The notes under the pieces: generated by a model
What the model saw: only the letters and a program-made list of their open reading frames with translations
What the model was told of the DNA's origin: nothing
Database searches by the model: none
Source of the DNA: Candidatus Omnitrophota bacterium
GTDB taxonomy: Bacteria > Omnitrophota > Omnitrophia > Omnitrophales > Aquincolibacteriaceae
Assembly: GCA_022711115.1 (NCBI GenBank)
Contig: JAKLFP010000009.1
Location: 4,622-68,621, forward strand
Reading direction: 5' to 3'
DNA length: 64,000 bases
Part shown: piece after piece, positions 1 through 64,000 of the stretch
Layout of the letters: each line of letters opens with the position of its first letter
Position numbering within the stretch: the stretch's first letter is position 1
Made by a program: the position numbers and the translations under genes

Positions 1-3000
1 CGGCATCGGATTCCGCAAGGGCTCCGAAGAGGTACGGCACCGTGGCGAGAAAAGTCATGGGCCGGTGATAGATCGGCTTGGCATAGATCAGCCCGTCCGT
101 CAAAGGATCGGAAGTTCGCTTGTGATTGGCGGAAATTTCCTGAAACCCTTTTTCCGCCATGGCCAGATACTTGGGGTCGCGGGTCACAAGATAGGCATAG
201 GCATAACCGTGAATGGCTTCCGGCGCGCCGTTCAAATAATTCAGCATGCGGCTCAGCATTTCAAAAACTTCAGGCTCCTGGGTCAATGCATGATACGCTA
301 TAAAGGCGCCCGTGTCATAACCGGTCATATAGAGCGGTGCCTTGGGACCGGACCAGGTTTTGAGCATGGGATTATAATTTTCCTGGAAACTGCCGTCCGC
401 GTTCTGCCCTTTCAGAAAGATTTCGATCAATTTATCCGCGGCTTTTTTGTACCGCTCATCCCCTGTTGTTTGATAGAGAAGCACATCGCCCCACAAGGCG
501 TTGGCCATGGCGCGCTGCGGCGCGATATTGGGGACATACGGGTACCCGACATACGTGAAAGGCTCCGTCAGAAAAAATTCTCCGACTTCATTCGCGACAT
601 CCCGCGCGCGTTCATCCCCGGTGATAAAGTGGTATAGCAAAAGCCCGACCACGCTCGTGTGGCTTGACTCATCGGTCCGCCCGCCCCAGTGGTTCCCGTT
701 GTGCCGGTGCATGGCGCCGACCTGGGAATATTTCGGGTGCATGGCCTTGAGCCGCTTGTCGTTTGTGATCGTGTCGTAGTGGATGGTGTCCACATCCATG
801 ATGTGCCGCGCCAGATTTTCCCCGAACTTGAAATATTTATAGAACCCGCTGCGCAAGAATTGAAGGAGCGCGCCGGTATGCGTCCCCACGCCTTCGCAGT
901 TATACCATCCCCACCGCCCGACCGGATACCAGCCCGGCTGAGAATATTTTTTTTCGTCATCCTGGTCGCGCCACCAGGTCAGGGTATCGCCGAAATCCAG
1001 CATGCCGTACCACTGAAAATTTTGCGGCTGGCGATCGGCCCAGTCAAAAAGCTTGTCCAGGATTTTCTCCGCGGTGGCGTTGGCCTTGGTCACGGGATAA
1101 AGACGGCCCGCCGCACCCGTGGCGTCGATCCAGTAAGGGTTCACGCGGATCTGAAGCGGTTCCATAAAAGATTGCGCGAGCGGCCGGGCTTTGGCCTTGT
1201 CCGCGTCATAGGGATGAAAATAAAAAATAAGTTCGTGCGTCTTCCCCACGCCGAACGCGCTGCCCCGGCCAAAAGCATCCGGCCCCTTGGCCTCGGCCGT
1301 GGTCGCCAAGCTTAACTCTCCGGCCTCTTCCGGCCACAGATCGATCTGGAGCGCGTTGTCCTCCGGCCGGTATTTGAACGCCTTAGGATAGTTCTCGCGA
1401 AAATTCCGAAGGGCGACCGTCACGCCGCGCGTCATGTCGGAAATATCAAACCAGCCTTCCAGCAACTTTTCGACCGGCGTGTTCCGGTTCCCGGTATGGA
1501 CCGTGGCGGAGAGATAATCCCGCTGGTAAATGATCATCTCGGAAGTGGGAATGCCCCTGTCAGGTTCCATCTCGACCCGGCCGATCGTCAATTGGACACT
1601 GCCAGGATTCTTGAACGTCAAGGGCATCCGGATCCCGAAATCCTCGATCGTCTCGTTCTCCGGAAGCCGCATCATCTGATACGGACCGAACTGTTTGTTT
1701 TCCGGATAACCGGTATAGATCAGCGTGTGCGCGATCTTCACGTCCGTCTTGCCGAAATAAAAATAATAACGCACGACGATCTGGCAGTACCGGTGGCCGT
1801 CCGCGGACTGGAACCAGCCGCTCGCTTTCAGGACCACCCGCTGCCTGCCTTTTTCCTCGACCTCCAGACGGTAAGTTTTCGTGTCGAGGTCCGCGCGGTA
1901 TTCCTTGCCGCGGAACCCGAGATAAAGACTGGCCCCGGACGTCAGCATTTCGTTTCCGCTGTAAATGCCGTCGCCGTTGGAATCCACGGACACTTTGTCA
2001 AAAAGGAAAAAGGATTTTTTGTCCAACACGGCCTTCAAGAGTCCGGTATTGACCGCGATCGTTTGAGCGTCCTCCTCGATCGTGATGCCGGGCCCGTAAT
2101 CGATGGCCTCGATCGTCGACCCGTAATCAAGAAAAAATCCGAGGTCTTCCCCCGGCTGAAACGTCGCGAGAAAATGAAGCGCCGCCCATTGGACGGACCC
2201 GTCCGGCCACCGGCTGAGCACACGCGGCTGGAACGGAAGGTCCTCTTCCGCGTTGTTGCGCAGACGCAGGTTCCGGAGGGAACGGAGTTCTCCCTGCGGG
2301 AACGGCACCCCGCCCTGCACTTCGCCTTTCCACGCAAATCCCGGCGTTTCATTTTTAACGACAAACGGGACCCTCACGATCGGCGTCTTGGTCGCGCGGT
2401 CTTCTCCCGACCACGCGGGCTTGAGTTTGGCGAATCCGTAATCGAGCATATTGACCGCATGTTTTGTCTTCGCCTGCTTCGCCAGTGCCGCGCGCGCATC
2501 GGGAGTGGGCGTCAACCGGATCTCATCCACGTCAATCGCCTGGTCCTGCCTCAAGCGGTTCATGGAAAAGGATATTTGATTCACCTGCTGGATATTGAGG
2601 GACGCGGCGATGGTTTTCACCGGAATGGAAACCGCCTGCCACCGGTCCGGCGGAAGCGTCACAGGCCGCTGGTAATGCTTGCCCCAAAGGTCCGAGACCA
2701 CCAGCATCACCGTCTGCGGGTCCTTCGCCTCATTAAAGAGATCCAGATCCAGCGACTCAAAGGACGTCCAGTCCGAGATCCCCTTGTGGGTCTTGATCAG
2801 GTCTTCAAGGACAATGCCGGAATAATCGCTCAGCCCCCGGAACGTGACCTTCGCGGAACGCAGTCCGTTGCTGGAGCGGTCCATATGGGGCATCATTTTC
2901 GCGTCCACCAGTTTCCACAGACGGATGTCCTGGTCATGCTCAAAATTCGACAGCACGTAACTGCCGTCCTTTTGCAACCCCGGAAACGGGACTCTTTCGC

Positions 3001-3148
3001 CCAGAAGAAAACGGAAAAACCCGCTCTGCCCGCGCGTCGCCACCGCGACCGCCACGATCACGATCACCGCCGCCACCAGAATGTTCTGGAGCCAGCGTTT
3101 CTTCTTTGATCCAGTTTCGAGTTCAAAGTTTTTAGTTTCGAGTTTCAT
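1..3148 (-). CDS. Large membrane-anchored extracytoplasmic protein, at least 1049 aa; C-terminus runs beyond the window start. Possibly a polysaccharide-modifying (lyase/hydrolase-like) enzyme; function uncertain.
   Basis: Minus-strand ATG at 3146-3148, preceded by a purine-rich stretch. The frame stays open to position 1, so the ORF has no stop in the window and is absent from the track. N-terminus MKLETKNFELETGSKKKRWLQNILVAAVIVIVAVAVA is a signal anchor. The + strand ORFs 65..637, 689..1315 and 1496..3109 all share the same codon register and are antisense shadows. C-terminal part reads as real protein (e.g. LYQTTGDERYKKAADKLIEIFLKGQNADGSF). Confidence 0.55.
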   Translation of the reverse strand, partial: MKLETKNFELETGSKKKRWLQNILVAAVIVIVAVAVATRGQSGFFRFLLGERVPFPGLQKDGSYVLSNFEHDQDIRLWKLVDAKMMPHMDRSSNGLRSAKVTFRGLSDYSGIVLEDLIKTHKGISDWTSFESLDLDLFNEAKDPQTVMLVVSDLWGKHYQRPVTLPPDRWQAVSIPVKTIAASLNIQQVNQISFSMNRLRQDQAIDVDEIRLTPTPDARAALAKQAKTKHAVNMLDYGFAKLKPAWSGEDRATKTPIVRVPFVVKNETPGFAWKGEVQGGVPFPQGELRSLRNLRLRNNAEEDLPFQPRVLSRWPDGSVQWAALHFLATFQPGEDLGFFLDYGSTIEAIDYGPGITIEEDAQTIAVNTGLLKAVLDKKSFFLFDKVSVDSNGDGIYSGNEMLTSGASLYLGFRGKEYRADLDTKTYRLEVEEKGRQRVVLKASGWFQSADGHRYCQIVVRYYFYFGKTDVKIAHTLIYTGYPENKQFGPYQMMRLPENETIEDFGIRMPLTFKNPGSVQLTIGRVEMEPDRGIPTSEMIIYQRDYLSATVHTGNRNTPVEKLLEGWFDISDMTRGVTVALRNFRENYPKAFKYRPEDNALQIDLWPEEAGELSLATTAEAKGPDAFGRGSAFGVGKTHELIFYFHPYDADKAKARPLAQSFMEPLQIRVNPYWIDATGAAGRLYPVTKANATAEKILDKLFDWADRQPQNFQWYGMLDFGDTLTWWRDQDDEKKYSQPGWYPVGRWGWYNCEGVGTHTGALLQFLRSGFYKYFKFGENLARHIMDVDTIHYDTITNDKRLKAMHPKYSQVGAMHRHNGNHWGGRTDESSHTSVVGLLLYHFITGDERARDVANEVGEFFLTEPFTYVGYPYVPNIAPQRAMANALWGDVLLYQTTGDERYKKAADKLIEIFLKGQNADGSFQENYNPMLKTWSGPKAPLYMTGYDTGAFIAYHALTQEPEVFEMLSRMLNYLNGAPEAIHGYAYAYLVTRDPKYLAMAEKGFQEISANHKRTSDPLTDGLIYAKPIYHRPMTFLATVPYLFGALAESDA

Positions 3149-3195
3149 GAAATACCACCCAAATTATGAATGAAGATGTAAGACGTAAGAGGTCA
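3122..3195. repeat. Direct repeat DR1a (74 bp), partner at 4485..4558; flanks DUF4143 ATPase copy 1
   Basis: 2 mismatches in 74 bp. Includes the start codon and first 8 codons of the large gene plus its 5' leader. Confidence 0.85.
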
Positions 3196-4353
3196 TCAGG
3201 CCAAAGGTTTTAGGGTTATAAGATCATGCACAGAAACTGCCCGGACTTTTTTTGCCAAATCAAATGTCTTTTCACCGCAGTGGACGATACAGAGACGCGA
3301 AAGTTTTAAGTCCTTGAGCGCATGATACATCGAGGGAGTCATAGACGGAGCACTCGTCCGTTTGATCTCAAAACCATAGCGGAAGCGGCCCCGGCTGATG
3401 AGCAAATCAAGCTCACTGCCCGCATGGGTAGCCCAACTAAAACAATCTTCTCGATTCACTTTTAAAATCCGAATAAGCTGGCTTACGATGAATCCCTCCC
3501 ACGAAGCGCCGATTTTGGGATGGCGTTCCAGATCGATTTCATTTTTGATGCCGAGTAAAGTATGCAGGATCCCTGTGTCCGCAACATAAATTTTGGGCGC
3601 TTTCACCTGCCGTTTGGAAATATTTTCATGCCAAGCGGGCAATTGCCGTATCACAAAAGCACCGGTCAATATATCGAGATAATGCCTGACGGTCGTATCC
3701 GCCAATCCAAAAGCCCTCGCAAATTCCGACGAATTCCATCGCTGACCATGGTAATGGGCAATCATATGCCAAAATCTGCGAAGCGTCTCAGCCCGCACCG
3801 TAATCCCCAACTGCGGCAGATCTCTTTCAAGAAATGTTTTAATAAAATTGCGCCGCCACAGTTCTGACTGCGCAAGCGATTTTGCCAGATAAGAATCCGG
3901 GAAGCCCCCTCTCAACCACAGGCGATCCATAGACTGAATGCCGATTTCCTCAATGTAAAATTCACCCAGTTCATGATAGGCAATCCGGCCGGCCAGGCTT
4001 TCGGATGAAACCTTCAATAAATCCGGAGAGGCACTTCCAAGAATGAGAAACCGGCGAGGGATCTTAGCATCGTCGGCAAGCACTCGAAGCATCGGGTAGA
4101 GGGAGGGTTTTCTTTGAATTTCGTCAATCACCACAAGACCCTGCAAAGATTTTAAAGCAAGCATGGGGTCCGACAAACGAGCGACATCCTCGGGATTTTC
4201 CAAATCAAAATAATGCACCGGCCCCTTAAACGATCTCCCGATCTCTAAAGCGATCGTTGTTTTGCCCACTTGTCGTGCGCCCACAATTCCCACCACCGGG
4301 AATTGCCTTAATAACTTTAAGATGGAAGCCGTCTCACTTTTTCGCTTTATCAT
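3196..4353 (-). CDS. AAA+ ATPase with C-terminal DUF4143 (COG1373 family), copy 1. Start is probably an internal Met of the track ORF 3196..4455.
   Basis: Walker A GARQVGKTT near the N-terminus. C-terminal ELDLLI...FEIK looks like a PD-(D/E)xK nuclease motif. Paralogous to 19216..20358 and 22376..23608. Confidence 0.8.
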   Translation of the reverse strand: MIKRKSETASILKLLRQFPVVGIVGARQVGKTTIALEIGRSFKGPVHYFDLENPEDVARLSDPMLALKSLQGLVVIDEIQRKPSLYPMLRVLADDAKIPRRFLILGSASPDLLKVSSESLAGRIAYHELGEFYIEEIGIQSMDRLWLRGGFPDSYLAKSLAQSELWRRNFIKTFLERDLPQLGITVRAETLRRFWHMIAHYHGQRWNSSEFARAFGLADTTVRHYLDILTGAFVIRQLPAWHENISKRQVKAPKIYVADTGILHTLLGIKNEIDLERHPKIGASWEGFIVSQLIRILKVNREDCFSWATHAGSELDLLISRGRFRYGFEIKRTSAPSMTPSMYHALKDLKLSRLCIVHCGEKTFDLAKKVRAVSVHDLITLKPLA

Positions 4354-4484
4354 GCTAAAACTATACCTTGAAAATTCGGTGTTGTCAACCGAGATTTCAA
4401 TGTCACTTTCCCTTCTATTTTTTATGCTTACCTCTTCCCTTGTCTCCCGTTCCACGATCCACGAACCGCGGATCGGGTTCCGGG

Positions 4485-4558
4485 TTCAGAGTTTTTAGTT
4501 TCGAGTTTCATGACATACCACCCAAATTATGAATGAAGATGTAAGACGTAAGAGGTCA
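4485..4558. repeat. Direct repeat DR1b
   Basis: See DR1a. Confidence 0.85.
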
Positions 4559-4642
4559 GAGGTAAGAGAAAATCTTACTTCTTAATTCTTACTTCTCTAC
4601 TTCTTACTTCTTGATTTACCTCTCCACTTCAGAGTTCCGAGT

Positions 4643-4734
4643 TTCGAGGACCACGTGACGGTGTGCTGGTGTCCTGCCTCTCGTCAGGGACGGTTCTTGC
4701 GACAAGAACCGTCCCTAGCGCGTCCCTCGTCTCT
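4643..4734. repeat. R1 element, partial copy D (core only)
   Basis: Same core. Upstream of DUF4143 ATPase copy 1. Confidence 0.75.
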
Positions 4735-4748
4735 CGCCCCGTTCCCCA

Positions 4749-5993
4749 CTACGCTTCTCTCTTCATCACCGCGACAAGCGCCGCCAGAACCCAGAAATAC
4801 GACGAGACATTATGATAAAAAATTTTTGTCTCATAAAAATTGCTCAACACAAACGCGGGAATACTGCCCAGAAACCCCAGGGCCAGCCCCTTGGCCCACC
4901 GGTCATGCGTCTTGAGGTAGAGCGCGAGCGTGTCCCAAAAGATCTTGATGAGCAGCCACAGGAACACGGCCAATGCCGGCAGTCCCATTTCCGCGCCGAT
5001 CAGCAGATACGTGTTGTGCGCGTCCGTGGAAGCGGCTTTGGACCAGTAATGCACCAGTTTGGCCGGAAACAGATCATAGCCCACGCCCATAAACGGATGT
5101 TCCTTGATCATTTGCATGCCACCCTTGTAGATTTCAACGCGCCCCTGCAGACTCGGGTCCAGGACTTCGCGCACCTCGCCGGCCTGATACCGGCGCTCAT
5201 ACGTCTGGCCGAGCCGGTGCCGAACCCCGTCCGGTAAAAAAGCGGGATTCAAATACAAAAAAATCGAAACCCCGAGCAGTAAAACAAAAAGCAGCCGGCT
5301 CCGCAAAAAGACGATCCCATGCAGCGCGACTGCCAGCGCCAGATAAGCCCCACGCGAAAACGTGCACATCAGGGCCCGCACCATGACCAGAAAAGGGACC
5401 AGCAGCAGCCAATATTTCCGGTCGCGAAAGTTGATCAGAAAAAAACCGAGCATAAGAAACAAGGTGTATGCCAAAAATGCGCCCAGGACATTGGGATCCC
5501 CAAACACCACTTCGATACGGTCCGGCCGCCGCATATACTCCACCAGCGTGTAAACACCGATCAAGCCCGCCACCGCGCACAGGATGACGCAAATTTTTTT
5601 GCCCTCTTCACGGGTTTTCGCCAGATAAAGTACGAGCGTGTAAGCGAAAAAAGGCATCAGCCAGTTCAGATAAAAGGAAAGCGCGGCCTTGCCCAGATAT
5701 TCCGCGCCGTAACTCATGCCGGACAAAATGGAGATGCCTCCGAGCGCCACGAAGCAGAGCATGGGCACTTTAAGCGGATGGGCAACGGACGCGGCGTTTT
5801 TTTCTTCCGCCCGCCGGCGCCACAGAGCCCACCCCGTAAGCAGTAAAAATAAATTAGCAGCGTTAAACACACCCGGCAGGAACGGCAGACTCATCCAGTT
5901 GCTCTGGCTGAACGGCAGGCACGCGAGGAAGCCGTAGAACGGTGTTTGCGCACTACCTAAAAAATCTTTTATTCCGTTAGTGTTTTTTTCCAC
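4749..5993 (-). CDS. O-antigen ligase family (Wzy_C) polytopic membrane protein
   Basis: More than 10 hydrophobic segments. Central periplasmic loop with FSRGAYLALAV and a TDAHNTYL motif typical of Wzy_C/WaaL-like proteins. Confidence 0.7.
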   Translation of the reverse strand: MEKNTNGIKDFLGSAQTPFYGFLACLPFSQSNWMSLPFLPGVFNAANLFLLLTGWALWRRRAEEKNAASVAHPLKVPMLCFVALGGISILSGMSYGAEYLGKAALSFYLNWLMPFFAYTLVLYLAKTREEGKKICVILCAVAGLIGVYTLVEYMRRPDRIEVVFGDPNVLGAFLAYTLFLMLGFFLINFRDRKYWLLLVPFLVMVRALMCTFSRGAYLALAVALHGIVFLRSRLLFVLLLGVSIFLYLNPAFLPDGVRHRLGQTYERRYQAGEVREVLDPSLQGRVEIYKGGMQMIKEHPFMGVGYDLFPAKLVHYWSKAASTDAHNTYLLIGAEMGLPALAVFLWLLIKIFWDTLALYLKTHDRWAKGLALGFLGSIPAFVLSNFYETKIFYHNVSSYFWVLAALVAVMKREA

Positions 5994-6087
5994 AACTTGC
6001 TTTCTTCTCCGAGTTCCACAAACTACGGCCCACGCGCCACATGGTACTTGGTGCGTGATACGCTATTTCAGTTCTTTCTCTTAAATC

Positions 6088-6121
6088 AATATGATTATTA
6101 GACATAATTATTATGATTTTT
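6088..6121 (+). promoter_or_regulatory. Pair of ATATGATTA-like direct repeats upstream of ORF6N gene 1 (candidate operator)
   Basis: aatATGATTAtt...attATGATTttt 40-70 bp upstream of the ATG. The same motif pair is at 16089..16124 upstream of ORF6N gene 2. Confidence 0.35.
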
Positions 6122-6162
6122 AATCTTGACTCTAAAATCTCCTTGCTCTAGACTTCCCCGAT

Positions 6163-6735
6163 ATGGATCATCTAATCCCATCCGCTGTCATAGAATCAAA
6201 GATCTTTTTAATACGCGGTCAAAAGGTTATGCTCGACAAGGATTTGGCAAGCCTGTATGGCGTATCCACGGGTCATTTGAACCAAGCCGTTAGCCGCAAT
6301 TTGTCTCGTTTTCCTGAGGACTTCATGTTTCAACTCAGTGATCAGGAATTCAAAAACTTGATGTTCCATTTTGGAACATCAAGCGGAGGCGGCATGCGCC
6401 GGCCAAAAGTCACTGCAAACTTGATATCACAAAATGTGACATCAAATTGGGGCGGCACCCGGAAAAAGCCACGCGCTTTTACGGAGCACGGCATTTTAAG
6501 CCTCTCCTCCGTCCTCCAAAGTCAAAGAGCGATTCAAGTCAATATTGCGATCATGCGAGCCTTCGTTCAGTTAAGACAAATGATTGCCCACCACAAAGAA
6601 TTCGCGATAAAACTAACCGAGCTCGAACAACGCATTGAAAAACACGACCATGAAATTTGTGAAATTTTTGCTTACCTTCGAAAAATATTGTCGACCGAAG
6701 AAAAACCAAAGCGACAGATCGGTTTTCATCCATAA
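6163..6735 (+). CDS. ORF6N (KilA-N-like) domain protein
   Basis: MLDKDLASLYGV...LNQAVSRNLSRFPEDFMF matches the ORF6N domain signature. Paralog of 16163..16675, with the same C-terminal KPKRQIGFHP. Confidence 0.75.
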   Translation: MDHLIPSAVIESKIFLIRGQKVMLDKDLASLYGVSTGHLNQAVSRNLSRFPEDFMFQLSDQEFKNLMFHFGTSSGGGMRRPKVTANLISQNVTSNWGGTRKKPRAFTEHGILSLSSVLQSQRAIQVNIAIMRAFVQLRQMIAHHKEFAIKLTELEQRIEKHDHEICEIFAYLRKILSTEEKPKRQIGFHP

Positions 6736-6842
6736 ACCTCGGCGCTTTTTGCCGCACCGGTAACGCAAGAAACAAGATGTAAGACGTAAGAGGCTAGAAA
6801 TCTGAAGTGCGAAACATGAAACAGGAAATAATGAAACACAAA

Positions 6843-7244
6843 TCATGTGAAAGATCTCCAGTGATCGTGCAATTTAAATAATTTTGCGCCTAATTCTTCA
6901 TAACCCGCCAAAAGTTTTTCGTAGGAATCAGAAAGCAAATAGCCACAATTCAATGAGAACAACAACCAGCACTTTGTTTCCTCGCAAGAACCAATGGCAT
7001 CGATCAGGTGCCGCTTAAAAAGCTCAGTATAACGACGCTTACCCCACCTTTCTGCAATGTTTGCAGCTGACGAACGTGACGACCTGCGCCTCTGATCCAC
7101 CAGTGAATATTTCTCTTCCTTCGGAAACGTCTTCGTCGCTTCAAAAATTTTTATCGCCAGTTCATGGGCTAATTGATAAACATTCAAATCCCTGAATGTC
7201 TTTATCGCTTTTTCTTTTTTTATACTTCCTACTTCGGACTTCAT
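6843..7244 (-). CDS. Four-helix-bundle protein (23S rRNA intervening-sequence protein family, TIGR02436-like)
   Basis: FRDLNVYQLAHELAIKIF...ANIAERWGK core motif. Three paralogs in the window. Confidence 0.8.
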   Translation of the reverse strand: MKSEVGSIKKEKAIKTFRDLNVYQLAHELAIKIFEATKTFPKEEKYSLVDQRRRSSRSSAANIAERWGKRRYTELFKRHLIDAIGSCEETKCWLLFSLNCGYLLSDSYEKLLAGYEELGAKLFKLHDHWRSFT

Positions 7245-7283
7245 ACTTCTTTTTTTCTCCTTAATTCTTAATCCTGCCTTTTC

Positions 7284-8459
7284 TTAATTCTTATTTCTTG
7301 CTTCCAAATAAATCTCCTCATGCCGCTTCACCATCTGCGCCACGCTGAACTCGCTGCGGACCCGGTCGAGCGCATTGGCGACGAGATTTTTTCTGAGCTC
7401 CGGGCTATCCGCGAATCGCGCCAACGCCTGCGCAAGGACTTCCGGATTTCCAACCGGGATCAAAAGACCGGTCTTTTCATGCTCCACACATTCGCTCACG
7501 CCGCCGACATCCGTGGCCGCCACCGGCACACTCGCCGCCATGGCCTCCAGCACGGTCATGGGAAAACCCTCGCGTTCCGAACAGAGCACAAACGCGTCCA
7601 TGGCCGCGTAAAGCCCCGGCGTATCATCGCAAAATCCCGCGAAAATAATCTCATGCCTGAGATCCCAACCCCGCGCTTTTTCCTCCAGGGCTCGCCGCTC
7701 CGGACCGTCGCCGATCACAAGACCGCCGACATTGCGTCCCGATTTCTTAAGCCGCGCGACCGCCTCGATAAAATCCTCCTGGCGTTTCTGCGGCACCAGC
7801 CTGCCCACGGTCCCGATCAGAAACCGGTTCCTGGGAACCCTGAACCGCTCCCGCACCTTGTCACGTTCCTTGTCCTGCTTAAAAAATTCCGTGTCAATCC
7901 CGTTATAAATCACCGTTGTCCTGGACCGGAGCGCCGGCACCTTGTCTAAATAAAACGCCTCTACTTTTTTACTCACGCAAATCACTTTGCGGCTGATGCC
8001 TGCCACGATCCGGTCTATCCAGAAATGATAAGGTCTTTTCCAAAGGTCCACATTGTGCTCGGTCATGACAATCGGCACGCCGGTGATCCATGCCATCAGG
8101 CGCCCCCACAGATTCGAGGTAAAAAGATGCGAGTGGATCACATCGATCTTTTCGCGGCGTATCAGCTCCCGAAGTCTGCCCAAAAACCCGAAATCCACGC
8201 GCCCTTTTTTCCCGAGCGCTTCGATTTTGATGCCGGCCGCTTCCGCGCGAAAGGCATAGCGCCCTTTTTCATTCAAACAGCAGATCACGGGCTCGAATTT
8301 CTGCCGGTCCAGCCCCGCCGCGAGATTCAGCACCACCTGCTCCGCCCCGCCCTGGTCCAGGGACCAAATTAAATACAAAATCTTGATTTTCTTTGAACCG
8401 TTTTCACACTTCATTGAAAGCCCCTTGAATATTTCCTTGTCAAAATCAAAACCAACCAC
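7284..8459 (-). CDS. Glycosyltransferase family 4 (GT-B, group 1)
   Basis: C-terminal EGFPMTVLEAMAASVPVAATDVGG...E motif (EX7E region). Start is probably the internal Met MKCENGSKKIKILYL, about 8414. Confidence 0.85.
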   Translation of the reverse strand: MVGFDFDKEIFKGLSMKCENGSKKIKILYLIWSLDQGGAEQVVLNLAAGLDRQKFEPVICCLNEKGRYAFRAEAAGIKIEALGKKGRVDFGFLGRLRELIRREKIDVIHSHLFTSNLWGRLMAWITGVPIVMTEHNVDLWKRPYHFWIDRIVAGISRKVICVSKKVEAFYLDKVPALRSRTTVIYNGIDTEFFKQDKERDKVRERFRVPRNRFLIGTVGRLVPQKRQEDFIEAVARLKKSGRNVGGLVIGDGPERRALEEKARGWDLRHEIIFAGFCDDTPGLYAAMDAFVLCSEREGFPMTVLEAMAASVPVAATDVGGVSECVEHEKTGLLIPVGNPEVLAQALARFADSPELRKNLVANALDRVRSEFSVAQMVKRHEEIYLEARNKN

Positions 8460-8735
8460 GCGGATTAAGGATTCAGAATTAAGGAATACGCAAAGCAGAA
8501 GTAGGAAATAAGATGTATGAAGTAAGATTTTTCATATTTCCTACCTCCGACCTCATACTTCAGTTTTCCCTTCTCCATCCCCCATTCCTCACTTGCGCCG
8601 ATGCGCAAGTACCACACCGTGGCGCCCAAGGTTAACGCCTACGGCGACGGCCTTCCCGCATTCGGCATTCCGAATTCTCCATTTCGCCTCTCACCGTTAC
8701 GCCCCACTCCCCACATGGTACTTGGTCCGTGCTAC

Positions 8736-9539
8736 TCAATACGCTCTTTCAATCGAACTGCGGACCAAATCCCGGTCAAAAAGCCTCCGCTCCTGCTCGT
8801 CTTCCAGAAAACGCTCCACATCCGCTTGGGCCGCTTCAAAATCAATGCCCTCGATCCTCTCGAGCAAAAACGCCTTAAACGTTTCTCGGCTCAAATCCAG
8901 GCGCTTTTTCTCCGTCTGTTCAACGGCGTTATTCAAGAAAGTGAAATTCGGGACCGTTTTCCGCCCGACATACCAGATAAAATCATACCAATCCCGTCCC
9001 TTGTTATAGCCGCGGAAAAAACAGGCGTGCAGTTTGCCCGCGAACATGGACGGCAGGTCGTAATGCGCGACCCCGAAAAGATGGATCTTGTTCAGGATCG
9101 TATGAAGGATCACGGCCCCTTCCGGCGGACGCGTGTCCATGTCCCATTTGATCATCAGCTTTTCATCCGGCATGGCCGCCACGCCGAGGTCCTTGAACAG
9201 TCCGGGGAATTTGATCATCAGACTCTTGACCGCGCCCTGCTCCCGGGACTTGCCCTCCGCCTCGATCCCGTAAGACCGGTAGGATTTCAATAACGCTTCC
9301 GCGGCATCCCCAAACACGAACTCTTTTCCCGGAATCAGAGAAAAATCCAGATCCTCCGAAAAACGGCGCAAGTCAAAAAGGATCCTCAGCGCCGTCCCGC
9401 CAAGAAAAGCGGCAAAATCAAACATGCCCTTGTCACTCATGATCTTCAGGCACAAGACCTGAAGATATTCCCGGGCCATGTTCTTTTTCTGCTCCGCGGT
9501 CATCCCTTTCTGAAATTGATTCTGGATCAGATCGATCAT
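8736..9539 (-). CDS. abiEii: AbiEii/AbiGii-family nucleotidyltransferase toxin (type IV TA), pair 1
   Basis: FLGGTALRILFDLRRFSEDLDFSL nucleotidyltransferase motif (GG[TS]A...SEDLDF). ATGA overlap with the upstream AbiEi gene at 9536-9539. Confidence 0.85.
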   Translation of the reverse strand: MIDLIQNQFQKGMTAEQKKNMAREYLQVLCLKIMSDKGMFDFAAFLGGTALRILFDLRRFSEDLDFSLIPGKEFVFGDAAEALLKSYRSYGIEAEGKSREQGAVKSLMIKFPGLFKDLGVAAMPDEKLMIKWDMDTRPPEGAVILHTILNKIHLFGVAHYDLPSMFAGKLHACFFRGYNKGRDWYDFIWYVGRKTVPNFTFLNNAVEQTEKKRLDLSRETFKAFLLERIEGIDFEAAQADVERFLEDEQERRLFDRDLVRSSIERAY

Positions 9540-10171
9540 GACTTCCCCTCCGCGAGTTCGATCACCGCGTCGAGCACGCGCATCAGTTTCGGAGAACAAA
9601 ACAGTTCCCCGAACCGTTTCAGCTTCCCGGTCTTCAGACCAACCGCATTTTGAAAACGGTAGGACTTCATCATCATGGCCTTCACATCCTTCTGGAACAA
9701 ATGGAGATTCAAATAAATAAAATCCACAACGGCTTTTTCAGGCTCGGCCATAAAAAAACGCGCCCCCGCATCGCCTTCGAGCCGGAAACCGCGAAAGGCC
9801 GCTGGACTGACATGCTGATAAATAAAAGTACCCAAAGGGTTGGTGAACCGCATCGTCTTTCGCGTGGTAATCGAAGTGACCGCGGCCACCCGTTCCGGAA
9901 TCAGGTCATAAGACGCGAGCGCCGTTTCAAGACTGACATACGAAGGCGCATAGATCTGACAGGCAAGATACATGCCTCCGGGGTTCACCTTGCGGTCATT
10001 CTCATTCAGGACATAATAACCTTTACGCAAATGCCGGAGTAACCCTGCCTTGGCCCAGCGCGTCAGCTGATTCCGGACCGATTGCGGTGCCTCGCCGCTT
10101 TGCGAGATCACCAGCCGGCTGTCAATGAGCGGTAGATGCTGGAAAAATGCTCGAAACTTGTTGTAATTCAT
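9536..10171 (-). CDS. abiEi: AbiEi-family antitoxin/transcriptional regulator, pair 1
   Basis: N-terminal winged-helix region (QSVRNQLTRWAKAGLLRHLRKGYYVL) typical of AbiEi. Immediately upstream of AbiEii and translationally coupled to it. Confidence 0.8.
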   Translation of the reverse strand: MNYNKFRAFFQHLPLIDSRLVISQSGEAPQSVRNQLTRWAKAGLLRHLRKGYYVLNENDRKVNPGGMYLACQIYAPSYVSLETALASYDLIPERVAAVTSITTRKTMRFTNPLGTFIYQHVSPAAFRGFRLEGDAGARFFMAEPEKAVVDFIYLNLHLFQKDVKAMMMKSYRFQNAVGLKTGKLKRFGELFCSPKLMRVLDAVIELAEGKS

Positions 10172-10302
10172 TTCTAACTATACTCCTTTTTGATTATCAT
10201 TAGAAATGATTACATATAATACCTAAAAAGTCAAGCGCGCCACACCGATACGCCCACTCGCCCATTCGCAATCACGCCGTTACTCCGATACGCCCTTCGC
10301 CA

Positions 10303-12321
10303 TCACGGCCTTCCCCTTACCGCATGAAGCAGGGCATGGAGCTCGTCATAAGCGCCCGCGAGCTTCAGACGGAATCTCTCCAACGTGTCATCGCCCGCGA
10401 TCTCCGTGCGCCTTAGCAAAAACGGATTCTCCACAACCCTCGCATTTTTTTGTTGAACATAGCCATTCCAGCCCGGCCGGTTCGAACACGCGCCGAAATA
10501 GCCGGCCTCTTTCACGAAACGAACGGCTTCTTCATCATAAATACCGTACGGATAACAAAACAATGAAACCTCGCCTCCCAGTTCTTCCTCCAGCATTTTC
10601 TTGGATCCCAGAATTTCCCGCTTTTTGTCTTCCGCGCTCAAAGCATTTAATTTCGGATGGGTGATTGTGTGAGAACCAAACTCAATCCCCTGCCGGCGCA
10701 TTTCGTTGATCTGCGACAGTGTTAAATAATCCGGCTGGCCGACTCTCCCGGCGATGCAAAAAACCGCAGCCGTGAACCCGCATTCCTTCAGCACCGGAAA
10801 GGCGTGTTCGAAATGATCCTGCCAGCCGTCATCAAACGTGATGGCAACAGATCCGTCCGCAGCTTTGCCCGTAAGAATATCCGAAAGCGAGACGATCCGA
10901 TAATCCTGGTTTTTCAGATACTGCATCTGTTCGCGGAAACGGGCCGGCGGCACATTCAGGTAATCTGCCGCGCCATCCTGAACGCGGTGATAACACAGGA
11001 TCCGCGTACATCGCGGCGCCGCGCGGTTCAGGCTTTTGACCGCGTTCACGCACCGGGCAAGCAGTAAAGAGGCCTTGGCCTTCGCGGGGGGGATGGGCCC
11101 ATCTGTGGCAATCAGGCGTTTTCTGAATTCCCCGATATTTTTTTTCAGATCGAACTGTTCATGGACCACTTGATGCCCGGCCTCCGCCGTTCGCACCCGC
11201 AGCGCGTCATCGTGATAAAGACGCTCAAAGGCCTCGGCTAGTTTTTCGGGATTTTTATGCGGCACGAAAAATCCGGTCTCGCCTTCGACGATCAATTCCT
11301 CGACCGAACCGAAATGCGTGGTGATCACCGCCGTCCTGGCCGCGAGCGCTTCGATGATCACATTCGGAATCCCCCAATGCCATTCCGCCTGGGCCATTAA
11401 GACTGAGACATCCGCGCTTCTGCAATAAGGAATCACCTGGGTTTGCTTGAGCGCGCCGGTCATGGTGACATACGACTCGAGACCCAACGTCCCGATGAGC
11501 CCGCGTAACTCCGCCTCCATGGGTCCGCCACCGATGATCGTGCAGTGAAAATTTAGCCGCTTTTTTTTAAGGATCGCGAGCGCGTTCACAAGATGATCAA
11601 AACCTTTGTGTGGGTCCAGGGACCCCACCGAAAGGATCTGAAAAACGGGATTCCGTGTCTTGTCCCCGACATCGAAAAGAGAAAGGTCCAGGCCGTGATG
11701 ATTGATCAGGATCTTGTCCGGATCGACACCTTTTGCCACCTCCCGCAGATACGTCTTGTTGCTTACTGTGCATGTGCCGACAAAAGTCGCGGCCATGATC
11801 TTCTCGCGAAGGTGCGTGGTGTTCAGATAAATATCGTGCGCGTGTCCCGTCATGCTGAACGGGATCCCGGTGATCCGGGAAGCCGCCATCGCCACGGAAG
11901 CAGGATACGTGGCCCAGTAGCCGTGAAAATGCGTGGCCTTGTTTTGGAGCGCCCAATCCGCGAGATACAGGGCCTTGGGGAAGAAGATGAGGTTCTTCCA
12001 TAAAAAATTAAAACTTCCGAGATTCCCGCGCACGAGCTGAAAAAAAGCACCCAGCGTTTTGAGCGGCCGGGTGCAAAGCAATTTGATCCCGGCCCAAATC
12101 AGTCTCCAGGAAAAAAACGAAACATGAACTGTGCGGCTCAAAAGTTCCCGGGCCTGGTCATGGATCACTTTGTCTTTGGATTTTTTCAGGGAAAAGATCG
12201 CGATCGCTGTTTCTTTGGAGAGCGCGTACAATTCGCGCAAAATGAACGCCTCCGTGTAGCATGGAAATTGAGAAACGACAAAAACAATCCTCTTTGATGA
12301 AACCTCTTTACCAGTATTCAT
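10303..12321 (-). CDS. Fusion protein: GT4 glycosyltransferase (N-terminal) plus NodB-type polysaccharide deacetylase (C-terminal)
   Basis: GT4 EX7E-like region (NVIIEALAARTAVITTHFGSVEELIVEGETG). C-terminal TFDDGWQDHFEHAFPVLKECGFTAAVFCIAG and HTITHPKL match NodB motifs. Confidence 0.8.
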   Translation of the reverse strand: MNTGKEVSSKRIVFVVSQFPCYTEAFILRELYALSKETAIAIFSLKKSKDKVIHDQARELLSRTVHVSFFSWRLIWAGIKLLCTRPLKTLGAFFQLVRGNLGSFNFLWKNLIFFPKALYLADWALQNKATHFHGYWATYPASVAMAASRITGIPFSMTGHAHDIYLNTTHLREKIMAATFVGTCTVSNKTYLREVAKGVDPDKILINHHGLDLSLFDVGDKTRNPVFQILSVGSLDPHKGFDHLVNALAILKKKRLNFHCTIIGGGPMEAELRGLIGTLGLESYVTMTGALKQTQVIPYCRSADVSVLMAQAEWHWGIPNVIIEALAARTAVITTHFGSVEELIVEGETGFFVPHKNPEKLAEAFERLYHDDALRVRTAEAGHQVVHEQFDLKKNIGEFRKRLIATDGPIPPAKAKASLLLARCVNAVKSLNRAAPRCTRILCYHRVQDGAADYLNVPPARFREQMQYLKNQDYRIVSLSDILTGKAADGSVAITFDDGWQDHFEHAFPVLKECGFTAAVFCIAGRVGQPDYLTLSQINEMRRQGIEFGSHTITHPKLNALSAEDKKREILGSKKMLEEELGGEVSLFCYPYGIYDEEAVRFVKEAGYFGACSNRPGWNGYVQQKNARVVENPFLLRRTEIAGDDTLERFRLKLAGAYDELHALLHAVRGRP

Positions 12322-12384
12322 TTTTTATTATTCCTCTTTTTTGTTATGAAGCACGCGCTCGCAGTTCCAAATCCCGGATGAAAA

Positions 12385-12437
12385 GGTGACAGTCACCAAA
12401 AAGTGACTGTCACTTCACGCCGTTACATCATTCCGCC
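12385..12437. repeat. REP2 palindromic element (GGTGACAGTCAC-N6-GTGACTGTCAC...), copy 1
   Basis: Near-identical 52-bp copy at 18769..18820. Contains an 11-bp perfect inverted repeat. Confidence 0.75.
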
Positions 12438-12518
12438 GTCACGCTTCTTAATTCTTACTTCTTTTTTACAGTTTCGAGTTCCACAAAACTGAGCTTTTTG
12501 ACTAAAAGATATTTTCAT

Positions 12519-13490
12519 TTACGCCAACACATTCAGGATGACCTTAATCATGGTTTCCTTTTCAGAGGGTTTACTGGCTGCAATCATAAGCGTCAGAGCC
12601 GCTAACGTATTATTTTCCACACGCCGGGATCGGTCTTTACGCAACAAAATATGATTTTTTTGAAGAAAACAAATGAAGAGAGCGGCCGCAATCCGTTTAT
12701 TCCCATCGACAAAACTATGATTCTTGGTCACAAAATAAAGTAAATGCGCAGCTTTTTCTTCAAGGGTAGGATAAAGTTCCCGATGACCGAATGTCTGGTA
12801 AATCGTTTCCAACGAGCTTCTGAAGCTTTCATCTTTTTCTTGTCCAAAAAGAGGCGACCCTCTGAATTTTCGCTTCATGATCTCGATAATTTTTCGAGCT
12901 TCTTCGTAAGCAAGCTTGAATTTCGTCCGACGAGTTCCTTGAGGCTTTGAAAGCCGTCCATGATCGTAATCGTCCAGAAGATCCAATGCCCGCGAATACT
13001 CCGAAATCACCCGGATCAAACCCTTGGTCTCGTCAGAAAGAACCTCCAGATGCATAACATTCCCCAAAAGCTTAAGCGATTTTTGCAACTCAAGATATTT
13101 ATGCTCCGCAACGCGAAGCCGTTTCTCGTTGAGGGTGAATCCGTCGATGAGATGTTTTTTCAAAACATTGGTTGCCCAGATCCTGAATTGTGTCCCCCTC
13201 TTGGAATTCACGCGATACCCGACCGAGATAATGGCGTCGAGGTTAAAATACTCAACCCGATAGGTCTTCCCATCAACCGCAGTTGTTGCAAAATTTGCAA
13301 CAACTGAATTCCTATTCAGCTCATGACTCATGAATATGTTGCGCAGGTGACGCGATATAACCGATTTGTCTCTAGTAAACAATTCCCCAATCTGATTAAG
13401 GTTCAACCAAACAGTTTCTTTATCAAGCCTGACCTGAACTTTATTTTTATAAAGGACGATCGTCCCTTTAGATTGATCTTGAAAAGCCAT
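12519..13490 (-). CDS. RhuM-family virulence protein with a Fic/Doc-like C-terminal motif
   Basis: N-terminus VQVRLDKETVWLNLNQIGELFTRDKSVISRHLRNIF is a RhuM signature. C-terminal HSFVDGNKRIAAALF is a Fic/Doc HxFx(D)GNKR motif. Confidence 0.8.
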   Translation of the reverse strand: MAFQDQSKGTIVLYKNKVQVRLDKETVWLNLNQIGELFTRDKSVISRHLRNIFMSHELNRNSVVANFATTAVDGKTYRVEYFNLDAIISVGYRVNSKRGTQFRIWATNVLKKHLIDGFTLNEKRLRVAEHKYLELQKSLKLLGNVMHLEVLSDETKGLIRVISEYSRALDLLDDYDHGRLSKPQGTRRTKFKLAYEEARKIIEIMKRKFRGSPLFGQEKDESFRSSLETIYQTFGHRELYPTLEEKAAHLLYFVTKNHSFVDGNKRIAAALFICFLQKNHILLRKDRSRRVENNTLAALTLMIAASKPSEKETMIKVILNVLA

Positions 13491-13701
13491 CGATGCTCCT
13501 TTTTGAGCTTATCGCAATTTGCGATAACCTGCTCTGGGTCCAAAACTTCGAGTTTTATACTTTTAAAATTCTAAATTCGAATCTCGAAGCACGAAACAAA
13601 CTATCTTGAAAGCAAGAAATCCTAATTTCTAAATTCGAAACAAATCTCAAATTCCAATTTCTGAAACAACAAAACCCCTTGTTTGGGATTTCTGATTTAG
13701 G

Positions 13702-13753
13702 CATTGTTATTTGTTTCGTATTTCAGATTTAGTGCTTCGGATTTTTTTCATTG
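13702..13753. repeat. About 50-bp direct repeat (partner at 14110..14157) flanking the four-helix-bundle gene 13729..14112
   Basis: About 85% identity. Copy 1 encodes the gene C-terminus and stop. Copy 2 retains a degenerate version of the same 3' end. Confidence 0.7.
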
Positions 13754-14112
13754 TCCGTTTTTTTAAGTATAGCTCCAAAGATACACATAAGCTCCGTGGC
13801 TTCTTGCGCCAAAGCATCTTTCGTTTTCTTAGCAAGATCGTCGTCGACTGAGATCAAGCTGAGCCAATATTTGCTTTCTTTGGCTTCTTTTTTACAAATT
13901 TTAATTCGCATCACAAAATCCTTCTTGCTTAACGAATCATTGGCTTCAATGTAATTCGCCCCGACAGATCCTGACGAACGAACTAGTTGTTTTGCATCTT
14001 CAATATTGGACAAACTGCGCGGTAGTCTTTTAAGAAATTCACGGGTATTTTTCGCAAATCTCAAAGTTCGATCTTCTAAGTCGTATTGTTTGTGATTTTC
14101 CGATTTATTCAT
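13729..14112 (-). CDS. Four-helix-bundle protein (TIGR02436-like)
   Basis: EDRTLRFAKNTREFLKRLP...SVGANYIEANDSLSKKDF motif. Flanked by a 50-bp direct repeat. Confidence 0.8.
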   Translation of the reverse strand: MNKSENHKQYDLEDRTLRFAKNTREFLKRLPRSLSNIEDAKQLVRSSGSVGANYIEANDSLSKKDFVMRIKICKKEAKESKYWLSLISVDDDLAKKTKDALAQEATELMCIFGAILKKTDNEKNPKH

Positions 14113-14157
14113 TGTTATTTGTTTCGAATTTCGTATTTAGTGTTTCGGATTTCATTG
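14110..14157. repeat. Partner of the 13702..13753 repeat
   Basis: See above. Confidence 0.7.
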
Positions 14158-14165
14158 GGCGCGTT

Positions 14166-15332
14166 TCAGCGCACGATGGATGCGTAGAAGGCCTCATACT
14201 CCCCGATCATTTTCCGGAGCGTAAACCGCGCGAGCACCCGCTCGCGTCCCGCCTCACCCATCTGTTTGCGCAAAGCCGGATCTTTCGCAAGGGCCAGGAT
14301 CTTTTCCGCGAGCCCGTCCGCGGAACTTGGCGGCACTAAAAAACCCTGGACGCCGTCCTCGATCGCTTCCCGGTTGCCTCCGACTTCCGTGGCGACGACC
14401 GGTTTACTGCCGGCCATGGCTTCCAAAACGGCGTTTGAAAAACCTTCGGTAAGCGACGGCAGGCAAAAAACGTCGCTCGCATCCAGAAAGGCCTTCACAT
14501 CTTTGCGCGAACCCGCGAAATTGACGAACCGCCGCACCTTGAGCGCGGAGACCTGTTTTTCATATTCCTCCCTCAGCACGCCGTCCCCCACAAAAATGAA
14601 CCGGATGTCCCGGAACTGTTCCGTGACCTTGGCGATCGCTTCGATCAGGAAAGGATACCCCTTGATCGTTTGCCGCATATTGGCGACCGTCAGCACGACC
14701 ACTTCATGGTCTTTGACTTGAAACTCCTCGCGGATCTTTTTCCGGTCTTCACGATGAAGCCGGAACCGCCCTTCATCGATCCCGTTGTGGATCACATGCA
14801 CCCGCTTCGGCTTGACCTTCTCGATCCGCTTCACGGCCCGCGACACCGCGTAGGAATTGACGAGGATATGCGACGCGTAACGGTTAAACAAACGCGCCAG
14901 AAGCACCTGCCGGCTCGTCATCCAGAACCCCTCATCACGCCGCGCCATCACGATCCCCTCGACCCCGACCCACTGCGCGGCAATGGAGCCCAGGATATCG
15001 GCCTTCAGAAAATGCAGCTGGACAATATCGATCTTCTCTTTTTTCATGATCCGGACCAGTTGCCGCAAAGCCTTCCAGGCATGGATCCCGTAGGCCTTGT
15101 GCACTTCAAATTCAAAAAGCGGGATATGGGCCGCGCGAAACTCTTCCTCCAGTTTGCCGCCTTTCTGCAGGACCGCGACAAACACCTGAAACCGCTTTTT
15201 ATCCAGCCCCTTCGCGATCTCAAGCAGGTTCGTCTGCGTTCCCGCCGGCTCCAGTTTGTCGATGATGAATAAAATCCGGATTGGTAAAGATCGGGGCACG
15301 GGGCATGGGACGTGGGGCGTGGTCATGAACAT
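14166..15332 (-). CDS. Glycosyltransferase family 4
   Basis: EGFSNAVLEAMAGSKPVVATEVGGNREAIEDG C-terminal GT4 motif. N-terminal codons lie in a repeat. Confidence 0.85.
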   Translation of the reverse strand: MFMTTPHVPCPVPRSLPIRILFIIDKLEPAGTQTNLLEIAKGLDKKRFQVFVAVLQKGGKLEEEFRAAHIPLFEFEVHKAYGIHAWKALRQLVRIMKKEKIDIVQLHFLKADILGSIAAQWVGVEGIVMARRDEGFWMTSRQVLLARLFNRYASHILVNSYAVSRAVKRIEKVKPKRVHVIHNGIDEGRFRLHREDRKKIREEFQVKDHEVVVLTVANMRQTIKGYPFLIEAIAKVTEQFRDIRFIFVGDGVLREEYEKQVSALKVRRFVNFAGSRKDVKAFLDASDVFCLPSLTEGFSNAVLEAMAGSKPVVATEVGGNREAIEDGVQGFLVPPSSADGLAEKILALAKDPALRKQMGEAGRERVLARFTLRKMIGEYEAFYASIVR

Positions 15333-15515
15333 ACCTCGTGCGAATCGGCGACGGAGATCATGACGGACACCTTGAAGTATGAAGCAGGATGTACGAAGTA
15401 GGAAAAAACAAAAAGCGAATCATTCTTCATACTTCCTATCTCGTACTTCATACTTCGGTTTTCCATTCCGCATTCCCCATTCGTCATTCCCTCGTCTCTC
15501 GCCCTATTCCCCGTT

Positions 15516-16034
15516 TCACTTCTTCACTCTCACCACTTTCGCCGGGACGCCCACCGCGACACCGCCCGCCGCCACGGATTCAAGCACCACGGCATTGGCC
15601 CCGATTTCCGCGTTATCGCCGATCGTGATATCTCCGATCAACACCGCACCTGTCCCGATAACCACGCGATCGCCGATTCTGGGCGACGCGCCGCCCGGTT
15701 TGCGGTTCCCGATCGTCACATGATGATGCAACTGGCAATGCGAGCCGAGCACGGCTTTGGAGTTGATCACGATCCCGCCGAAATGATAAATCACAAGCCC
15801 GGGCCCGATCCGGGTCTGAGGCGAGATGGAAACCCCGGTCCAGAGTTCGTTCAATCGCTGCAGGATCACGGGCAGAAGCGGGATGCGCCATGCCGCGAGC
15901 GCGTGCGACACGCGGAAAAGAAAAACAGCCTGAAATCCCGGCGCGGTCAGCGCGTGAAATACTTTGCGGAAATTCCCGGAATAAGTCGACAGCCGGCATT
16001 CCTGCGAAAAATCTTCTTTGATCATGTCAAACAT
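15516..16034 (-). CDS. Serine O-acetyltransferase-like hexapeptide-repeat acyltransferase
   Basis: Left-handed beta-helix hexapeptide repeats (IGPGLVIYHFGGIVINSKAVLGSHCQLHHHVTIGN...IGDRVVIGTGAVLIGDITIGDNAEIGANAVV), CysE-like. Confidence 0.7.
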   Translation of the reverse strand: MFDMIKEDFSQECRLSTYSGNFRKVFHALTAPGFQAVFLFRVSHALAAWRIPLLPVILQRLNELWTGVSISPQTRIGPGLVIYHFGGIVINSKAVLGSHCQLHHHVTIGNRKPGGASPRIGDRVVIGTGAVLIGDITIGDNAEIGANAVVLESVAAGGVAVGVPAKVVRVKK

Positions 16035-16088
16035 GTTTCCTCCCTTGAAATCAGAACTAAGGATTAATGCTTATCTCTTACTTTATCT

Positions 16089-16124
16089 AAATATGATTAA
16101 AATATATAATAAATATGATTATTT
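16089..16124 (+). promoter_or_regulatory. Pair of AATATGATTA direct repeats upstream of ORF6N gene 2
   Basis: See 6088..6121. Confidence 0.35.
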
Positions 16125-16162
16125 ATCTTTACAACCTAAAGCATTTCTGTTAACCTTCACCC

Positions 16163-16675
16163 ATGCGTCCTTCAAAATATAAGAATCCTCTCATCCCCGC
16201 TGAAATCATCCTCGAAAACATTCATGTCCTGCGAGCAAGGAGAGTAATGCTCGACAGTGATTTGGCTGCGCTTTACAACGTCGAAACTAAATATTTAACG
16301 AGACAAGTCCGGCGCAACATCAAACGCTTCCCGGCGGATTTCATGTTCCGTTTAACTCCGCAAGAATTTTTGAGGTGCCAAAATGTCACCTCAAAACAAG
16401 GCGGCCGCCGCTATCGAGCCTACGCATTCACCGAACAGGGCGTTGCCATGCTTTCGAGCATTTTAAACAGCGACCGGGCGATCCAGGTCAATATTCAGAT
16501 CATGCGGACATTTTCAAAGATCAGGGAAATGATGCAACATCATAAAGAGCTTTGGCGAAAGATCGAAGCCATGGAATCAAAATATGACAGCCAATTCAAA
16601 GTTGTTTTTGACGCCCTCCGCAAGCTTCTGGCACCGCCCCAAAAACCGAAAAGGCAAATCGGTTTTCATCCTTAA
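16163..16675 (+). CDS. ORF6N (KilA-N-like) domain protein, paralog 2
   Basis: MLDSDLAALYNVETKYLTRQVRRNIKRFPADFMF signature. Same C-terminal KPKRQIGFHP as 6163..6735. Confidence 0.75.
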   Translation: MRPSKYKNPLIPAEIILENIHVLRARRVMLDSDLAALYNVETKYLTRQVRRNIKRFPADFMFRLTPQEFLRCQNVTSKQGGRRYRAYAFTEQGVAMLSSILNSDRAIQVNIQIMRTFSKIREMMQHHKELWRKIEAMESKYDSQFKVVFDALRKLLAPPQKPKRQIGFHP

Positions 16676-16679
16676 TTCT

Positions 16680-16874
16680 TTACGCACCACGGGGTACGGG
16701 GACAAGAAAATCAATATCCCTTGTCCTGATTTCCGTGAAATAGGTGATCCCGGAAAAATAGGCCTTATAAAACGGCACACACCAGCTTCCGATCAATAAA
16801 AGTTCATCCAAAACACCCGCATCGCTTAAACACCGCAATGTTTTCATGCACAACTTATACTGACTCTTTTCCAC
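16680..16874 (-). pseudogene. N-terminal fragment of a minimal nucleotidyltransferase. The gene appears truncated where the ORF6N gene now sits.
   Basis: ...GSWCVPFY...TRDIDFLVP resembles the GG/D-x-D region of the 37894..38466 nucleotidyltransferase (KDVDLLVPD). Only 64 aa, ending 5 bp from the convergent ORF6N stop. Confidence 0.3.
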
Positions 16875-17235
16875 GAAGCGACCTCCTTAAAAAGCGGATC
16901 TGATCCTTAATCTTGATGACGTACCCGCGGTATTTCGCAAGCAAAGCCCGCTGCGCCTTATAGGCACGTCTGACTTCTGCCGACAAAGGTCCCTTATAAA
17001 CAAACCGGACCTTCCTCCCTTCGCGTTTGGCCAGATAATAGTAATACCGTCGTCCGATCCGTTTCTTGACAAGACAACCCTTCGCCTTGGCGATCTCCTC
17101 CCGGTAACGTTCCAGCATGGACTGTGAACGTTCGAGCTCTTCTTTCAAAACACCTTTGATCACTCCCATACGATCCTCCCACGCTGTCAAACATTCTACC
17201 TGTAAAACGATAGATTGTTTGGTAATATCTGTCAA
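16855..17235 (-). CDS. Hypothetical basic protein, 126 aa
   Basis: ORF with reasonable composition. An 11-bp perfect inverted repeat (TACCTAACAAA/TTTGTTAGGTA, 17245-17285) lies just upstream. Confidence 0.4.
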   Translation of the reverse strand: MTDITKQSIVLQVECLTAWEDRMGVIKGVLKEELERSQSMLERYREEIAKAKGCLVKKRIGRRYYYYLAKREGRKVRFVYKGPLSAEVRRAYKAQRALLAKYRGYVIKIKDQIRFLRRSLRGKESV

Positions 17236-17307
17236 GGATATTTACCTAACAAATTTAATCTTTTATATGTTTTTGTTAGGTAGCATCCGGAGAGGCGACG
17301 AAGCGTG

Positions 17308-17533
17308 TCGGCGTGTTCACCGTTACGTCCCGCGCCCCGTGTCTCGTTCCCCGTTCCCCGTTCCCCGTTCCGGGTTACGAGCACCACGCGTCGGTGTGCC
17401 GGTGTCCTGCCTCTCGTCAGGGACGGTTCTTGTCGCAAGAACCGTCCCTAGCGCGTCCCTCGTCTCGTGTCCCGAATTTAAAGCTTCGGATTTTGGGCCT
17501 TCGTTACGAAGGAACGTATTGCCACCCTTCATC
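17308..17533. repeat. R1 MITE-like element, full copy A (226 bp)
   Basis: About 95% identical to 23689..23914. Core has a perfect 13-bp inverted repeat (GGGACGGTTCTTG / CAAGAACCGTCCC) plus a second hairpin (CCTTCGTTACGAAGG). Confidence 0.8.
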
Positions 17534-17659
17534 ACCTATTACCCACTTACCGGTCGCATTTCCTACTTCTGAATTCTTACTCCTTATTCCTTACTACATA
17601 ATTCTTTCTGTCACGCCCAGCGCCTGGAAACCAGATGGAAACCGTTTGATTTCCTATTG

Positions 17660-18685
17660 TCAACTTTCTCGCCGGGCACGATTCACAATAAAAGAGACAC
17701 TCGGCGACATACGACAGGGCTCAATTCGAATCTGAGGATGATTCTTGGCAAAAACCCGGAAAACCTCATCCGCAAAACCCTGTCCGACGCCCCGGACACC
17801 GCTGAAATCCATCATGATCCGCTTAAATTTTTCCAGACCGAACAGAAGCCGGCGCGCTTCGGACCGGGAGACGTATTCTCCCGATGTTTTAGAGAACCGG
17901 ATCTTGACCTCGGTCTTATCAAAAACAAGGTCGCTATCGGTGTAGGCGCCAAAGAGCTTCTTGAGATCCTTGCGGGATCTTTGACGTAATGAGAAGGTGA
18001 CTTTCGTCCCTTGGAGGGGCTTCCTATCCAGCAGCGAGACGTCCTGGATAAGATTATTGACATCCAGCTTCAAGGCCCTGCTTTCCAGAACAAAGTGATC
18101 CGCGATGCGGGAAGTGAAAAAAATGCCTTGCCCGGAATGCCGCTCCGGCGCTGTGGTCTGTTTTCCTTTCAGCAAATGTTCCGCAGCTTCAAAGGCATCC
18201 CTCATCTTGAATTTTCTGCGAATGCTTTCAAAAGCCCCGATCCCGCGGTCCGAAACCGTGAAAGTAAGGATCCCTCCCTCCCATCGGACCTCGATCCTGA
18301 CCCTGGCCGCCTTGGAGTGGTCGATGGCGTTGTTGAGCATTTCCGTAAAGGCGTACTGAACGATCTTGAACGCCGATGGAGACAATTGCCTCTTTAAGTG
18401 CGTCCGGTGCGCCCATGCCTCAAAAACACGATCTTCTTCAAGCCCTCGAATTTTATAAACAAGAATGATGGACGGAGTTTTCAAAGAAGCCGCTTTTTTA
18501 GGGTTGAACGGAATATACCGCGCGCCGCGCGTCACCCCCTCCCTGAGAAGCTGCCTGGACGCGACAAGTTCCCGCAAGTGTTTCGCCGCGGCCTGACGGG
18601 AGATCCCGGAAAAGCGGACCACATCGGCGGCCCGGATCGCTTTTTTTTGACGCACAAAACGGAGAATTTTTTCTTTATTCTTCAT
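17660..18685 (-). CDS. HTH plus histidine-kinase-like ATPase (HATPase_c) protein with C-terminal DUF4325 (STAS-like)
   Basis: N-terminal HTH (RFSGISRQAAAKHLRELV). N-box-like FTEMLNNAIDHSKA. C-terminal DFSGVRGVGQGFADEVFRVF typical of DUF4325. Confidence 0.6.
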   Translation of the reverse strand: MKNKEKILRFVRQKKAIRAADVVRFSGISRQAAAKHLRELVASRQLLREGVTRGARYIPFNPKKAASLKTPSIILVYKIRGLEEDRVFEAWAHRTHLKRQLSPSAFKIVQYAFTEMLNNAIDHSKAARVRIEVRWEGGILTFTVSDRGIGAFESIRRKFKMRDAFEAAEHLLKGKQTTAPERHSGQGIFFTSRIADHFVLESRALKLDVNNLIQDVSLLDRKPLQGTKVTFSLRQRSRKDLKKLFGAYTDSDLVFDKTEVKIRFSKTSGEYVSRSEARRLLFGLEKFKRIMMDFSGVRGVGQGFADEVFRVFAKNHPQIRIEPCRMSPSVSFIVNRARRES

Positions 18686-18764
18686 AAGAAAAGACTACCT
18701 GATGGGAAACCAATTGTAAACCTTAAAATAAATAATTGTAAACCACGCCTCACGCACTTGCGCC
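18685..18764. repeat. Direct repeat DR2a (80 bp, identical), partner at 20534..20613; flanks a block containing DUF4143 ATPase copy 2
   Basis: Perfect 80-bp identity. Begins at the start codon region of gene 17660..18685. Confidence 0.85.
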
Positions 18765-18768
18765 CAAA

Positions 18769-18820
18769 GGTGACAGTCACCCAAAAGTGACTGTCACTTC
18801 ACGCCGTTACATCATTCCGC
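18769..18820. repeat. REP2 palindromic element, copy 2
   Basis: See copy 1. Confidence 0.75.
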
Positions 18821-19203
18821 ATTCGGCGTTCGGCATTCCCTCGTCTCGCGCCCCGTGCCCCGTCTGTGGCATTTTCAATCAAAATTTTCCTGATCTTCAA
18901 CGTCTTCCCGGTCAGGATCTGTAAGGGGTCGATTACGTTCTTTCTGTTTTGTAAACCAACCAGACGCCCGGCCTCGGTCATGATTTTAATGTTTGTACCG
19001 TTAAGCTTCTCGACAGCGATCGTGTCTGGATCGTCAAAGACCCATTCGAAACCAGGGCTCACCCGGTCGACCGCGAGACGCACCTCCGGAGCACGCAAGC
19101 CGTACCGGCTGCCACATTGCGCAAACTGATCCTTATTGACCGGAAAGGTCTGGCGAAGGAACGGGCATTCGATCTTTGGGAAATCAGTCAGTGTTTCCAT
19201 CAT
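18799..19203 (-). CDS. Hypothetical protein, 134 aa; possibly a truncated ATP-dependent ligase-like nucleotidyltransferase
   Basis: VEKLNGTN resembles ligase motif I (KxNG). The ORF ends in the REP2 palindrome. Weak. Confidence 0.3.
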   Translation of the reverse strand: MMETLTDFPKIECPFLRQTFPVNKDQFAQCGSRYGLRAPEVRLAVDRVSPGFEWVFDDPDTIAVEKLNGTNIKIMTEAGRLVGLQNRKNVIDPLQILTGKTLKIRKILIENATDGARGARRGNAERRMRNDVTA

Positions 19204-19215
19204 TTTTCTTATGGA

Positions 19216-20358
19216 TCAAAGGAGCTTACCGCTCCAAAGACGCTCGAGGAATTCTTGCCAGGGTAAGATTTCGATCCCTCCGGGGATGCTCCGGGGTTCC
19301 CTCTCAGTACAAACCACCACAGCCTTTTTTACGGGACCGTCTTCGAGAAGAGCTCGAAGGCCCCTCAGGTCCCCTTCATGAACTTTTCCGGACTTGATCT
19401 CGACCGCCGCTTCTTTTTCGCCAAGAATAAAATCCACTTCCTGTTTCGCTGCGGTACGCCAGTAGCGGATCGTCATCTCCGGCTCCCGGTAGGCCTGGTA
19501 CGCGCGCAATTCCATGAGGATGAAATGCTCGAACGCTTTTCCGAAATCGCTGTTACCCGGAACGGGATGCCGGCCGGCCAGAAACCCCGCGACGCCGACG
19601 TCAAAAAAATAAAATTTTTCGGCAAGAATCATGCGCCTGTTCTCTGACTTTGTCCAAGGGGGGATACGAAAACCCAAAAAAGTATCCTCGAGAATGTCAA
19701 AATACAAACGGACCGTCCGCTGCGAAACGCCGCACTCGCGGGCGATGTTGGTATAGTTCAGGATTTCGCTCGAAGTCAGCGTGGCGACCCGCAAAAAATC
19801 AGAAAAAGAAGGAATGCTCTGCGTCAGCGCTTCCGCGGCGATCTCTTCTTTCAGGTAATCCGCGACATAGGAGCGAAGATCCTCGGCGGGGCTCTCTGAA
19901 AGAAAATGGGGTGGCAGCATCCCGGTGAAGAGCGCCTTTTCCAATTGGAAGCCCGTGACCTCGGAAAAGGATAGCGGCAACATCACACGCCGCCACGCCC
20001 GTCCTCCCAACAAATTGGCATGCCCTCTTCGGAGCTTCCTGGCGCTGGATCCCGTCAAAAGAAATTGTGCTCCCCGTTCTTCGATCAACCACTGAACCTC
20101 GTCGAGAAGCCGCGGTATTTTTTGAACTTCGTCGATCACGATCATTTTTCCGTATTTTTCGTACCGCTCGCGCAAAAGCGCCGGTCGCGCCGCATATTCG
20201 GCAAAAACATCCGTTTGAAGCAGATCGATCAGCTTAACGCCTTTAAGGTGTTTGCGGATCCAAAAGCTTTTTCCTGCTTTACGCGGACCCCACAAAAAGC
20301 AGGATTTTCCCTTAGGGAGGTGAAGGTCGACTTGGCGCTCTATGATTTTTGTACTCAT
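19216..20358 (-). CDS. AAA+ ATPase with C-terminal DUF4143 (COG1373), copy 2
   Basis: Walker A GPRKAGKS. C-terminal EVDFILGEK...VEIK looks like a PD-(D/E)xK motif. Confidence 0.8.
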   Translation of the reverse strand: MSTKIIERQVDLHLPKGKSCFLWGPRKAGKSFWIRKHLKGVKLIDLLQTDVFAEYAARPALLRERYEKYGKMIVIDEVQKIPRLLDEVQWLIEERGAQFLLTGSSARKLRRGHANLLGGRAWRRVMLPLSFSEVTGFQLEKALFTGMLPPHFLSESPAEDLRSYVADYLKEEIAAEALTQSIPSFSDFLRVATLTSSEILNYTNIARECGVSQRTVRLYFDILEDTFLGFRIPPWTKSENRRMILAEKFYFFDVGVAGFLAGRHPVPGNSDFGKAFEHFILMELRAYQAYREPEMTIRYWRTAAKQEVDFILGEKEAAVEIKSGKVHEGDLRGLRALLEDGPVKKAVVVCTEREPRSIPGGIEILPWQEFLERLWSGKLL

Positions 20359-20533
20359 GGCGTTATATTATCGTGATAAATTTACAGTTGTCAACATATT
20401 ATTTTTCTTGTTTTTTGCCATATCTAGAGAGAACAGGAAGCTCAATACGTACCACGGGCCACGAGCCACGGGCCACGCCCCACGTTCCGCGTACCACGCA
20501 CCAAGCACCACGTACCAGGTACCATATCGTACC

Positions 20534-20613
20534 TAAGAAAAGACTACCTGATGGGAAACCAATTGTAAACCTTAAAATAAATAATTGTAAACCACGCCTC
20601 ACGCACTTGCGCC
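20534..20613. repeat. Direct repeat DR2b
   Basis: See DR2a. Confidence 0.85.
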
Positions 20614-20649
20614 GATCCGCCCTCACCCCGCGCCCCTCGCCCCGTTCCC

Positions 20650-20768
20650 CGTTCCGGGTTACGAGGACCACGCGTCGGTGTGCCGGTGTCCTGCCTCTCG
20701 TCAGGGACGGTTCTTGCGACAAGAACCGTCCCTAGCGCGTCCCTCGTCTCGTGTCCCGGGTTTCGGGA
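20650..20768. repeat. R1 element, partial copy C (core only)
   Basis: Same 13-bp IR core. Upstream of DUF4143 ATPase copy 2. Confidence 0.75.
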
Positions 20769-20787
20769 AGAGCATGAAACAGAAATG

Positions 20788-21531
20788 CTATCCGGGCAGA
20801 TGTTTTTCCAGCTCTGAGATTAACGTTTTGTTGAAGTTCTTGAGCAGGATGTGCTGGCTGACCGGAAGGAACTGCTTAAGTTCGCTTTTAAGATCGAGTC
20901 TCTGTTTTGACGCCACGCTCACTAACTTGGCCTTGATTGTTTTATCCTTACCAAACACCGGCCCGAACGCCATCCGGCTTCGCAGGATGAAATAAAGGTC
21001 ATAAAAATCCCTGGCCTTGCTGCGTGTCAAGGCAGCCTCGACTTTTTCTCTCACCAGATCCTGCTCGTTTAAATGATAAAGTGTATAGGCCGGCACAAAG
21101 TCGGATTGAACAAGAGCCGCGGTACCGCCTTTCCTTTGGGCCTTGTTGCGCAGGGACACTTCCATCTGAATCCCGCTTTGATATCCATCCCCCGACAACT
21201 GAAAGACCGCCAAGTAACCCCCTGATGTTTTTTTGGACTCCTCGATCACCGCTTGGATCCCTTGCGCTTCCATGCTCACTAAAACAGCTTCCACGACCCC
21301 CTCGATCTGGCGGATGGATATTCCGACCCCGTTAAAGTCCAGGTCCTCCGAAAAGCGCGGACTCCCATAAACAATCCGCAGAGCCGTGCCGCCTTTAAAA
21401 AGAAGTTTTTCGGAGTGCTTTTCCCGGTAGAGTTCCGAAAGAAAAATGTGCTGGAAGTATTCTTTCACCACATGATCAAGGGTCGTTTGATATTGATCCG
21501 TGATCTGACGCAGCGCTTGGACGCCGATCAT
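20788..21531 (-). CDS. abiEii: AbiEii-family nucleotidyltransferase toxin, pair 2
   Basis: FKGGTALRIVYGSPRFSEDLDFNG motif. 4-nt overlap with upstream AbiEi. Confidence 0.85.
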   Translation of the reverse strand: MIGVQALRQITDQYQTTLDHVVKEYFQHIFLSELYREKHSEKLLFKGGTALRIVYGSPRFSEDLDFNGVGISIRQIEGVVEAVLVSMEAQGIQAVIEESKKTSGGYLAVFQLSGDGYQSGIQMEVSLRNKAQRKGGTAALVQSDFVPAYTLYHLNEQDLVREKVEAALTRSKARDFYDLYFILRSRMAFGPVFGKDKTIKAKLVSVASKQRLDLKSELKQFLPVSQHILLKNFNKTLISELEKHLPG

Positions 21532-22133
21532 AAAACCTTCTCCGCTAGGATCATCAGGCTTTTTCTGTCGAAAAGTTTTGCGTAGCGCATCACCGTTTCA
21601 CCGTGAACCTTCCCTTTCAGATTCAGCCGTTCATTCAGTTGTTTTAGCTTGAGATCCACGAAGTAAAGATAATCCGCAAGCGCTTTTTCCGGCTCAGCGA
21701 TCAGGATCACACCGGCATCCGCCTTTAAGTTCCGGTATCCCGTAAAGGCCCTGCGCTTGATCCGCGAGTATTCGTAGGACCTGCCCTCCGCGGCAAATGT
21801 CCTTGTGATTTTTGTCGTGACGGAAGTCACGGAATAGACTGTCTCCGGGATCATTCGGTAATGAGCGAGCGCGTATTCCAGGGAAAGGTAGGATGGCGTA
21901 TAAAGGCGATTCGCGATCTCGGTCTCAGCCGGAAGATTCGAGCGGAGCGCGTAGAGGTTGTTTTTCAACTTAACAAAAAGGTCCGTTTTGTGGTCCTTGA
22001 TAAACTCTTGGGCCGCCCTGAGGGATATCCCAAAGACACGCCGGAATTCTTCAGGCGAAAAGAGCCGGACCTTCTTTTGAGTCAAGCTGTTTAAAACATC
22101 GATCGGTTTAAGCAATTTCATTTTTCGCTCCAT
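21528..22133 (-). CDS. abiEi: AbiEi-family antitoxin, pair 2
   Basis: N-terminal wHTH-like region. Position and coupling immediately upstream of AbiEii. Confidence 0.8.
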   Translation of the reverse strand: MERKMKLLKPIDVLNSLTQKKVRLFSPEEFRRVFGISLRAAQEFIKDHKTDLFVKLKNNLYALRSNLPAETEIANRLYTPSYLSLEYALAHYRMIPETVYSVTSVTTKITRTFAAEGRSYEYSRIKRRAFTGYRNLKADAGVILIAEPEKALADYLYFVDLKLKQLNERLNLKGKVHGETVMRYAKLFDRKSLMILAEKVL

Positions 22134-22161
22134 ATAGCGCTAAAACTGAAACGATTAAATT

Positions 22162-22449
22162 CTACCGCAAACCATCCTCCTTGACTATAAAAATCTCATG
22201 CCCGCCATCCCTCGCCCCGTTCCCCGTTCCGCTCCCCGTGTCTCCTGCCCCTTGCCCCGCGAATTCTCGCTTGTCCAGAATTCGCAGACGCATAATCAGC
22301 GCCGCGAGGATCCAGAGATAACTGGAGACTTCCTGCGAATCAAGCCGCGAGCCGAACATGTTGCTCAGAGCAAAATCAAAGCAGAGAGAAATGGCAATTA
22401 TGGACAGAATGGCCAATGAGGCCCATTTGCCTGGAATTTGAAACCACAA
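22162..22449 (-). pseudogene. Duplicated C-terminal fragment of the O-antigen-ligase-like gene 23889..25454
   Basis: Encodes ...SNMFGSRLDSQEVSSYLWILAALIMRLRILDKREFAGQGAGDTGS, identical to the C-terminus of the 521-aa ligase. A 135-bp nucleotide direct repeat (22231..22365) matches 23961..24095. Confidence 0.6.
22231..22365. repeat. Direct repeat DR3a (135 bp), partner at 23961..24095; flanks DUF4143 ATPase copy 3 plus R1
   Basis: About 95% identity. It is the 3' coding end of the ligase gene. Confidence 0.8.
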
Positions 22450-23608
22450 GCCCCGCGGGACTACGGCCTCCCGAGAGCTTAAGCCATGCTTTTAATGACG
22501 CTGCATGCTGGTCCGTCACCGTTGAAGACAATTTAAATTCTACGGGGAATATCTTGTTGGAAACTTCCACCAAGAGATCGACCTCGAAACCATCGATACT
22601 TCTCCAGAAATAAAGACTTGCCGGATCAAGAAAAGCTGAGAAGCGTTTGATGAACTGAGTCACACATGCCGTTTCAAAAAGCGCCCCGGCCATCGGTCCC
22701 TGCAAAAGGTGCTCCTCATCCTGCAATCCAACCAAATAACAGACAAGCCCCGTATCCATGAAATAACACTTTGGGGTCTTGACAATCCTTTTGCCGAAAT
22801 TTCGATGATAGGGATAAAGAAGGTGGATCAGAGAACTGGATTCCAAAAAAGACACCCAAGACTTGATGGTCGGAACCGTGGCACCTACGTCCCTTGCCAA
22901 AGTGGAATAATTCATTTCCTGCGCCGTGCGACTTGCCAGGAGCCTCACAAAACGCTCGAACTCATTCAAATTTGAAGTTCTTATATTGCCCCTCACATCC
23001 CGGTCAATATAACTTTGCAAATAACTTGAAAACCATAACTTTAAAGAAACTTTTTTCTTGGTAAAAATTTCCGGATACCCGCCACGCAAAAGCCATTGAC
23101 CGCAAGAAAGAGATTTATCTACCGGGGTGCCCGCGGAATATAAATGCCGGATGAAAGATTCCGCCGTCCTAAGCTTTACGCGTAGATGATGGTTCATTTC
23201 ACTCAAAGAAAATGGGAACAAGGTGAGAATCGCAACGCGCCCGGCCAAGGACTCCCCGACATTCCGCATCAATGGAAAAGCCTGCGAACCGGTTAAAATC
23301 CATTGCCCCGGTTTCCGGTCACGGTCAATGGCAGCTTTGATATAAGAAAGAAGCTGGGGAGCATGCTGAATTTCATCAATGATAACCGGATTCGGATATT
23401 TTGTTAAAAAACCGCGCGGATCATGAATCGCCAAGGAGCGGGTATCCATTTCATCCAGAGAAACATAACGATACCGCTCCCCTCCCGCTTTTTGAACCAA
23501 GGTGCTCTTCCCCGCTTGACGGGGACCAGTCACCACAACGGATGGGAACGTTTTTAAAGCCTTACCCAGAGACTCTTCGAGCAGTCGATGAATATACATG
23601 GCGACCAT
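22376..23608 (-). CDS. AAA+ ATPase with C-terminal DUF4143 (COG1373), copy 3
   Basis: Walker A GPRQAGKST. C-terminal FEVDLLVEVSNK...VEFK looks like a PD-(D/E)xK motif. Confidence 0.8.
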   Translation of the reverse strand: MVAMYIHRLLEESLGKALKTFPSVVVTGPRQAGKSTLVQKAGGERYRYVSLDEMDTRSLAIHDPRGFLTKYPNPVIIDEIQHAPQLLSYIKAAIDRDRKPGQWILTGSQAFPLMRNVGESLAGRVAILTLFPFSLSEMNHHLRVKLRTAESFIRHLYSAGTPVDKSLSCGQWLLRGGYPEIFTKKKVSLKLWFSSYLQSYIDRDVRGNIRTSNLNEFERFVRLLASRTAQEMNYSTLARDVGATVPTIKSWVSFLESSSLIHLLYPYHRNFGKRIVKTPKCYFMDTGLVCYLVGLQDEEHLLQGPMAGALFETACVTQFIKRFSAFLDPASLYFWRSIDGFEVDLLVEVSNKIFPVEFKLSSTVTDQHAASLKAWLKLSGGRSPAGLVVSNSRQMGLIGHSVHNCHFSLL

Positions 23609-23688
23609 TTTAAAGTACTACTTTAAAATTGCAATCCTTTTTTATCCCTCTTCATTTTCAAGGTCAACGCCTACGGCCTTGGTACCAT

Positions 23689-23914
23689 GTGCCGGCGTAT
23701 CGGCGTGTTCGCCGTTACGTCCCGCGCCCCGTGTCTCGTTCCCCGCTCCCCGTTCCGGGTTACGAGCACCACGCGTCGGTGTGCCGGTGTCCTGCCTCTC
23801 GTCAGGGACGGTTCTTGCGACAAGAACCGTCCCTAGCGCGCCCCCCGTCTCGTGTCCCGAATTTAAAGCTTCGGATTTTGGGCCTTCGTTAAGAAGGAAC
23901 GTATTGCCAACCAT
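23689..23914. repeat. R1 element, full copy B
   Basis: See copy A. Lies between DUF4143 ATPase copy 3 and the ligase 3' end. Confidence 0.8.
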
Positions 23915-25454
23915 CCTCACCTATTTTCCACGTCCCGCCCCCTGCCCCGTTCCCCGTCTCGCTCCCCGTGTCTCCTGCCCCTTGCCCCGCGAATTCTCGC
24001 TTATCGAGAATTCGCAAGCGCATAATCAGCGCCGCGAGGATCCAGAGATAACTGGAGACTTCCTGCGAATCAAGCCGTGAGCCGAACATATTGCTGAGAA
24101 GAAGCCCGAAAATACCTCCGAGCCAACCGAGCGCAAGCGCTTTTGCAAAAGGATCTTTGGTTGTGAGATAAAGTTTTCGCGTATTCAAAAAAATAAGCAG
24201 AATAATCCATAGGAAAATAACGAGCGCCGGGATCCCCATTTCTCCGGCAATAATAAGATAAGTATTGTGCGCATCCCACTTCCTATCGACTTCCAGATAG
24301 TATTTAATGACGATCGGAAAGAGCCCGTAGCCAACGCCGAATATTGGATTATCTTGGACCATCTGGAGCCCTGCACGCCAAATTTTCACCCGTTGCTGAG
24401 AGCTCGCGTCCAGATCGCCTTCATTGTATTCCTCTTTCAGGGTCTCGCTGTAATCACCCTGTGATTTCACGGTTTGACCCATTCGGTACTGGATCCCCGA
24501 GGGTAACAGTGTAGGATTCAAATAAACAAAGAAACCGAGCAAGAGAAGAAACATGAAAAGTATTTTATTCCGGAAAAAAGTGATCGCAAAAAGTCCCAGT
24601 GCGAATGCCAGATAACCGCCCCGCGAAAACGTGACCATGATGCCGCGGAAGCACAACAGAAACGGAATGAGCAAAAGCCAATACTTTGCTTTTTTCATAT
24701 TTAACAGAAAAAAACCAAACACAAGGAACATATAATAATTAAAAAATGCCGCCAACATATTGGGTTGTTCGCAAATCCCCCCGATCCTGGATTTTTCCAA
24801 ACTACCCATCTCCCCCTGATCGATATATGTCCAGATGGCCATCAATGCGGCCACGGTGGTGACGATCATCATGATAATCGATACATTTTTGATCGTGCCG
24901 CGATCCTTCACAGTATTTAATACCAGGAAGTAAAACAAAATCGGCGTGATCCATCGCTTATAATCGATCAAGATCCCGTTAATGCTCGAGATATCATAGA
25001 AACTGCCCCTGGCAATTGAAATAAAACCAATCAGGAGAAATAAAAAAACCGGCAAATTGAGCGATGTCCTCAGCCACAGCGGTTCGCCTTCCTTGTACCG
25101 GCCGCTCACCCAGACAAAGATCATGAAGATCATCAGGATATTGGTAAAGTTCAAAGCCGGCAAAAAATCACCGGCAAGCTCCCTGCTGAAAGGCATGTAG
25201 GCTACCAGGGCGTACGTCACAATCTCCGGCTGTTTGATTCCCTTGAACAACAAAAACATCCCGGCCACTGCGGTCATCCCCAAAATAAGGGCCTTGGGAA
25301 GTTGGACTTCCTTGATGATCAGATACGCGAAAAAGCACACCGCGCCCGTGACCCAGAGATAGGTTTTGCTATCGGGTTTTGGTAACGCTTTCTCACTCGC
25401 GTTCTTATTCATCGTTGTTCTTTCTGGTTCCACGATCCACGGCCCACGAACCAC
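23889..25454 (-). CDS. O-antigen ligase family (Wzy_C) membrane protein
   Basis: Many TM segments. FSRGGYLAFALGLFA and WDAHNTYL motifs, Gly-rich C-terminal tail. The first ~14 codons of the track ORF (a GTG start at 25452-54) lie in CGTGG heptad repeats, so the real start is probably the ATG about 25412 (MNKNASEK). Confidence 0.75.
   Translation of the reverse strand: MVRGPWIVEPERTTMNKNASEKALPKPDSKTYLWVTGAVCFFAYLIIKEVQLPKALILGMTAVAGMFLLFKGIKQPEIVTYALVAYMPFSRELAGDFLPALNFTNILMIFMIFVWVSGRYKEGEPLWLRTSLNLPVFLFLLIGFISIARGSFYDISSINGILIDYKRWITPILFYFLVLNTVKDRGTIKNVSIIMMIVTTVAALMAIWTYIDQGEMGSLEKSRIGGICEQPNMLAAFFNYYMFLVFGFFLLNMKKAKYWLLLIPFLLCFRGIMVTFSRGGYLAFALGLFAITFFRNKILFMFLLLLGFFVYLNPTLLPSGIQYRMGQTVKSQGDYSETLKEEYNEGDLDASSQQRVKIWRAGLQMVQDNPIFGVGYGLFPIVIKYYLEVDRKWDAHNTYLIIAGEMGIPALVIFLWIILLIFLNTRKLYLTTKDPFAKALALGWLGGIFGLLLSNMFGSRLDSQEVSSYLWILAALIMRLRILDKREFAGQGAGDTGSETGNGAGGGTWKIGEDGWQYVPS
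23961..24095. repeat. Direct repeat DR3b
   Basis: See DR3a. Confidence 0.8.
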
Positions 25455-25699
25455 GCACTTCGCACCAGACGGCAGTATGCACTCGGCAGCCTACGGAATG
25501 CTGATTGCTGAATTCGGAATGCAGAATACCGGGTCCGGGTGCTGAATTCCGCATTCGCCATTCGTCATTCCGCATTCGCCATTCGTCATTCCGCATTCCT
25601 CCGCCTCCTACTCCTGAATCCTTAGTCCTTAGTCCCGTTTCTCGTTCTTACTCCTTATTCCTTAATCCTGATCTGTCTTATTTCCTGATCTTTCCTTGG

Positions 25700-26578
25700 C
25701 TATTTCACGCACGAAAAAACCTGATTCAAACGCGAGAGCGCGGTTTCGAGGTTGAAGTTCTTGCGCTCTCCGGCAGTCAAGACCTCAAAGAGTTCTTCCT
25801 CGATCCGGCTGCTCATATCCCTGATCTCTTCGGGCTTTCTCCCCAGGTCCACCCGGTACTTGGCCAACTCCGTATCGCCCCCGTCTTCCGCAAGCTTCTT
25901 CCGGAAAAGTTCCAGAACCTCGGGATCTGCAAGATCAAAATTCTTCCGAAGAATAAAATCAAGGTCATAAAAATCACGGGGGGCGATAGTTTCACGGATG
26001 GCCGCGGCACGCAGTTTTTCAGCTACCAGCTCTTTGAGATCCAGACAACTCACCTCGCCACCATCAAACAAAAGTTTCCCGGTAAAGGGATGTATGAACT
26101 TATGTTGAACCTTATGTTTTCCGACAGGATAGAGCGGGTTAAACCGAAGACCGACCTCGAACTTGATCCTGGCCTCTTGCGGCAGAACCACGGAGGGGTA
26201 GATGAGATAAAAGACATATTGCCTGGACTCGTTCCGGCCGGGGTTCTCCGCGGTATCGAGTTTCATTCCAAACTGCGCCGCGAACTCCCCCATCTTTTCC
26301 TTGATGGGTTTCATGCACCGGCTCCGCACAGACTTGGTCACCTTCCCGTCCGGCAACCGCATGCTGAAATCGAGATCTTCGCTTAAACGATAATAGGAAT
26401 AATAAACTTTGTTGAGACATGTGCCGCCTTTGAATATGAGGTCTGAGCTGAGCTCCTGAAGACGCGAAAGCGCAAGCGTCAGGTAATAATCCTTTTCGAT
26501 CAGCGGGAGAATGAATCCTGTCCGCGCGGAAGTTTGTTTCAGGACATTCAGGAAATCCTCATTATTTTCGTGGATCAC
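25700..26578 (-). CDS. abiEii: AbiEii-family nucleotidyltransferase toxin, pair 3
   Basis: FKGGTCLNKVYYSYYRLSEDLDFSM motif. Confidence 0.85.
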   Translation of the reverse strand: MIHENNEDFLNVLKQTSARTGFILPLIEKDYYLTLALSRLQELSSDLIFKGGTCLNKVYYSYYRLSEDLDFSMRLPDGKVTKSVRSRCMKPIKEKMGEFAAQFGMKLDTAENPGRNESRQYVFYLIYPSVVLPQEARIKFEVGLRFNPLYPVGKHKVQHKFIHPFTGKLLFDGGEVSCLDLKELVAEKLRAAAIRETIAPRDFYDLDFILRKNFDLADPEVLELFRKKLAEDGGDTELAKYRVDLGRKPEEIRDMSSRIEEELFEVLTAGERKNFNLETALSRLNQVFSCVK

Positions 26579-27362
26579 CGACGATCACTCTCCATGTTGT
26601 GCTCAGGTCGCCTTTGCGGGAACCGGTCAGGGAACTGATCGCTGTTTTCTGAACGCTTTTGACGAGAGACCTGAGGACCTTCTGATCGATGCCAAGTCTC
26701 TCCAGAGTCACTCCGATCCGTTTGCGAGTCGTGACATTCGGAAAGCGCGATGCCATGTCCACAAGCTTCGCGACATCGCATTGCTTCCGCTTGACGACCT
26801 CCTTAAGGATCCGGACCGCCGCCGCGGCTCCTCCGACCGGTTTATTAAAATAAACAAGATCGACGAGAGTCCGCTCCCTGGAACTGACCGGAACGGACGC
26901 GCCCTGAACCGTAATTTTTTCGATCCCATACATGCGTTTTTCCGGAACCTTGACGAATTTATAAGCGATGCCGCAGATCGTCTTTTCTTTACAAAGCGTT
27001 GTATTGATCACATAGACCGTCTGGAAGATCTGTTCGGTGAGCCTGTAATAGTTGAACATCGTGGAATAGCCGAGGTAGTAGTTCCCCCGAGGAAGGAAAA
27101 CGGCCGGGATCAGGAACTCATTTACCCGTGTCCCGGTTGGAATCAAATCGAGTGGTGTAAAAACATAGACTCCGTTCTTGATGGGCGTGAGCACTCGCTT
27201 CTGCTTCAGGGTATAGACGAACTGTTTCCGGTATTTAAACCCGTCCGGAAAGAATTTGTCTATCTCGCTTGCCGTAATGATCGTTTTCTTCTCGTAAGTA
27301 AGGCGAGCGATAAATTCAGCTTCCTTAGGCCCAAAACCGCTGATTATATTTTTGTTTATCAT
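26562..27362 (-). CDS. abiEi: AbiEi-family antitoxin, pair 3
   Basis: Position upstream of AbiEii with overlap. N-terminal HTH-like region. Confidence 0.75.
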   Translation of the reverse strand: MINKNIISGFGPKEAEFIARLTYEKKTIITASEIDKFFPDGFKYRKQFVYTLKQKRVLTPIKNGVYVFTPLDLIPTGTRVNEFLIPAVFLPRGNYYLGYSTMFNYYRLTEQIFQTVYVINTTLCKEKTICGIAYKFVKVPEKRMYGIEKITVQGASVPVSSRERTLVDLVYFNKPVGGAAAAVRILKEVVKRKQCDVAKLVDMASRFPNVTTRKRIGVTLERLGIDQKVLRSLVKSVQKTAISSLTGSRKGDLSTTWRVIVGDPRK

Positions 27363-27377
27363 AAGTAACCCAATGGC

Positions 27378-27680
27378 TTACTTTAACATAACGAATTTAC
27401 AATAAAAATCTAGCACGCCGGTCGCATTTGTCAACGGCAAAAAATCACCGGCAAGCTCCCGGCTGAAAGGCATGTAGGCCACCAAGGCGTACGTCACGAT
27501 CTCCGGCTGTTTGATTCCCTTAATAAGCAGAAAAATACCGGACACCACTGTTAATCCCACAATAAGCATTTTCGGAAGCTGTACTTCCTTAATGATCAGA
27601 TAAGCAAAAAAACAAACCGCGACTGTCACCCAAAGGTACGTATTTTTCCCTTCAGAATTGGCAACGGAATTAGTGGTCAT
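27378..27680 (-). pseudogene. Duplicated N-terminal fragment of the O-antigen-ligase-like gene 23889..25454
   Basis: Encodes KNTYLWVTVAVCFFAYLIIKEVQLPK...IVTYALVAYMPFSRELAGDFLP, about 85% identical to the ligase N-terminus. About 250 bp of nucleotide similarity to 25165..25457. Confidence 0.6.
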
Positions 27681-28770
27681 GATTTTTTAGAATCGAATCG
27701 TAAAGAGCTTCGATTTCCTTGGCTTTTTTGAACATATCAAATTTCTCAACCGCATATTTGCGCCCATTTTCACCCATCAATTTAATGCGGCCAGGATCTT
27801 TGAGCAACGCTACAATCTGCTGAGCCATGACTGCCGAATCACGGTATGGGATCACAAAACCGCTTTGGCTTCTTTCAATAAGCTCCCGAACCGGGCCGAC
27901 ATCAGTAGCAATAATGGGTTTAAAAGCAATCATAGCTTCTATGATCGTCCGCCGTAAGCCTTCCGGAAGATACGAAGCATCCACTACAAGATCTAAATTC
28001 GAAATAACAGCCATGATATCCTTTTGCCAGCCCAAAAAACTGACATGATCTCCAAGTCCTTCATCAACAACTTGCCGTTGCAATTCAGCCTGATATCCCG
28101 GGGATTCCGCCGCTTCCTCCCCCACAATAAAAAAATGCACCTCTGGCTCCTGTTTGACAACTTCTGCTGCGGCCTTGATAAAATATTCGTGGCCCTTCCC
28201 TCGCGTAAGCCGACTGCAAATGCCCACTTTCTTTCCCGAAAGGTTCATCGCAGGCGCAATTGCGCGTGTGGCCGTCACATTTACGTCAAAAGGATCATAC
28301 GAAACTGTGATTTTGTGAGGCGGCAAACCCTCCTTGATATAAAAGTCCCTGCCTGCTTCTGAAATCGCAATGAAATGATATATTAATTTCGCCAAGAACT
28401 TTTCCTTGCGCGTGAGAGACCTCATGCTGCGCAAATGACAAACAAACGGCTTGTTCGTTATCTTGGCGGCAAAAATGCCTGCATTTTGAGAATCAATGTC
28501 ATTATTGAGATGAATTAAATCGATTTTCTTTTCGTTTATGATCCTTGCAAGTCTAAAAACATTTGTAAAAATACTCATAAAAGTTGGTCCGTCGGGCGTT
28601 CGCAGGATCTCAACATCACGCCAATCAAAGCCATAAAGATCCGCGTCAGGATGCGTAAAAACAAGAATGGGGCGATACTTTGTTCGGTCAAGTGCATCAA
28701 GTAAGTATTTGAGACTCAATGCGGACCCACCACGCCCCATTCCTGTTTCTATATAAAGGATATTAATCAT
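27670..28770 (-). CDS. Glycosyltransferase family 4
   Basis: GT4 C-terminal motif region (EGLRRTIIEAMIAFKPIIATDVGPVRELIE). Confidence 0.85.
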   Translation of the reverse strand: MINILYIETGMGRGGSALSLKYLLDALDRTKYRPILVFTHPDADLYGFDWRDVEILRTPDGPTFMSIFTNVFRLARIINEKKIDLIHLNNDIDSQNAGIFAAKITNKPFVCHLRSMRSLTRKEKFLAKLIYHFIAISEAGRDFYIKEGLPPHKITVSYDPFDVNVTATRAIAPAMNLSGKKVGICSRLTRGKGHEYFIKAAAEVVKQEPEVHFFIVGEEAAESPGYQAELQRQVVDEGLGDHVSFLGWQKDIMAVISNLDLVVDASYLPEGLRRTIIEAMIAFKPIIATDVGPVRELIERSQSGFVIPYRDSAVMAQQIVALLKDPGRIKLMGENGRKYAVEKFDMFKKAKEIEALYDSILKNHDH

Positions 28771-29606
28771 CTGTTTTCTATTTCCGTTCTATTCGATGGG
28801 AAAAGAAATGAACCCAAATAACCCAAGGCTACGCCCCAAGATCCTTTCTTAACAGCATTTCTCATCAATAAGTTCGAATATTTCCTGACCTTCGCAGAAA
28901 GAAGTCTCTGCGCTTTAGGATCATCCGAGATTTGCATCCATTTTTGCGCAAGCTTAACTTGCTGTTTGTAATTCTTAACATCATCCAGCGTCGATTGATT
29001 CGAGTGTTCACGGTAACAGCCGAGCGACTTTTCTACAAACAACGCCGGAAATTGATTGACTACACGCAAAAATAAATCCATGTCTTCATAAATCGCTAAA
29101 GATTCGTCAAATATTCCGGCAGCATCGAGACTCCGTTTTCTCATCAGGCAAGAAGATGTCATTGCGCTCCCGGCCTCAAGCATGGTTAGAAAATCGATGC
29201 CGGGTTTTTGCTTAGGCTTCATGCGGCCTGTCCGCCGGCCATATTCATCCATTATCTCAAGATACGAAAACACCATTCCTAATTTTGGATTGAATTCCAA
29301 AATCGGAATTTGCACGCTTAATTTTTCCGGGAGCCAGCTATCATCGGCATCGAGAAACGCGATATATTCCCCCCGCGAAGCTTTGATGCCTTTGTTTCTC
29401 GCAGCCGATACCCCAGCATTATTTTGATATAAATACTGTATCCTTCCCCCGTACTTTTTTAGCGCTTTTTCCGTATCGTCTATTGAGCCATCGTTAATGA
29501 CGATAATTTCGAGGTCATGATAAGTTTGTGCCAGTACGCTGTCGATTGCATCGCAAATATATTCTGCTCGATTGAATGTAGGTATAATGACGCTAACCTT
29601 AGGCAT
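28767..29606 (-). CDS. Glycosyltransferase family 2
   Basis: VSVIIPTFNRAEYICDAIDSVLAQTY...EIIVINDGSIDDT and DADD motif. Confidence 0.85.
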   Translation of the reverse strand: MPKVSVIIPTFNRAEYICDAIDSVLAQTYHDLEIIVINDGSIDDTEKALKKYGGRIQYLYQNNAGVSAARNKGIKASRGEYIAFLDADDSWLPEKLSVQIPILEFNPKLGMVFSYLEIMDEYGRRTGRMKPKQKPGIDFLTMLEAGSAMTSSCLMRKRSLDAAGIFDESLAIYEDMDLFLRVVNQFPALFVEKSLGCYREHSNQSTLDDVKNYKQQVKLAQKWMQISDDPKAQRLLSAKVRKYSNLLMRNAVKKGSWGVALGYLGSFLFPSNRTEIENR

Positions 29607-29616
29607 GGCGTCTTAA

Positions 29617-30780
29617 CTAGAGCTCTGTTTCTTCGATGACATTTTCACTTTTAATAACCTCTAAATATGCCTTCCCAAATTTCAAATCAGGTTCGAGATG
29701 ATTACCCTCAGCCCATTCATTCCATGACTTTATGATGATAATCCGCTCATCATATTTTCGAACACTAACCTGATTGATCGCAGCTCTCAAGTGTCTCCTG
29801 AATAACTCCGGCGTCGAGTTGTGCAAGACCAAACCGCGCATACCACTTCTCGGTGTGTTATCCCAGTTCGGAAGCACCATGGGGAACTCCATAACACCCT
29901 CTCGGAAATCCACTGTTCCAACGTTCACAAAGTTTTCGTATAAATAGTTGTCAGGTTTTCGGGCAATTCTGCGTCTATAAAAATCACGGAAATCTCCGCC
30001 CATAAGAAAAGAAAATAGTTTATCGCTAAAAGTTTCGGTTGATTTAGCCAAATCATGATAAACCGCAGGGAGAATATTGGTAACAGTGGCATCAAATCCA
30101 TTTTTGAGAGGGTTCCATTCCGTCTCAGTATGTGCGACAAGATATATCCCCTTCAATCCTGAACGGGCGGCAAGATTACGCCAACAGTCGGCAAATTCTT
30201 TAGGGTTTGGCAGATTGTTGACTTGATACACGAGGAATAGCGGACGGCCATCTACCGTAATATAACGCTGATCAAAAAAAGCACCTTCCAATGCTTTGAA
30301 ATGCGCTTCATAATCAGACAATCCTGGATAAGTCTGCTCGATTAGTATTCGATCCGGGGCACCATGCCACTTTCCTGACCAACTCTCATTTGCCCAACCC
30401 AAACAAAATGGGAAATCAGGCTCGCCAAATTTCAAAACTTCGTTGAAAGGGCGTTCGAGCAGTCTTCTTCCATTACCAAACCAATAATGCCAATAGCAAA
30501 AACCTTCGATACCGTACTCTTTTGCCATTTCCGCTTGGGCGATGCGCACTTCCGGCAATCGAAGATCATAAAAACCCAAATCCGCCGGAACATGTGGCTG
30601 ATAATGCCCACGAAACATGGGTTTTGCTTTCGCGGTATTCGTCCACTCCGTAAACCCTTTGCCCCACCATTCATCGTTTTCAGGAATAGGATGGAATTGG
30701 GGGAGATAAAAAGCGATCAGACGAACATTTTTTTTCAAGCTCTCTTTAGTCGATCGCTTTTTGTTGAATATTGGCGACAT
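29617..30780 (-). CDS. Glycoside hydrolase family 99-like (WbsX-like) LPS/EPS biosynthesis protein
   Basis: FYLPQFHPIPENDEWWGKGFTEWTN N-terminal signature of WbsX/GH99-like proteins. Confidence 0.55.
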   Translation of the reverse strand: MSPIFNKKRSTKESLKKNVRLIAFYLPQFHPIPENDEWWGKGFTEWTNTAKAKPMFRGHYQPHVPADLGFYDLRLPEVRIAQAEMAKEYGIEGFCYWHYWFGNGRRLLERPFNEVLKFGEPDFPFCLGWANESWSGKWHGAPDRILIEQTYPGLSDYEAHFKALEGAFFDQRYITVDGRPLFLVYQVNNLPNPKEFADCWRNLAARSGLKGIYLVAHTETEWNPLKNGFDATVTNILPAVYHDLAKSTETFSDKLFSFLMGGDFRDFYRRRIARKPDNYLYENFVNVGTVDFREGVMEFPMVLPNWDNTPRSGMRGLVLHNSTPELFRRHLRAAINQVSVRKYDERIIIIKSWNEWAEGNHLEPDLKFGKAYLEVIKSENVIEETEL

Positions 30781-30787
30781 ACTTTTA

Positions 30788-32023
30788 TTAAGCTCCTTTT
30801 ATGATTCGGCTAATGGCAGCCATGTTTTGATAGGCTGCAGCAATCAGCTCACTTCGTTTTTGAATAATTCTCGCCTTCGGTATCTTTATCAATTTATCAT
30901 AGGTATTCACAACTTCATCAAACGGAATAATCGGATGGAGACTAAAATCGCTCCATGTTTTTACAAATGCAGCAACCTTAGAGACGCCAACAAAACCAGC
31001 ACTGGGCACACAAAATGAGCATGCAGTTAGATTACCGTGTAAGCTAGTACCAAAAAAGGCCTTTGCTTTTGAAATTAAAAACATAATATCGAAGATGGAA
31101 GCTTCATCCGTAGGCATACAACACGCAACAGAACACTCCTTCTTCAACTGTTTCAAGGCTATATGGTCTTCGTGATCAGGAACACGGCCAATTGGCAATA
31201 AAACAATATTAAGACCCTTTTCAAGAACTAGCCTCGCTATCTGGTCAGCAAGCAAGAGAATTTTATCGTAGGTTACTTTTCTGCTAATTTGAATGCAAAC
31301 GTAGTTGTCTTTTTGTTTTTCAGTTAGTAGTAGGTTCAATTTAGGAGAAACTAAGCACTTCAGCATCTCTGCGTTGAAATATTCCGACACGAGAATCGCA
31401 GAATCTGGTGCGAGAACCAATTTATTTTGATTAACACCCGCTTCCAATATAGATTGAAAAGTGTCACAATCTCTGACGGACACATATTTCGCCGCATTTA
31501 ATAATTTCGCTGCGCAATCCCTTTGATCTTTACACAAATTATTAAAATCAGTACCCCCGACAGAATTATAAATAATGTTAACATTTTGTTTACACAACAA
31601 CGGGTCAACAACCCATGGCAGCTCCGTCATACCGCCTAGTAAATATTTGCTGAATCGATGAAAAGATCGTCTACTTAAAGTTTCTCGAAGATATTTCACA
31701 ATTATGGTCGAAACACCCCTAGTCAAATGAAGCAGCATTGTTCCCCACTCTGGCCCGATAACATCTCCACCAGCAACAATAATCGCGTCACCGCAACTAA
31801 ACTTATTTTTTCGAAGCAAGCTCTTCACCGATTTTGTTTTTTTTCCTCCATAGCGTGACAAGTCACTTTTAATTAGGCCGTAATATTCGATTGCATGTCT
31901 AATTGCCTCACGATGCAAATGTTTTTCCAGGATATATGGAAACAATAAATCACCATAATTAAACCTATCGAATGCCCCGAATATTGCAACTTTGTTCTTC
32001 GTCATTTTGATATCACCTTGCAA
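30788..32023 (-). CDS. Polysaccharide pyruvyl transferase family protein
   Basis: N-terminal KVAIFGAFDRFNYGDLLFPYIL matches the G-x-x-N-x-GD motif of PS_pyruv_trans (CsaB/WcaK-like). About 400 aa. Confidence 0.55.
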   Translation of the reverse strand: MQGDIKMTKNKVAIFGAFDRFNYGDLLFPYILEKHLHREAIRHAIEYYGLIKSDLSRYGGKKTKSVKSLLRKNKFSCGDAIIVAGGDVIGPEWGTMLLHLTRGVSTIIVKYLRETLSRRSFHRFSKYLLGGMTELPWVVDPLLCKQNVNIIYNSVGGTDFNNLCKDQRDCAAKLLNAAKYVSVRDCDTFQSILEAGVNQNKLVLAPDSAILVSEYFNAEMLKCLVSPKLNLLLTEKQKDNYVCIQISRKVTYDKILLLADQIARLVLEKGLNIVLLPIGRVPDHEDHIALKQLKKECSVACCMPTDEASIFDIMFLISKAKAFFGTSLHGNLTACSFCVPSAGFVGVSKVAAFVKTWSDFSLHPIIPFDEVVNTYDKLIKIPKARIIQKRSELIAAAYQNMAAISRIIKGA

Positions 32024-32090
32024 GGCATATAAATATGTATAACTTTTCGATAAAAATAGACTGAATAATCAAAAACCACTTTGTTTATTG

Positions 32091-33323
32091 CTATGAGTGC
32101 GCTGTTTTCGAGGCCAAGGTCATCTTGTGTAGTAAATTTAACGCTCTCTTAGGCCAGCCTTTAATACCCATATAATAGATACCACTCACGCAATCCTCGA
32201 TCGCATCTACTAATGCAGGATCGCAATTGGCTTTCTTAGCCGCCACTAGATTAGTTAGCCATTCCCGCCTCAGACTGGTGTCCAGCTTAATCCGCCGAAT
32301 CCTCCAGTATTCAAGGGGATTATCGAACGCCTGACATTGTTGCAATGTGTTTGTTATTGCCAAATTCACCATGCTTCGCACACATTTTTCACAAATACCA
32401 CAATTATACAAATTGCTACGGTTCTCATGGCAGACTCTGATTGCGTTCAAAGCAAACAAATCCTGCGAAACAAATTGAGCTTTTTGAACCCTAGTTGCTT
32501 CACAGCCATCGTGAACTATTTCTATCGCATCTGTACTCCAAAATGGATCAATTAACGGATGTGTACCCCAAGGCTCTAAAAGGCCAAAAGGATTTGATGA
32601 AGCAATGTAGACCTTATGCAGTTCTTTCGAGAGCAACATGGCAATTCCAGCTAATGCAGGGCCGTGCATCTGATGTCCCCAATCCCCATAATCATCAGAA
32701 AAATTGCGGACATCTGTTTCAACTTCTATGATTGATTTATTATAATGGTTTGCAATTTTTTTTAATTCAGTCGAAACCTTTTCCCTTAAGGCATGATTAT
32801 CTAAACGAATATCCAATCCATAGCAAATTATAATCCTATTAATTTCGGAATTGCGTTTCAGAAAGGAATAAAATGAATCAATTCCACCAGTAAAAAAACA
32901 TCCTACTGATCTTTTGACATTTTCCGTGATAGGCTTTTTTGATAATGCCCAATAATCAACGGGAATTAAACGATAGGTTGGCCACCAGCTATTTACAATA
33001 AGTTGAATTATTTTATGATTCTCAGCCAATCGCCTTGACAGAACACCCTCTATTTTTAACGGCAGATTTTCTTTCATTGCGGCATAGAGACTGATTGGAA
33101 AAAAAGAGTCTATCTCAGATGAAATATTTTCCACACCTTTAACAATGTGTGAAATCTGATAGTCGCGCGCACCTACAGATATCTTCGTTGATAAATTTAT
33201 GCAATCTTTTCTCGAAACTAAAGTAGGCTGTTTAACTATTACAGGCACTGTATTTGTGTCCATCGGAACAAAATCCAGCACATTCATAGGCTTCTCATCT
33301 CCTTCATCAACAGCGTTATTCAT
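32091..33323 (-). CDS. PP-loop ATPase superfamily protein (QueC/ExsB-like); possibly an N-acetyl sugar amidotransferase of LPS/EPS biosynthesis
   Basis: FFTGGIDS is a PP-loop-like motif. C-terminal CGICEKCVR is a zinc-binding C-G-x-C-x-x-C-x-R motif as in QueC. Confidence 0.4.
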   Translation of the reverse strand: MNNAVDEGDEKPMNVLDFVPMDTNTVPVIVKQPTLVSRKDCINLSTKISVGARDYQISHIVKGVENISSEIDSFFPISLYAAMKENLPLKIEGVLSRRLAENHKIIQLIVNSWWPTYRLIPVDYWALSKKPITENVKRSVGCFFTGGIDSFYSFLKRNSEINRIIICYGLDIRLDNHALREKVSTELKKIANHYNKSIIEVETDVRNFSDDYGDWGHQMHGPALAGIAMLLSKELHKVYIASSNPFGLLEPWGTHPLIDPFWSTDAIEIVHDGCEATRVQKAQFVSQDLFALNAIRVCHENRSNLYNCGICEKCVRSMVNLAITNTLQQCQAFDNPLEYWRIRRIKLDTSLRREWLTNLVAAKKANCDPALVDAIEDCVSGIYYMGIKGWPKRALNLLHKMTLASKTAHS

Positions 33324-33331
33324 TGATAAAA

Positions 33332-33961
33332 TTATTTCTTAACCCACTCCGACTCTTTTTTATCATACTGCCGAACAACTCGCGCTGGGCATCCCACCAC
33401 AACCGAATAATCGGCAACATCACTCGTTACAACAGCGCCGGCACCGACAACAACATTTTTTCCAATACAAACCCGCGGTAATATTATGGCCCCATGACCG
33501 ATATAACAGCCATCACCAATGATCACATATCCTCCTTCTGTAAGAGGCTGTGAGATAATTGGTTTGTTCACGTCATAGAAAGTATGGCTAAGATCCGTAA
33601 TTCCAACTTGAGAACCAATAAGAACATTATTTCCAATGATTACTTTATTATTAGATTGAATGGACGCAAACCACCCTATATGAGTACCATTACCAATAAC
33701 AATTTCTGGCTTAAATTTCTGCTCGCTGTCGCTCCAGTGATCGCAAGCAACTAATCGGACATAAGGTTCTATTTCCACTTTGTCACCAATAGATATATGT
33801 TGCGGGTTTAAAACCCAAGCAATCGGTTCCTGCAAGTGAGATCCCCTACCGAAGTGTTTAAATTTATTTTTCAATTCGTAACTTCTATGAGCATGCTTAA
33901 CAAATCCCCACCCATTTAGAATATCTATGACCGGCTGTTTAAACCATGTTGGTATTGTCAT
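33332..33961 (-). CDS. Hexapeptide-repeat O-acetyltransferase (maltose/galactoside acetyltransferase-like)
   Basis: IGNNVLIGSQVGITD...IIGDGCYIGHGAIILPRVCIGKNVVVGAGAVV LbH repeats. Confidence 0.8.
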   Translation of the reverse strand: MTIPTWFKQPVIDILNGWGFVKHAHRSYELKNKFKHFGRGSHLQEPIAWVLNPQHISIGDKVEIEPYVRLVACDHWSDSEQKFKPEIVIGNGTHIGWFASIQSNNKVIIGNNVLIGSQVGITDLSHTFYDVNKPIISQPLTEGGYVIIGDGCYIGHGAIILPRVCIGKNVVVGAGAVVTSDVADYSVVVGCPARVVRQYDKKESEWVKK

Positions 33962-34069
33962 AAATCACCTCTTTTGAAATATGTAATTGCCAAATTATTT
34001 TTTTGAATAGTTACTATAGCGTGTCGCACTTCACATATCGACGTCTCTCGTCAGCGCCTTACTTGTCCA

Positions 34070-35575
34070 TCATAACTTCTTACGTATGAGGAGCTGCTTT
34101 ACTTCAACCGCTGCGGCACGGTCAAAGAGCCAGGCACTGCCAAGGTAAGCACCTAAAGACAGTGCGCTAATCATGCCGACATAAATCAAACGGGGCAGCA
34201 TATTATCCAGAACATTCCAAGGTGCTGACAGCCAGCGAATGCCAAGAATTATGGCAATCATGGCTCCGGAGCAATAAATCGACAGCAAAAACTGCGGCAA
34301 GAATTCCCGCCAGCGGAACGTGATGATTTTCCGGACAAGTGAAATATTCAGCGGTAAACCAATCGCTAGTGTGACGAACCCCGAGGCCACGGCACCGATA
34401 AGACCGAATTGATGAGTTAAGAAAATAAGTGCAGGAATCTTGACCGCAAGACTAACAAGCGACAAATAATAATTGTATTTCGGATGACCGCAACCGAGGA
34501 AAAGGGCTCCTGAGCATGCAAGAACAGGCACAATAAGTTGAAAAACACCAAAAAGCTGAATCAGCGGAACAATGGATATCCATTTCCAGCCATACAGTGT
34601 AAGAACGAGCTCTTTAGCAAGGAATATCAATCCCACGGCAAAAGGCATGGAGATTAAAGAAACGAATTTTGTGGTCTTCAGATAAACGCGTTTGACTTCC
34701 TCGATATCATGCTGAAGCGAGGCGTAGGCGGGAAGCATGACGCCTGAAAACAGAAAGGTAAAATGTGTATTAATAAAATTTCCTATATTTCCGGCCAACG
34801 CAAAATAGCCAAGCATGGTGGTACCGAGGATCTTTCCCACAACAATGTTCCCCATATTATCACTGACGTAACAAAGAATACCCAACCCCACCATAAATTT
34901 GCCGTAATGGAGGAGTTCCCAGGCGATCTTTTTGCTGAATTGCCATTTGACACGATATCCGGAAAGCCGCCGTGCCAGAACTGCCGTCACAAATTGTTTT
35001 GCGACATAGGCCCACACAAGCGCCCAGACCGTTGGACTGAACAGCGCTATGACAATGGCAACTGCGGAATTGACAACGGCACCCACCAGTTCGATCAAGG
35101 CCAAGGTGTCAAATTTCATGGCTTTGGTCAAAAGGGTCATGGGAATTTTTGAAAAACTGGTAAAGATAAAGATGATACCGAGCGCGCGGACAATGGAAGT
35201 AACATCCGAGTTGTGAAAGAAATAGCCCGCAACAGGTGCGACAAGAAAACAGATGCCGAACAAGACAAAGCCCTGGATCTGGACAATGAAATAAGCGGTG
35301 TGGCTCGCCTCTTCGATATTGTCTTTTCTTTGGATGAGCGCGGTATCAAGGCCGAAGGATTTCAAAACCTGAAAGCCGTCGATCAGGATAAACGCCATGG
35401 CGAAAAGGCCGAAGGTAGAGGGTTCGAGGATGCGGGCCAGGACGGCGAACGTGGCGACGGAGATGACTTTTTGGGCGATTTTGTTGACCATTTGCCATTT
35501 GACGCCGGAAACCGTCTTCGCCTTCAGCGAAGGACGCGGCGTGGGGCCTGGGGCGTGGGGCACGGGAGACGTCAC
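34070..35575 (-). CDS. Polysaccharide biosynthesis protein / Wzx-type flippase (MOP superfamily)
   Basis: About 12-14 TM helices, 501 aa, typical Wzx architecture. Confidence 0.8.
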   Translation of the reverse strand: MTSPVPHAPGPTPRPSLKAKTVSGVKWQMVNKIAQKVISVATFAVLARILEPSTFGLFAMAFILIDGFQVLKSFGLDTALIQRKDNIEEASHTAYFIVQIQGFVLFGICFLVAPVAGYFFHNSDVTSIVRALGIIFIFTSFSKIPMTLLTKAMKFDTLALIELVGAVVNSAVAIVIALFSPTVWALVWAYVAKQFVTAVLARRLSGYRVKWQFSKKIAWELLHYGKFMVGLGILCYVSDNMGNIVVGKILGTTMLGYFALAGNIGNFINTHFTFLFSGVMLPAYASLQHDIEEVKRVYLKTTKFVSLISMPFAVGLIFLAKELVLTLYGWKWISIVPLIQLFGVFQLIVPVLACSGALFLGCGHPKYNYYLSLVSLAVKIPALIFLTHQFGLIGAVASGFVTLAIGLPLNISLVRKIITFRWREFLPQFLLSIYCSGAMIAIILGIRWLSAPWNVLDNMLPRLIYVGMISALSLGAYLGSAWLFDRAAAVEVKQLLIRKKL

Positions 35576-35949
35576 GAGAGCTTCCCTCCCAGGGTAATAA
35601 GCATGGCGCGTAAATGATCTATCTTATTTTTAAGCAGCTCAAGATTCTCCGATTTTACAAATTGAAGGTTTTGGGCGATTTGAATTTGCGTTTCCAATTC
35701 CGCGAGAGAACCTACTGCAATATAAACGAATTGCCGGTATTCCGCCCGATGCTTCCGCGAATGACCTTCAGCAATATTCGAAGGGATTGAAACCACGGCT
35801 CTTTTCATCTGGCTTGCCAAGCCGTAAATCTCTTCTTTAGGTAATTGTGCACACAATTGATAAACCATTTCTGTAAGCGCCATTCCTTCCTGCCACACCC
35901 TCAGGTCCTTAAAACTTGTTATCTTATTTTCCGTTTTTTCAGCTGTCAT
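35572..35949 (-). CDS. Four-helix-bundle protein (TIGR02436-like)
   Basis: FKDLRVWQEGMALTEMVY...SIPSNIAEGHSRK motif. Confidence 0.8.
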   Translation of the reverse strand: MTAEKTENKITSFKDLRVWQEGMALTEMVYQLCAQLPKEEIYGLASQMKRAVVSIPSNIAEGHSRKHRAEYRQFVYIAVGSLAELETQIQIAQNLQFVKSENLELLKNKIDHLRAMLITLGGKLS

Positions 35950-36905
35950 TCCCTTTTCCCCTGTCTCTTGCCCCGTTCCCCGTTTTTCCGCCCTAAAATA
36001 CCGTAAGCCTCCATCATCCCGTCACAGAGAAGATCTTCCAGCAAACTAGAATCATTCTCCATTTGGGATTTGTTTAAATATTGAATATAAAATCGCCGCT
36101 TTTCTTGCCGGATAATGGCCGGAGGGAAATCCTCTCGCAGCAGCATGGCCGCCAACAACAATCGCCCGACTCTTCCGTTGCCGTCTGAGAAAGGATGGAT
36201 TTGTTCAAAACGGCTGTGGATCAAAGCCCCATGGCCCAAAATATCCTTCCCCTTTTCCGCGATCACCTCATTGAGCTGTTTCATTAAAAAAGGAACTTTT
36301 AAATAGTTCGCAGTCGGAACATGGGAACCCGCAATCCGCACCCCATGCTTCCGGTATTGACCCGCATCTTCCTGAATGCCATTGAGAAGGATCCCGTGAA
36401 GTTTCAAAATAAAGGCATCCCCGATCGGGGTTTTTTCCGCAAGACTTCTGAACAAAACCCCTAATGCGGCTTGATGATTTTTGACTTCCATCTGCTCAAG
36501 GATGGTCTTATTCGGCAATGAAGCATTCTGAAATAAGATGGCAGCCGTTTCCGGCTCCGTCAGGGTGCTCCCCTCAATACGGTTCGTGTTATAAGTGAGC
36601 GCCAGAACAAAGTCATCATAGATATCCCGATTTTCAGCAAGCCTTCTTAAAACACCGGAACACCGGGCCCGCTTCGCGTGCAGGATCTGTTTTTTCGCCT
36701 CCAAAGCACTTGCCGGGATGACATTTTGACCCGTGAACCGCAGGTAGGCGGCATCAATACGGGCGCATGCCTTTTGACGCGGCACCGAACGCCCATTGAT
36801 CCAGCTATTCAAGGTCGGAAATGAGACCCCCAACTCTGCAGCAAGCTGCTCTTGGCTCATTTGAGACAATTGCTTTATAAGGGTAAGTTTGTCTTGAGTT
36901 CTCAT
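35946..36905 (-). CDS. Fic-family protein with N-terminal XRE-type HTH
   Basis: Canonical Fic motif IHPFSDGNGRVGRLL. N-terminal HTH (SQEQLAAELGVSFPTLNSWINGRSVP). Confidence 0.85.
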   Translation of the reverse strand: MRTQDKLTLIKQLSQMSQEQLAAELGVSFPTLNSWINGRSVPRQKACARIDAAYLRFTGQNVIPASALEAKKQILHAKRARCSGVLRRLAENRDIYDDFVLALTYNTNRIEGSTLTEPETAAILFQNASLPNKTILEQMEVKNHQAALGVLFRSLAEKTPIGDAFILKLHGILLNGIQEDAGQYRKHGVRIAGSHVPTANYLKVPFLMKQLNEVIAEKGKDILGHGALIHSRFEQIHPFSDGNGRVGRLLLAAMLLREDFPPAIIRQEKRRFYIQYLNKSQMENDSSLLEDLLCDGMMEAYGILGRKNGERGKRQGKRE

Positions 36906-37198
36906 AGTTGAATAATAGCTAACTTTATAATAAGTGTCAAATTCTTATAACTTTATAAAGTTTCAAATCCTCTAAAAATGCCGCACAAATCGACAGATTT
37001 AAAACTCTGGCTTCCTGCGAGACGGCAGCGGGTGGTTGGCAGGCGACAACACTGCTTCCTGCCTCCTGTTTACTGCCAACTGTTTACCGTTTCCCGTCTT
37101 TCCCTCGTCCCTTGCCCCGTTCCCCGTGTCTCATTCCGCATCTCTCTGCTTCCTGCCGACTGCTTCCCGCTAACCCCTCCCCACGGGACGGCGTCCGG

Positions 37199-37897
37199 TT
37201 AGAGCAGGGCTTTGGCCATCTGATGCAGGTCCTCATGCGCCAGGGCTTTCAACCTTTTTTTAACGACCCTGTAAAAGTACTCTTTTTCGGTCTTCGTCAT
37301 CGCCTTGCCGGCGAGTCTCTTTTTCAGGACTTCTTTCTGCCTCGCCGTGAATATTTCGGAAAGCAATAGTTCATATTCCATCTCCTGCTTTTTTTTACAG
37401 ACTGCCCGGGTATCCGGCTCCTGCACGACGTAATTCTTGAAATTCTCCTTGAGCCTCTGTGTCGATAATTCGGTCCCGCCGGCCGAGACCGTTTCCGAAC
37501 GCGCAAAGGCTCTCTCGAGAACCTCCGCCGTTTGTTTGCCGGCTCCGGACCGATGCAACAGTTTTTCAGTCCGGTCCGAGTATTTTTGTTCAAGTCCGAA
37601 AAGCCGCACCAAATGCCCTGTCATCTCCAGAAGCATCCGGAGCTTTTCGCCCAAAGCCGCGGGCAGCTTCCTGCGTAAGTCTTCCCGGGACCGCTCCCAG
37701 CTGAGCGTCTCTTTTTCCTTCATCGCATTCACAAGAACGACGGGAAACCCTTCCAGGAGGCGCGGGTCACTTTGCCTGAGAAGATTTTCCAGGACCTCCG
37801 TGGGGTCTCCGGCGAAACGGCGGCTCACGAGGGGGTACCCGTACCCGGACAATGAATCCAACAGATCCTGCTGCGTCATTTTTTTCATCTGGCTCAC
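37199..37897 (-). CDS. Hypothetical protein, 232 aa; downstream partner of the nucleotidyltransferase and possible toxin/HEPN-like component
   Basis: 4-nt overlap with the upstream nucleotidyltransferase gene. Rx5H-like RTEKLLH. No confident family. Confidence 0.4.
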   Translation of the reverse strand: MSQMKKMTQQDLLDSLSGYGYPLVSRRFAGDPTEVLENLLRQSDPRLLEGFPVVLVNAMKEKETLSWERSREDLRRKLPAALGEKLRMLLEMTGHLVRLFGLEQKYSDRTEKLLHRSGAGKQTAEVLERAFARSETVSAGGTELSTQRLKENFKNYVVQEPDTRAVCKKKQEMEYELLLSEIFTARQKEVLKKRLAGKAMTKTEKEYFYRVVKKRLKALAHEDLHQMAKALL

Positions 37898-38466
37898 CCC
37901 TTGAGGTGTTTCATGAGTATTTCGTAATTGCGTAAAACGCGCGTTTCATTCGTTTCATACTTCGCGGTCTCGCGATAGCGTTTTTCCATCTTCCTGAGAT
38001 CCGGTCTCTCGCGGCGTATCAAAACAAGACTGTCTTCGATATCCACCAAGGTGCCCCGAAACATTTTCGAGATGATCAAGTCCGTCGGATCCAATACCCC
38101 GAGATAAATTTTCTTCCACGAGCGGATCTTCCGGTTCCCGCCTCTTCGAAGCGGCGTCGTCAAAAGTTCCGTGGTATAGACCTTTTTTCCGGGATAAATG
38201 TCAAACAAGATCGCCTCCCCCGGCCTTTGCCACCCAAAACCGCTTCTCCGGTCATAGCCGGCGCTTCCCAGAAAGCGGACCAAACGAAGATACTCTCCGG
38301 CATCCGGCACCAGCAGGTCAACATCCTTAGTCGAATCCTTATAACCCAAAAGAGTGAGCGCCGTTCCCCCGCACGCGATCAAACGGATCCGGCCCCTCCC
38401 GGGGATCAACGCATCCCACGCCTCAACGGTATGAAACAATTCGTTGGCATTGATGCGGTATTCCAT
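37894..38466 (-). CDS. Minimal nucleotidyltransferase (MNT/AbiEii-N-like)
   Basis: IACGGTALTLLGYKDSTKDVDLLVPD is a GG[TS]-x...D-x-D nucleotidyltransferase motif. Confidence 0.6.
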   Translation of the reverse strand: MEYRINANELFHTVEAWDALIPGRGRIRLIACGGTALTLLGYKDSTKDVDLLVPDAGEYLRLVRFLGSAGYDRRSGFGWQRPGEAILFDIYPGKKVYTTELLTTPLRRGGNRKIRSWKKIYLGVLDPTDLIISKMFRGTLVDIEDSLVLIRRERPDLRKMEKRYRETAKYETNETRVLRNYEILMKHLKG

Positions 38467-38632
38467 GGCCCTCTCCCTTCATCCCGATACCAATGGTAGC
38501 GCGGGAAAGCACGAAAGTCAATAGAATAATGTATTATATTATACATACACATGTATTATTTTGAACAATTTAATGAGTCTTTTAATACATTTATTAATAA
38601 ATTTGCCCCTCGTCTCGTGTCCCGTTCCCCGT

Positions 38633-39400
38633 TCAATCCTCCGGAAGGAACGGCCCCAAACGCGTGACCATTTTTTCGATCATCGCATCGGACACCGTTT
38701 TTGCGTACACAATCCTTTCCAATTCGGTTTCTTTGTCTCTTTGAGCCCTTTGCCAATTTGCCTTTACATTCGAGTGCTTGATCGGGTTTCGGATTTCTTT
38801 GGCTGCGATCAACTTTCGCACCTCCGCCGCATCAAATTTGAATTGGTCGACAAGAAGCACCAGGTCATAAAAATCCCTATACCGGGCACGATCATTGGCT
38901 GCCCTTATTTTTTCAGCACAAATTTCGCGTTCATCCATGACCTTCACCCGGGCTTGAACGCCCCAGGCATTACGATAGTCCTTACTTTTTGCCGGCAATA
39001 CGACATTTTGTTTAAAATCGATCTCCACCTTCAGGGAGTTGGGCAATCCCAGCGGGCCGGCGTATTTCAACCGATCGATCTTAATCGTCGCACCGGAGAA
39101 ATATTCTTTCTTTACTTCCAAAAAATCATGGCCCAGAAAAACGGATTTGACTTCTTCCAGGGTGATGCGCGGATCCAGCGATGTGAAATCCAGGTCCTCC
39201 GAAAACCGGGTCTGCTCCAGATAACAATGATGAATGGCCGTCCCGCCCTTGAAGACCAGTTTTCCGGCCAGCGGGGATCCGTAAATGATCTTCGCAACCA
39301 CCGCTAAAAGATAATCTTTTTCAGCGACGGACAACTGATATTTCAGGGACCGTTTATTCAGGATGCTAAGCTGGGTTTTGGTCAATAAGACGATCATCAA
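38633..39400 (-). CDS. abiEii: AbiEii-family nucleotidyltransferase toxin, pair 4
   Basis: FKGGTAIHHCYLEQTRFSEDLDFTS motif. Confidence 0.85.
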   Translation of the reverse strand: MMIVLLTKTQLSILNKRSLKYQLSVAEKDYLLAVVAKIIYGSPLAGKLVFKGGTAIHHCYLEQTRFSEDLDFTSLDPRITLEEVKSVFLGHDFLEVKKEYFSGATIKIDRLKYAGPLGLPNSLKVEIDFKQNVVLPAKSKDYRNAWGVQARVKVMDEREICAEKIRAANDRARYRDFYDLVLLVDQFKFDAAEVRKLIAAKEIRNPIKHSNVKANWQRAQRDKETELERIVYAKTVSDAMIEKMVTRLGPFLPED

Positions 39401-40151
39401 AATACAGTCTCCATTTCGAATTGAACTGCTTTGCTTCCGGCGTCATCCTGCTAAAACTGGATTTTTTTTGTATTTTTCGCTCTAGCTCACCGGTGGGGAT
39501 CCCGAGACGGTCAAGAAAAAAACCGGTCTGCCGGATGACCTGATAATTGAATTTGGACGCATACTCTTTTAGCCGGTCAAAATCGATCTCCTTGCGGTAT
39601 TGCCGGAGCTTTTCCCATACCAGACTGGCGGCGTATCCCGACGGATTAAAATACAGCAGGTCCAGCATGGCCTTTTCAATACACGCAACCTGGAGGCTTC
39701 CCAAGTCGGACCGCTCGGGAGAAAATCCAAAAAAGAGCGCCTTCTTCACGCTAAAAAACCGTATCTCCCCGCCCTGGATCCTGTATCTTCCGGGTTTCTC
39801 AAAAGTGACTGCGCCAACGCTTTTGATCATCTGATCAAAGAGCCCGTGATACTGCAGCGCCCTTTCAAATGAAATATAGCAGTTTTTTTTGATGGCTTGG
39901 GCGATGGCATCCAGCGAGACGTCATTCGCCCCTCTGCTGCCAACATCCGTCATGACGACAAAAAGCCCCCGCTTGATCCGGATCAGCCAGCCAAGCTTTG
40001 TAAGAAGCGCAACGCGGTTGCGAATGACCGGATCCGATGTTTGCCCGGACAAAATTTCCCTGATTTGGGCAAAGGTCACAATGCGGCCATGGCGAGCGGT
40101 GATTTCCTCAAGTAATTCGTTTGTCTTATGAGACAGTATTGTTTTTTTCAT
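39366..40151 (-). CDS. abiEi: AbiEi-family antitoxin, pair 4
   Basis: N-terminal wHTH (GRIVTFAQIREIL...LTKLGWLIRIKRGLFVV). Upstream of and overlapping AbiEii. Confidence 0.8.
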   Translation of the reverse strand: MKKTILSHKTNELLEEITARHGRIVTFAQIREILSGQTSDPVIRNRVALLTKLGWLIRIKRGLFVVMTDVGSRGANDVSLDAIAQAIKKNCYISFERALQYHGLFDQMIKSVGAVTFEKPGRYRIQGGEIRFFSVKKALFFGFSPERSDLGSLQVACIEKAMLDLLYFNPSGYAASLVWEKLRQYRKEIDFDRLKEYASKFNYQVIRQTGFFLDRLGIPTGELERKIQKKSSFSRMTPEAKQFNSKWRLYFDDRLIDQNPA

Positions 40152-40530
40152 AGCTCAATAATAACTCTATTTGATTATTAACAAGTAATAAAATACACTA
40201 TTCCTTGTTATTTGTCAATTTCAAGGAGTTAAATTCCTTATTATTAATATATCCCACTACAGCTACTTTTTTTCCCATGAGTTCCGAATAGCCTTTCTCG
40301 TTCTTCATCGGTATTACTAAATGCAACCAAGATTTCGAATAGATATACTAAAGGAAATCATAAATTCTCGAAATTAAGTACCGACAGCGCCCCTCGCCCC
40401 GCGTCTCGCTCCCCGTTCTGCGCCGCCTTCGGCGATAAAAAAACCCGAATCCCCATGAAAGGAACTGCCTGGCTCATGAGATCATCGGGCTTGCTTCCCG
40501 CACAAAGCGCGGGTTACAGAAGCATGATGT

Positions 40531-40650
40531 ATGAAATATGAAGTACGAAGCCGGATGTATAAAAAAATGATCCGCTGTTCGCTTTTTCCTACTTCATACG
40601 TCTTACCTCATACTTCGTACCTCTTACCTCTTACTTCTTAATCCTTACTT
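40531..40650. repeat. GAAGTA(A/T)GA / TCTTACTTC palindromic intergenic repeat (representative copy)
   Basis: Purine-rich arm and complementary pyrimidine-rich arm. Related copies at 4500..4625, 8505..8570, 15379..15440, 41700..41790, 44641..44705 and 47845..48000. Half-copies at 6772..6800, 7240..7305, 12440..12470, 17560..17600 and 25600..25680. Confidence 0.7.
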
Positions 40651-40651
40651 C

Positions 40652-41707
40652 TTATTTCAAAAACGTGCGCTGCCACCAATTGTTGAACCGTTCTTCAAGC
40701 GACGTGAACCTTTTCCCGGTATTCCGGAGGTGGTTCATGGCCTTTTCCTTGATCGGCTGTTTGAGCATCTTCCCGGAATCATCGTAATACTCATAGCCGT
40801 AATATTTATAGTCCGCGGTCTGGAATTCCACGTTGGTCAGGACATAGCCGAGCATCTTCACCGCGGTCTGTTTGAAAAGGGTGTGCGCGTGGGCCACAAT
40901 GCTTTTGGGCGTGCGGCCGATCTGGATGACAAAAAGCACGCCGTCGACTTCCGAGGCCATGATGCCGGCATCGGCGGTCGCGAGAATGGGCGGCGCGTCC
41001 ACGATAATATAATCGAAATGGTTGCGCAGGCCCTGGATCAGGTAATGGAATTTTTCCGAGCCGACCAGTTCTCCCGCGACCTTGGAGACACGCCCGCGCG
41101 GGATGATGAAAAGGTTCGGCCTGGAATTCTTGACCATGACTTGCTGAGGGCTCATGTCCGAGGACAGAAGGTCCGAGAGGCCGTCCGCGACCTTGAAACC
41201 CAGATAATCCGCCACTTTGCCGCGCCGCAGGTCCGCATCGATCAACGCGACCCTGGTTTTGCCGTCTTCGGCCAGCGAATAGGCCAGGTTCACGGCCGTG
41301 AGCGTCTTGCCTTCCGAATGGGTGGAGCTCGAGATCAAGATCACTTTCGCGTTTTCGTTGTTCATTTTGGCCTTGAGCCGGGTACGGAGCATGCGGTACT
41401 GTTCGCTGATCATGGATTCCGGGAACATCAGCGACACGACGCGGTTGTCCGTGTTCGCGTGTTTGATGGTGGTGATGCGGTTTTCCCATTCGTCAAACGA
41501 GGGATGACCGGCGCTTTTGATCACGCGTTCTTCCTTGAAAGACGCGTCAACGCCGTTTTCGTTCCCGCCTTCGGCTTGTGCCGCGGGGTCCGTTATTTTG
41601 TTTTCCCGTTCCTGCTGGGCTTTTTCTAATGCTTTCGTGTATTTGCTCATAAGTTGTTTTTTATCCTCTTCCTTGATCCTTGTCGCTTTTTGTTGCGTCA
41701 AGATCAA
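40652..41707 (-). CDS. Polysaccharide-biosynthesis tyrosine autokinase (BY-kinase, CpsD/EpsG-like)
   Basis: Walker A SSTHSEGKT. Walker A' VALIDADLRRG. Walker B DYIIVDAPP. C-terminal Tyr cluster DYKYYGYEYYDD. Confidence 0.8.
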   Translation of the reverse strand: MILTQQKATRIKEEDKKQLMSKYTKALEKAQQERENKITDPAAQAEGGNENGVDASFKEERVIKSAGHPSFDEWENRITTIKHANTDNRVVSLMFPESMISEQYRMLRTRLKAKMNNENAKVILISSSTHSEGKTLTAVNLAYSLAEDGKTRVALIDADLRRGKVADYLGFKVADGLSDLLSSDMSPQQVMVKNSRPNLFIIPRGRVSKVAGELVGSEKFHYLIQGLRNHFDYIIVDAPPILATADAGIMASEVDGVLFVIQIGRTPKSIVAHAHTLFKQTAVKMLGYVLTNVEFQTADYKYYGYEYYDDSGKMLKQPIKEKAMNHLRNTGKRFTSLEERFNNWWQRTFLK

Positions 41708-41802
41708 AACTCTCGTTTTGAAGAAGTAAGAGGTAAGATAAAAGCTGTTTCTTATTTCTTAATTCTTACTTCTTATTTCTTACTTCTCGGCGCTTTCCGC
41801 CG

Positions 41803-42633
41803 CTACGCCTTCTGGGCGTAAAGAAGTTCATCGCCTACTTCCTTGATCATGTCGCGGCTGATCTGCTGGGCTTCCGAGACATAGCCCGTCAGAAGCGCGG
41901 AATCGCACAAGTGATTGATCACCCGCGGGATCCCCCCGGACATCTGGTAAATGGCCTGGAGCGCTTCCTCGGTAAAAAGATTTTCATAAGAACGTCCGTT
42001 GGACCTCGCGGCCTCCAAACGGTGCAGGATATACTTGCGCGCATCGGCTTCGCTGAGCGGATGAATGTGATACTGGACCGCCACGCGCTGGCGCAACTGG
42101 CGCAGGGACGGCATCTCGAGTTTCTTGCGGAGCTCGGGCTGGCCGATCAAAATGATCTGCAGGAGTTTTTCCTTTTCGGTCTCCAGATTGGAAAGCATCC
42201 GGACCTCTTCCAGACAGGCCGGCGAAAGATTTTGCGCCTCGTCGATAATCAGGACATCGTTCTGGTTTTTCTGGAGCTGCTGGATCAGGTAGGTGTTCAG
42301 CTGGATCAGCAGTTTTTCCTTCGAGCCGTTGACATATTGCACGCCGAGATCGTCCAGGATCATGGTAATGACGCCCTTGGGACTTAAGTAGGTGTTAAAG
42401 ATCGATACGGTCTGGACATTCCGGTCCACGGAACGCAGGAGCCGGCGCGCGACCGTGGTCTTGCCGCAGCCGACCTCGCCGGTCAGGACAATAAAACCCT
42501 TGCGTTCGCCGATGGCGTAAAGCAGCGCGTTGAGCGCGGTCTGATGATATTCGGAAGCGAAAAAAAACGACGGGTCCGGCGTCTGGTTGAAGGGTTTCTC
42601 TTTGAATCCGTAAAATTGATTATACATAAGCAA
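41803..42633 (-). CDS. ExeA-like AAA ATPase (XrtA/PEP-CTERM-system-associated ATPase type)
   Basis: GFIVLTGEVGCGKTT Walker A. VLIIDEAQNL Walker B. About 276 aa, typical of TIGR03015-type EPS-locus ATPases. Confidence 0.7.
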   Translation of the reverse strand: MLMYNQFYGFKEKPFNQTPDPSFFFASEYHQTALNALLYAIGERKGFIVLTGEVGCGKTTVARRLLRSVDRNVQTVSIFNTYLSPKGVITMILDDLGVQYVNGSKEKLLIQLNTYLIQQLQKNQNDVLIIDEAQNLSPACLEEVRMLSNLETEKEKLLQIILIGQPELRKKLEMPSLRQLRQRVAVQYHIHPLSEADARKYILHRLEAARSNGRSYENLFTEEALQAIYQMSGGIPRVINHLCDSALLTGYVSEAQQISRDMIKEVGDELLYAQKA

Positions 42634-43021
42634 CCTTCCCCTTCCATAAGTCTTCCGGAGCCGCCTGATTCACGCAGGCATCACGCTGGCTCTCGAGCTC
42701 GCTGATCTTTTTTTCCGCTGCAATCACGTGCGGGTCTGTTCCCGCATGTTTCGCGAGCATTTTGAGCAAACCGGTCCGGAGTCGGATGATGCACAGCGAA
42801 TATTTGATTTTCGCGAAACGGATTTCCCAATCACCGTCCCGGGAATGGCAGGCGTTTTCGACTTTATCCGTGATCGAGCCTCCGTCTCCGGGATAGGCTG
42901 TGTCCATCCACTGTTTGTTTTCCCGTTCGCGCTGGGCTTTTTCCAATGCCTGTGTAAATTTACTCATAATTGTTTTTATTTCATCCTCTTCCTTGATCCT
43001 TGTCGCTTTCTGTTGCGCCAA
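42620..43021 (-). CDS. Small protein (133 aa) whose N-terminus duplicates the BY-kinase N-terminus; either a gene fragment or a small regulatory paralog
   Basis: MAQQKATRIKEEDEIKTIMSKFTQALEKAQRERENK compares with MILTQQKATRIKEEDKKQLMSKYTKALEKAQQERENK. About 110 bp of nucleotide similarity (42908..43022 versus 41587..41700). Confidence 0.4.
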   Translation of the reverse strand: MAQQKATRIKEEDEIKTIMSKFTQALEKAQRERENKQWMDTAYPGDGGSITDKVENACHSRDGDWEIRFAKIKYSLCIIRLRTGLLKMLAKHAGTDPHVIAAEKKISELESQRDACVNQAAPEDLWKGKVAYV

Positions 43022-43198
43022 AATTAAAATCCTAAATTCTAATTTTCCGCCAGACAGCGTCGGCGGATCCGTCCACGATTTGTGGCGGCACTGGCTGTCT
43101 ATTAAAAATTCTATCGAACGCTAGTGCCGCACTAAACTTCCTATAAATTTTAAAGAGTCGTTCAGTGCGGACTTACTTCTCTTACTTCCTATCCGTTT

Positions 43199-43284
43199 GT
43201 CATTGCGAGGGCGATTTTTGCCCGAAGCAATCTCGTTTTTAAAACAGATCGCCACGTCGCCCCTTAGGGGCTCCTCGCGATGAC
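43199..43284. repeat. Conserved upstream element with 12-bp inverted repeat (GTCATTGCGAGG ... CCTCGCGATGAC); partial second copy at 44610..44636
   Basis: TTTGTCATTGCGAGGGCGATTTTTGCC is shared by both copies. Each lies upstream of a minus-strand eps gene start (42620..43021 ORF; chain-length determinant). Confidence 0.6.
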
Positions 43285-43338
43285 AGCTTTGTTAGCCGCT
43301 CTTGCTGCTCGGCGTTTTTCACCGCTTCAGCCAACCCT

Positions 43339-44553
43339 CTATCCATGCGCCCCGGCCTTCAAGGCTTCTCCCATCAAAAGTTCTTCGGGCCGGATGGGAG
43401 AAATGGATCCCAAGATCGGCTTTTCCAGAAGGTTCCGGGCCTCTTCCGCGTTGCGGATCGAGGTATCGCTGACATCAATCAGATAAACCAGCACCACGCC
43501 CAGGGCGATCCCGATAAAAAGACCGCCCAACATAAAGAGCGGTTTGTTGGGTTTCACCGGCACAAGCGGCAGACGCGCGGGTTCCAGGACCTTGAATTTG
43601 GTCCCTTTGTCCGATTTTTCCAGCGTTTGCGAGATCTTCGCGGTCTCGAGGCGCTGTAAAAGTTTCTGATAGAGTTCACTGTTCACCTGATAGTCGCGCT
43701 GCAGTTTGGCGAGCTGCTGCTCCTGGAGCGGGACGCTGGTGACGAGCTTGGCATATTCCTCCGGCGTGATTTTGGCCCCTTCCTGGGTCGCCTGTTGCAT
43801 GTAGGAATCGCGCTGGCCTTCAAGCTGGCTGATCAATTTCTTGGTCGCGACCACGCGCGGGTGCTCTTCCGTGTTGTCCACGAGCATGTTCTGCAGATCG
43901 ATCTTCAGCTGGACGATCTGCTCGTTCATCCGGGTCGCCACCGGCAGGGTGTTGCCGTAGATCTCGCGGAATTCGCGCAATTTCTGTTCGGAGAGTTCCA
44001 ATTTGCCGCGGTATTCGTCCAGCTGATCCTGGATGAAACGGATGGCGCTGTTGGCCTCGAGGTCCGCGGTCGCGATCGTTCCGTGGATGATGATGTCGGC
44101 GAGTGTCTGGACGATCGCCTGCGCCTTTTGGGGTTCCCTGCCTTCGTAAGCCACCGTGATGATGTCGCCGCCCTTGAAACGGACCGCGATACTTTCCCGC
44201 AAATGTTTGATGAGTTTTTCAAATTCGACCGGATTCTTGGCCCTGTCATTGAGCTTCAGTTTTTCCACGACGAGTGTCAGGCGCTGCCAGGCCAGGAGTT
44301 CTTCCTTCAGGGTGCGCATGCGCGACGCCGCCGAAGGCGAAATGGCAAGGCCCGCGATCAGCGGGTTCAGCAGTTTTTGATCCTCCACCAAAAGCACCGT
44401 CTCGGCGCGGTACATCTTCGGCAGCGCAAAGGCGAGGATGGCCGCGATCAAAAAGCACACGACCATGCTGGTGAAGAGCCAGAACTTATGGCGCACGACC
44501 ATATAGTAATATTCACGAATCCTGAATGTTTGACCGATCTGATCGATATTCAT
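43339..44553 (-). CDS. Polysaccharide chain-length determinant protein (Wzz/GumC family, PEP-CTERM-locus type)
   Basis: N-terminal TM (FWLFTSMVVCFLIAAILAFALP), long coiled-coil periplasmic region, C-terminal TM (LFMLGGLFIGIALGVVLVYLIDV). Confidence 0.75.
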   Translation of the reverse strand: MNIDQIGQTFRIREYYYMVVRHKFWLFTSMVVCFLIAAILAFALPKMYRAETVLLVEDQKLLNPLIAGLAISPSAASRMRTLKEELLAWQRLTLVVEKLKLNDRAKNPVEFEKLIKHLRESIAVRFKGGDIITVAYEGREPQKAQAIVQTLADIIIHGTIATADLEANSAIRFIQDQLDEYRGKLELSEQKLREFREIYGNTLPVATRMNEQIVQLKIDLQNMLVDNTEEHPRVVATKKLISQLEGQRDSYMQQATQEGAKITPEEYAKLVTSVPLQEQQLAKLQRDYQVNSELYQKLLQRLETAKISQTLEKSDKGTKFKVLEPARLPLVPVKPNKPLFMLGGLFIGIALGVVLVYLIDVSDTSIRNAEEARNLLEKPILGSISPIRPEELLMGEALKAGAHG

Positions 44554-44861
44554 AATTTTTTCTTCTGACCCCTTTTCTTAATTTCTTATTATTTCTTACT
44601 TCCTACCAGTTTGTCATTGCGAGGGCGATTTTTGCCACCGCCAGAAGTCTGAAGTAAGATGTATGAAGTAAGATTTTTTCATACTTCCTACCTCCTATTT
44701 CATACTTCCTATTTCTTATTCAATCATGTCCCACAAATTCAAAAAAACACGGCTGACAACCCGGCCGGCCATGACAAGCAGGCCGAGAAAATAAATCCGC
44801 CGGTACGAAGACATCTCGTGGGCCCAATGCCAACATGTGTGAAAAATTTTTGCATTTTTCA

Positions 44862-45926
44862 TTATTTATCCGATCGGAAGAAACCGCCGTTGCTGTCTCC
44901 CCAGCCTAGTTCATACACCGCGGCCGTTTGAAACACGGGGCCGACAATCTTGCTGTAGCCATCGACAAAGATATCGAAATACCGGCGGTCGACCACAATG
45001 GTATCGCCGGGCTGAAGCACGAAGTCCTGCGCGGACTCCCCTTTTTGCAATAATTTCTTCAAATTGATTTTGCGCGACGTCGGTTTGCCGTCCGCGTTGA
45101 ACTTGCCAGGTCTGACCACGTAGACGCGCTTCGTGGCGGCATCCATGCGCGGCAATCCGGCGGCCACGACCGCGTCTTTCACGGTGATCTGGTCGCCCTT
45201 CATGGCAAATTTACCGGGATTGTTGACATAGCCGATCACATAAACTGCCTTACTGCGGTATTCGGAGATCATGACAGCGACTTCGGGGTTACGGATGTAT
45301 TTTTTCAGCCCGTTGACGATGTCGGCCTTTAACTGTCCCTTGGTCTTGCCGTCTGCTTTGATGTCGCCGACAAAGGTATATTGAATGTTCCCTTCCGGAT
45401 CAATGGCGAACCGTCCGGAAAAATCCGGCTGGTCCCGGACCACAATGGTGACCACGTCATCAATGCCGAGGATATATTTGGAATTTTCACCGACGATTTC
45501 CATATAAGGCGAGTAATGAGAAAAAGGCGAAACTTCGGAGGCCCCATACGGGTCCGCCGCGGATTTTAACGCGGGATTGACCGGCAAATCCGGCCCCTGC
45601 GCAAAACCCGCCTGCATCGCGCGTTTGTTGCTATTCGTATAAGGTGATTTCATGAAACTCGCATACTGCGAAAACTGGGCATCATAGCGGGTGGAATGGG
45701 TCACGGGCACGAGCAGACTGTCGGTCGGGACAACGGTCGGGACCTGCGTCCCGGACGGGTCGTCATCCTGTTTCAGGAGCGGGTCTCCGGCATAGGCCGT
45801 CGAGTGAAAAAACACAACGGCCAGAACTAGGCCGGCGGCTGTCACTTTTTTGATCATGGCATGAACGTTCATGGATCGTTTGCTCCTCTTCCTCTGTCCC
45901 TCAGGCTTTCCCGGACTAAATTTCAT
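44862..45926 (-). CDS. Polysaccharide export protein (Wza/EpsE-like, SLBB domains)
   Basis: Signal peptide. LQPGDTIVV motif characteristic of polysaccharide-export (Poly_export/SLBB) proteins. Confidence 0.8.
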   Translation of the reverse strand: MKFSPGKPEGQRKRSKRSMNVHAMIKKVTAAGLVLAVVFFHSTAYAGDPLLKQDDDPSGTQVPTVVPTDSLLVPVTHSTRYDAQFSQYASFMKSPYTNSNKRAMQAGFAQGPDLPVNPALKSAADPYGASEVSPFSHYSPYMEIVGENSKYILGIDDVVTIVVRDQPDFSGRFAIDPEGNIQYTFVGDIKADGKTKGQLKADIVNGLKKYIRNPEVAVMISEYRSKAVYVIGYVNNPGKFAMKGDQITVKDAVVAAGLPRMDAATKRVYVVRPGKFNADGKPTSRKINLKKLLQKGESAQDFVLQPGDTIVVDRRYFDIFVDGYSKIVGPVFQTAAVYELGWGDSNGGFFRSDK

Positions 45927-46101
45927 AAACTGAATTCAGCAGCCGGTGAATATGCTGAAAATCCTCCTCTGCGTAAATCCTCCAGCCTTTCCAATTGCGC
46001 TTGGGCTTGCGGATCTTACCGGTCTTTTCCCAGCGAATGATCGTTTTAGGCGTGAGCCCTGTTTTATCTGCGAGTTCGGTGATGGTCATACAATCCTCCA
46101 A
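45916..46101 (-). CDS. Small MerR/excisionase-type HTH protein
   Basis: MTITELADKTGLTPKTIIRWEKTGKI HTH. 61 aa. Confidence 0.5.
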   Translation of the reverse strand: MEDCMTITELADKTGLTPKTIIRWEKTGKIRKPKRNWKGWRIYAEEDFQHIHRLLNSVYEI

Positions 46102-46711
46102 CTTGATCCTCCAGTCTTAAAAAAATTTGATTTTTATGCTTCTATACTTATGATTTTGCCTGGTACGATGCCTTTCTCGCCCGATAGAGAGAAAGGAAAC
46201 CATTCCGAGCGAATCAAAATGTCCGGGTATTTCCTATAACTTCACGGTAGGTAACAGACAAAGCACGTTTCATGCCAATTTAATTGAATCGAGGCATATT
46301 TTTGAGGGGCTCTGGAATTGTATTCTAAAAATCATTTGCAAAATATTTTATTTGTTTTAAATGGCAGCCTCAAAAACCGTCCTCTTAAAATGAAATGATT
46401 GATTTTTAAAACAAGAAAAATTGTTTTTTTTGTAAAATGTTTCTATGAATGAAGTTAACATGCGTTTAAAAAATTGGACACCTGCGGACACTCGTTTTTT
46501 TATCCAATGACTAGAAATATGAACGGAAAGGAAGCGATGCTATAAATTGCTTTATGAACGTAACACGTCCCACGAGCCACGCACCACGATTCACGTGTTC
46601 GAATGCGGAATGGGGAATGTAACGGCAAAACGGAGTAACGGGCGTGTGGCTTGTGGCATGCAGCCTGTGTCGTGCGGCTTGTGGCCGTGTGTCGTGTGGC
46701 CTGGCGTGGAG

Positions 46712-47500
46712 CTACGCCAGCCGGGTGCGGCGGTATAGCAGAAAGAGGCCGAGTCCCACAAACAGAAGAAAATAGGTCTGAGGCTCCGGATTCAGAACAG
46801 GACGAACGTGCAAATCAAGCGCATCGTTGCCGCATCCCATGGTCCAATGAACGGTAAAATCAGGATTCCAATACGTCACAGCGTCCCAATAGGCACCGAA
46901 AAGCGCGATGTTGATCCCGTATTCATAAACATAATGCCCGTTGCCGATGTTGGCATAGCCAAACAGAACATCACTGAGCAGAGGGTCCCCCGCATCGATC
47001 CCTCCCAAGAGACGGCACGGGCCGCTATCATAGTAGGGGAAGCTCCACGTCGCGTTCCTCAACAGATTCCCCCGTGTCGCAGTGGAATTATAGCTGTCTA
47101 ATTTGACGCCGAATTCATAAGAAGTATCGCTCCCCATATCAATGGCCAAGTCACCGGCTCCCCAACCCCTTGCGCCAGTGATCGGGAAACCCGTGACAAG
47201 CGCAAAATAGGCGATATCCGCTTCCCGTTTGAAATACAATGCTTCGACGTCAAACTGCTGGCCACCCCAGCCGGGATTCAGGTAGTCCACACTGGGATTC
47301 TGATCTTCAGAAATATACGAGACTCCGGCGCCGGGCGCCCATTGAGCCTGTGATCCGTTATAAGCTCCGGGAGTCACTCCCCAGTCGGAAAGGGATCCGT
47401 CAACCACCATAGCCGCGGACGCAAACGGAGAAAAAACAAAGCACGAGAATATCAAAGCAAAGAAACTAATCACACAGCTCAAATCCTTAAGTTTTTTCAT
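46712..47500 (-). CDS. PEP-CTERM sorting-domain protein (secreted; predicted exosortase substrate)
   Basis: N-terminal signal peptide. C-terminal PEP motif followed by TM and basic tail: VLNPEPQTYFLLFVGLGLFLLYRRTRLA. Confidence 0.8.
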   Translation of the reverse strand: MKKLKDLSCVISFFALIFSCFVFSPFASAAMVVDGSLSDWGVTPGAYNGSQAQWAPGAGVSYISEDQNPSVDYLNPGWGGQQFDVEALYFKREADIAYFALVTGFPITGARGWGAGDLAIDMGSDTSYEFGVKLDSYNSTATRGNLLRNATWSFPYYDSGPCRLLGGIDAGDPLLSDVLFGYANIGNGHYVYEYGINIALFGAYWDAVTYWNPDFTVHWTMGCGNDALDLHVRPVLNPEPQTYFLLFVGLGLFLLYRRTRLA

Positions 47501-47582
47501 ATATATTCCTCAGTTTTTCTTCCCCCTCAATCATTATGACTAGATAGAATACGGAAACCAAATTTACAAAGCATATTTCGTG

Positions 47583-47597
47583 GCATATTTCGTGCCA
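47583..47597 (-). promoter_or_regulatory. Candidate sigma-54 (-24/-12) promoter upstream of the PEP-CTERM protein gene
   Basis: Minus-strand TGGCACgaaatATGC matches the GG-N10-GC spacing and the TGGCAC half-site. About 85-95 nt upstream of the start codon at 47500. Confidence 0.3.
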
Positions 47598-48014
47598 AAA
47601 AGGCATAATAATTTAAGAATCTTAACGTTTCAAAAATTGTAGAGACAGATCAGCCGGAAAATATATTTTTCCTTCAGAGGTGGTCCGATTCACATACACT
47701 TTGAGGTAAAGCGAATGCTCTATTTTTTAGACAGAATAACACTGTTTTTCTTTAACCTGTTTTAAGAAAACAATTTAGCCCATGTCTAAAATGCTAAACG
47801 TTTTCAAGCCTTGATTTCATCTTTGGCAAATAATATGAAAAAAGAAGCACGAAGTATGAAATAGGAGGTAGGATACATGAAAAATCTTACTTCATACATC
47901 TTACTTCAGACTTCTAGCGTCGGTAAAAGACACCGAGAAGTAAGAAATACACTCTACGCTGCGCTCCGAGTGCGACGGAAAGCGTCGAGAAGTAAGAGAT
48001 AGGAAAGTTTAGCT

Positions 48015-48836
48015 CTAGAATTGCTCGAAAGCAGGGCCCTGACGGCCTAAATCGCCGGAAGGGGTTGCATGGAGAGGGACCAGGGATTCTTTTAAATCGG
48101 CATCGATTTTTTTCAAAGGAAGGATGATCACAAAACGGGCACCGGAATCCGGTTCGGAAACATTCTCGAAACGCAGTTCCCCGCCGCACCGTTCCACGAT
48201 TTCACGGGACAAGCACAATCCGATCCCTGTCCCCTGATTTTCTTTTTTTGTGCTGAAGAAAGGCTCAAAGATGCGCCCTCTGATTCCTTCCGGGATACCC
48301 TTTCCCGTGTCCTGGACCGAGATGCCGACACTTCCGTTTTGACGCCAGGTCGAAAGCGTCAGGATGCCGCGGCCCTCCATGGCCTGGAAGGCATTCTTGT
48401 AAAGATTATGGAAAACCAGTAAAAGGCCCCGGTCTTCGACATATAAGGGCTCCGGGTGGAAATTCTTCTGGATGGTCACGGCCTTGGATTCCTCATATTC
48501 GCTAAGTGCGTTCAAGCTCAGCTTCAGGAAGGAATGGATCTCGACAATTTTTGACGCGCTTTGATAACATTGCTGCGAATAGGCCACGAATTCATTCATG
48601 GCAAGAAAGGCTTGAAAGACTCCTTGTTTTGCCTTGGCAAGGTAGTCTCTTGTGACGGGATCGTCTTTTGCCTGGTCCCAGGCCAGATTGAGATACCTGC
48701 GAACAGCATCAAGAGGGTTGGTCAGCTCGTGGGCAAGACCGGCAGCGAACATGGCCATCGTGACCCCGGCGTTTTTCCCCTGCTCGTTCTTATTTGTTTT
48801 TCTTCTCTCTTGGAATACACAGTCGCTTTTAATCAA
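48015..48836 (-). CDS. Sensor histidine kinase core (HisKA plus HATPase_c), with no obvious membrane sensor domain
   Basis: H-box FAAGLAHELTNPL. G-boxes DTGKGIP and GTGIGLCLSREIVERCGG. Confidence 0.75.
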   Translation of the reverse strand: MIKSDCVFQERRKTNKNEQGKNAGVTMAMFAAGLAHELTNPLDAVRRYLNLAWDQAKDDPVTRDYLAKAKQGVFQAFLAMNEFVAYSQQCYQSASKIVEIHSFLKLSLNALSEYEESKAVTIQKNFHPEPLYVEDRGLLLVFHNLYKNAFQAMEGRGILTLSTWRQNGSVGISVQDTGKGIPEGIRGRIFEPFFSTKKENQGTGIGLCLSREIVERCGGELRFENVSEPDSGARFVIILPLKKIDADLKESLVPLHATPSGDLGRQGPAFEQF

Positions 48837-49415
48837 AGAAATGCCTTTCGATTCTAAGTGAGAAACTCCCCCTTAAAAACCCAACAGGAGTGCTGGTTCC
48901 TGAATGACTTCCTTGAAAATCTTCATAATGCCTTATGTCGAAAAATTCCAACACGATCACCTGATCTCAGAGATGATTCAGATTTTATAGGACTTGAAAT
49001 AACGGTGGTGCTCGTATGCGGTATTCACCGATTTCGAAGATTGTGATTTAACAATAACCTATCTTTTGAAAAATTGCAAGTCTGAAAAAAAAGATTTTTC
49101 TTTTCTGTTTATAAAGTATTTTCTTTGGAAAAACCCTAGTTTTGCATACTTACAACTGCCCCTGCGGCGCCTCACAGATAACGGGCGCAACCCATCCAGC
49201 TGAATACTCTCTCTTGATTCCAAATCTATATCCATGAAGCGTATCCACCATCAAATTACAAGAAGCGGGAGAGGCCCATTCCCCATTTCTGAGCTTTTTC
49301 CGCCACCTCAAGACGAAATGGACCTTTCAGTCGATCCTGCATGAGGGATTTCGATGATACGAACGAAGCGTCTTGTCTGACGGGAGATTCGCGGGCAAGG
49401 CCGCATGACAGGCGC

Positions 49416-50144
49416 CTAACGGGCGGCGCAGGACTCTTCGGGTTCTTTCAAAAAATAGGATTTCATGCTGTGCTCCTGCGGCACAATATCAAACCACCGC
49501 TGGATGTTCATATGCATGGCGATCGACGGATGGCCGCAAGCCGGGGCGTACGGGCGTTCAGATCCGATTTTTTGAAAGGTAAAGGACCGATAAAGCGGTT
49601 CGTGCTTCGGATGGACCGCAATCACAAAATCCGTCATGCAAGTGAACCGGGCATAATCGAAGGCGCCCTTAAACAGGATGAAGGCATCGGCCAGCTTCCT
49701 GAAATAGGCGAGGTGCCCGCGATCGCTCCGGAATAACGCGGGGTCGAGCGCAAACAAACCTATTTCGGCAATACAATGGACCGGCGACTTCAAGGCCTTG
49801 ATCTCACTCTCAAATGCCGATTCCGCGGGCAATCCGTGCGGAGAATCCATCATCAAACTCAAAGTACCCGCCACTTGCCCTTTTTTCTCCAGAATAAAGG
49901 TCCTTGATGTAGGAAGAAAACAGTGAAACGTGTAATGCATCCGGGAAGGATTGGGCTGACAGAACCCGCGCTTCAAATATTCGCGGTAAAGCAACCGGTA
50001 AGCAGCCGCAAGTTCGTCCTCACTGCGGGCAATGCGGAGAACGCTGTCGTCATCCTCTTTTCGTACTGCGACCGCGTCACAAAGCCTACGGATCATGCTA
50101 AAATTTTCATTTGATGAAGCTGTATGTTGAATCATGGTCATCAC
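49416..50144 (-). CDS. GNAT-related N-acyltransferase (FeeM / autoinducer-synthase-like; PEP-CTERM/exosortase-associated acyltransferase type)
   Basis: About 240 aa, N-acyl amino acid synthase-like core. Context is a PEP-CTERM locus. Confidence 0.45.
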   Translation of the reverse strand: MMTMIQHTASSNENFSMIRRLCDAVAVRKEDDDSVLRIARSEDELAAAYRLLYREYLKRGFCQPNPSRMHYTFHCFLPTSRTFILEKKGQVAGTLSLMMDSPHGLPAESAFESEIKALKSPVHCIAEIGLFALDPALFRSDRGHLAYFRKLADAFILFKGAFDYARFTCMTDFVIAVHPKHEPLYRSFTFQKIGSERPYAPACGHPSIAMHMNIQRWFDIVPQEHSMKSYFLKEPEESCAAR

Positions 50145-50486
50145 ACCTCGATTTATTGTCGGCCCTTTTAAAGATTTATTAAGCGTTTGAATTTATTAAA
50201 AAATGCGTCGCCTCTCAAATCAAAGAGGTCTTTTATATTTCCGGCGGGAAACGAAGTTTCACCCGGGAGTCATTGATCGCAACGGACTATCCACTTTCCA
50301 GGCAAAAAAAATGCGGCAATACCCGGATGTCCCATTTGATATTTTATGGATGATCACGGAAGGCGTCCCGACTCCAATCCATGATTTTTGATGCGAGGAC
50401 TTCATCGGTTTTTGATTGAATAGTGCTTGATGAGAACAAGAGGCAGGTCGTGTTTCAAAGTTTCAAACTACTGTTATGTCACTTGC

Positions 50487-50930
50487 TTACTTTCCGCCAA
50501 CGGTGTCCAAAACCTCCCCTGTCTTGCGGTCAACAAAAACCCAGAGATCGCCGCCTTTCATCATTTGCTTTGGACCAAAATATAAAGTTTGATAGTCTTT
50601 ACCCTTCAGCTTTGGACGATCCTCTTCAGGTGTCGTTCCCCTCACGGGCTTCCACTCATTTGTTTCCTTGTTATATTTAGAAACACCTTTCCGCTTTAAA
50701 TGTTTTTTGAACATTTCATTGCTATCGTCATAAATAATCTTCATGGAATCAATATCGTATCCACGCTCCACTGCTTTTGCTTTGGCAATCTCAATGATTT
50801 TTTCCTTGGACAACGCTTCAGCGGCCTTAACGCCGTTGACCATTCCCATTGCCAACAAAAAAACACAAATCCCAAATCTTAGAGATTTTTTAAATCGCAT
50901 ATTTTTAACCTCCATTTTTTTGAATATCAT
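50487..50930 (-). CDS. Secreted small protein (PepSY-like)
   Basis: Signal peptide (KSLRFGICVFLLAMGMVNGVKA). KEKIIEIAKAKAVERGYDIDSMKI is PepSY-like. Confidence 0.4.
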   Translation of the reverse strand: MIFKKMEVKNMRFKKSLRFGICVFLLAMGMVNGVKAAEALSKEKIIEIAKAKAVERGYDIDSMKIIYDDSNEMFKKHLKRKGVSKYNKETNEWKPVRGTTPEEDRPKLKGKDYQTLYFGPKQMMKGGDLWVFVDRKTGEVLDTVGGK

Positions 50931-51166
50931 CTATTAAGACGAGCTGAGCGTTTTCATACCGATAACGCTCAACTTCCAGCTCCTTAGTCTCATAGAGCCA
51001 GTTTATAAATAAAGACGTGGAGGTGCCCTGATTACTATCAAACTTTAAGGAAATCAGGACTCCTGCAGTTCCCGATTTATTTTTTGAATGATACTGGAGG
51101 TGGAGCGTACAACCTCGTTTCGCAAACTAAGCTAAGCCTGTGAAGATTTCACGACCTCGTATGATC

Positions 51167-51487
51167 CTAGCCAACAATTTTGATGATTTTTCCTGGCGGC
51201 AATTTCCTCAGTGCGGCCAGAATCTTCGGAACCATCGGCCAAATGTTTTCAAGGCGGTTATTTTTGACCGAAAGCAAGATTACCGTCATTGTAGACCTGC
51301 TCAGATTCTGCTGAAACTGCAGGTTTTGATCGAGCGTGATAAATACGTCGAATTCCTTTTCAGCCAACCGAAGAAGCTCACCGTTTTTCTTGCCAGCCCA
51401 TCCCGCCTCGGGCACTGTCACAACCTGGAAACCTCGAAACTCCTTTTTCAGAGCACGCGGAAGGCACTCATCAAGCAACAATCGCAT
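51167..51487 (-). CDS. DUF5615 (PIN-like/Mut7-C-like) putative toxin
   Basis: MRLLLDECLPRALKKEF...VFITLDQNL typical of DUF5615. Paired with the upstream DUF433 gene. Confidence 0.6.
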   Translation of the reverse strand: MRLLLDECLPRALKKEFRGFQVVTVPEAGWAGKKNGELLRLAEKEFDVFITLDQNLQFQQNLSRSTMTVILLSVKNNRLENIWPMVPKILAALRKLPPGKIIKIVG

Positions 51488-51695
51488 GCTTTTCCCTCGC
51501 GAGCATCAACTTTAGCTTTTCCAGCACAATAACCGCTTGAGTCTTTCGGACTGTCGGGAAATCATCCAAAAAATCGCGGAGCGTCTTTCCTTCCTCAAAA
51601 TAGTCGATGAGCGATTGGACCGGCACCCGCGTGCCGGCAAAAACAAGTGTTCCGCCCAAAACATCTCTGGATCGACTTAACAATTTTTGTTTCAT
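51471..51695 (-). CDS. DUF433 putative antitoxin
   Basis: VLGGTLVFAGTRVPVQSLIDYFEEGKTLRDFLDDFP is a DUF433 signature. Overlaps the DUF5615 gene. Confidence 0.6.
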   Translation of the reverse strand: MKQKLLSRSRDVLGGTLVFAGTRVPVQSLIDYFEEGKTLRDFLDDFPTVRKTQAVIVLEKLKLMLAREKHAIVA

Positions 51696-51926
51696 TTTTC
51701 ACATTCCTTTCAACTTTTTAGATCCTCACACTCACCCTTAATCAGAATCAACCGTGAGTCGCGATAAACATACTTCTCTATTTCTAACTCTTTTTCTAGA
51801 TAGTCTGCGCATAATGGCTGGAGGTGGAGGGAATATCTTTATCCCCTTTCCTATCTCCTTTCTCCACCAATACATTAGCAAAATCCATATCGATTTGCCA
51901 CCAGTTCTTGCCACTGTAACTCATAT

Positions 51927-53111
51927 TCAGATCTCAGTGAATTTAAGTGCTGTCTTCGTCGCAGCATCCGTTCGGTGCGAATAATGACGCAGGCACACCT
52001 TTATGTCCCGATGTCCCGTAATCCCCATAACGTTTTTCGGGGCAACCCCCTGATCCAGCAATTCCGTAACCACACACTTCCTGAAGACCTTGGATGTGAT
52101 CTCACGTCCCAGGATCTTCAAGGATGCTTTCTTGAGATAATTATTAAAGCGGTCGTAGGACAGCCGTTTGCCTTTGGAATTAGGGAATAGGCAAGTCGCG
52201 TTCGGATTGTAATAGTGCAGCAGGACATCACGTAACCCCCTGTCGTCCTTGACCAGGGTGGAGTGCAGCTCCTCCTTGTTCTTTCGATCCCCCGCTTCGA
52301 CACGAATGGCGATCGAAACAGCATTTTCAAAAGCGATATTCTTGGTCTTGATGGATAAGATCTCACAAATCCGCCAACCGAGTCGCATCAGGAAATACAA
52401 CACCCCCCAATATACAGGCTTGTCCTTCTTAACAAATTCCAGCAATTTCCGCTTTTCATCCTTAGCAATCGGGGTATACGGGGTTTCTCGCATTCTGGGA
52501 ACCTTCAAATCAGACAATTCGGTCACAACGTCACTTCCGCAATAACCCGCTCGGTAGAACCGCTTCATATTGGATTTAAGCACTTGTAGCTCAGTCCGCC
52601 AGCCCTTTTCACGATTCAATTTAATCGTTACATACCGTTGGAAATCCAGCAGTGCACCTCTTGGCAGCTGACTGATTCTCTGCAAGTCGGGATACTCCTG
52701 TCGGAGAAAATCGATGAAGTGCTGCCACCCACTGAGCGATCGGTTGATGGTCTTGCGTCGGCAGGCGTCGGCAACCATCATCTGTCTAAGTTCATCCTTC
52801 AATGCCTCGAACGACTGGCTCTGTTTGGATCCGCTTTGAAAACTCTTTTCACTTCGGAGGGTTCTCAGCCATTCGTGACGCTGGAATTCCGCCTCTCGCT
52901 GGGATTTCTTCTCCAGATGAATGGTCTTGTATTTCCTATCGCCCGATGCATCATAGCCATCAAGCAGATAGACATGCAGGCCAATCTTGTCAGTGTTTCG
53001 GTACCGAACACCCTTAATTTGCTTCGCCAACTTCCCCTCCTGCAACAGCCATTCCCCGCTCTTTAACCCACCGCCTGAAGTCAGCGACTGGCGAAAGGAG
53101 TCGTTTCCCAA
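51927..53111 (-). CDS. Tyrosine-type site-specific recombinase/integrase
   Basis: C-terminal catalytic region ITGHRDIKVCLRHYSH (H-x-x-R ... Y). Domain size typical of phage integrases. Confidence 0.8.
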   Translation of the reverse strand: MGNDSFRQSLTSGGGLKSGEWLLQEGKLAKQIKGVRYRNTDKIGLHVYLLDGYDASGDRKYKTIHLEKKSQREAEFQRHEWLRTLRSEKSFQSGSKQSQSFEALKDELRQMMVADACRRKTINRSLSGWQHFIDFLRQEYPDLQRISQLPRGALLDFQRYVTIKLNREKGWRTELQVLKSNMKRFYRAGYCGSDVVTELSDLKVPRMRETPYTPIAKDEKRKLLEFVKKDKPVYWGVLYFLMRLGWRICEILSIKTKNIAFENAVSIAIRVEAGDRKNKEELHSTLVKDDRGLRDVLLHYYNPNATCLFPNSKGKRLSYDRFNNYLKKASLKILGREITSKVFRKCVVTELLDQGVAPKNVMGITGHRDIKVCLRHYSHRTDAATKTALKFTEI

Positions 53112-53226
53112 GCCTGATCAGCGGACAACCAGACGACTTTTTCCACCGACTCGACTGGATTGTATTCGGTCGAATCCGCAAGATTTTCGCAATCTCTTCA
53201 ACGCTTAAGAACTCCGATTCAATCAT
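53014..53226 (-). CDS. Excisionase/AlpA-like HTH DNA-binding protein
   Basis: LSVEEIAKILRIRPNTIQSSRWKK HTH. 70 aa. Directly upstream of the integrase. Confidence 0.5.
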   Translation of the reverse strand: MIESEFLSVEEIAKILRIRPNTIQSSRWKKSSGCPLIRLGKRLLSPVADFRRWVKERGMAVAGGEVGEAN

Positions 53227-53227
53227 T

Positions 53228-53800
53228 TCAATCTACCCCCTGTGTTGGACTTCGTTTCCCAAGTTTCCTGGATTCTTTATCACGCCCTGCATACCTCAAA
53301 CAATAACCTGAAGTTGCCCTCTTTCGCTTATCCCCAGCCCCGACAGGCCGCCCCAACCGCCGCCCACTTGCCCGTGCACGATCCAATCCTCCAAGCACCC
53401 GTGAACGGATGATTTCTCTTTCGAGTTCCGCAAATATGCCGAGGAGTTGCCAAAATGCTCGGTTCATCGGACTGTCGTTTGAGGTGTCGATGCCATCGGC
53501 GATTGAGACAAGACGAACGTTTCGATTCTTAAACTCTGCCAGCAAATTCAGAAGGTGCTTGAGTGATCGGCCAAGCCGATCCAACTTAGTTAAAAGAATC
53601 GTTCTGATCGATCCCAATCTGACTTCTTTTAAGAGTAGATCCAACTGCGGCCTAGAATCCCTCACCCCACTGATCCCGACATCAGAATAGATCTTGAATT
53701 TTGAGATCCCTTGATTCGAGCAGTAGTCTTTCAGCATCTTCACTTGGGCAGCAACGTCCTGTTTTACCGTGCTTACCCTACAATACAATGCAGTGCTCAC
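53228..53800 (-). CDS. Serine recombinase (resolvase/invertase family)
   Basis: N-terminal ALYCRVSTVKQD catalytic-serine motif. C-terminal HTH. Confidence 0.85.
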   Translation of the reverse strand: MSTALYCRVSTVKQDVAAQVKMLKDYCSNQGISKFKIYSDVGISGVRDSRPQLDLLLKEVRLGSIRTILLTKLDRLGRSLKHLLNLLAEFKNRNVRLVSIADGIDTSNDSPMNRAFWQLLGIFAELEREIIRSRVLGGLDRARASGRRLGRPVGAGDKRKRATSGYCLRYAGRDKESRKLGKRSPTQGVD

Positions 53801-53876
53801 GCTTCACCTCATACTACGGTCATACGCCGTATGAATTATACAAATTTCAATCTCCTTGTCAAATGCTTAATTAGAT

Positions 53877-54425
53877 TTATTTCTTAGGAATAGGCTTGTA
53901 AAGGGACGCTGCGGACTTATGCAGATCACGCATCTGCACTTCGAAAGACTGACCTCTGCTGACCATCTCCTGGACAACGTCGGCGAGCTCATGCTTGCTG
54001 GCAATCATTTTGATCTTACTCAGAATCTCTTTCTCTTTTACCGATCCACCACCCTCATAGAAAATGCTGCTGGAGCAAAAACTGTATGATTCGGTTAAAG
54101 CAAATGGGATCACCATCTGGTGGCCCTTTTCCTCATCAATCGAGAAATCATCTTTTGTTATGGTCTTAAAATAAATCTGAATTTCATGACGTGTTCGTTC
54201 TTCACGCCTCCGTGCCTCATAGAGCTGGCTCCATGAAATGCCACACAGTCTCAGCAATTTCACATTATTCAGAATCCGCAACTCTTCGAGAGTAAAGAGG
54301 CGTTGCTTCCCCCTCCCCTTCCTCTCCATTTTGAGTTTGATCAAAGCCTTACCAACCCACGCAGCGGTCACCTGGAGGCGGTGGCAGATCTCGGTTAGAT
54401 TTAATTCCTTAGGGATAATCGCCAT
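53877..54425 (-). CDS. Hypothetical protein with N-terminal HTH
   Basis: LTEICHRLQVTAAWVGKALIKL helix-turn-helix-like. 182 aa. Confidence 0.4.
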   Translation of the reverse strand: MAIIPKELNLTEICHRLQVTAAWVGKALIKLKMERKGRGKQRLFTLEELRILNNVKLLRLCGISWSQLYEARRREERTRHEIQIYFKTITKDDFSIDEEKGHQMVIPFALTESYSFCSSSIFYEGGGSVKEKEILSKIKMIASKHELADVVQEMVSRGQSFEVQMRDLHKSAASLYKPIPKK

Positions 54426-54519
54426 GGCCGAATATCATACATCGTATGACCTAGAGGTCAAGGTATTTCAAGGTATTCGCATTTCACGGCCTTCGCCGTC
54501 CGCAGGATCTTTAGGAACA

Positions 54520-55131
54520 CTATATCGCAGGATTCGTCGATTTCGAGGCATCGGGAACATGATCCTTCAACCTCTCTTTAACCGATTCCTTCCAGGCCAC
54601 GTCCGCAAGAATATGGGCAACCTGCTCCATCCGAGATTGCTTATCATCAAAGATCTGGCGAGCTACTGCCTTAGAAACCCTGATGGTGCAGTTGTAGGTG
54701 GTAGCCTTGGCTGGTTCTTGCTCAGGGGCAGGCTCCGCCCGCTTCTTTTTACCCTTCTTTTTGGGCGGAAGCGGAATCGTCATAGAGTGCATAAACGTAA
54801 CTTGAAGCTCATCATTAGGGATGCTTTCTAAGTATTTCTCGAACTGCTTAAGTGTTTCCTTGCTGCAGAAAAATCTCTTTCCACCAAAGATCGCATCCCA
54901 AAGCGACAGGTTTTCAGAGCCATCACCTGCGACTGTAAGTACTCCTTCGGTTCCATCTTCAAAAATGACCTTTTTGCCATCCTTGAGGACTTGAGTGGAA
55001 GCCTGGCGTGCGAGGTTCTCATTCTTCTCCAGCTCAACGCATTCGACACACTTCGCCAGAGTCTCTTTTGGATCATTCAGGGGTTCGATCTCCCCCATCG
55101 TTTTGTCACATCTTCTGCAAACGATTTTCAC
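54520..55131 (-). CDS. Hypothetical protein with N-terminal CxxC...CxxC zinc ribbon and a Lys-rich linker
   Basis: MKIVCRRCDKTMGE...KCVECVE. KKKGKKKR stretch. Confidence 0.4.
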   Translation of the reverse strand: MKIVCRRCDKTMGEIEPLNDPKETLAKCVECVELEKNENLARQASTQVLKDGKKVIFEDGTEGVLTVAGDGSENLSLWDAIFGGKRFFCSKETLKQFEKYLESIPNDELQVTFMHSMTIPLPPKKKGKKKRAEPAPEQEPAKATTYNCTIRVSKAVARQIFDDKQSRMEQVAHILADVAWKESVKERLKDHVPDASKSTNPAI

Positions 55132-55308
55132 GGCTCCATCATCCTTAAAATGTTTCCTTTATCTTAACGAATCGATCAAGAGAGCTCTACCAAATAATCA
55201 TTTGATTATTTGGTTTCATAGATCACCGCTCCCATCGAAGGGGTTTTGGACAATAAATTAGGGGGAGGTTTATTTGGTACGCCTTCCATGGCTGGGTTAT
55301 AATCCCGC

Positions 55309-55530
55309 ATGAACCCCAACTTCAAAATATCATCATCCACGGATTCGGAAGGTTTCAAGATCACATGCTACGATATGCGAAACGGTAAGCGGATTCCGCT
55401 GACAGGAATTTGCACTCACGAGAATATCCGAAAGATCAAAGCAAAGAAACCAGCATCAGACCCTGTCGCTCAACTCCGAGATGTAATGCAACGATCGCTC
55501 GAAGTGTGGGAAGAAAAGGGCCTGATTTGA
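55309..55530 (+). CDS. Hypothetical small protein, 73 aa
   Basis: Only + strand ORF in the element. No recognisable motif. Confidence 0.25.
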   Translation: MNPNFKISSSTDSEGFKITCYDMRNGKRIPLTGICTHENIRKIKAKKPASDPVAQLRDVMQRSLEVWEEKGLI

Positions 55531-55554
55531 CCGAGCAGTAATTCGGTTACTGAA

Positions 55555-55731
55555 TTATTCTGCCTTCTGTCTTCCTACCACGTTGTACTTCTTATCTAGC
55601 TTGATCAACAACTCGAATAAATTCGCCGTGTTCGTGGCGATTTCCCTGGCATCCTCCATGGTCAACGGCTCCTTGGAATACGGTTGCCAAACCTTGATCG
55701 TCTTCTCCAAGAACTCGTCGGAATAAGTCAT
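55555..55731 (-). CDS. Small ORF, 58 aa (MTYSDEFLEKTIKVWQPYSKEPLTMEDAREIATNTANLFELLIKLDKKYNVVGRQKAE); not in the supplied track because it is under 60 aa
   Basis: ATGA start/stop overlap with the upstream gene 55728..56096. Clean protein-like composition. Confidence 0.35.
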   Translation of the reverse strand: MTYSDEFLEKTIKVWQPYSKEPLTMEDAREIATNTANLFELLIKLDKKYNVVGRQKAE

Positions 55732-56096
55732 GACAACGCTGCCAGGAGCTGCCGTGCAGCCCGCTCATTTCGGATTGCCTTGTTCATTCCATACGGATCT
55801 GATTTGAGGTGAAGCCTGAGAAACCTACGAGACTTCTTCGGATCACGAGATGCGTAGTACCTGCCAAGCTTAAAGAGTTCGTCGGTGTTTGGTAACGGGA
55901 GTGGGATTCGCAACCTTTGGTACTCAGCTACCAGGTGCTCCAATTCCTTCGCAGCTGGCCCAGTCTTCCCCCGTCGTTCGAGGTGCCGAGCAACCTGCTG
56001 TGTAAGCCAAAAAGGGCGTTTTAAGCGACGGTATAAAGCCAGGGCCTTCCCGTATTGCTTCCGTTGCCATAACTGATCAAATACCTCAACCTTCAT
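55728..56096 (-). CDS. Hypothetical protein, 122 aa
   Basis: Member of an overlapping five-gene minus-strand operon. Confidence 0.45.
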   Translation of the reverse strand: MKVEVFDQLWQRKQYGKALALYRRLKRPFWLTQQVARHLERRGKTGPAAKELEHLVAEYQRLRIPLPLPNTDELFKLGRYYASRDPKKSRRFLRLHLKSDPYGMNKAIRNERAARQLLAALS

Positions 56097-56655
56097 GCGT
56101 ACCCATTCCTAAAGGCCGTATCTTCGCCGTCTCAGGCCCTGGCTTGCCCGAACGAAGCTCCTCAAGAACAGCGGTAGCAACCTTGATTCTTCCACTTTCT
56201 TCTTCGCCCGACGCAACCTTGAAATAGTGTTCAAAGTAATCCACCGCTTCAGAATCTTTCCCATCTCGAACAGAATTGTAGCCAAGCCAGTACCAACTCG
56301 GTGCGAAGTTTGGATTAGCCTCCGTCGATTTCTTGAAGTATCCGTTACCTTCCTCCGAGCCCATATTGATCAAGGCGAGGTCATACCAGGCCACGTATCG
56401 TTTCGGATCAAGCTCAACCGCCCGCTTCAAATGAACAGTTGCCCGCTCTGCCTGATTGTCCGACATCAGGAGTGCATGGCCGATCGCTTCCTCGATCTCC
56501 GCCTCACCCCTACCCTGGCCACTTAGATCTTCGTACAGCTGCTGCTCGATCCTGACCCAATCAATGTCATTAGGCGTATCTGCGGAATAACCAGCAATCG
56601 TCAAAGATAGGAAACAAATAATCGCCAAACCAGCATTCTTCAAACTGCAACTCAT
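56086..56655 (-). CDS. Secreted TPR-repeat protein
   Basis: Signal peptide MSCSLKNAGLAIICFLSLTIAGYSA. TPR-like repeats (AVELDPKRYVAWYDLALI..., ANPNFAPSWYWLGY...). Confidence 0.6.
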   Translation of the reverse strand: MSCSLKNAGLAIICFLSLTIAGYSADTPNDIDWVRIEQQLYEDLSGQGRGEAEIEEAIGHALLMSDNQAERATVHLKRAVELDPKRYVAWYDLALINMGSEEGNGYFKKSTEANPNFAPSWYWLGYNSVRDGKDSEAVDYFEHYFKVASGEEESGRIKVATAVLEELRSGKPGPETAKIRPLGMGTHEG

Positions 56656-57098
56656 TATGGAATTTGAGCCACCCTAAATCGAATGGTCTTGTGAGTTGTA
56701 TTATTGAAGAGAACTCGAATACCATAAGTGTCAAATTTCTCGAATTTAATGTTCTCGAAATTTAACACTGCCAGAAATCCCTCAGGCCATCCCTTTGGGG
56801 TTAATCGATTCTTTCCTACATGAAGAGGCCCTCCTGCAGCAACCACCTCGTGACCATCGCCATCCAAGATGATCACTCGCAGATCATGATCTCTGTCAAC
56901 TTCCGCAGCATCAAATGACAATTTAATGACCACCGACAAACTCTTATGAATCACGGGTAGTTGTTTCGCAAAGATTGTGTCGAAAGCACCACCCAAGACA
57001 TAAAGTTTCCCTCCAACCGCCTCCGCTCTATCTGCTAATAGACAAAAGTCAACTTCCATTCTAATCACCTCCGTCGTAATTCTTGCTTTCAGTTCCAA
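56655..57098 (-). CDS. Hypothetical protein, 147 aa
   Basis: Overlaps both neighbours. No recognisable family. Confidence 0.45.
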   Translation of the reverse strand: MELKARITTEVIRMEVDFCLLADRAEAVGGKLYVLGGAFDTIFAKQLPVIHKSLSVVIKLSFDAAEVDRDHDLRVIILDGDGHEVVAAGGPLHVGKNRLTPKGWPEGFLAVLNFENIKFEKFDTYGIRVLFNNTTHKTIRFRVAQIP

Positions 57099-57381
57099 TA
57101 GAACTGCTACCCGTTTGAATAATGACTATCTTGATTTCTCTTTGCACACCTGGCTCTAACTGAACAACCTGTGTTTCTTCTCTTAACTTCAACTCACGGT
57201 GTTCGGATTCGAGTTGCTGCTTCAACGATTCGTTCGCCTTGATTTCCGAACCGTGAATCATCGAATTAAGTTTCCACCCGATAAACCCGACAAGCAGAAG
57301 ACAACCATAGAATGTGGGCTGAATACAAAGAACTTTGAGCTGCTCAAAATTGTCTTCCAAAAATTTCATTAGATCATTCAT
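57061..57381 (-). CDS. Small single-pass membrane / coiled-coil protein, 106 aa
   Basis: One hydrophobic segment (CIQPTFYGCLLLVGFIGW) followed by a charged coiled-coil-like region. Confidence 0.4.
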   Translation of the reverse strand: MNDLMKFLEDNFEQLKVLCIQPTFYGCLLLVGFIGWKLNSMIHGSEIKANESLKQQLESEHRELKLREETQVVQLEPGVQREIKIVIIQTGSSSIGTESKNYDGGD

Positions 57382-57532
57382 ACTTCAAAACTCCAAACTT
57401 TCTATACGCATCAAGGGCGGCATCTTTGACAGGCTGCGGAACGATCGGGAAGGTGCTGAGGATGTGGGCGAACTCCTCCTCCGTGAGATCGTACAAATGA
57501 GCAACCATGCCGTCCAGTCTCATGACACGTAC

Positions 57533-60301
57533 TCAACGCACAACATCAAATAGATTCTTCGGATCATCGAGGACTTTGAATTCCCACGTCCCGAAACGAC
57601 CATCCACATTGACGGCATTGATCCATTCCTTGGTGGCCTGCCACTTCGCCTTGTCCTGCTCTGTGGTTTGCCCCTTTACTTCAAGTATCAGATGTCTGTT
57701 GCTTTCAAATCTGATGATGTAGTCAGGATAATAGGTGTGAGTCTGTCCCTGCCACAGATAAAAGATCTCGAAGCCAAGATGGTCGTTCTTCACCCATGAT
57801 ACGAGCCCAGGAATCCGATTCCGCTCGAACTCAAGACCGACCTTCTCCCAACCGCTGTCAATCACGATGTGACTCAACTGGCTCTTCTTTACGGGTTGCG
57901 TCGGCTTGCTCGTGTACCAGGTCATGGCAGTGGCAGTACTCCGCTTAGGTCTCACAGGATCCAAGATCAGTGTCGGGGCTTCCTTGCTGGAGCTGCGGAT
58001 GAAATTACCGATGTGGTTAATGATCTTTTGAGCATTGATTGCAATAACGATATTCCGCAACTTCTCAGCTCCCATATACAGTGGGATCTTGATATCGAGT
58101 TTTGGAGATGCCAGGAACTCATCGAAAATCTGCATCAGCTGGCTGATGTGACTGCCTGGATCTCCCTCCCAATTCTTTCCAAACTGCTCATGGAGTCGAA
58201 CAGCTGCCTGAAGTTTGATGCCCTGCAACCGATGTTCTTCCGCCAGCTTCGCCAGATCAATCTCACTGATCATGTCGTAGCGTGGTTTATTATCAATCGT
58301 TGGAGCCACTTCGACGACGGTAGGAGCATCTTCAGGAGACAAGGTCAGTTTTTCCATGCTGTTCCAGTCAAGATCGAGGAAATAATTTAATTTGTAATCG
58401 ACCCTGAGGACGTGGGGCCAGTCGATCTCCAACGCACCACGCTCCTGGATAGGAGCAATTTTCGTCTTCGGTTTCTCTTCTTTTGGCTTTCCTTCCTTTT
58501 GTTCCGCAGGCAAAAAAGTGAACGGTACACCGAAAACAGTTACATATTCAGGCTCATACAAACCCGTCTCCTCGTTCACGTCGTATGAAATCCGTCGTAG
58601 TCCTCGACCAATGACTTGTTCGCATAGTAATTGACTCGTGAATGCACGGAGACCGAGGATATGCGTCACCGTACGTGCGTCCCACCCTTCTGACATCATG
58701 TTGACTCCAATGACGCACTGAACTAATTCGCCAGCTTTCCCTTTTTTCCCGACCGTGTTGAATTTCTCTCGTTGGTCTAAAACTAGATCCTTTTTCGACC
58801 TGTCGAGTTTCTCTTCCTCTTCAGCTTCGATTTTATCCAACGCATCCTGATCGATTCGGATGAGACGTTGTCTGTCGCCCAACTCTTCGACCGATATGAA
58901 GCCATTGAGCAACGAATACTCGACCCTTGCTGCAGTCTCGATCCGATTACAGATCATGATCATGACAGGAGGCGTTTCCCTGGGGGGACTCTGCTTCTCC
59001 CAAAGCTCCTTCTCTTTCAACCAGTCACCGCCTAGAATTGTCATGGCATTTCGCACGAGATCAGGCAGACCTTCGTTCGGCTCAGCACGACGGTTCAGAT
59101 CCTCTCGAACTTCTGGATAAATGTGGAAGAGTTTGGTCTTTAAGTCCGCACCCATGTTTGAGTCATCACGCACAGCAACCTTTGGCGTTTTCACGAGACC
59201 GCTTTCAATGGCATCATTCAGACCGAAATCACTCACGATCCATGGGAAGAGCTGCTCGCCTTGGATATTCTTTCCAGTAGGTTTGAACGGTGTAGCCGTA
59301 AGATCGTAAGTCTTCAATACACCCCTACCGTTATGGATGCGGTCGATCCCGCTGATCCAGATAGTAGCCTTTTCTTCTTCCTCCTTATCCTCTTCGTCGC
59401 CTGAGGGTCTGTGACAATGATGTGCTTCGTCATTGATAACCAGCACGTTGCTGGCGTTGCCAAAATCAGGAAGAATTCTGCGGAAGAAAGCCTCGTTACT
59501 TTCGGGCCCTTTCTTCACAACCTTGGGGCCATAGTTCTCATTGATGGGTGCCAGTGAGTGCCAGTTGGTCACGATGATTTTGGCCTGAAGAAGTTCCTGC
59601 CACATGGAAGAATCTACGAGGTTGAACTGCTGGTAGAAGTTTTCAGCATTCTCAGGCTTTAGAACCTGAAGCCTGTCACGAACAGTAATACCTGGAGCAA
59701 CCACAAGGATATTTTTCGAGAACCGTGGATCTTTGGAATTTGCAATCTTATTAAGAGCCTGCCACGAAATTAACATGGCCATAACCACGGTCTTGCCCGT
59801 ACCCGTCGCCAGTTTGAGACACTGCCGTTCCCACCCGCTTCCATCAGCGGGGATTTCAATACCTTGTTTTTCGGCAGGACTCGCTTCAGTCAACCAAATC
59901 GCCGTTTCAACCGCTTCAAGCTGACACCAAAAGAGCTTGGATTCCCGCTGACTATTATCAGTCCAGAACTGGAGCAATTTCCGTGTTACGCCCGTAACAT
60001 TCGGATAACCATTCTCTTTCCACGCCTTGACCCTGGGCCTGATCTTATTGACCAGTTCGATTTCCTGAAACTCCCCTGGATCATCGAAGTTCCTCGCTGT
60101 CCTTACCGTCGCTCGCCAATAACCTGATTCCCGCCGACCAGCATGACGTTCAAAAGACTGCGTTTCCCTGATGTAGTGCCAGTGCTCTTTCGGCTCCTCG
60201 TAGGGGCTGCAGATAATCAGCTGATCGATCCCTTTTTGGCTCATCGTGTTACCATTTCCCCTCTGTGGGCAAGTAAGGAAGTCGTAACCCTTTATAAACA
60301 A
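57533..60301 (-). CDS. res: Type III restriction enzyme Res subunit (SF2 helicase plus endonuclease)
   Basis: Walker A ATGTGKTVVMAMLI. DEAH box LVINDEAHHC. About 900 aa. Downstream of the mod gene. True start probably the internal Met (MSQKGIDQL) about 60244. Confidence 0.85.
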   Translation of the reverse strand: MFIKGYDFLTCPQRGNGNTMSQKGIDQLIICSPYEEPKEHWHYIRETQSFERHAGRRESGYWRATVRTARNFDDPGEFQEIELVNKIRPRVKAWKENGYPNVTGVTRKLLQFWTDNSQRESKLFWCQLEAVETAIWLTEASPAEKQGIEIPADGSGWERQCLKLATGTGKTVVMAMLISWQALNKIANSKDPRFSKNILVVAPGITVRDRLQVLKPENAENFYQQFNLVDSSMWQELLQAKIIVTNWHSLAPINENYGPKVVKKGPESNEAFFRRILPDFGNASNVLVINDEAHHCHRPSGDEEDKEEEEKATIWISGIDRIHNGRGVLKTYDLTATPFKPTGKNIQGEQLFPWIVSDFGLNDAIESGLVKTPKVAVRDDSNMGADLKTKLFHIYPEVREDLNRRAEPNEGLPDLVRNAMTILGGDWLKEKELWEKQSPPRETPPVMIMICNRIETAARVEYSLLNGFISVEELGDRQRLIRIDQDALDKIEAEEEEKLDRSKKDLVLDQREKFNTVGKKGKAGELVQCVIGVNMMSEGWDARTVTHILGLRAFTSQLLCEQVIGRGLRRISYDVNEETGLYEPEYVTVFGVPFTFLPAEQKEGKPKEEKPKTKIAPIQERGALEIDWPHVLRVDYKLNYFLDLDWNSMEKLTLSPEDAPTVVEVAPTIDNKPRYDMISEIDLAKLAEEHRLQGIKLQAAVRLHEQFGKNWEGDPGSHISQLMQIFDEFLASPKLDIKIPLYMGAEKLRNIVIAINAQKIINHIGNFIRSSSKEAPTLILDPVRPKRSTATAMTWYTSKPTQPVKKSQLSHIVIDSGWEKVGLEFERNRIPGLVSWVKNDHLGFEIFYLWQGQTHTYYPDYIIRFESNRHLILEVKGQTTEQDKAKWQATKEWINAVNVDGRFGTWEFKVLDDPKNLFDVVR

Positions 60302-60343
60302 ATGCGTTAAATTTTACTTGTACTGACACACGGCAAGTAACCG

Positions 60344-61804
60344 TCATTGCTTCTTCACCTCTTGTGCATCTGGTAACTTGTATTTCGTCCCCTTCACATA
60401 TCCTGACGGAGGGACAATCTGAATAAGTAATCCGTGCTTAACCCAATTCTTCAGCATCTTCGCCATCTTGTCCCGTTGAACAACTCCCGTAATCCTCCGA
60501 GCCTCCTCATTCGTGACATATTTATTGTCTTGAAGATAGACACTCAATTTCTCCCATTCGGAAATCCGATGTTCGTTCAAAAGAACCACTTTCACGGAAT
60601 CTTGATAGAGCGGATAAGTTAAGAAGATCGGCGGATACAACTGGCGATCAGACATCTCATGCCGCATTGCACGAACGCCTTCGCTCTGATCTAAATTAGG
60701 CGGAGACGGAAATTCCCTCAAATGCTTTACAATCAAATCATTCCGATACCCTTCAGCCCGAACCCATCCAATGTTCGTCCGAGTAATGTTAAATGGGAAC
60801 AATCCAGGGCTCTCCACTTCAACACGGTCTTCGTAAATCTTCACTTCGATATCCCGCTTCATGTGATAATCACGGTGAATGATGGCATTGGTAATCGCTT
60901 CTTTAACCGCCCGCTCAGGAATCTGATAGACAGTCTTGAAACCCGATGGGATCCTGATCCCTGCCTGCAACAGCGTCAGCACATATTCATGGGCATCCCG
61001 AATTTGTTTAATCAATGGCCCCTGGATAGTTTTTGGAACGCTGATGAGATTGGGAGTTTCCGCAATGGTCTCGATAGTGCCCGTGTATTGGAAAACCCTG
61101 ACAGCACACTTCGCCTCGGTCAAATCATTCGGATATTCAGCAAACAAAAGGACTGCTGCCAGCGTTGGCAAAAGCGTTCCTTCATCATTCTTTCGGGCAA
61201 GGCCAGTCTTTTCAAGCACCGTCTCAATCGGTGCCCCGTTAATACGTCGAGCTTGCTTCCATTCGTCAAAGACAGGCGTCCTCAACAAATCGAATTCAAC
61301 CTTCACGAGCCCCTTATCCGCCTTCTCAAATCCTTTCGCATAAGCGAATTTGACAACTTCGTGGGCAGTCATCATCCGATTGCCCTTTTCACCTCGCACG
61401 AAAACATGGTTGTTTGTCGACCTAAAACTATCCATGGCTTTGGGAACAAAAATAAGTCCGATCCTTTTTTTGGCCTCAGGGACATCCAAGATGGTCGGAG
61501 GCCACAGCGGAGCTAATGGAGGGACTATCTTCTGGATTTCATGACCGAGGGAGTCGAAGACTTGAAGGTTCTCATCGATGCCGTAAATGCGATCCAATCC
61601 CTTAAGCTTCGTCTTTTCAGGATCATCTACGCCAAGAACGATGACACCACCATCCGTATTCGCCATTGCGACAACGGTCTCGACCGTCTTGCCGACAACT
61701 TTCTCGTCCCCAAGACGCTTAAATTCGACTGTCTGTGTCTCAGCAGGGATATCTAGGATGCTATTCAAAAATTCGCTTGGGCCATCTTTTGCCATGAATT
61801 TCAC
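60344..61804 (-). CDS. AlbA_2 (Schlafen-like) DNA-binding domain plus HATPase_c_4 ATP-binding protein (COG2865-like), embedded between mod and res
   Basis: N-terminal ETQTVEFKRLGD...VETVVAMANTDGGVIVLGVDD is an AlbA_2 signature. C-terminal KEAITNAIIHRDY is a HATPase_c_4 signature. 4-nt overlap with mod. Confidence 0.8.
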   Translation of the reverse strand: MKFMAKDGPSEFLNSILDIPAETQTVEFKRLGDEKVVGKTVETVVAMANTDGGVIVLGVDDPEKTKLKGLDRIYGIDENLQVFDSLGHEIQKIVPPLAPLWPPTILDVPEAKKRIGLIFVPKAMDSFRSTNNHVFVRGEKGNRMMTAHEVVKFAYAKGFEKADKGLVKVEFDLLRTPVFDEWKQARRINGAPIETVLEKTGLARKNDEGTLLPTLAAVLLFAEYPNDLTEAKCAVRVFQYTGTIETIAETPNLISVPKTIQGPLIKQIRDAHEYVLTLLQAGIRIPSGFKTVYQIPERAVKEAITNAIIHRDYHMKRDIEVKIYEDRVEVESPGLFPFNITRTNIGWVRAEGYRNDLIVKHLREFPSPPNLDQSEGVRAMRHEMSDRQLYPPIFLTYPLYQDSVKVVLLNEHRISEWEKLSVYLQDNKYVTNEEARRITGVVQRDKMAKMLKNWVKHGLLIQIVPPSGYVKGTKYKLPDAQEVKKQ

Positions 61805-64000
61805 TCCAACTTTTTGATCACGAATGATTCGATGCCACGGTTGTCGATGATCTTGACCGCAACCTTCTTTTGATCGCCTGCGGAAAAGGGCAGGGATTCG
61901 ACACCACGAAAGTGCTCCAGTAATTCCTCGTTCACTTCACCGTTCAGGGCTTTCGCCAACTTCGTCCAGTCCCGCTTCGGATCGGATTCGGGAAAGAACA
62001 CCTGGTCGGGATAAAGGCTGCGTTCGTCATAGTCCGTATCCAGGAACCACATCGCAATATGCTTCGTGCCCCGTGAAATGATCTCACCGCTCACGGGATC
62101 GTAATAATCGAACCCATTGACCGTCACTCGATATTTCCCATCCTTGGCTTTCTTGACCTCAACATCAGGTTGACCGATCAGCCAGTAACTTTGACTGGAC
62201 GATCGCTTTTTCCGCAGATCTTTAGTCAGGAGATCGACGCTCATTTGAGCCTTCAAAATCTTCACACCAGGCCAGTTAATCTGGTCGATGTCTTTGGCAG
62301 CTTCAGGATCGAAGTGGAATGCAGCGAAGATGACGAAGTCGGGCTTGTCTTTTAATGCCCTGGATTCTTTAATGGCTTCCTCAACCTGGCGTTGTTCGAG
62401 CGGGCCGTAATCAGGGCCGAAACTGATGTGGGCTTTCTTGGTTTCGCCTGCTTCCAGGATCTCGCCTTCGGCGTGGAGAAATCTTGTCGCCACCATCGGC
62501 TCGATCCTTGAGAACGAAATAATTTTGTTCCCAATGGTACGGATTCCCGTTGCCTTGAGCTCGTCCCGCCACTCCGCTTGTCTTCCAGTCTCACCAGTTC
62601 GAGCCAGCTGATCTTTCGTTACCTCAACGATCGGCTCCTTGCCGTCAAACGGCTTCACCCGAAGACTGGGTACCGCTTCAACCGTAAATGGCCCAGTCAC
62701 TCGAACCTTATCTCTTTCTACGAGAGGTTGGTCGTAAAGAGTTTCCTGCTGGGAAGGAAGGTTATTAGCAAGATCACGGAGAGTAATGTGAGGGACGGTT
62801 TGATACTTGAAACCGCTTCTCACCCCTTCGTTCGAGTGGGCCAACTCCCAATAATCGAATTTTGCTGTCATTAGACGTTGTTTTGTCAGAGTAATCGCAA
62901 CTCGTGAAGTATCGCACGTAATCCACCGCCGCCCCCATAGTTCGGCGACATAACCCGTAGTGCCCGAACCACATGTTGGATCGAGTACGAGCTCTCCTGG
63001 ATCAGTCGTCATCAGCATGCATCGTTCAATTACTTTTGGATTAGTTTCTACTACATACAGCTTCGCAGCAGCAAAAGTGCTTCGTATCGTGTCGTCCCAC
63101 ATATTTGTAAATGGGGCGAAAGGAAAATCAGCAGCGTAACGTTTGAACGAAAGCGTTTTGCCTACTGGGAAGAGCCTGCCCTTATGGCCCAGTTCATTCA
63201 ATCCAGGAATAGAAGTTTTCCAATGTTTATTGTTCCCTATCTCGTAAACAACACCGTTGTATTCGAATGGTTTTGAACCTTCGGCTGACGAACCTTGAGA
63301 TGTTAAGTTCGAGCTCTGAAATCGTTTAGATCCCAGTGGATCTTGCGAAATTTTCTTCGGAGCTTTAGTAATTTCTCCATCCTCCAATTCGAGCCATGTA
63401 AAGCCTGATTCGATCATTTCGTCAGGTCGATCTTGATACAACTGGTGACATTTCACTTTTCGTTTGTCCTTCGCATACCATATCAAAAAGTCGCAAACAT
63501 TGGGCAGGAGCTCCGTCTCTTGGTAGGCGGTTTTCTTAAACTGAATGATCGAACAAAAATTGCTGGCACCAAATAATTCATTCATCAATTCATGAACATG
63601 GTGAAGGTTTTCATCGCTAATTTGGACAAAACAGCTGCCAGACTCGTGAAGAAGTTCTTTTGCAAGGAACAACCGTTCACGCAAATAGGTCAAGTAACTG
63701 TGAATGCCAAGTTCCCAAGTGTCTCGGAAAGCCTGGATCATTTCAGGTTCTGCTGGAATGTCACCATCGTTACCGTCTTTCACGTCACGTTTATTAACGA
63801 ATGGCTGAAAATTAGAATTGTATTTAATACCGTAAGGTGGATCGAGATACACCATCTGAACCTTGCCAGCCATACCTTCCTTCTTGAGAAGGCTGTTCAT
63901 AACCAGCAACGAGTCTCCAGCGATGAGGCGGTTCGTCCAGTCCTGTTCATGACGATAGAAATCAACGGCCTTGTTCAGGGGCGGATCATTGTCGGGCTCT
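61801..64000 (-). CDS. mod: Type III R-M Mod subunit (N6-adenine DNA methyltransferase, beta class); N-terminus lies beyond the window end
   Basis: Motif IV DPPY (VQMVYLDPPYG) precedes motif I FxGxG-like (LDPTCGSGTTG). NRLIAGDSL N-terminal region. The reading frame stays open to position 64000. Confidence 0.85.
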   Translation of the reverse strand, partial: EPDNDPPLNKAVDFYRHEQDWTNRLIAGDSLLVMNSLLKKEGMAGKVQMVYLDPPYGIKYNSNFQPFVNKRDVKDGNDGDIPAEPEMIQAFRDTWELGIHSYLTYLRERLFLAKELLHESGSCFVQISDENLHHVHELMNELFGASNFCSIIQFKKTAYQETELLPNVCDFLIWYAKDKRKVKCHQLYQDRPDEMIESGFTWLELEDGEITKAPKKISQDPLGSKRFQSSNLTSQGSSAEGSKPFEYNGVVYEIGNNKHWKTSIPGLNELGHKGRLFPVGKTLSFKRYAADFPFAPFTNMWDDTIRSTFAAAKLYVVETNPKVIERCMLMTTDPGELVLDPTCGSGTTGYVAELWGRRWITCDTSRVAITLTKQRLMTAKFDYWELAHSNEGVRSGFKYQTVPHITLRDLANNLPSQQETLYDQPLVERDKVRVTGPFTVEAVPSLRVKPFDGKEPIVEVTKDQLARTGETGRQAEWRDELKATGIRTIGNKIISFSRIEPMVATRFLHAEGEILEAGETKKAHISFGPDYGPLEQRQVEEAIKESRALKDKPDFVIFAAFHFDPEAAKDIDQINWPGVKILKAQMSVDLLTKDLRKKRSSSQSYWLIGQPDVEVKKAKDGKYRVTVNGFDYYDPVSGEIISRGTKHIAMWFLDTDYDERSLYPDQVFFPESDPKRDWTKLAKALNGEVNEELLEHFRGVESLPFSAGDQKKVAVKIIDNRGIESFVIKKLE

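Follow-up and report, generated by a model that had tools for sequence, protein, structure and literature searches.

How did a gene for a DUF4143 ATPase come to lie between two copies of the 3' end of a polysaccharide gene? The window, by which we mean the whole 64,000-nucleotide stretch of DNA analysed here, contains a Candidatus Omnitrophota polysaccharide gene cluster. The slots between its genes are hot spots at which small selfish or defence cassettes occur, namely AbiE pairs, Fic, 23S-IVP/Avd-like genes, ORF6N and DUF4143 ATPase-nucleases. Positions 22231-22365 are identical to positions 23961-24095 at 129 of 135 bases (95.6%), in agreement with the value of about 95% given by an earlier, sequence-only reading of this DNA. 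Ungapped extension lengthens the pair to 161 nt (22209-22369 versus 23939-24099, 93%) and BLAST to 169 nt (92.9% identity, E 9e-65). This similarity is far above chance, and the longest identical run is 59 nt. The pair encloses an R1 element, R1d, and an intact AAA_14+DUF4143 gene, referred to here as copy 3, which is the sole ORF of the repeat-bounded unit; no transposase or integrase was found in it. The repeat, the DUF4143 gene, R1d and the neighbouring gene ligase2 are all on the minus strand.

The left copy of the repeat (23939..24099) lies within the 3' part of ligase2, at codons about 453-505. This full-length O-antigen-ligase/polymerase-like gene (23889..25454; Pfam Wzy_C, 3e-21) is started by gene callers at 25412 (507 aa). 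The right copy belongs to a segment at 22162..22372 that appears to be left over from the 3' end of another ligase allele. It begins 4-6 nt past the stop codon of copy 3, ends in a divergent tail and a stop codon of its own, and is followed after 28 nt by an AbiEi-like gene. The ORF 22162..22449 had been read as encoding exactly the C-terminal 40 residues of the ligase; instead, it exactly matches residues 453-498 (46 aa) of the 521-aa ligase ORF, beyond which the two sequences end in different tails, GTGNGARDGGHEIFIVKEDGLR and ETGNGAGGGTWKIGEDGWQYVPS, each followed by a stop codon. Over its first 28 codons this ORF shares DNA with the 3' end of the DUF4143 gene, read in a different frame. As weak DNA similarity continues up to both stop codons, both repeat copies represent whole 3' ends.

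Comparison of the 3' relic with ligase2 revealed 9 synonymous changes and 1 non-synonymous change (dS 0.28, dN 0.009, dN/dS about 0.03), with a ratio of 7 to 0 across the 36 conserved codons. Because the differences are nearly all synonymous, the copies appear to have diverged as parts of working genes. This pattern suggests that the 3' fragment is a relic of another functional allele and not an in-place duplicate, although later allelic replacement of the working ligase after an in-place duplication could leave the same synonymous-only pattern. A second relic (27378..27680, minus strand, repeat D4) is a 100-aa ORF corresponding to the 5' end of a ligase allele (BLASTP 77% to ligase2 residues 29-114; dS 0.94, dN 0.10, dN/dS about 0.11). 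It is equidistant from ligase2 and from the alleles of the syntenic clusters L062 and L064, whose orthologs are 77-81% identical to ligase2. The 5' relic is 81.2% identical to ligase2, compared with 82.2% between ligase2 and the ortholog of another genome, and at some residues it agrees with the ortholog P0126 against ligase2. It overlaps the upstream glycosyltransferase gene (27670..28770) by 11 nt, and the intact ortholog in L062 likewise overlaps its upstream gene, by 4 nt. Both the dN/dS ratios and the equidistance of the 5' relic indicate that the relics come from different functional alleles.

A possible third relic, of the ligase 3' tail, lies at approximately 17500..17620 (minus strand), just upstream of the element R1b. 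When aligned with the tails of the ligases in the window, L062 and L064, it proved to have GTAAGAATTCAGAAGTAGGA in common with L062 and AATAGGTGA.GA.GG.TGGCAATACGTTCCTTC in common with ligase2. The sequence is array-like, and we assign it to a ligase tail with moderate confidence. The series would then comprise the full ligase, a 3' relic of roughly 210 nt and a tail relic of roughly 120 nt.

Alignment of the D1/D3 repeat families placed the extended R1d element at 23718..23937 (minus strand). It consists of the last 16 ligase codons with the 3' UTR, the R1 core (23752-23859), which contains a 13-bp hairpin, and a G-rich heptamer array. In L064 the ligase 3' end natively carries both the tail and a CCAAAATCCGAA..TAAATTC motif. 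Three further elements are present in the window: R1a (4634-4741) upstream of DUF4143 copy 1, R1b (17333..17552, minus strand; 90% identical to R1d over 220 nt), which precedes a DUF6788-like ORF and not a DUF4143 gene, and R1c (20617..20836, minus strand), flanked on one side by AbiEii and on the other by the D7b repeat, which is upstream of DUF4143 copy 2. The four copies displayed no covariation and no compensatory pairs. No match in the window reached the gathering score of an Rfam covariance model, and within 23600-24000 there was none even at E <= 1. R1 was not found in any of the other loci covered (nhmmer, E <= 1e-3, L001-L064). A consensus scan located a promoter block at 23607..23648 (minus strand) that contains GGGATAAAAAA, TTGCAA-16-TAAAAT and the palindrome TTTTAAAGT-N3-ACTTTAAAA; the copy-3 transcript probably has little or no leader. 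This block is the only upstream DNA conserved with the relatives that are 84-90% identical (L026-L030), among which homology extends from the promoter to the stop codon and ends exactly there. Across six orthologous cassettes homology covers the promoter and ORF only, with no terminal inverted repeats and no common ends. DUF4143 copy 3 forms a self-contained unit of one gene, comprising a promoter and an ORF of its own. In L026 an integrase fragment adjoins the copy-3 ortholog.

The copy-3 gene (22376..23608, minus strand) encodes an AAA_14 ATPase domain followed by a DUF4143 PD-(D/E)xK-type domain, and its true start is likely the ATG at 23599 (407 aa). Both domains score above the Pfam gathering thresholds (AAA_14, 98.1 bits with a cut-off of 27, E 5e-28; DUF4143, 157 bits with a cut-off of 28.1, E 4.5e-46), as do those of copies 1 and 2. 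The PADLOC PDC-S01 profile PDLC04790 matches all three proteins, at 1.1e-110 (copy 3), 2.5e-55 (copy 2) and 1.4e-80 (copy 1). Residues G25, G30, K31, D75, E76, E339, D341, E354 and K356 are invariant in 21 sequences that include the three paralogs, in all of which the Walker A/B motifs and the PD-(D/E)xK-type D...ExK motif are intact. The AF2 model of copy 3 (pLDDT 90.6) matches 2QEN, ORC, Apaf-1, Avs5 and Can2, combining an ORC/STAND-like ATPase with a Can2-like nuclease; neither a transposase nor an integrase occurs among the 50 best PDB matches. For the PDC-S01 family (AAA_14 + DUF4143; COG1373), a candidate defence system consisting of a single gene, the most plausible activity is that of an ATP-driven nuclease. 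PDC-S01 has been described as an ATPase fused to a PD-(D/E)xK domain, and validation is pending for most candidate defence systems in that work, which does not single out PDC-S01 (PMC12988326). The window proteins share its profiles, domains and motifs and have no distinctive feature at the protein level. Anti-phage defence is a candidate function of copy 3, predicted from sequence.

The other two PDC-S01 genes of the window are bracketed in a similar way, as had been noted earlier. Copy 1 (3196..4353, minus strand), which has its own TTGACA-17-TATAGT promoter, is flanked by the D8 repeat (3108-3195 and 4471-4558, 93% identical), composed of 48 nt of leader and the first 13 codons of a PcRGLX-like gene. 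The D7 repeat (18685-18764 and 20534-20613, 100% identical over 80 nt) encloses copy 2 (19216..20358, minus strand) together with the ORF 18799..19203 (134 aa); it is the promoter region of a HATPase/DUF4325 gene and ends at the ATG of that gene. In copies 1 and 3 the stop codon lies within 0-6 nt of the right repeat. The proposal that these paralogs represent three independent insertions gains support from their identity of only 25-29% to each other, which marks an ancient divergence, and, for copies 1 and 3, from syntenic relatives with no DUF4143 gene at the corresponding site; for copy 2, insertion is suggested by its position in the same variable slot. In L062 the ligase1 ortholog abuts the PcRGLX gene, which provides an empty site for copy 1. 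For copy 3, no empty site turned up, nor did an allele of the donor or of the recipient; the public data represent a clonal population.

The slot between the ligase and the glycosyltransferase gene varies in size and content, from 1.2 kb in L062 (zeta-toxin-like) and 4.3 kb in L064 (HTH-Fic, IVP and AbiE) to 8.5 kb in the window. One AbiE cassette is 90% identical at the DNA level in the window and L064, yet occupies different slots, while backbone genes are 78-83% identical. In the window, an AbiEi-like gene (21528..22133, minus strand; 201 aa, no Pfam match) and an AbiEii gene (20788..21531, minus strand; AbiEii Pfam) follow the ligase 3' relic, and this pair may be the original downstream neighbour of the relic allele. 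A second AbiEi/AbiEii pair (25700..27362, minus strand) lies between the full ligase and the ligase 5' relic; this cassette, which has no DUF4143 gene, bears the same type of scar. Since AbiE cassettes bear the same scars, the scars are not specific to DUF4143 genes. Elsewhere in the window, a tyrosine integrase and a resolvase are encoded at 51927..53800.

A census of flanking repeats had been suggested for this genome; we ran it across genomes. Inside the window, each of the three DUF4143 genes lies between tight flanking repeats, as against 3 of the 55 remaining ORFs (p about 6e-4, calculated post hoc). Outside it, only 2 of 34 DUF4143 genes are tightly bracketed, compared with 2 of 121 other genes (p = 0.21). 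This rarity across genomes comes close to the outcome that the sequence-only reading had named as refuting its proposal. Seven of the nine close Omnitrophota relatives of copy 3 have no tight repeats, and the other two, L028 and L029, adjoin a relic of a neighbouring gene end. In L028 an AbiE pair sits between two 5' relics of a DUF1016 gene whose boundaries differ at this one target (about codon 23 and codon 50). The repeat in L029 is 100% identical over 67 nt; for this repeat and for D7 (80 nt), in-place duplication fits equally well.

We consider it somewhat more probable than the opposite that the copy-3 arrangement arose by sequential displacement through homology-anchored recombination at a cassette hot spot, with the repeat being the 3' end of a displaced, older ligase allele. 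DNA from a related strain, carrying a ligase 3' end (or a whole ligase) followed by R1 and DUF4143, would have arrived and recombined on one side through the strongly conserved ligase sequence. On the other side an illegitimate joint would have fused codon 453 of the resident ligase to the position just past the DUF4143 stop codon, a process termed homology-facilitated illegitimate recombination or sequential displacement. The resident ligase 3' end and its AbiE neighbour would thereby have been pushed downstream, and earlier and later rounds would have left the 5' relic and possibly the shorter third tail relic. Between genomes, conservation is 84-87% in the 3' segment of the ligase but about 78-80% over the whole gene, and this high conservation, together with the 59-nt identical run, makes it a good recombination anchor. 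Because the stop codon and AbiE neighbour of the 3' relic have been retained, only the joint at the DUF4143 stop codon is clearly non-native. At this joint the cassette downstream end and the ligase may share the microhomology CT(G/C)AGCAA(C/T). Consistent with displacement scars, an intact gene is accompanied by partial copies of its ends, and the same slot holds different cargo among relatives. The bracketing of every DUF4143 gene in the window speaks against this reading, as do the relic-flanked orthologs in L028 and L029, which are not foreseen by a pure hot-spot model.

A metagenome assembly artefact, either a repeat-induced chimera or a collapsed strain mixture, might be suspected because several short contigs (L003-L007) break at the repeats. 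However, the full arrangement recurs with 100% identity in at least four independent assemblies from different assemblers and samples (the SPAdes contig ERZ761563, JGI Ga0209507, MEGAHIT ERZ27257456 and a 95-kb contig for which NCBI is among the listed sources), on contigs of 14-95 kb. It is thus not an assembly artefact, for which we see a negligible probability. Campbell-type traffic is a more substantial, though still rather unlikely, alternative. Here a 1.73-kb circle of ligase 3' end, R1 and DUF4143 would have been excised by RecA recombination between the two repeat copies and reintegrated by a single crossover into the ligase 3' end of related strains, making the repeat copies hybrids of donor and recipient alleles. 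The 59-nt identical run is ample for RecA, and a circle from another allele would be expected to bring synonymous divergence. Contig L003 (sample ERZ795054) is circularly permuted, running from DUF4143 through a hybrid repeat to R1; this repeat is of the relic type before the identical run and of the ligase type after it, and 34 nt are missing from a closed circle of 1730 nt. The coverage of L003 is only 2x, however, and all longer contigs have the linear arrangement. The usual largest metaSPAdes k-mer is 55; if this k was used, the switch point falls within a run longer than k and a graph mis-join explains the contig equally well. Excision and reintegration also leave the origin of the first repeat and the allele-equidistant 5' relic unexplained.

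The sequence-only reading favoured an insertion mechanism tied to the DUF4143 family. Such a dedicated mechanism, encoded by DUF4143 or acting in trans, would make widely staggered cuts whose repair duplicates 70-210 bp of a target gene end. The complete bracketing in the window, the relics of unrelated neighbour genes beside the L028 and L029 orthologs, the proximity of the right repeat to the stop codon in copies 1 and 3, and the conserved nuclease motif are in its favour, as is the sharp end of homology among relatives at promoter and stop codon, although such limits are expected anyway where synonymous sites are saturated. Simple transposon target-site duplication was rejected for copy 3, as repeats that are 92-96% identical with a strongly synonymous bias do not reflect neutral decay. 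Divergence under purifying selection speaks against dedicated insertion, as do the AbiE scars, the lack of tight repeats in most close relatives and in 32 of 34 wider family members, the lack of terminal inverted repeats and conserved ends, the variable relic boundaries at one L028 target, and a fold that resembles ORC/STAND ATPases plus a Can2-like nuclease, with no transposase or integrase among the 50 best PDB matches. A family-linked mechanism behind the DUF4143 scars is therefore unlikely, but we keep it in view because of the three bracketed window genes and the scars in two close relatives. Tandem accretion, in which an integrase in trans would insert non-autonomous cassettes at an att site that is a gene-end copy, regenerating the gene and leaving a partial copy, strikes us as very improbable. 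The gene-end copies between successive cassettes in L028, which resemble att-site arrays, speak for it, as do the window integrase and resolvase and the L026 integrase fragment. However, the bracketed units of the window have no integrase inside or beside them, the closest being about 28 kb distant, and their three targets are unrelated in sequence. Boundaries vary between events at the same target, and apart from the 59-nt run these long, divergent repeats show no evident short core of identity. A site-specific integrative element was likewise rejected, given no linked recombinase and no fixed repeat boundaries (L028 relics end at different codons).

Displacement has been proposed to explain T6SS effector-immunity arrays and rhs 3' relics (PMC5361080). 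As in rhs C-terminal displacement, CDI orphan modules and T6SS arrays, the intact gene is followed here by relics of its own 3' end with small accessory genes interspersed, these relics derive from other alleles, slot content varies between close relatives, and the cause proposed is a conserved homologous anchor combined with an illegitimate joint. In contrast to those arrays, the anchor is a Wzy_C ligase/polymerase-like polysaccharide gene and not a toxin gene, the cargo consists of defence and toxin-antitoxin cassettes in place of immunity genes, there is a 5' relic as well, and the host is an uncultured Omnitrophota bacterium in which the mechanism is read from sequence. CIME/ICE-type arrays and tycheposon islands at tRNA genes arise by tandem accretion of integrative elements at gene ends. 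They likewise have cassettes parted by partial target-end copies, with the intact gene kept at one side, but the present locus has no cassette-linked integrase, targets unrelated protein-gene ends, and has variable relic boundaries and divergent copies in place of near-identical att sites. Insertion sequences of the IS1634 group produce very long target duplications, and direct repeats of tens to hundreds of bp around a 1.3-1.8-kb insert are common to both; unlike that group, the units here lack a transposase and terminal inverted repeats, and their repeat copies diverged under selection.

It is distinctly improbable that Omnitrophota DUF4143/PDC-S01 cassettes, and perhaps other defence cassettes, spread by a route that copies 70-210 bp of a gene end. 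By such a route the target gene would always survive, and the cassette might be a minimal mobile unit with neither transposase nor integrase; the bracketing of all three window genes and the relics beside the L028 and L029 orthologs would then be traces of that route. If true, insertion that copies gene ends would represent a novel type of mobility, connected with a candidate defence family that is among the commonest. If sequential displacement is the correct reading, surface-polysaccharide genes and anti-phage or toxin-antitoxin cassettes would be swapped together in this uncultured phylum by homology-anchored recombination, a clear example of displacement outside the toxin field. The displaced gene ends would record the order of events, and synonymous versus non-synonymous divergence can distinguish a target duplication from an allele relic.

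All genes of the copy 3 region are carried on the minus strand. Following the direction of transcription, the full-length Wzy_C ligase gene (ligase2, 25454->23889) has 3' of it an extended copy of the dispersed repeat R1 (R1d, 23937->23718), followed by a promoter block, the third DUF4143 gene (copy 3, or DUF4143-3; 23608->22376), which encodes AAA_14 and DUF4143 domains, a ligase 3' fragment (22372->22162), and an AbiEi-AbiEii pair (22133->20788). The sequence-only reading reported approximately 95% identity between positions 22231..22365 and 23961..24095, and we find 129 of these 135 bases equal. Ungapped extension lengthens the repeat to 161 nt at 93%, BLAST aligns 169 nt at 92.9% (E 9e-65), and the longest identical run is 59 nt. 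The fragment had also been described as the exact C-terminal 40 residues of the ligase. It is indeed the ligase 3' end, but while residues 453-498 are matched exactly, the fragment then continues into a different tail with its own stop. The relic-type ligase N-terminus is MTTNSVANSEGKN, and the relic-type tail is GARDGGHEIFIVKEDGLR. As the arrangement recurs at 100% identity in contigs across samples and assemblers, we consider it real. No empty-site or polymorphic strains came to light: exact look-ups with the DUF4143-3, AbiEi, HATPase/DUF4325 and ligase1 proteins yielded only the same arrangement at 100% identity, as did the cluster members of ligase2 and of both relics.

The proposal that copies 1 and 2 share this architecture also holds. 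Copy 1 (3196..4353) is surrounded by the 88-nt direct repeat D8 (93% identity), and copy 2 (19216..20358), together with a 134-aa ORF, by the 80-nt repeat D7 (100%). This ORF (18799-19203), which adjoins copy 2, had no Pfam or PADLOC match. Its end extends into heptamer repeats, which makes it a probable gene fragment, and the stretch EKLNGTN within it is similar to motif I of the nucleotidyl-transferase domain in RNA ligases. Two contigs from different assemblies (L074 and L075) both end at position 4208, within copy 1, which hints at a repeat or variant there.

Over the 52 aligned codons of the copy 3 repeat there are nine synonymous changes and one non-synonymous change (dS 0.28, dN 0.009), and over the 36 conserved codons there are seven and none. 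A dead fragment made at insertion should gain mostly non-synonymous changes. The synonymous pattern thus suggests that both copies diverged within working ligases and points against a target duplication. A 5' ligase relic is also present, as a 100-aa ORF (27378..27680) with 77% identity to ligase2 residues 29-114 (dS 0.94, dN 0.10). It overlaps the upstream glycosyltransferase, like the intact ortholog in the syntenic related cluster L062, and has residues in common with that ortholog that differ in ligase2. The relic is 81.2% identical to ligase2, a distance no smaller than that between ligase2 and an ortholog from another genome (82.2%). An AbiEi/AbiEii pair (25700-27362) separates this relic from the full ligase and is a non-DUF4143 cassette with the same scar. 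The order 5' relic, AbiEi/AbiEii, full ligase is the mirror image of the copy 3 arrangement with other cargo. When the first 82 residues of the relic were used to look for its intact allele, this short query, run against a coarse word index, matched only itself. A third, shorter ligase-tail relic directly 5' of the R1 copy R1b is possible, with moderate support; the sequence there is array-like.

The related clusters L062/L063 are syntenic and clean. Their ligase ortholog is 77% identical, has a 4-nt overlap with the upstream glycosyltransferase, and is separated from the next glycosyltransferase only by a zeta-toxin-like gene. The ligase1 ortholog in these clusters abuts the PcRGLX-like gene, and thus provides an empty site for copy 1. 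In L064, where the ligase ortholog is 81% identical, the slot that holds the zeta-toxin-like gene in L062/L063 contains HTH-Fic, an IVP gene and an AbiE pair. The DNA of this AbiE pair (cassette at L064 6131-7715) is 90% identical to that of the window's AbiE pair at 38633..40151 (cassette 38633-40221), compared with only 78-83% for the backbone genes, and the two cassettes occupy different slots, which suggests recent cassette exchange. Based on the slot contents and the AbiE identity, we regard the intergenic slots of the cluster as hot spots for the exchange of small cassettes. The 3' segment of the ligase shows local conservation across genomes (84-87%) and would for this reason make a good homologous anchor. 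A separate island at 51927-63909 encodes a tyrosine integrase, a resolvase, a DNA methylase (N6_N4_Mtase), a ResIII helicase-nuclease and a Schlafen/AlbA_2 ATPase.

The simplest account of the copy 3 locus is sequential displacement, which we think is probably, if by no great measure, correct. Incoming DNA from a related strain would pair via conserved ligase sequence on one side and be joined illegitimately on the other, and the resident gene end and its neighbours would be pushed downstream. Only one clearly non-native joint would be needed, that of the DUF4143 stop codon to ligase codon 453, where CT(G/C)AGCAA is a possible microhomology. The same model has been put forward to explain effector-immunity arrays of T6SS and 3' relics of rhs (PMC5361080).

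A RecA-driven 1.73-kb circle is an unlikely source of the locus. The circularly permuted contig L003 (ERZ795054 NODE_66441, 1696 nt) reads from DUF4143-3 through a hybrid of the two ligase repeat copies into R1; another 34 nt would close it into a circle of 1730 nt, and its hybrid repeat is exactly as a circle would predict. However, its coverage is 2x, a circle or tandem form and a mis-join fit it equally, and, if k was 55 in the assembly, as is usual for the largest metaSPAdes k-mer, the run that contains the switch exceeds k. We therefore do not take L003 to prove a circle. Dedicated insertion with duplication of the target, against which the copy 3 substitutions speak, is improbable, although the repeats of D7 and of L029, a locus with a close copy 3 relative, are identical and would fit in-place duplication equally well. 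Tandem accretion mediated by an integrase is very improbable, the nearest recombinases being ~28 kb away.

The dispersed repeat R1 spans 110-220 nt and includes a perfect 13-bp hairpin; its four copies (4634-4741, 17333-17552, 20617-20836 and 23718-23937) all lie within 20 kb. Three of the four precede DUF4143 genes. In R1b the 3-nt hairpin loop is the reverse complement (CGA, not TCG), as if the hairpin had been flipped. Outside the contigs of this genome, R1 was not found in L001-L064 (nhmmer, E <= 1e-3), and it gave no Rfam match and no covariation among the four copies. We therefore interpret R1 as a dispersed repeat of this genome rather than as part of a DUF4143 unit, and reject its assignment to a known RNA or ribozyme. 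A resemblance to a hammerhead noted by eye (CUGACGAG...CGAAAC) was also dismissed, as neither stem III nor the GAAA core fits. Most intergenic sites contain tandem arrays of 7-nt units (TCTTACT, ATTCCGC, ACGTACC, CGTTCCC and others), including those at 4536-4612, 15463-15491, 17345-17371, 20447-20524, 25546-25599, 35538-35561, 40586-40658, 41748-41787 and 46641-46700. ORF ends read into these arrays, among them the ligase tails and codons 1-13 of the PcRGLX-like gene, and such arrays are also found in related Omnitrophota clusters (L062, L064). The short array-type repeats D2, D5, D13 and D14 were rejected as insertion scars and not counted because they are heptamer arrays that recur 5' of many genes, also in L062. 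A 55-nt repeat (12382-12436 and 18766-18820, 98% identical) with two GTGAC(A/T)GTCAC palindromes is located 5' of two genes that are unrelated to each other, where it may act as an operator or terminator. A 133-aa ORF (42620-43021) repeats the N-terminus of a ParA/AAA_31 kinase-like gene (40652-41707), and the two bracket an AAA_22 ATPase gene (41803..42633), a backbone gene also present in L062.

The window belongs to a Candidatus Omnitrophota MAG. Its three DUF4143 proteins share a pairwise identity of only 25-29% and are thus old paralogs, not recent copies. All three pass both Pfam models, AAA_14 and DUF4143, and match the PADLOC candidate defence system PDC-S01 (E 1e-110 to 1e-55). In an alignment of 21 homologs that includes the three paralogs, the Walker A/B residues and the E-x-D...E-x-K nuclease motif are invariant. 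The AlphaFold model of copy 3 is confident (pLDDT 90.6) and resembles the archaeal Walker ATPase 2QEN, ORC/Cdc6, and the STAND ATPases Apaf-1 and Avs5, while its C-terminal part resembles the Can2 nuclease. The 50 best PDB matches to the model included no transposase or integrase, and a PDB sequence search with the ATPase gave no match. PDC-S01 is an ATPase fused to a PD-(D/E)xK domain and is the fourth most common defence candidate, with validation pending for most such candidates (PMC12988326); DUF4143 is listed among the PD-(D/E)xK families with function unknown (PMC3424549). Five further metagenome contigs (L026-L030) encode relatives of copy 3 with 84-90% protein identity, in unrelated gene contexts. 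Their DNA similarity to the window begins ~25-45 nt 5' of the first ATG and ends at the stop codon, and the conserved upstream stretch comprises GGGATAAAAAA, a TTGCAA-16-TAAAAT promoter and a palindrome with 9-bp arms. No common termini or inverted repeats were found among these cassette relatives.

The bracketing of DUF4143 genes by duplicated host-gene ends had been taken to argue for an unrecognised mobilisation mechanism specific to the family, a proposal to which the comparative data give no support. Among 16 genome and 36 metagenome loci with a copy 3 relative, the flanking direct repeat is missing at most. With both repeat copies required to lie within 600 nt, 2 of 34 DUF4143 genes are tightly bracketed, versus 2 of 121 other genes (p = 0.21). 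Seven of the nine close Omnitrophota relatives of copy 3 are without repeats (L010, L026, L027, L030, L065, L067, L068), and the other two, L028 and L029, have relics beside the cassette. In L029 the final 67 nt of the PEMT-like gene that precedes the cassette are repeated on its downstream side, and an IS5-like insertion sequence (4619-5557), identified by eye, directly follows the stop codon of the DUF4143 ortholog; its terminal inverted repeats are GAGCCTATCCT(A/G)ATATCAA and its transposase is frameshifted. In L028 several cassettes form an array delimited by relics of a gene start. The gene is a DUF1016 gene whose 5' end is present three to four times (2669-2786, 4787-4960, 6979-7028, 10794-10967), with the relics ending at different codons; the first and second copies flank an AbiE pair, the second is joined directly to the DUF4143 cassette, and a degraded DUF4143 gene, Fic and other ORFs also lie between copies. 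At the wider positives L018/L054 and L015, composite transposon or paralog flanks were rejected, as the repeats lie in opposite-strand flanking ORFs that lack Pfam matches and do not encode transposases. Within the window, all three DUF4143 ORFs are bracketed, versus 3 of 55 other ORFs, plus the AbiE pair, an association that is striking but post hoc.

Phage pressure on both surface polysaccharides and defence genes could lead to their joint exchange. The copy 3 locus combines two features of known kind and adds one more example of each: a candidate defence gene (PDC-S01), and the relic of a displaced gene end in a recombination hot spot.

Follow-up and report, generated by a model that had tools for sequence, protein, structure and literature searches.

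Mosaic mobile-element cargo with one conserved pair of TPR-like genes behind a Type III R-M operon in a Candidatus Omnitrophota genome

Accessory genes that trail R-M systems are packed tightly behind res or hsdR, lie close to recombinases and toxin-antitoxin pairs, and vary in content between otherwise related loci. Small 3-TPR scaffolds include CTPR3, the TPR domain of YbgF/CpoB, BamD, and the class II type III secretion chaperones IpgC/SycD. In RRNPP/arbitrium systems, which belong to Firmicutes, a cytoplasmic TPR gene stands beside a gene for an exported product, a pro-peptide under about 70 aa, and beside a mobile-element recombination module. A literature search on DUF6941 and PF22091 found no papers, and most of the members of this family that we found are single chromosomal genes, for example one coupled to a pgsA-like gene in Acidimicrobiia. 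We compared with all of these a locus in a Candidatus Omnitrophota MAG, analyzed within a stretch of 64,000 nucleotides (hereafter the window).

A sequence-only reading of the window had described five minus-strand ORFs as a single, translationally coupled operon of uncharacterised proteins on a putative integrative element. All five ORFs are present: gene A (57061..57381, 106 aa), gene B (56655-57098 as the longest ORF, 147 aa from a TTG), gene C (56086..56655, 189 aa), gene D (55728..56096, 122 aa), and gene E (55555..55731, 58 aa). They lie, as had been proposed, behind a Type III R-M system made up of mod, an AlbA_2/Schlafen ATPase gene (60344-61804, minus strand, with AlbA_2/Schlafen and HATPase_c_4 domain matches), and res (57533-60301, minus strand). 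These upstream genes occupy 57533..64000 of the minus strand and probably belong to the same transcription unit; mod is cut by the end of the window and is 837 aa long in contig L001. The reading as an element is also supported, since a tyrosine integrase and a toxin-antitoxin pair (DUF433/PIN) are present, together with a small serine recombinase (resolvase; 53228..53800, minus strand) that follows D at a distance of approximately 1.9 kb downstream. Two small ORFs had been missed, namely the 49-aa s49 between res and gene A (57374..57523, minus strand) and P73, a conserved, basic ORF of 73 aa that is convergent with gene E (55309..55530, plus strand). A palindrome of 26 bp is located at 55189-55214.

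Three of the reported overlaps are correct, being 1 nt for B/C, 11 nt for C/D, and 4 nt (ATGA) for D/E, whereas the 38-nt overlap of A with B is probably an artefact of choosing the longest ORF. The true start of B is most likely the ATG at 57059, giving a product of 134 aa (56655..57059), because the Pfam match begins at residue 18 of the 147-aa version, all B homologs begin at MEVDF, and a GGAGG precedes this ATG. The gene callers also give a 134-aa product, and the ATG lies 1 nt past the stop of gene A. Upstream, s49 starts 9 nt after the stop of res and overlaps gene A by 8 nt, and in bridging the five genes to res it makes the whole run from mod to E look like one transcription unit. The mod and AlbA_2/Schlafen genes overlap by 4 nt and the latter is separated from res by a 42-nt gap; overlaps or gaps of ≤42 nt extend all the way from mod to E. 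This close packing supports co-transcription of the small genes, and mod to the 58-aa gene E is probably one transcription unit as judged from the spacing. A promoter and terminator scan from mod to E gave no strong internal match, and a weak promoter-like site within res (57755-57728, 9/12 matched) could give a separate transcript start. The packing is not exceptional in itself, because tight junctions (an overlap or ≤10 nt) are common in this genome and occur in 16 of the 48 same-strand ORF pairs of the window.

The five ORFs are real protein-coding genes, as indicated by the third-position-biased divergence of homologs (28/24/68 differences by codon position for gene C against contig L093, and 30/16/51 for gene D) and by confident structural models of D and B. 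They do not, however, form the single unit that had been proposed. The whole block is found only in near-identical contigs of this element, and homologs of most of the block are scattered singly, with zero homologs of C, D, or E at 78 other genomic loci that carry a DUF6941 (B) homolog. Beyond near-identical copies, co-occurrence consists of C-D in contigs L088, L093, and L094, accompanied once by E. The statement that no catalytic motif is recognizable stands for all five proteins; B does belong to a family, DUF6941, and D is TPR-like. Pfam, NCBIfam, PHROG, and PADLOC gave nothing beyond DUF6941 and TPR for the five proteins; PADLOC-DB v2, searched at E ≤ 1, matched none of these five and none of s49, F203, and G182; and PDB sequence and fold searches returned generic TPR or sandwich matches only.

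The s49 product shares 66-74 % identity with cyanobacterial, plasmid-borne DNA methyltransferase or AlbA_2-type genes at their C-terminal ends, matching the last ~47 residues of a 1194-aa methyltransferase, and it resembles a detached C-terminal tail motif or remnant of a large DNA methyltransferase. Gene A encodes an acidic single-pass membrane protein; the one transmembrane segment noted earlier is located at residues 17-35 (Kyte-Doolittle 1.84) and is followed by a coiled-coil-like segment. It has no Pfam, PADLOC, NCBIfam, or PHROG family, and its sole homolog found (40 % identity, E = 2e-10) comes from a Planctomycetia MAG, in which it immediately precedes a B homolog and is broken by an in-frame TAG. 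A and B as a conserved pair were considered and downgraded: an A homolog adjoins a B homolog at only 1 of the 78 loci, that A is stop-interrupted, and the next-closest B homolog (52 % identity), which lies between nuo genes, has a BrnT/BrnA-like pair upstream instead.

Gene B matches Pfam DUF6941 (PF22091) in full length (E = 4e-24, covering profile positions 2-125 of 125) and, with 85.8 bits, above the gathering score of 27, and precomputed PF22091 annotation is present on all B homologs. Its GKLY-x-GG motif is invariant and common to more than 300 homologs. The AlphaFold model (pLDDT 93.4) has nine strands, and B is predicted to be a cytoplasmic all-beta sandwich. Foldseek matches include weak ones to the PDE6delta/UNC119 and Wzt C-terminal sandwiches and one with TM 0.80 to an uncharacterised Anoxybacillus phage protein. 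A lipid-binding role, raised by the PDE6delta/UNC119 folds and the pgsA neighbor in Acidimicrobiia, was set aside as a lead only (TM ~0.4, rmsd 7.6). PDB sequence searches with the B and D profiles yielded nothing significant, and neither B nor D had a tblastn match in the phage and plasmid collections. Many neighborhoods of B homologs are of a housekeeping kind, including a pgsA-like phosphatidyltransferase, nuo genes, and F420 oxidoreductases, and methyltransferase fragments adjoin B homologs at 3 of the 78 loci only. DUF6941 is a widespread family that is mostly chromosomal and usually stands alone. Gene B is like the family in its full-length match and invariant motif, and unlike most members, which lie off mobile elements and not beside TPR genes.

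The C-D pair is conserved and has no described counterpart. The earlier view of the 189-aa protein C as a secreted TPR protein agrees with its hydrophobic, signal-like N-terminal segment and with its matches to TPR_17 (34.6 bits, cut-off 24.4) and TPR_14 (26.9 bits, cut-off 23.5), while a profile of C homologs matches consensus TPR structures at 1e-10 to 1e-43. The protein has approximately three TPR repeats of the canonical type, its C-terminal tail is conserved and Gly/Pro-rich, and the N-terminal hydrophobic segment is kept, with variable sequence, in an alignment with homologs of 57-86 % identity in L088, L093, and L094. C is predicted to be Sec-exported and D to be cytoplasmic. Homologs in L088-L092, L093, and L094 are 54-86 % identical for C and 66-73 % for D, with 64-73 % also recorded for homologs of D that share its junction, and the 11-nt overlap is the same wherever the two genes adjoin (the window, L088, L093, and L094). 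C occurs without D in L095 only, where an unrelated gene follows it. In L088, L093, and L094, the pair occurs without A and B; in L088 and L093 it lies behind a Type I hsdR and unrelated small genes. The pair is downstream of a restriction subunit in all three contexts with upstream sequence (the window, L088, and L093), and the genes that stand between that subunit and C-D are unrelated in each. A role as extra subunits of the Type III R-M system fails because C-D is also found behind Type I hsdR. Metagenome scans for further C-D loci gave none with the D alignment and one short contig with the C alignment, and viral contigs scanned with D, C, and a distant member of the D family gave no match.

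Gene E, the 58-aa ORF put forward in the sequence-only reading, is real: L093 has a homolog at 76 % identity that keeps the ATGA junction, and the gene is called in contigs L001-L004. P73 is kept with it in L093 (42 % identity, same convergent position), and in L088 and L094 an HTH_3 gene with its own promoter-like site stands in place of E. Neither small protein has a family match (E in Pfam, PADLOC, NCBIfam, and PHROG; P73 in Pfam). E together with P73 is an optional add-on to C-D.

Protein D is strongly basic (pI 10.8, net +17); its gene is omitted from the NCBI and JGI gene calls. A search of 1.84 billion representatives at E ≤ 1e-3 yields 33 clusters of the D family, which is absent from Pfam. 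D itself falls below the TPR cut-off (TPR_14, 19.3 vs 23.5 bits), and 10 of 28 family members match TPR models. Its model (pLDDT 94.3) has seven helices, and the best fold matches are all TPR proteins of a generic 3-TPR kind, although weak (TM ~0.5, E ≥ 0.07). The family carries a signature of its own, RPFWL...ILPLPxGPxELFKLG. About nine genomic contexts of the family were seen, several of them short contigs, and the five long enough for a comparison of shared families have only D and a serine recombinase in common. The recombinase is 0-2.3 kb from D, overlapping it by 26 nt in L107, and ranges in size from a 190-aa resolvase to a 567-aa large serine recombinase. Other genes near D include those for replication or priming (RepB_primase/AAA_25 and Toprim/MCM), ParB, and MerR/HTH_17 genes. 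R-M or other defence-type neighbors occur in 6 of the 9 contexts (Type I or III R-M, an HNH+HIT gene that is ThsC/PtuB-like, and DUF4238-Pers), which leaves some likelihood of a defence-related role for C-D; in L107 the resolvase stands between D and the R-M system, and no R-M system is present in L104. Exported or membrane-anchored neighbors of D occur in four lineages, namely C, a 254-aa protein (L096), a 260-aa protein (L107), and SIMPL (L104), and these are not homologous to each other. Co-evolution of D with the resolvase was considered and downgraded, as their divergence is uncorrelated (Spearman -0.30, p 0.40); between the window and L088, D is 66 % identical and the resolvase 33 %. The link between D and recombinases may simply reflect common residence on mobile elements.

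In our judgment, the small genes are probably separately exchanged cassettes that make up the tail of an R-M operon on a mobile element, with a scaffold or adaptor role for C-D. They would be the promoter-distal tail of one transcript running from mod through the AlbA_2/Schlafen ATPase gene, res, and s49 to genes A, B, C, D, and E, and the cargo region of the integrative element would be a mosaic of s49, A then B, C-D, and E with P73. C and D would form a putative translationally coupled pair, and since both lack catalytic features, they would most likely serve the mobile element as scaffolds or adaptors that bind proteins, with D working in the cytoplasm and C in the periplasm. As a best guess, D may bind an element-encoded partner or nucleic acid, giving it an accessory or maintenance role on serine-recombinase-bearing elements, and the nearby R-M systems would be interchangeable cargo and not functional partners.

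The idea that the five genes are one new anti-phage defence or cargo system, possibly acting with the adjacent Type III R-M system, draws on the tight packing right behind res, the mobile-element and defence-island setting, and the R-M or defence genes in 6 of the 9 D-family contexts. We regard it as quite improbable, as the genes do not co-occur outside near-identical copies, the B family is mostly in housekeeping neighborhoods, the slot between the restriction gene and C-D is filled with unrelated genes each time, and there are zero PADLOC matches and no enzymatic or effector domain. It is doubtful that restriction or defence loci have in C-D by itself a two-component accessory, whether or not E or the HTH_3 gene takes part. 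Such an accessory could, for example, be an envelope-linked sensor or exclusion module in which C works from the periplasm against incoming phage or DNA while D provides its connection to the cytoplasm. Small envelope proteins near the ends of elements are classic exclusion genes, which counts toward exclusion by C-D, as do the restriction subunit upstream in 3/3 contexts and the exported or membrane-anchored neighbors of D in four lineages. On the other hand, the R-M types differ, R-M lies beyond the resolvase in L107 and is lacking in L104, C is without D in L095, and no transmembrane link between C and D is encoded; the exported partners are mutually non-homologous, and their presence in 4 of 6 lineages is not clearly above chance.

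It is unlikely that D is an accessory, directionality, or regulatory factor of serine recombinases, or an RRNPP/arbitrium-like excision regulator with C as the source of an exported signal. In favor of a recombinase factor, D and the serine recombinase are the sole families common to the five long contexts, the two genes overlap in L107, and the high pI of D is compatible with nucleic-acid binding, but the recombinases are of different size classes without co-divergence with D, and in the window and L088 the resolvase lies two to four unrelated genes away from D. In favor of peptide sensing, the cytoplasmic TPR protein has as its neighbor an exported one whose C-terminal tail is conserved, and an HTH_3 regulator stands in place of E; against this, D has no HTH, C is a folded TPR protein of 189 aa instead of a short pro-peptide, and no peptide importer is nearby. 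It is highly improbable that recombination downstream of res left the small ORFs behind as hitch-hikers that are decaying or have no function. The methyltransferase-like remnant s49, the in-frame stop in the only A homolog, and the skipping of D by the NCBI and JGI gene calls would agree with decay, but several divergent contexts have intact copies of C, D, and E whose changes are in excess at third positions, start contexts and junctions are conserved, and the folds of B and D are modeled with very high confidence. An extension that we also hold to be rather unlikely is that a class of mobile elements found in Omnitrophota and neighboring uncultured lineages has D as a new backbone factor. 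In that case, D might be an accessory or directionality factor for serine recombinases, or the cytoplasmic half of an envelope-spanning module with exported C, and such a module would decide how the element behaves or exclude incoming DNA.

Returning to the cassette explanation, the locus is mobile-element cargo of an ordinary, mosaic sort, in which the one conserved pair, C-D, is of modest interest. Tight overlaps behind a restriction system do not alone define a system, and at least three unrelated cassettes are joined here. Of interest are the small, unnamed TPR-like D family and the predicted exported TPR partner C; the family marks serine-recombinase-bearing mobile elements of poorly studied uncultured bacteria, often beside R-M cargo. 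The biology of these elements would gain a new component if D were to assist the recombinase or to act in envelope-linked exclusion. Practical corrections to the annotation are the start of B, the gene D missed by the NCBI and JGI calls, and the 49-aa methyltransferase-tail ORF.

Among the known systems, the RRNPP/arbitrium regulators offer an analogy only, in that a cytoplasmic TPR gene lies beside a gene for an exported product and a mobile-element recombination module. D differs from them in having only ~3 repeats in 122 aa, with no HTH, other DNA-binding, or effector domain, the exported partner is a folded TPR protein and not a short pro-peptide, and the host is a diderm Omnitrophota bacterium and not a Firmicute. 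As for the 3-TPR scaffolds, C matches TPR models and consensus TPR structures, and CTPR3, YbgF/CpoB, BamD, and IpgC/SycD are the best fold matches of the seven-helix, TPR-like bundle of D. D differs from these in the weakness of the matches, its family-specific signature, and its extreme basicity, and, unlike these scaffolds, C-D has no T3SS, Tol-Pal, or BAM genes nearby. From the accessory genes that trail R-M systems, the locus differs in that none of the five genes is in a described defence or anti-defence family; it is like them in its tight packing behind res or hsdR, in its position by recombinases and toxin-antitoxin pairs, and in a content that varies between otherwise related loci.

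Five small genes, A to E, lie downstream of res in a Candidatus Omnitrophota MAG, and the order along the minus strand is mod (N6_N4_Mtase; truncated by the window end), an AlbA_2/Schlafen and HATPase_c_4 gene (60344-61804) placed within the Type III system between its mod and its res and overlapping mod by 4 nt, res (57533-60301), a 49-aa ORF, s49 (57374-57523), A (57061-57381), B (56655-57059 from an ATG or 56655-57098 from a TTG), C (56086-56655), D (55728-56096), and E (55555-55731). Beyond E lies a convergent plus-strand ORF of 73 aa, P73 (55309-55530), followed by the minus-strand gene of a 203-aa CxxC protein (start 55131), a 182-aa HTH-like protein gene, a resolvase (53228-53800), a tyrosine integrase (51927-53111), and finally a DUF433/PIN toxin-antitoxin pair. 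The AlbA_2/Schlafen gene matches the PADLOC pAgo-associated (E 2e-26) and SIR2-PNTD models over a shared domain. The divergent intergenic stretch between the 203-aa gene and P73 holds a perfect 12+2+12 bp palindrome (55189-55214; ACCAAATAATCA nn TGATTATTTGGT), which is operator-like, and a sigma-70-like match (55274-55303, plus strand) directly ahead of P73.

The five ORFs are present as a sequence-only reading had described them, and three of its four tight junctions stand, but the 38-nt overlap of A and B requires the TTG start of B. Several results point to ATG 57059 as the likely start instead, because the Pfam match in the 147-aa version begins only at residue 18, all B homologs start at MEVDF, GGAGG precedes this ATG, and gene callers annotate a 134-aa product; the ATG lies 1 nt past the stop of A. 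The ORF s49 starts 9 nt past the stop of res and overlaps A by 8 nt, and the tight gene chain therefore extends from mod through E. A consensus scan found no strong promoter or terminator inside this chain, and we infer that its genes are likely carried on one transcript; genes packed this closely are common in this genome (16 of 48 same-strand pairs).

The full A-E block was seen in near-identical contigs only, namely DAOOUA010000008.1 (GCA_035390585.1), a JGI 3300010429 contig, and contigs in two Logan runs. A genome-collection scan recovered B homologs at 78 loci, where tblastn found no homolog of C, D, or E, and an A homolog lies near B in only one Planctomycetia MAG (L005/L010). This A homolog (701-1051 region of L005) has an in-frame TAG at 767, and the adjoining downstream B homolog is 57% identical; a second, divergent DUF6941-like ORF (2745-3185 region) occurs 1.3 kb downstream, past an SDH_protease (PF01972) gene. 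Because B loci lack C, D, and E while C and D recur as a pair, the block divides into s49, A-B, C-D, and E with P73, and the single five-gene system proposed earlier is not supported.

C-D, by contrast, recurs as a pair. Every D homolog in the 64–73% identity range follows a C homolog (54–86%) with the same 11-nt overlap. At L093 the order is an hsdR C-terminus, a 67-aa ORF, C, D, E, and convergent P73; at L088 it is Type I hsdM/S/R, a 261-aa ORF, a DpnI-like 147-aa ORF, C, D, an HTH_3 gene with a promoter-like site of its own, and, further on, a resolvase and a large serine recombinase; L094 carries C, D, and HTH_3, and L095 has a C homolog with an unrelated gene after it. Another shuffled small mobile-element gene encodes small proteins that share the motif FTHIExDExxPxGTxExxEExVAExLFxMWL; it lies at 621-824 in L093, upstream of C, and at 11320-11601 in L088, where the large serine recombinase is downstream of it.

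No catalytic signature was found in any of the five proteins, in agreement with the initial description, and no effector signature either, and none of the small proteins matched in PADLOC; A, E, s49, and P73 had no match in Pfam, NCBIfam, or PHROGs. A has the single hydrophobic segment noted before (residues 17-35, KD 1.84). B belongs to Pfam DUF6941 (E 4e-24) and is modeled by AlphaFold as a confident nine-strand beta-sandwich (pLDDT 93.4), with weak PDB fold matches to PDE6delta/UNC119 (TM about 0.4), the Wzt C-terminal domain (0.46–0.57), and an uncharacterised Leptospira protein; among viral proteins, the best match (TM 0.80) is an uncharacterised protein of an Anoxybacillus phage. Acidimicrobiia B homologs have a conserved chromosomal arrangement, overlapping a downstream CDP-alcohol phosphatidyltransferase (pgsA-like) gene by 4 nt, and this neighbor, together with the weak likeness to the lipid-binding PDE6delta/UNC119 sandwich, hints that the family may have a lipid-related role. 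In L014-L037 (Acidimicrobiia/Actinomycetota, ~8001-9000), a VOC/glyoxalase-like or lipoprotein gene lies upstream of the DUF6941 gene. Dehalococcoidia homologs adjoin F420-type oxidoreductases, and another homolog, at 52% identity, sits between nuo genes and has a BrnT/BrnA-like pair upstream. The s49 sequence (AHLYDLTEEEFAHILSTFP...) resembles, at 66–74% identity, the far C-terminal ends encoded by large DNA methyltransferase or AlbA_2-type genes on cyanobacterial plasmids; most simply, it is a detached remnant of such a C-terminus, and it suggests that the 3' end of the R-M locus was once rearranged. P73 is basic and has a 42% identical counterpart in L093 at the same position relative to E, and the two may form a small module of their own.

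C is a canonical TPR protein of roughly three repeats; its signal-like N-terminus (residues 3-21, KD 1.67) bears out the earlier description of a secreted TPR protein as far as a prediction of export. D is very basic (28 K+R against 11 D+E; pI 10.8) and matched no family above threshold, although TPR models match 10 of 28 members of its family and its confident model (pLDDT 94.3) is a seven-helix TPR-like bundle with fold matches to generic TPR proteins only. The family is small, as an exhaustive HMMER search of 1.84 billion representatives yielded just 33 clusters. D is missing from the NCBI and JGI calls of the source contigs (L001 and L002, 10964-11332) and present in the Logan calls; given the 33 clusters and the pLDDT 94 model, it is clearly a real gene. 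Among the D-family hits, P0039 (253 aa) is joined to the N-terminal portion of a YgiQ-like radical SAM protein, either as a fusion or through a miscalled gene, and in P0033 (413 aa) the D domain forms the C-terminal end of a longer CxxC/TPR-like protein.

More distant D-family members (37–40% identity to D) were also viewed in context. In L096, D shares 4 nt with the gene of an exported-type 254-aa protein, and a convergent large serine recombinase lies 19 nt downstream; the neighbors include a ParB gene and an HNH+HIT gene that is ThsC/PtuB-like in PADLOC. L104 is a Toprim/MCM primase-helicase element with D, then a membrane-anchored SIMPL protein, and a recombinase 1.4 kb downstream; L107 is a RepB_primase/AAA_25 element with an exported-type 260-aa protein, D, a resolvase (26-nt overlap with D), and Type I R-M. 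A TPR gene lies downstream of D in L098, and DUF4238 (PADLOC DUF4238-Pers) upstream in L099. L096 (3983-4408) and L107 (5693-6016) also encode homologous small proteins (38% identity) with 'DGxYDVDGDx' and a repeat-like C-terminal part, so that this protein, the exported partner, and the D-family gene recur as a trio beside a serine recombinase in two distant elements.

An all-against-all comparison of every ORF of at least 50 aa in five long contexts (the window, L088, L096, L104, and L107) found only two families common to all, D and a serine recombinase. Because the recombinases differ in size class and D divergence does not track recombinase divergence (Spearman -0.30, p 0.40), the association is best read as common residence on mobile elements that bear serine recombinases; the idea of a specific partnership is possible but unsupported. 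A recombinase accessory or signalling module ranks second among the alternatives, behind an envelope-linked accessory of restriction loci that acts in exclusion or sensing, for which the predicted export of C and the adjoining R-M genes might speak. The single five-gene defence system is less probable than either. Least probable are decaying ORFs; compared with L093, the window differs at codon positions 1/2/3 by 28/24/68 in C and 30/16/51 in D, a pattern showing purifying selection on both, and by 12/10/18 in E, which is compatible with a coding gene.

The best-supported reading is that the five proteins belong to the cargo or accessory genes of a mobile element and would be expressed together with the R-M genes. 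The conserved pair of C and D would be two TPR-type interaction scaffolds in separate compartments, C exported and D cytoplasmic. We favor, as an explicit inference, that D serves the element in an accessory or maintenance function by binding an element-encoded partner or nucleic acid, in which case the R-M systems would be interchangeable neighbors. The earlier observation was largely right, but its interpretation as a single novel five-gene system is unsupported: mobile-element cargo makes up an ordinary mosaic here, and what is modestly new is D, an unnamed family, and the way it repeatedly pairs with an exported TPR protein beside serine recombinases and defence cargo.

Follow-up and report, generated by a model that had tools for sequence, protein, structure and literature searches.

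A Schlafen nuclease/GHKL ATPase gene as exchangeable cargo in a Type III-like restriction-modification operon of an Omnitrophota bacterium

At one end of the 64,000-nt stretch of Candidatus Omnitrophota DNA analysed here (the window) lie three genes on the minus strand, in the order mod, X and res, X being the label used for the gene for a Schlafen/AlbA_2 plus GHKL ATPase protein that sits between the other two (Table 1). In the list of open reading frames they appear as 57533-60301 (res), 60344-61804 (X) and 61801-63909 (mod). The gene order, strand and domain content given in a preliminary description of this DNA agree with that list and with profile searches against Pfam, NCBIfam and PADLOC, and the motifs named there are present in the translations (DPPY and CGSGTT in Mod; GTGKT and DEAH in Res). 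The limits of two genes were revised. X had been described as a 486-aa protein whose gene overlaps mod by 4 nt, which requires a start at GTG 61804, inside the end of mod. The two genes do lie close together, but the most likely start of X is ATG 61795, 5 nt past the mod stop codon, giving a protein of 483 aa. This ATG has a GGAG 8 nt upstream, is the start in database entry P0001 (a Candidatus Omnitrophota MAG), which holds an identical 483-aa protein, and is used, with the same 5-nt gap, by the gene calls on three public contigs carrying an identical locus (L084-L086). The 42-bp gap reported between X and res depended on a TTG start at 60301. Close homologues, as well as the gene calls on public contigs, use ATG 60244 as the start of res, and the alignment with the BPTD_3080 family model begins only at residue 26 of the TTG-started frame; with ATG 60244 the gap is 99 nt, and it is occupied by a conserved element rather than being an empty spacer. 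A scan for sigma-70 promoters and intrinsic terminators revealed no such site at either junction, site counts being at chance level. Since mod and X are just 5 nt apart and neither junction bears a promoter- or terminator-like site, it is plausible that the three genes share one transcript.

Table 1. Positions of the genes, domains and other features of the mod-X-res locus in the window
Feature	Position	Strand	Basis or remarks
mod, Type III-like beta-class N6/N4 DNA methyltransferase	61801..64000	-	Pfam, PADLOC; N-terminus cut by window end
mod/X junction	61796..61807	-	GGAG 61807-61804, mod stop TGA 61803-61801, 5 nt, X ATG
X, 483-aa Schlafen nuclease + GHKL ATPase ('Schlatpase') + C-terminal winged helix	60344..61795	-	
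Schlafen/AlbA_2 nuclease domain of X	61370..61741	-	Pfam SLFN_AlbA_2
GHKL-type ATPase domain of X (HATPase_c_4)	60623..60853	-	Pfam; N-box E299, N303, D309
Predicted C-terminal winged helix of X (three helices + beta hairpin)	60371..60568	-	AlphaFold model
Three-repeat junction element (ELEM)	60263..60346	-	Covariation, metagenome scan, covariance model
res, 903-aa BPTD_3080-family restriction subunit	57533..60244	-	NCBIfam NF046055, Pfam ResIII, gene calls
Rest of probable integrative island downstream of res	51927..57381	-	Pfam

Judged by their sequences, the products of mod and res would form a Type III-like restriction-modification (R-M) pair. Mod matched Pfam N6_N4_Mtase (5.3e-28) and the PADLOC model MTase_III (PDLC03632; 466 bits), the latter aligning from profile position 173. 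Its reading frame stays open to base 63999, that is, up to the window end; as the full-length gene on the public contigs with the identical locus encodes 837 aa, ∼105 N-terminal residues lie beyond the window. In its translation YLDPPY comes ahead of CGSGTT, which is the beta-class order (DPPY, then FxGxG). Res matched the NCBIfam equivalog NF046055 ('BPTD_3080 family restriction endonuclease') with 982 bits (cutoff 800) over its full length (profile positions 2-962 of 970), and Pfam ResIII with an E-value of 1.5e-11; GTGKT and DEAH are motifs of SF2 helicases. A C-terminal PD-(D/E)xK-like nuclease region with a PDY...EVK motif, read by eye, is weakly supported, and residues 852-899 gave a weak TnsA-like Pfam match (19 bits, below the cutoff); the PADLOC models for Type III restriction enzymes also matched weakly. 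As in the classical Type III systems EcoP15I and EcoP1I, a beta-class N6 Mod comes first and Res follows on the same strand, Res combining an SF2 helicase with a C-terminal PD-(D/E)xK-type region. The present locus differs from those systems in that it has three genes instead of a two-gene mod-res operon, in that its Mod is much longer (837 aa, no family being assigned to the C-terminal half), and in that its Res belongs to the BPTD_3080 family.

Protein X contains an SLFN_AlbA_2 domain (PF04326; E = 2.2e-13, 51.2 bits, cutoff 25.3; residues 22-145 of the 486-aa frame) and a HATPase_c_4 domain (PF13749; E = 4.2e-10, 39.9 bits, cutoff 26), and a PADLOC model of the SLFN-pAgo type matched its residues 34-413 (E = 2e-26), across the whole Schlafen plus GHKL module. 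The Schlafen nuclease motif, as defined in PMC13056530 and bioRxiv 10.64898/2026.05.29.728809, takes the form E19-TQTV-E24-F-K26 (E-x4-E-x-K; 483-aa numbering) and is followed by an AMAN(T)DGG box and D58, AMAN standing where a SAFAN-like box was expected. Among 21 X homologues (66-80% identity), E19, K26, N46 and D58 never vary, and E24 hardly does; the three N-box residues of the ATPase are also invariant. A profile of X aligned to mammalian SLFN14, SLFN11 and SLFN8 over their catalytic segment, and matched PDB 3lmm over the GHKL ATPase segment. The nuclease and ATPase motifs are intact, which, among the roles raised in the preliminary description (regulatory, sensor or abortive-infection), favours an effector role for X over that of a pure regulator. 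The AlphaFold model built from the 21-sequence alignment is poor (mean pLDDT 51), and the domain arrangement was therefore taken from sequence evidence. One of two confidently modelled stretches covers residues 411-460 (block pLDDT 84-89); at the C-terminus the model places helices at 413-423, 429-436 and 441-453, followed by strands at 458-460 and 471-473. This predicted winged helix matched no Pfam family.

The architecture of X ('Schlatpase-HTH') is among the commonest of prokaryotic Schlafens: bioRxiv 10.64898/2026.05.29.728809 attributes a GHKL domain to 58.6% of 103,533 Schlafen proteins, and in PMC13056530 the type 'pSlfn-HisKinase-HTH' makes up 19.2% of pSlfns. The preliminary description held that Schlafen-like ATPases are known neighbours of R-M genes, and the literature agrees. 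Proteins combining a Schlafen domain, an ATPase and a DNA-binding domain were reported with R-M systems in 2026, with no mechanism given in the passages searched (PMC13462974, 'Cluster 7'; bioRxiv 10.64898/2026.05.29.728809), and the latter source also mentions stand-alone 'Schlatpase' genes in R-M operons. These proteins share with X the SLFN_AlbA_2 domain, the PF13749 GHKL domain, the C-terminal HTH and the association with R-M, function being predicted for both; the surveys describe the association broadly, and in the passages searched by keyword the example given is a Type I system. Those passages of PMC13462974, bioRxiv 10.64898/2026.05.29.728809 and PMC13056530 contained no mention of a mod-X-res intercalation, of cargo being exchanged at a fixed slot or of a conserved junction element.

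Relatives of X with 50-80% identity are spread over many phyla; the viral contigs searched contained none. A survey of their neighbourhoods, suggested along with the preliminary description, showed that the mod-X-res arrangement recurs: it was found in 5 of 36 species-representative genomes (L002, L005, L015, L006 and L009) and in at least six metagenome contigs (L052, L055, L063, L064, L072 and L083), and is thus more than a chance occurrence. About five of the 36 species-level genomes carry X within a Type I operon, the order being hsdM-X-hsdS-hsdR in L017, L019 and L020. Overall, some one-third of X relatives reside inside R-M operons and roughly two-thirds outside any, some amid housekeeping genes; other neighbours include TOTE helicase-nuclease genes, DpnI, RmuC and a Schlafen-type helicase. 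X is therefore no dedicated Type III subunit and its link to R-M is not specific to Type III, given that its relatives are about equally common in Type I operons and mostly lie outside R-M; the latter fact also makes a general dependence of X on an R-M partner impossible. X also passes from one R-M family to another, unrelated one: L006 and L009 share 69-73% identity with the window in X, yet only 26-27% in res.

Three pairs of orthologous operons were found in which one member has X and the other a Fic, a radical-SAM or a distant Schlafen-ATPase gene at the same place. L083 (X) and L081 (radical SAM/DUF5131) have identical junctions of mod stop and start codon, with 73% nucleotide identity in res. 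X in L047, L061, L064 and L072 is matched by Fic in L051, L062 and L080, the res of L062 (of which the contig holds only 39 aa) being 95% identical to that of L047. L006 (X) and L075 (a Schlafen-ATPase 25% identical to X) have res genes that are 90% identical. In plasmid relatives of the window's mod/res family the slot contains an AAA_15 ATPase pair, a DUF3800 gene or a UPF0175/DUF3368 pair; in other relatives it is empty, mod and res being adjacent in two-gene versions from Rhizorhabdus, Agrobacterium, Fischerella and Mycobacterium avium. X is thus swappable cargo in an accessory slot of an R-M operon, and the earlier suggestion that it is an add-on rather than a core subunit was upheld by the two-gene versions, the other contexts of X and the other genes in the slot. 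The same observations make it very improbable that this is a three-component R-M variant in which X, as an integral third subunit, is needed for DNA recognition, cleavage or methylation. The tightness of the operon (gaps of 5 nt and 99 nt) would agree with such a subunit, as would the similar divergence of the three proteins in the closest operons (L002, L005 and L015; identities to the window of 63-74% for X, 65-82% for mod and 68-80% for res), as if they had been inherited together; however, mod and res do occur without X, orthologous operons hold unrelated genes or the 25%-identical paralogue in its place, and X itself occurs in Type I operons and outside R-M.

The gap between X and res holds an element of ∼85 nt that starts at the X stop codon and includes TTG 60301, the codon formerly taken as the start of res. 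It has three repeats, in the window A1 (TTACTTG, 60340-60334), A1' (CAAGTAA, 60320-60314) and A2 (TTACTTG, 60276-60270). A1 and A1' are inverted heptamers whose centres lie 19-20 bp apart; the third copy is located ∼44 bp further on, the three being roughly in helical phase just upstream of res. This geometry was found fixed directly after the stop codon in at least 20 of 36 loci, all of which had been collected by protein similarity alone. Conversely, when loci were sought in metagenomes by element sequence alone, ∼25 of the 37 found had, directly upstream, a homologue of X or what remains of the X C-terminus. A covariance model gave one match per locus (55 bits for the window copy) and never an array. 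A1' can be paired with either A1 or A2, the two pairings (A1:A1' and A1':A2) excluding each other and each being about 93-94% paired; the 20 loci of the covariation alignment were picked by eye, a source of bias in the A1:A1' counts. None of 500 shuffles reached the covariation observed. G-U mismatches are as rare as A-C mismatches, so that the pairings fit an RNA-level structure and a DNA-level repeat alike; the window copy shows no advantage in folding over shuffled sequence (z = +0.6). All three copies co-vary at their variable core bases, the repeat cores being TTAYNNG / CNNRTAA. When the cargo is swapped the element stays: it follows the Fic genes and the radical-SAM gene with an identical core sequence. 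X plus the element was also seen with no R-M gene downstream. A search of the X-res gap against Rfam 15 returned no family (two chance-level matches, E = 0.43 and 2.7, far under the gathering scores), and the viral contigs searched were devoid of the element. The gap contains a conserved junction element described neither in Rfam 15 nor in the literature passages searched. In many loci the end of A2 lies 9-14 nt ahead of the next start codon. R-M systems are known to use hairpins as controls and to delay the translation of res (PMC12707154), and the most likely role of the element, which is retained through cargo swaps, would be to set or couple translation of the downstream res.

Other origins or roles of the repeats were considered. 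Integron cassettes also consist of a promoterless open reading frame followed by an inverted-repeat element, with different frames sharing the same type of 3' element; attC was rejected as an identity because the repeats are unlike the R''/R' consensus RYYYAAC / GTTRRRY and form no arrays, there being one copy per locus and no integron integrase. A recognition site of the cognate Mod was likewise rejected, as the core TTACTTG also accompanies unrelated Type I and Type III systems and occurs without R-M. C proteins of Type II R-M systems are small and are essentially an HTH domain. They and their C-boxes resemble the present arrangement, where a gene with an HTH likewise precedes that of the nuclease and inverted repeats stand in front of the latter. 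X might then be a controller of this sort, acting on transcription or translation of the operon, its winged helix binding the gap repeats and timing res while the Schlafen/ATPase part serves as sensor; this would make sense of the winged helix at the C-terminus of the AlphaFold model, of helically phased repeats directly downstream of X and just before res, and of the need of R-M systems for delayed res expression (PMC12707154). It is nevertheless improbable. X has 483 aa and two enzyme domains, and a repressor has no need of strictly conserved nuclease and ATPase catalytic residues. The repeats persist when unrelated genes replace X, an identical core following both the Fic genes, which have an unrelated winged helix, and the radical-SAM gene. 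The core bases co-vary in three copies while the recognition helix of X (QRDKM) is unchanged across core variants, which also led to the rejection of core variation as a co-evolving specificity of the winged helix; moreover, X and the element occur where no R-M gene lies downstream.

The reading preferred, with a probability of roughly 0.5, is that X is an exchangeable second-line tRNase effector in the slot of an R-M operon, PrrC-like by analogy. X would be a self-contained Schlafen-nuclease/GHKL-ATPase/winged-helix protein, carried as cargo between methylase and nuclease genes and expressed from the operon transcript. Prokaryotic Schlafens are reported to cleave tRNA and to defend against phage (PMC13056530, PMC13462974); by homology with those characterised, X would be a latent, metal-dependent tRNA-cleaving effector. 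The SLFN-pAgo protein RzAgo of Runella zeae has an N-terminal Schlafen plus GHKL module that aligns with X over ∼380 residues via the PADLOC model, with a common E-x4-(D/E)-x-K nuclease motif and ATPase N-box. According to bioRxiv 10.64898/2026.05.29.728809, ATP bound to the GHKL domain of SLFN-pAgo leads to a tetramer and to tRNA cleavage; X differs from RzAgo in having no Argonaute core, hence no guide-dependent sensor, and in ending in a small winged helix. ATP bound to the GHKL domain of X may similarly assemble an active oligomer which, when switched on, would shut down translation where restriction alone fails against an invader. X might be triggered when the R-M complex that it partners is lost or inhibited, or when its winged helix reads foreign DNA or cleavage products.

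A tRNase embedded in an R-M operon has its precedent in PrrC (PMC12707154). Like X, PrrC (of the Type IC EcoprrI hsd locus) and RloC combine an NTPase and an RNase in one gene within such an operon; the tRNase of PrrC is held latent by the R-M enzyme and freed when a phage inhibits restriction. The two are not homologous, PrrC having an ABC-type NTPase and a ribonuclease domain of its own (PMC3025547) and X a GHKL plus Schlafen pair; searches with X against Pfam, NCBIfam and PADLOC gave Schlafen and GHKL matches only, with no homology to PrrC or RloC. A guard role for X would therefore be an analogy. In addition, PrrC is always linked to R-M, X in about a third of cases, and the partner of X is Type III-like. 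Possible, if more tentative, is a fuller version of the effector reading: the slot would be bounded at its 3' side by a bistable ∼85-nt element, A1' pairing with either A1 or A2, that couples res to cargo translation or serves as a cargo-exchange site, in Omnitrophota, the candidate phyla radiation (CPR), Planctomycetota and other uncultivated lineages, X being a guard in the manner of PrrC and dependent on its R-M partner. If X does need that partner, this would explain why two stand-alone HisKinase-type Schlafens gave no phage defence in E. coli (PMC13056530), a result that otherwise speaks against the effector reading. Schlafen-GHKL(-HTH) proteins form the largest prokaryotic Schlafen class, and the stand-alone ones tested so far were inactive. 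The compact, intact mod-X-res operon, with Fic, radical SAM and the empty slot as natural controls, offers a concrete test system for asking whether they back up or guard a restriction enzyme; the element, if functional, would be a new cis-acting device for multi-layer defence operons.

A rather unlikely alternative, which largely overlaps the effector reading and differs solely on functional coupling, is that X, a mobile module of one defence or toxin gene, hitch-hikes in permissive, well-expressed and horizontally transferred R-M sites and acts independently of restriction. It would suit the diversity of contexts described above, the switches of context scattered over the X tree, the other defence-type cargo in the slot, and the -10-like (TATAAT-type) sequences seen by eye just upstream of stand-alone copies. 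On the other hand, the share of X relatives inside R-M operons is far above that of random placement, and the precise placement in the slot, with an element kept through swaps, suggests an operon built to host and co-express cargo. The location of the operon, on a probable integrative island beside tmRNA, also speaks for hitch-hiking. On the full public contigs this island begins directly past smpB and the tmRNA gene; a 14-mer search for a repeat of the tmRNA 3' end, which might mark the other border, found none. Downstream of res it includes small open reading frames, a DUF6941 gene, a TPR protein, a serine resolvase, an HTH_17 excisionase-like gene and a tyrosine integrase, the sole integrase nearby, ∼7 kb away.

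Three co-oriented ORFs (mod, X and res) occupy 57.5-64 kb of the window, X being a Schlafen/GHKL-ATPase/winged-helix gene. The gene order, common strand and domain content given in the preliminary description were right in substance, as judged from the ORFs and from Pfam, NCBIfam and PADLOC, and the HMM searches it had suggested (SLFN_AlbA_2, HATPase_c_4, ResIII and N6/N4 methyltransferase) all produced matches. The res product matched its equivalog over the full length (982 bits; cutoff 800), and shows GTGKT and DEAH motifs and a PDY...EVK motif close to its C-terminus. The mod reading frame is open to the window end; on public contigs with an identical locus it specifies 837 aa. Both junctions, in contrast, had to be redrawn. 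Instead of a 4-nt overlap between mod and X, a 5-nt spacing separates the mod TGA from the most likely X start, ATG 61795, which is preceded by GGAG 8 nt upstream and is also the start in independent gene calls and in the database copy, from a Candidatus Omnitrophota MAG, of the 483-aa protein with the identical sequence. The res start was placed at ATG 60244, not TTG 60301: the first 25 residues of the TTG-initiated ORF lie outside the alignment to the family model, and homologues begin at the ATG, with MSQKGID; this makes the gap between X and res 99 nt rather than 42 bp. No promoter-like or terminator-like sites were found at the mod-X or X-res junction, regional counts of such sites being at chance level, and this absence mildly favours the co-transcription proposed for the three genes.

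Cultivated bacteria carry the same mod/res family on plasmids, either as an adjacent two-gene operon (Rhizorhabdus, Agrobacterium, Fischerella, Mycobacterium avium) or with mod and res separated by other cargo. Moreover, three orthologous operon pairs were recovered from metagenome contigs in which the cargo is the sole difference. Locus L083 carries X while L081 carries a radical SAM/DUF5131 gene (596 aa), with nucleotide identities of 73% for res and 76% for the 3′ end of mod, and an identical junction, TGGTGGTAAAAATATG. Loci L047, L061, L064 and L072 carry X, and L051, L062 and L080 a Fic gene; here the res identity is 95%, measured over the 39 aa of the L062 product that lie on its contig. 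Finally, L006 carries X and L075 a Schlafen-ATPase 25% identical to it, the res products being 90% identical (aa). In the swapped-cargo operons, the junction upstream of the cargo and the element downstream of it both persist. Given the plasmid variants and these pairs, the position is a defined one that X and several other genes can fill interchangeably, and X is no dedicated subunit; that it is a true third subunit of the enzyme is thus a weaker explanation of the mod-X-res order.

Coordinates, contexts and content of the features (L001-L036, species-level genome loci with X; L037, L039, L040 and L045, plasmid loci; L047-L083, metagenome contig loci; L085, public contig with the identical locus)
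Feature	Location	Strand	Content or evidence
mod	window, first ORF	minus	beta-class N6/N4 methyltransferase; Pfam 5.3e-28, PADLOC MTase_III 466 bits
X	window, middle ORF	minus	SLFN_AlbA_2 and HATPase_c_4, both over gathering scores
res	window, last ORF, 903 aa	minus	Pfam ResIII; NCBIfam equivalog 'BPTD_3080 family restriction endonuclease'
Three-repeat element, ~85 nt	window 60346-60263	minus	repeats and covariance model
Element after X remnant	L069 175-260; L073 4824-4909; L078 1675-1760; L067 8418-8782		
Cargo between mod and res, Planktothrix plasmid	L037 3888-5983		AAA_15/AAA_21 ATPase and 232-aa partner ORF
Cargo between mod and res, Thermus	L039 5140-5985		DUF3800
Cargo between mod and res, Picosynechococcus pAQ5	L040 9112-9856		UPF0175/DUF3368 pair
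Cargo between mod and res, Methylomagnum	L045 9150-9671		173-aa ORF
mod-X-res	L002, L005, L015, L006, L009		
hsdM-X-...-hsdS-hsdR (Type I)	L017, L019, L020; fragments L028, L034		
X adjoining TOTE-type gene	L010 11510-14416; L011 1927-3705		primase (AEP), helicase and PLD nuclease
X adjoining Schlafen-type helicase	L025		
X adjoining DpnI	L004		
X adjoining RmuC	L016		
X among housekeeping genes	L008, L021, L024, L035		
smpB and tmRNA gene	L085 1433-2420		just before the island
Island part downstream of res	window 51927-57381		resolvase, HTH_17 gene and tyrosine integrase at the far end
DUF6941 gene; TPR gene	window 56655-57098; 56086-56655		directly downstream of res
GC-rich hairpin, then T-run	L085 5440-5466, outside window		just upstream of mod start

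The X family is tightly conserved and is present in many phyla (Omnitrophota, Nitrospirota, Brocadia/Jettenia and many CPR lineages); it was not found in the viral contig collection. With one genome scanned for each species, 36 loci were obtained, whose neighbours were classified by tblastn, clustering and Pfam; this survey, also suggested earlier, found mod-X-res in five of them. In three (L002, L005, L015) all three proteins are similarly diverged from those of the window (X 63-74%, res 68-80% identical). The X proteins of L006 and L009 share 69-73% identity with that of the window but their res products only 26-27%, so X has moved between unrelated R-M families. In a neighbour-joining tree of X, Type III-embedded copies fell mostly into two clades with other contexts interspersed, and Type I-embedded copies lay on deeper branches. 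Degeneration of X in relatives, a possibility raised beforehand, affects few copies (broken or reduced to a C-terminal remnant in L007, L028, L034, L079, L069, L073 and L078); most are intact. In L010 and L011 the TOTE-type gene lies 91 nt past the X homologue; there the three-repeat element is either missing or degenerate.

This element was found by aligning the X-res gap across Type III loci, and lies directly 3′ of the X stop codon in the majority of X loci, irrespective of context. Its first heptamer, A1, has the consensus TTACTTG (frequently lengthened to TTTTACTTGC) and starts 1-6 nt past the stop codon, an inverted copy (A1′) follows 12-13 nt after A1, and a third, direct copy (A2) 37 nt after A1′. 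The central heptamer bases vary by locus, changing together in all three copies (TTATACG in L002 and L005, TACAAGA in L014, TATAAGA in L036, TATTTGC in L021). The TTG previously taken as the res start falls within the element. As an independent check, metagenome contigs were scanned for the exact non-coding pattern, which returned 37 loci; in ~25 an X homologue or X C-terminal remnant ends 1-6 nt upstream, and among the rest are the loci with a Fic, a radical-SAM or a distant Schlafen-ATPase gene described above. The covariance model found exactly one copy per locus, that of the window included, and none in the plasmid loci, among them L037, L039, L040 and L045; an Rfam search returned no resembling family. 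At the remnant loci only the last 33-93 codons of X (the winged-helix end) are left, the element having been kept while most of the gene was deleted.

In a 20-sequence alignment, A1:A1′ was 94% and A1′:A2 93% paired, none of 500 shuffles reached the covariation of either, and pairing collapsed on sliding the partner columns; these loci were picked by eye, a choice that works in favour of A1:A1′, A2 not serving as an anchor. Thermodynamic folding gave A1:A1′ as best in some loci and a long A1′:A2 helix in others, which fits a bistable RNA; the window copy was no more stable than shuffled sequence. G-U and A-C mismatches were equally rare, so RNA pairing is not distinguished from a DNA-level repeat. 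An operator for X was also considered, and is argued against by a recognition helix that is the same across core variants and by an identical core behind unrelated cargo genes; a C-protein-like regulatory role for X, a winged-helix protein, is likewise a weaker explanation. In many loci A2 ends 9-14 nt ahead of the next start codon, and A1 is near enough to the stop codon that a terminating ribosome, given its size, should extend over it. R-M systems that delay or limit res translation, sometimes by hairpins, are described in PMC12707154. With low confidence, we favour reading the element as a device that remains with the slot and couples or regulates translation of the gene downstream; the main alternative is a recombination site for cargo exchange.

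Residues 34-413 of X align with a PADLOC pAgo model of 1,121 positions (E = 2e-26). Extra-long SLFN-pAgos bear a Schlafen and GHKL domain pair named 'Schlatpase' (bioRxiv 10.64898/2026.05.29.728809), to which this match corresponds in model length and aligned region. An alignment of 21 homologues, each with 66-80% identity to X, shows little or no variation in the nuclease motif (E19-x4-E24-x-K26), in the AMAN box and at D58, or in the ATPase N-box residues E299, N303 and D309. The family profile matches mammalian SLFN14, SLFN11 and SLFN8 at their catalytic segment; it also aligns with 3lmm, a protein from structural genomics. With a mean pLDDT of 51 the AlphaFold model is poor as a whole, the C-terminal winged helix (three helices and a hairpin; residues 411-460) being modelled confidently (block pLDDT 84-89). 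This architecture, 'pSlfn-HisKinase-HTH', makes up 19.2% of prokaryotic Schlafens (PMC13056530); tRNA cleavage and phage defence are described for other architectures (PMC13056530, PMC13462974), and in RzAgo the GHKL domain's binding of ATP leads to tetramerisation, which builds the active nuclease (bioRxiv 10.64898/2026.05.29.728809). In the best-supported account, X would be a latent Schlafen tRNase with ATP-driven assembly as its switch, carried as cargo, co-expressed with the Type III-like R-M system and acting as a second defence layer beside restriction. Beside the observed anatomy, conservation, recurrence and slot exchange of X, its enzymatic activity, its trigger and any dependence on Mod or Res are what we infer. 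PrrC in the EcoprrI locus is a functional precedent (PMC1484252, PMC12707154), analogous but not homologous to X; two stand-alone HisKinase-type Schlafens gave no defence when tested in E. coli (PMC13056530). A functionally independent hitch-hiker, which would differ from the preferred account solely in lacking communication between X and the R-M enzyme, is a weaker but still plausible alternative.

The R-M link of proteins combining Schlafen, ATPase and DNA-binding domains has already been published, the mechanism being left open there (PMC13462974; bioRxiv 10.64898/2026.05.29.728809), so the link as such is not new. Neither a fixed slot whose cargo is swapped between orthologous operons nor a conserved three-repeat junction element was found in the consulted literature, which was searched by keyword; both merit follow-up.

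The operon is probably located on an integrative island, which on full contigs starts directly after smpB and the tmRNA gene; a 14-mer search found no att direct repeat. The DUF6941 and TPR genes are kept on all three public contigs with the identical locus. The hairpin and T-run in L085 (ACGAGCTC-AGC-GAGCTCGTTTTTTT) have a TATAAT-like sequence on one side and the start codon of mod on the other, and may represent an upstream attenuator or terminator.
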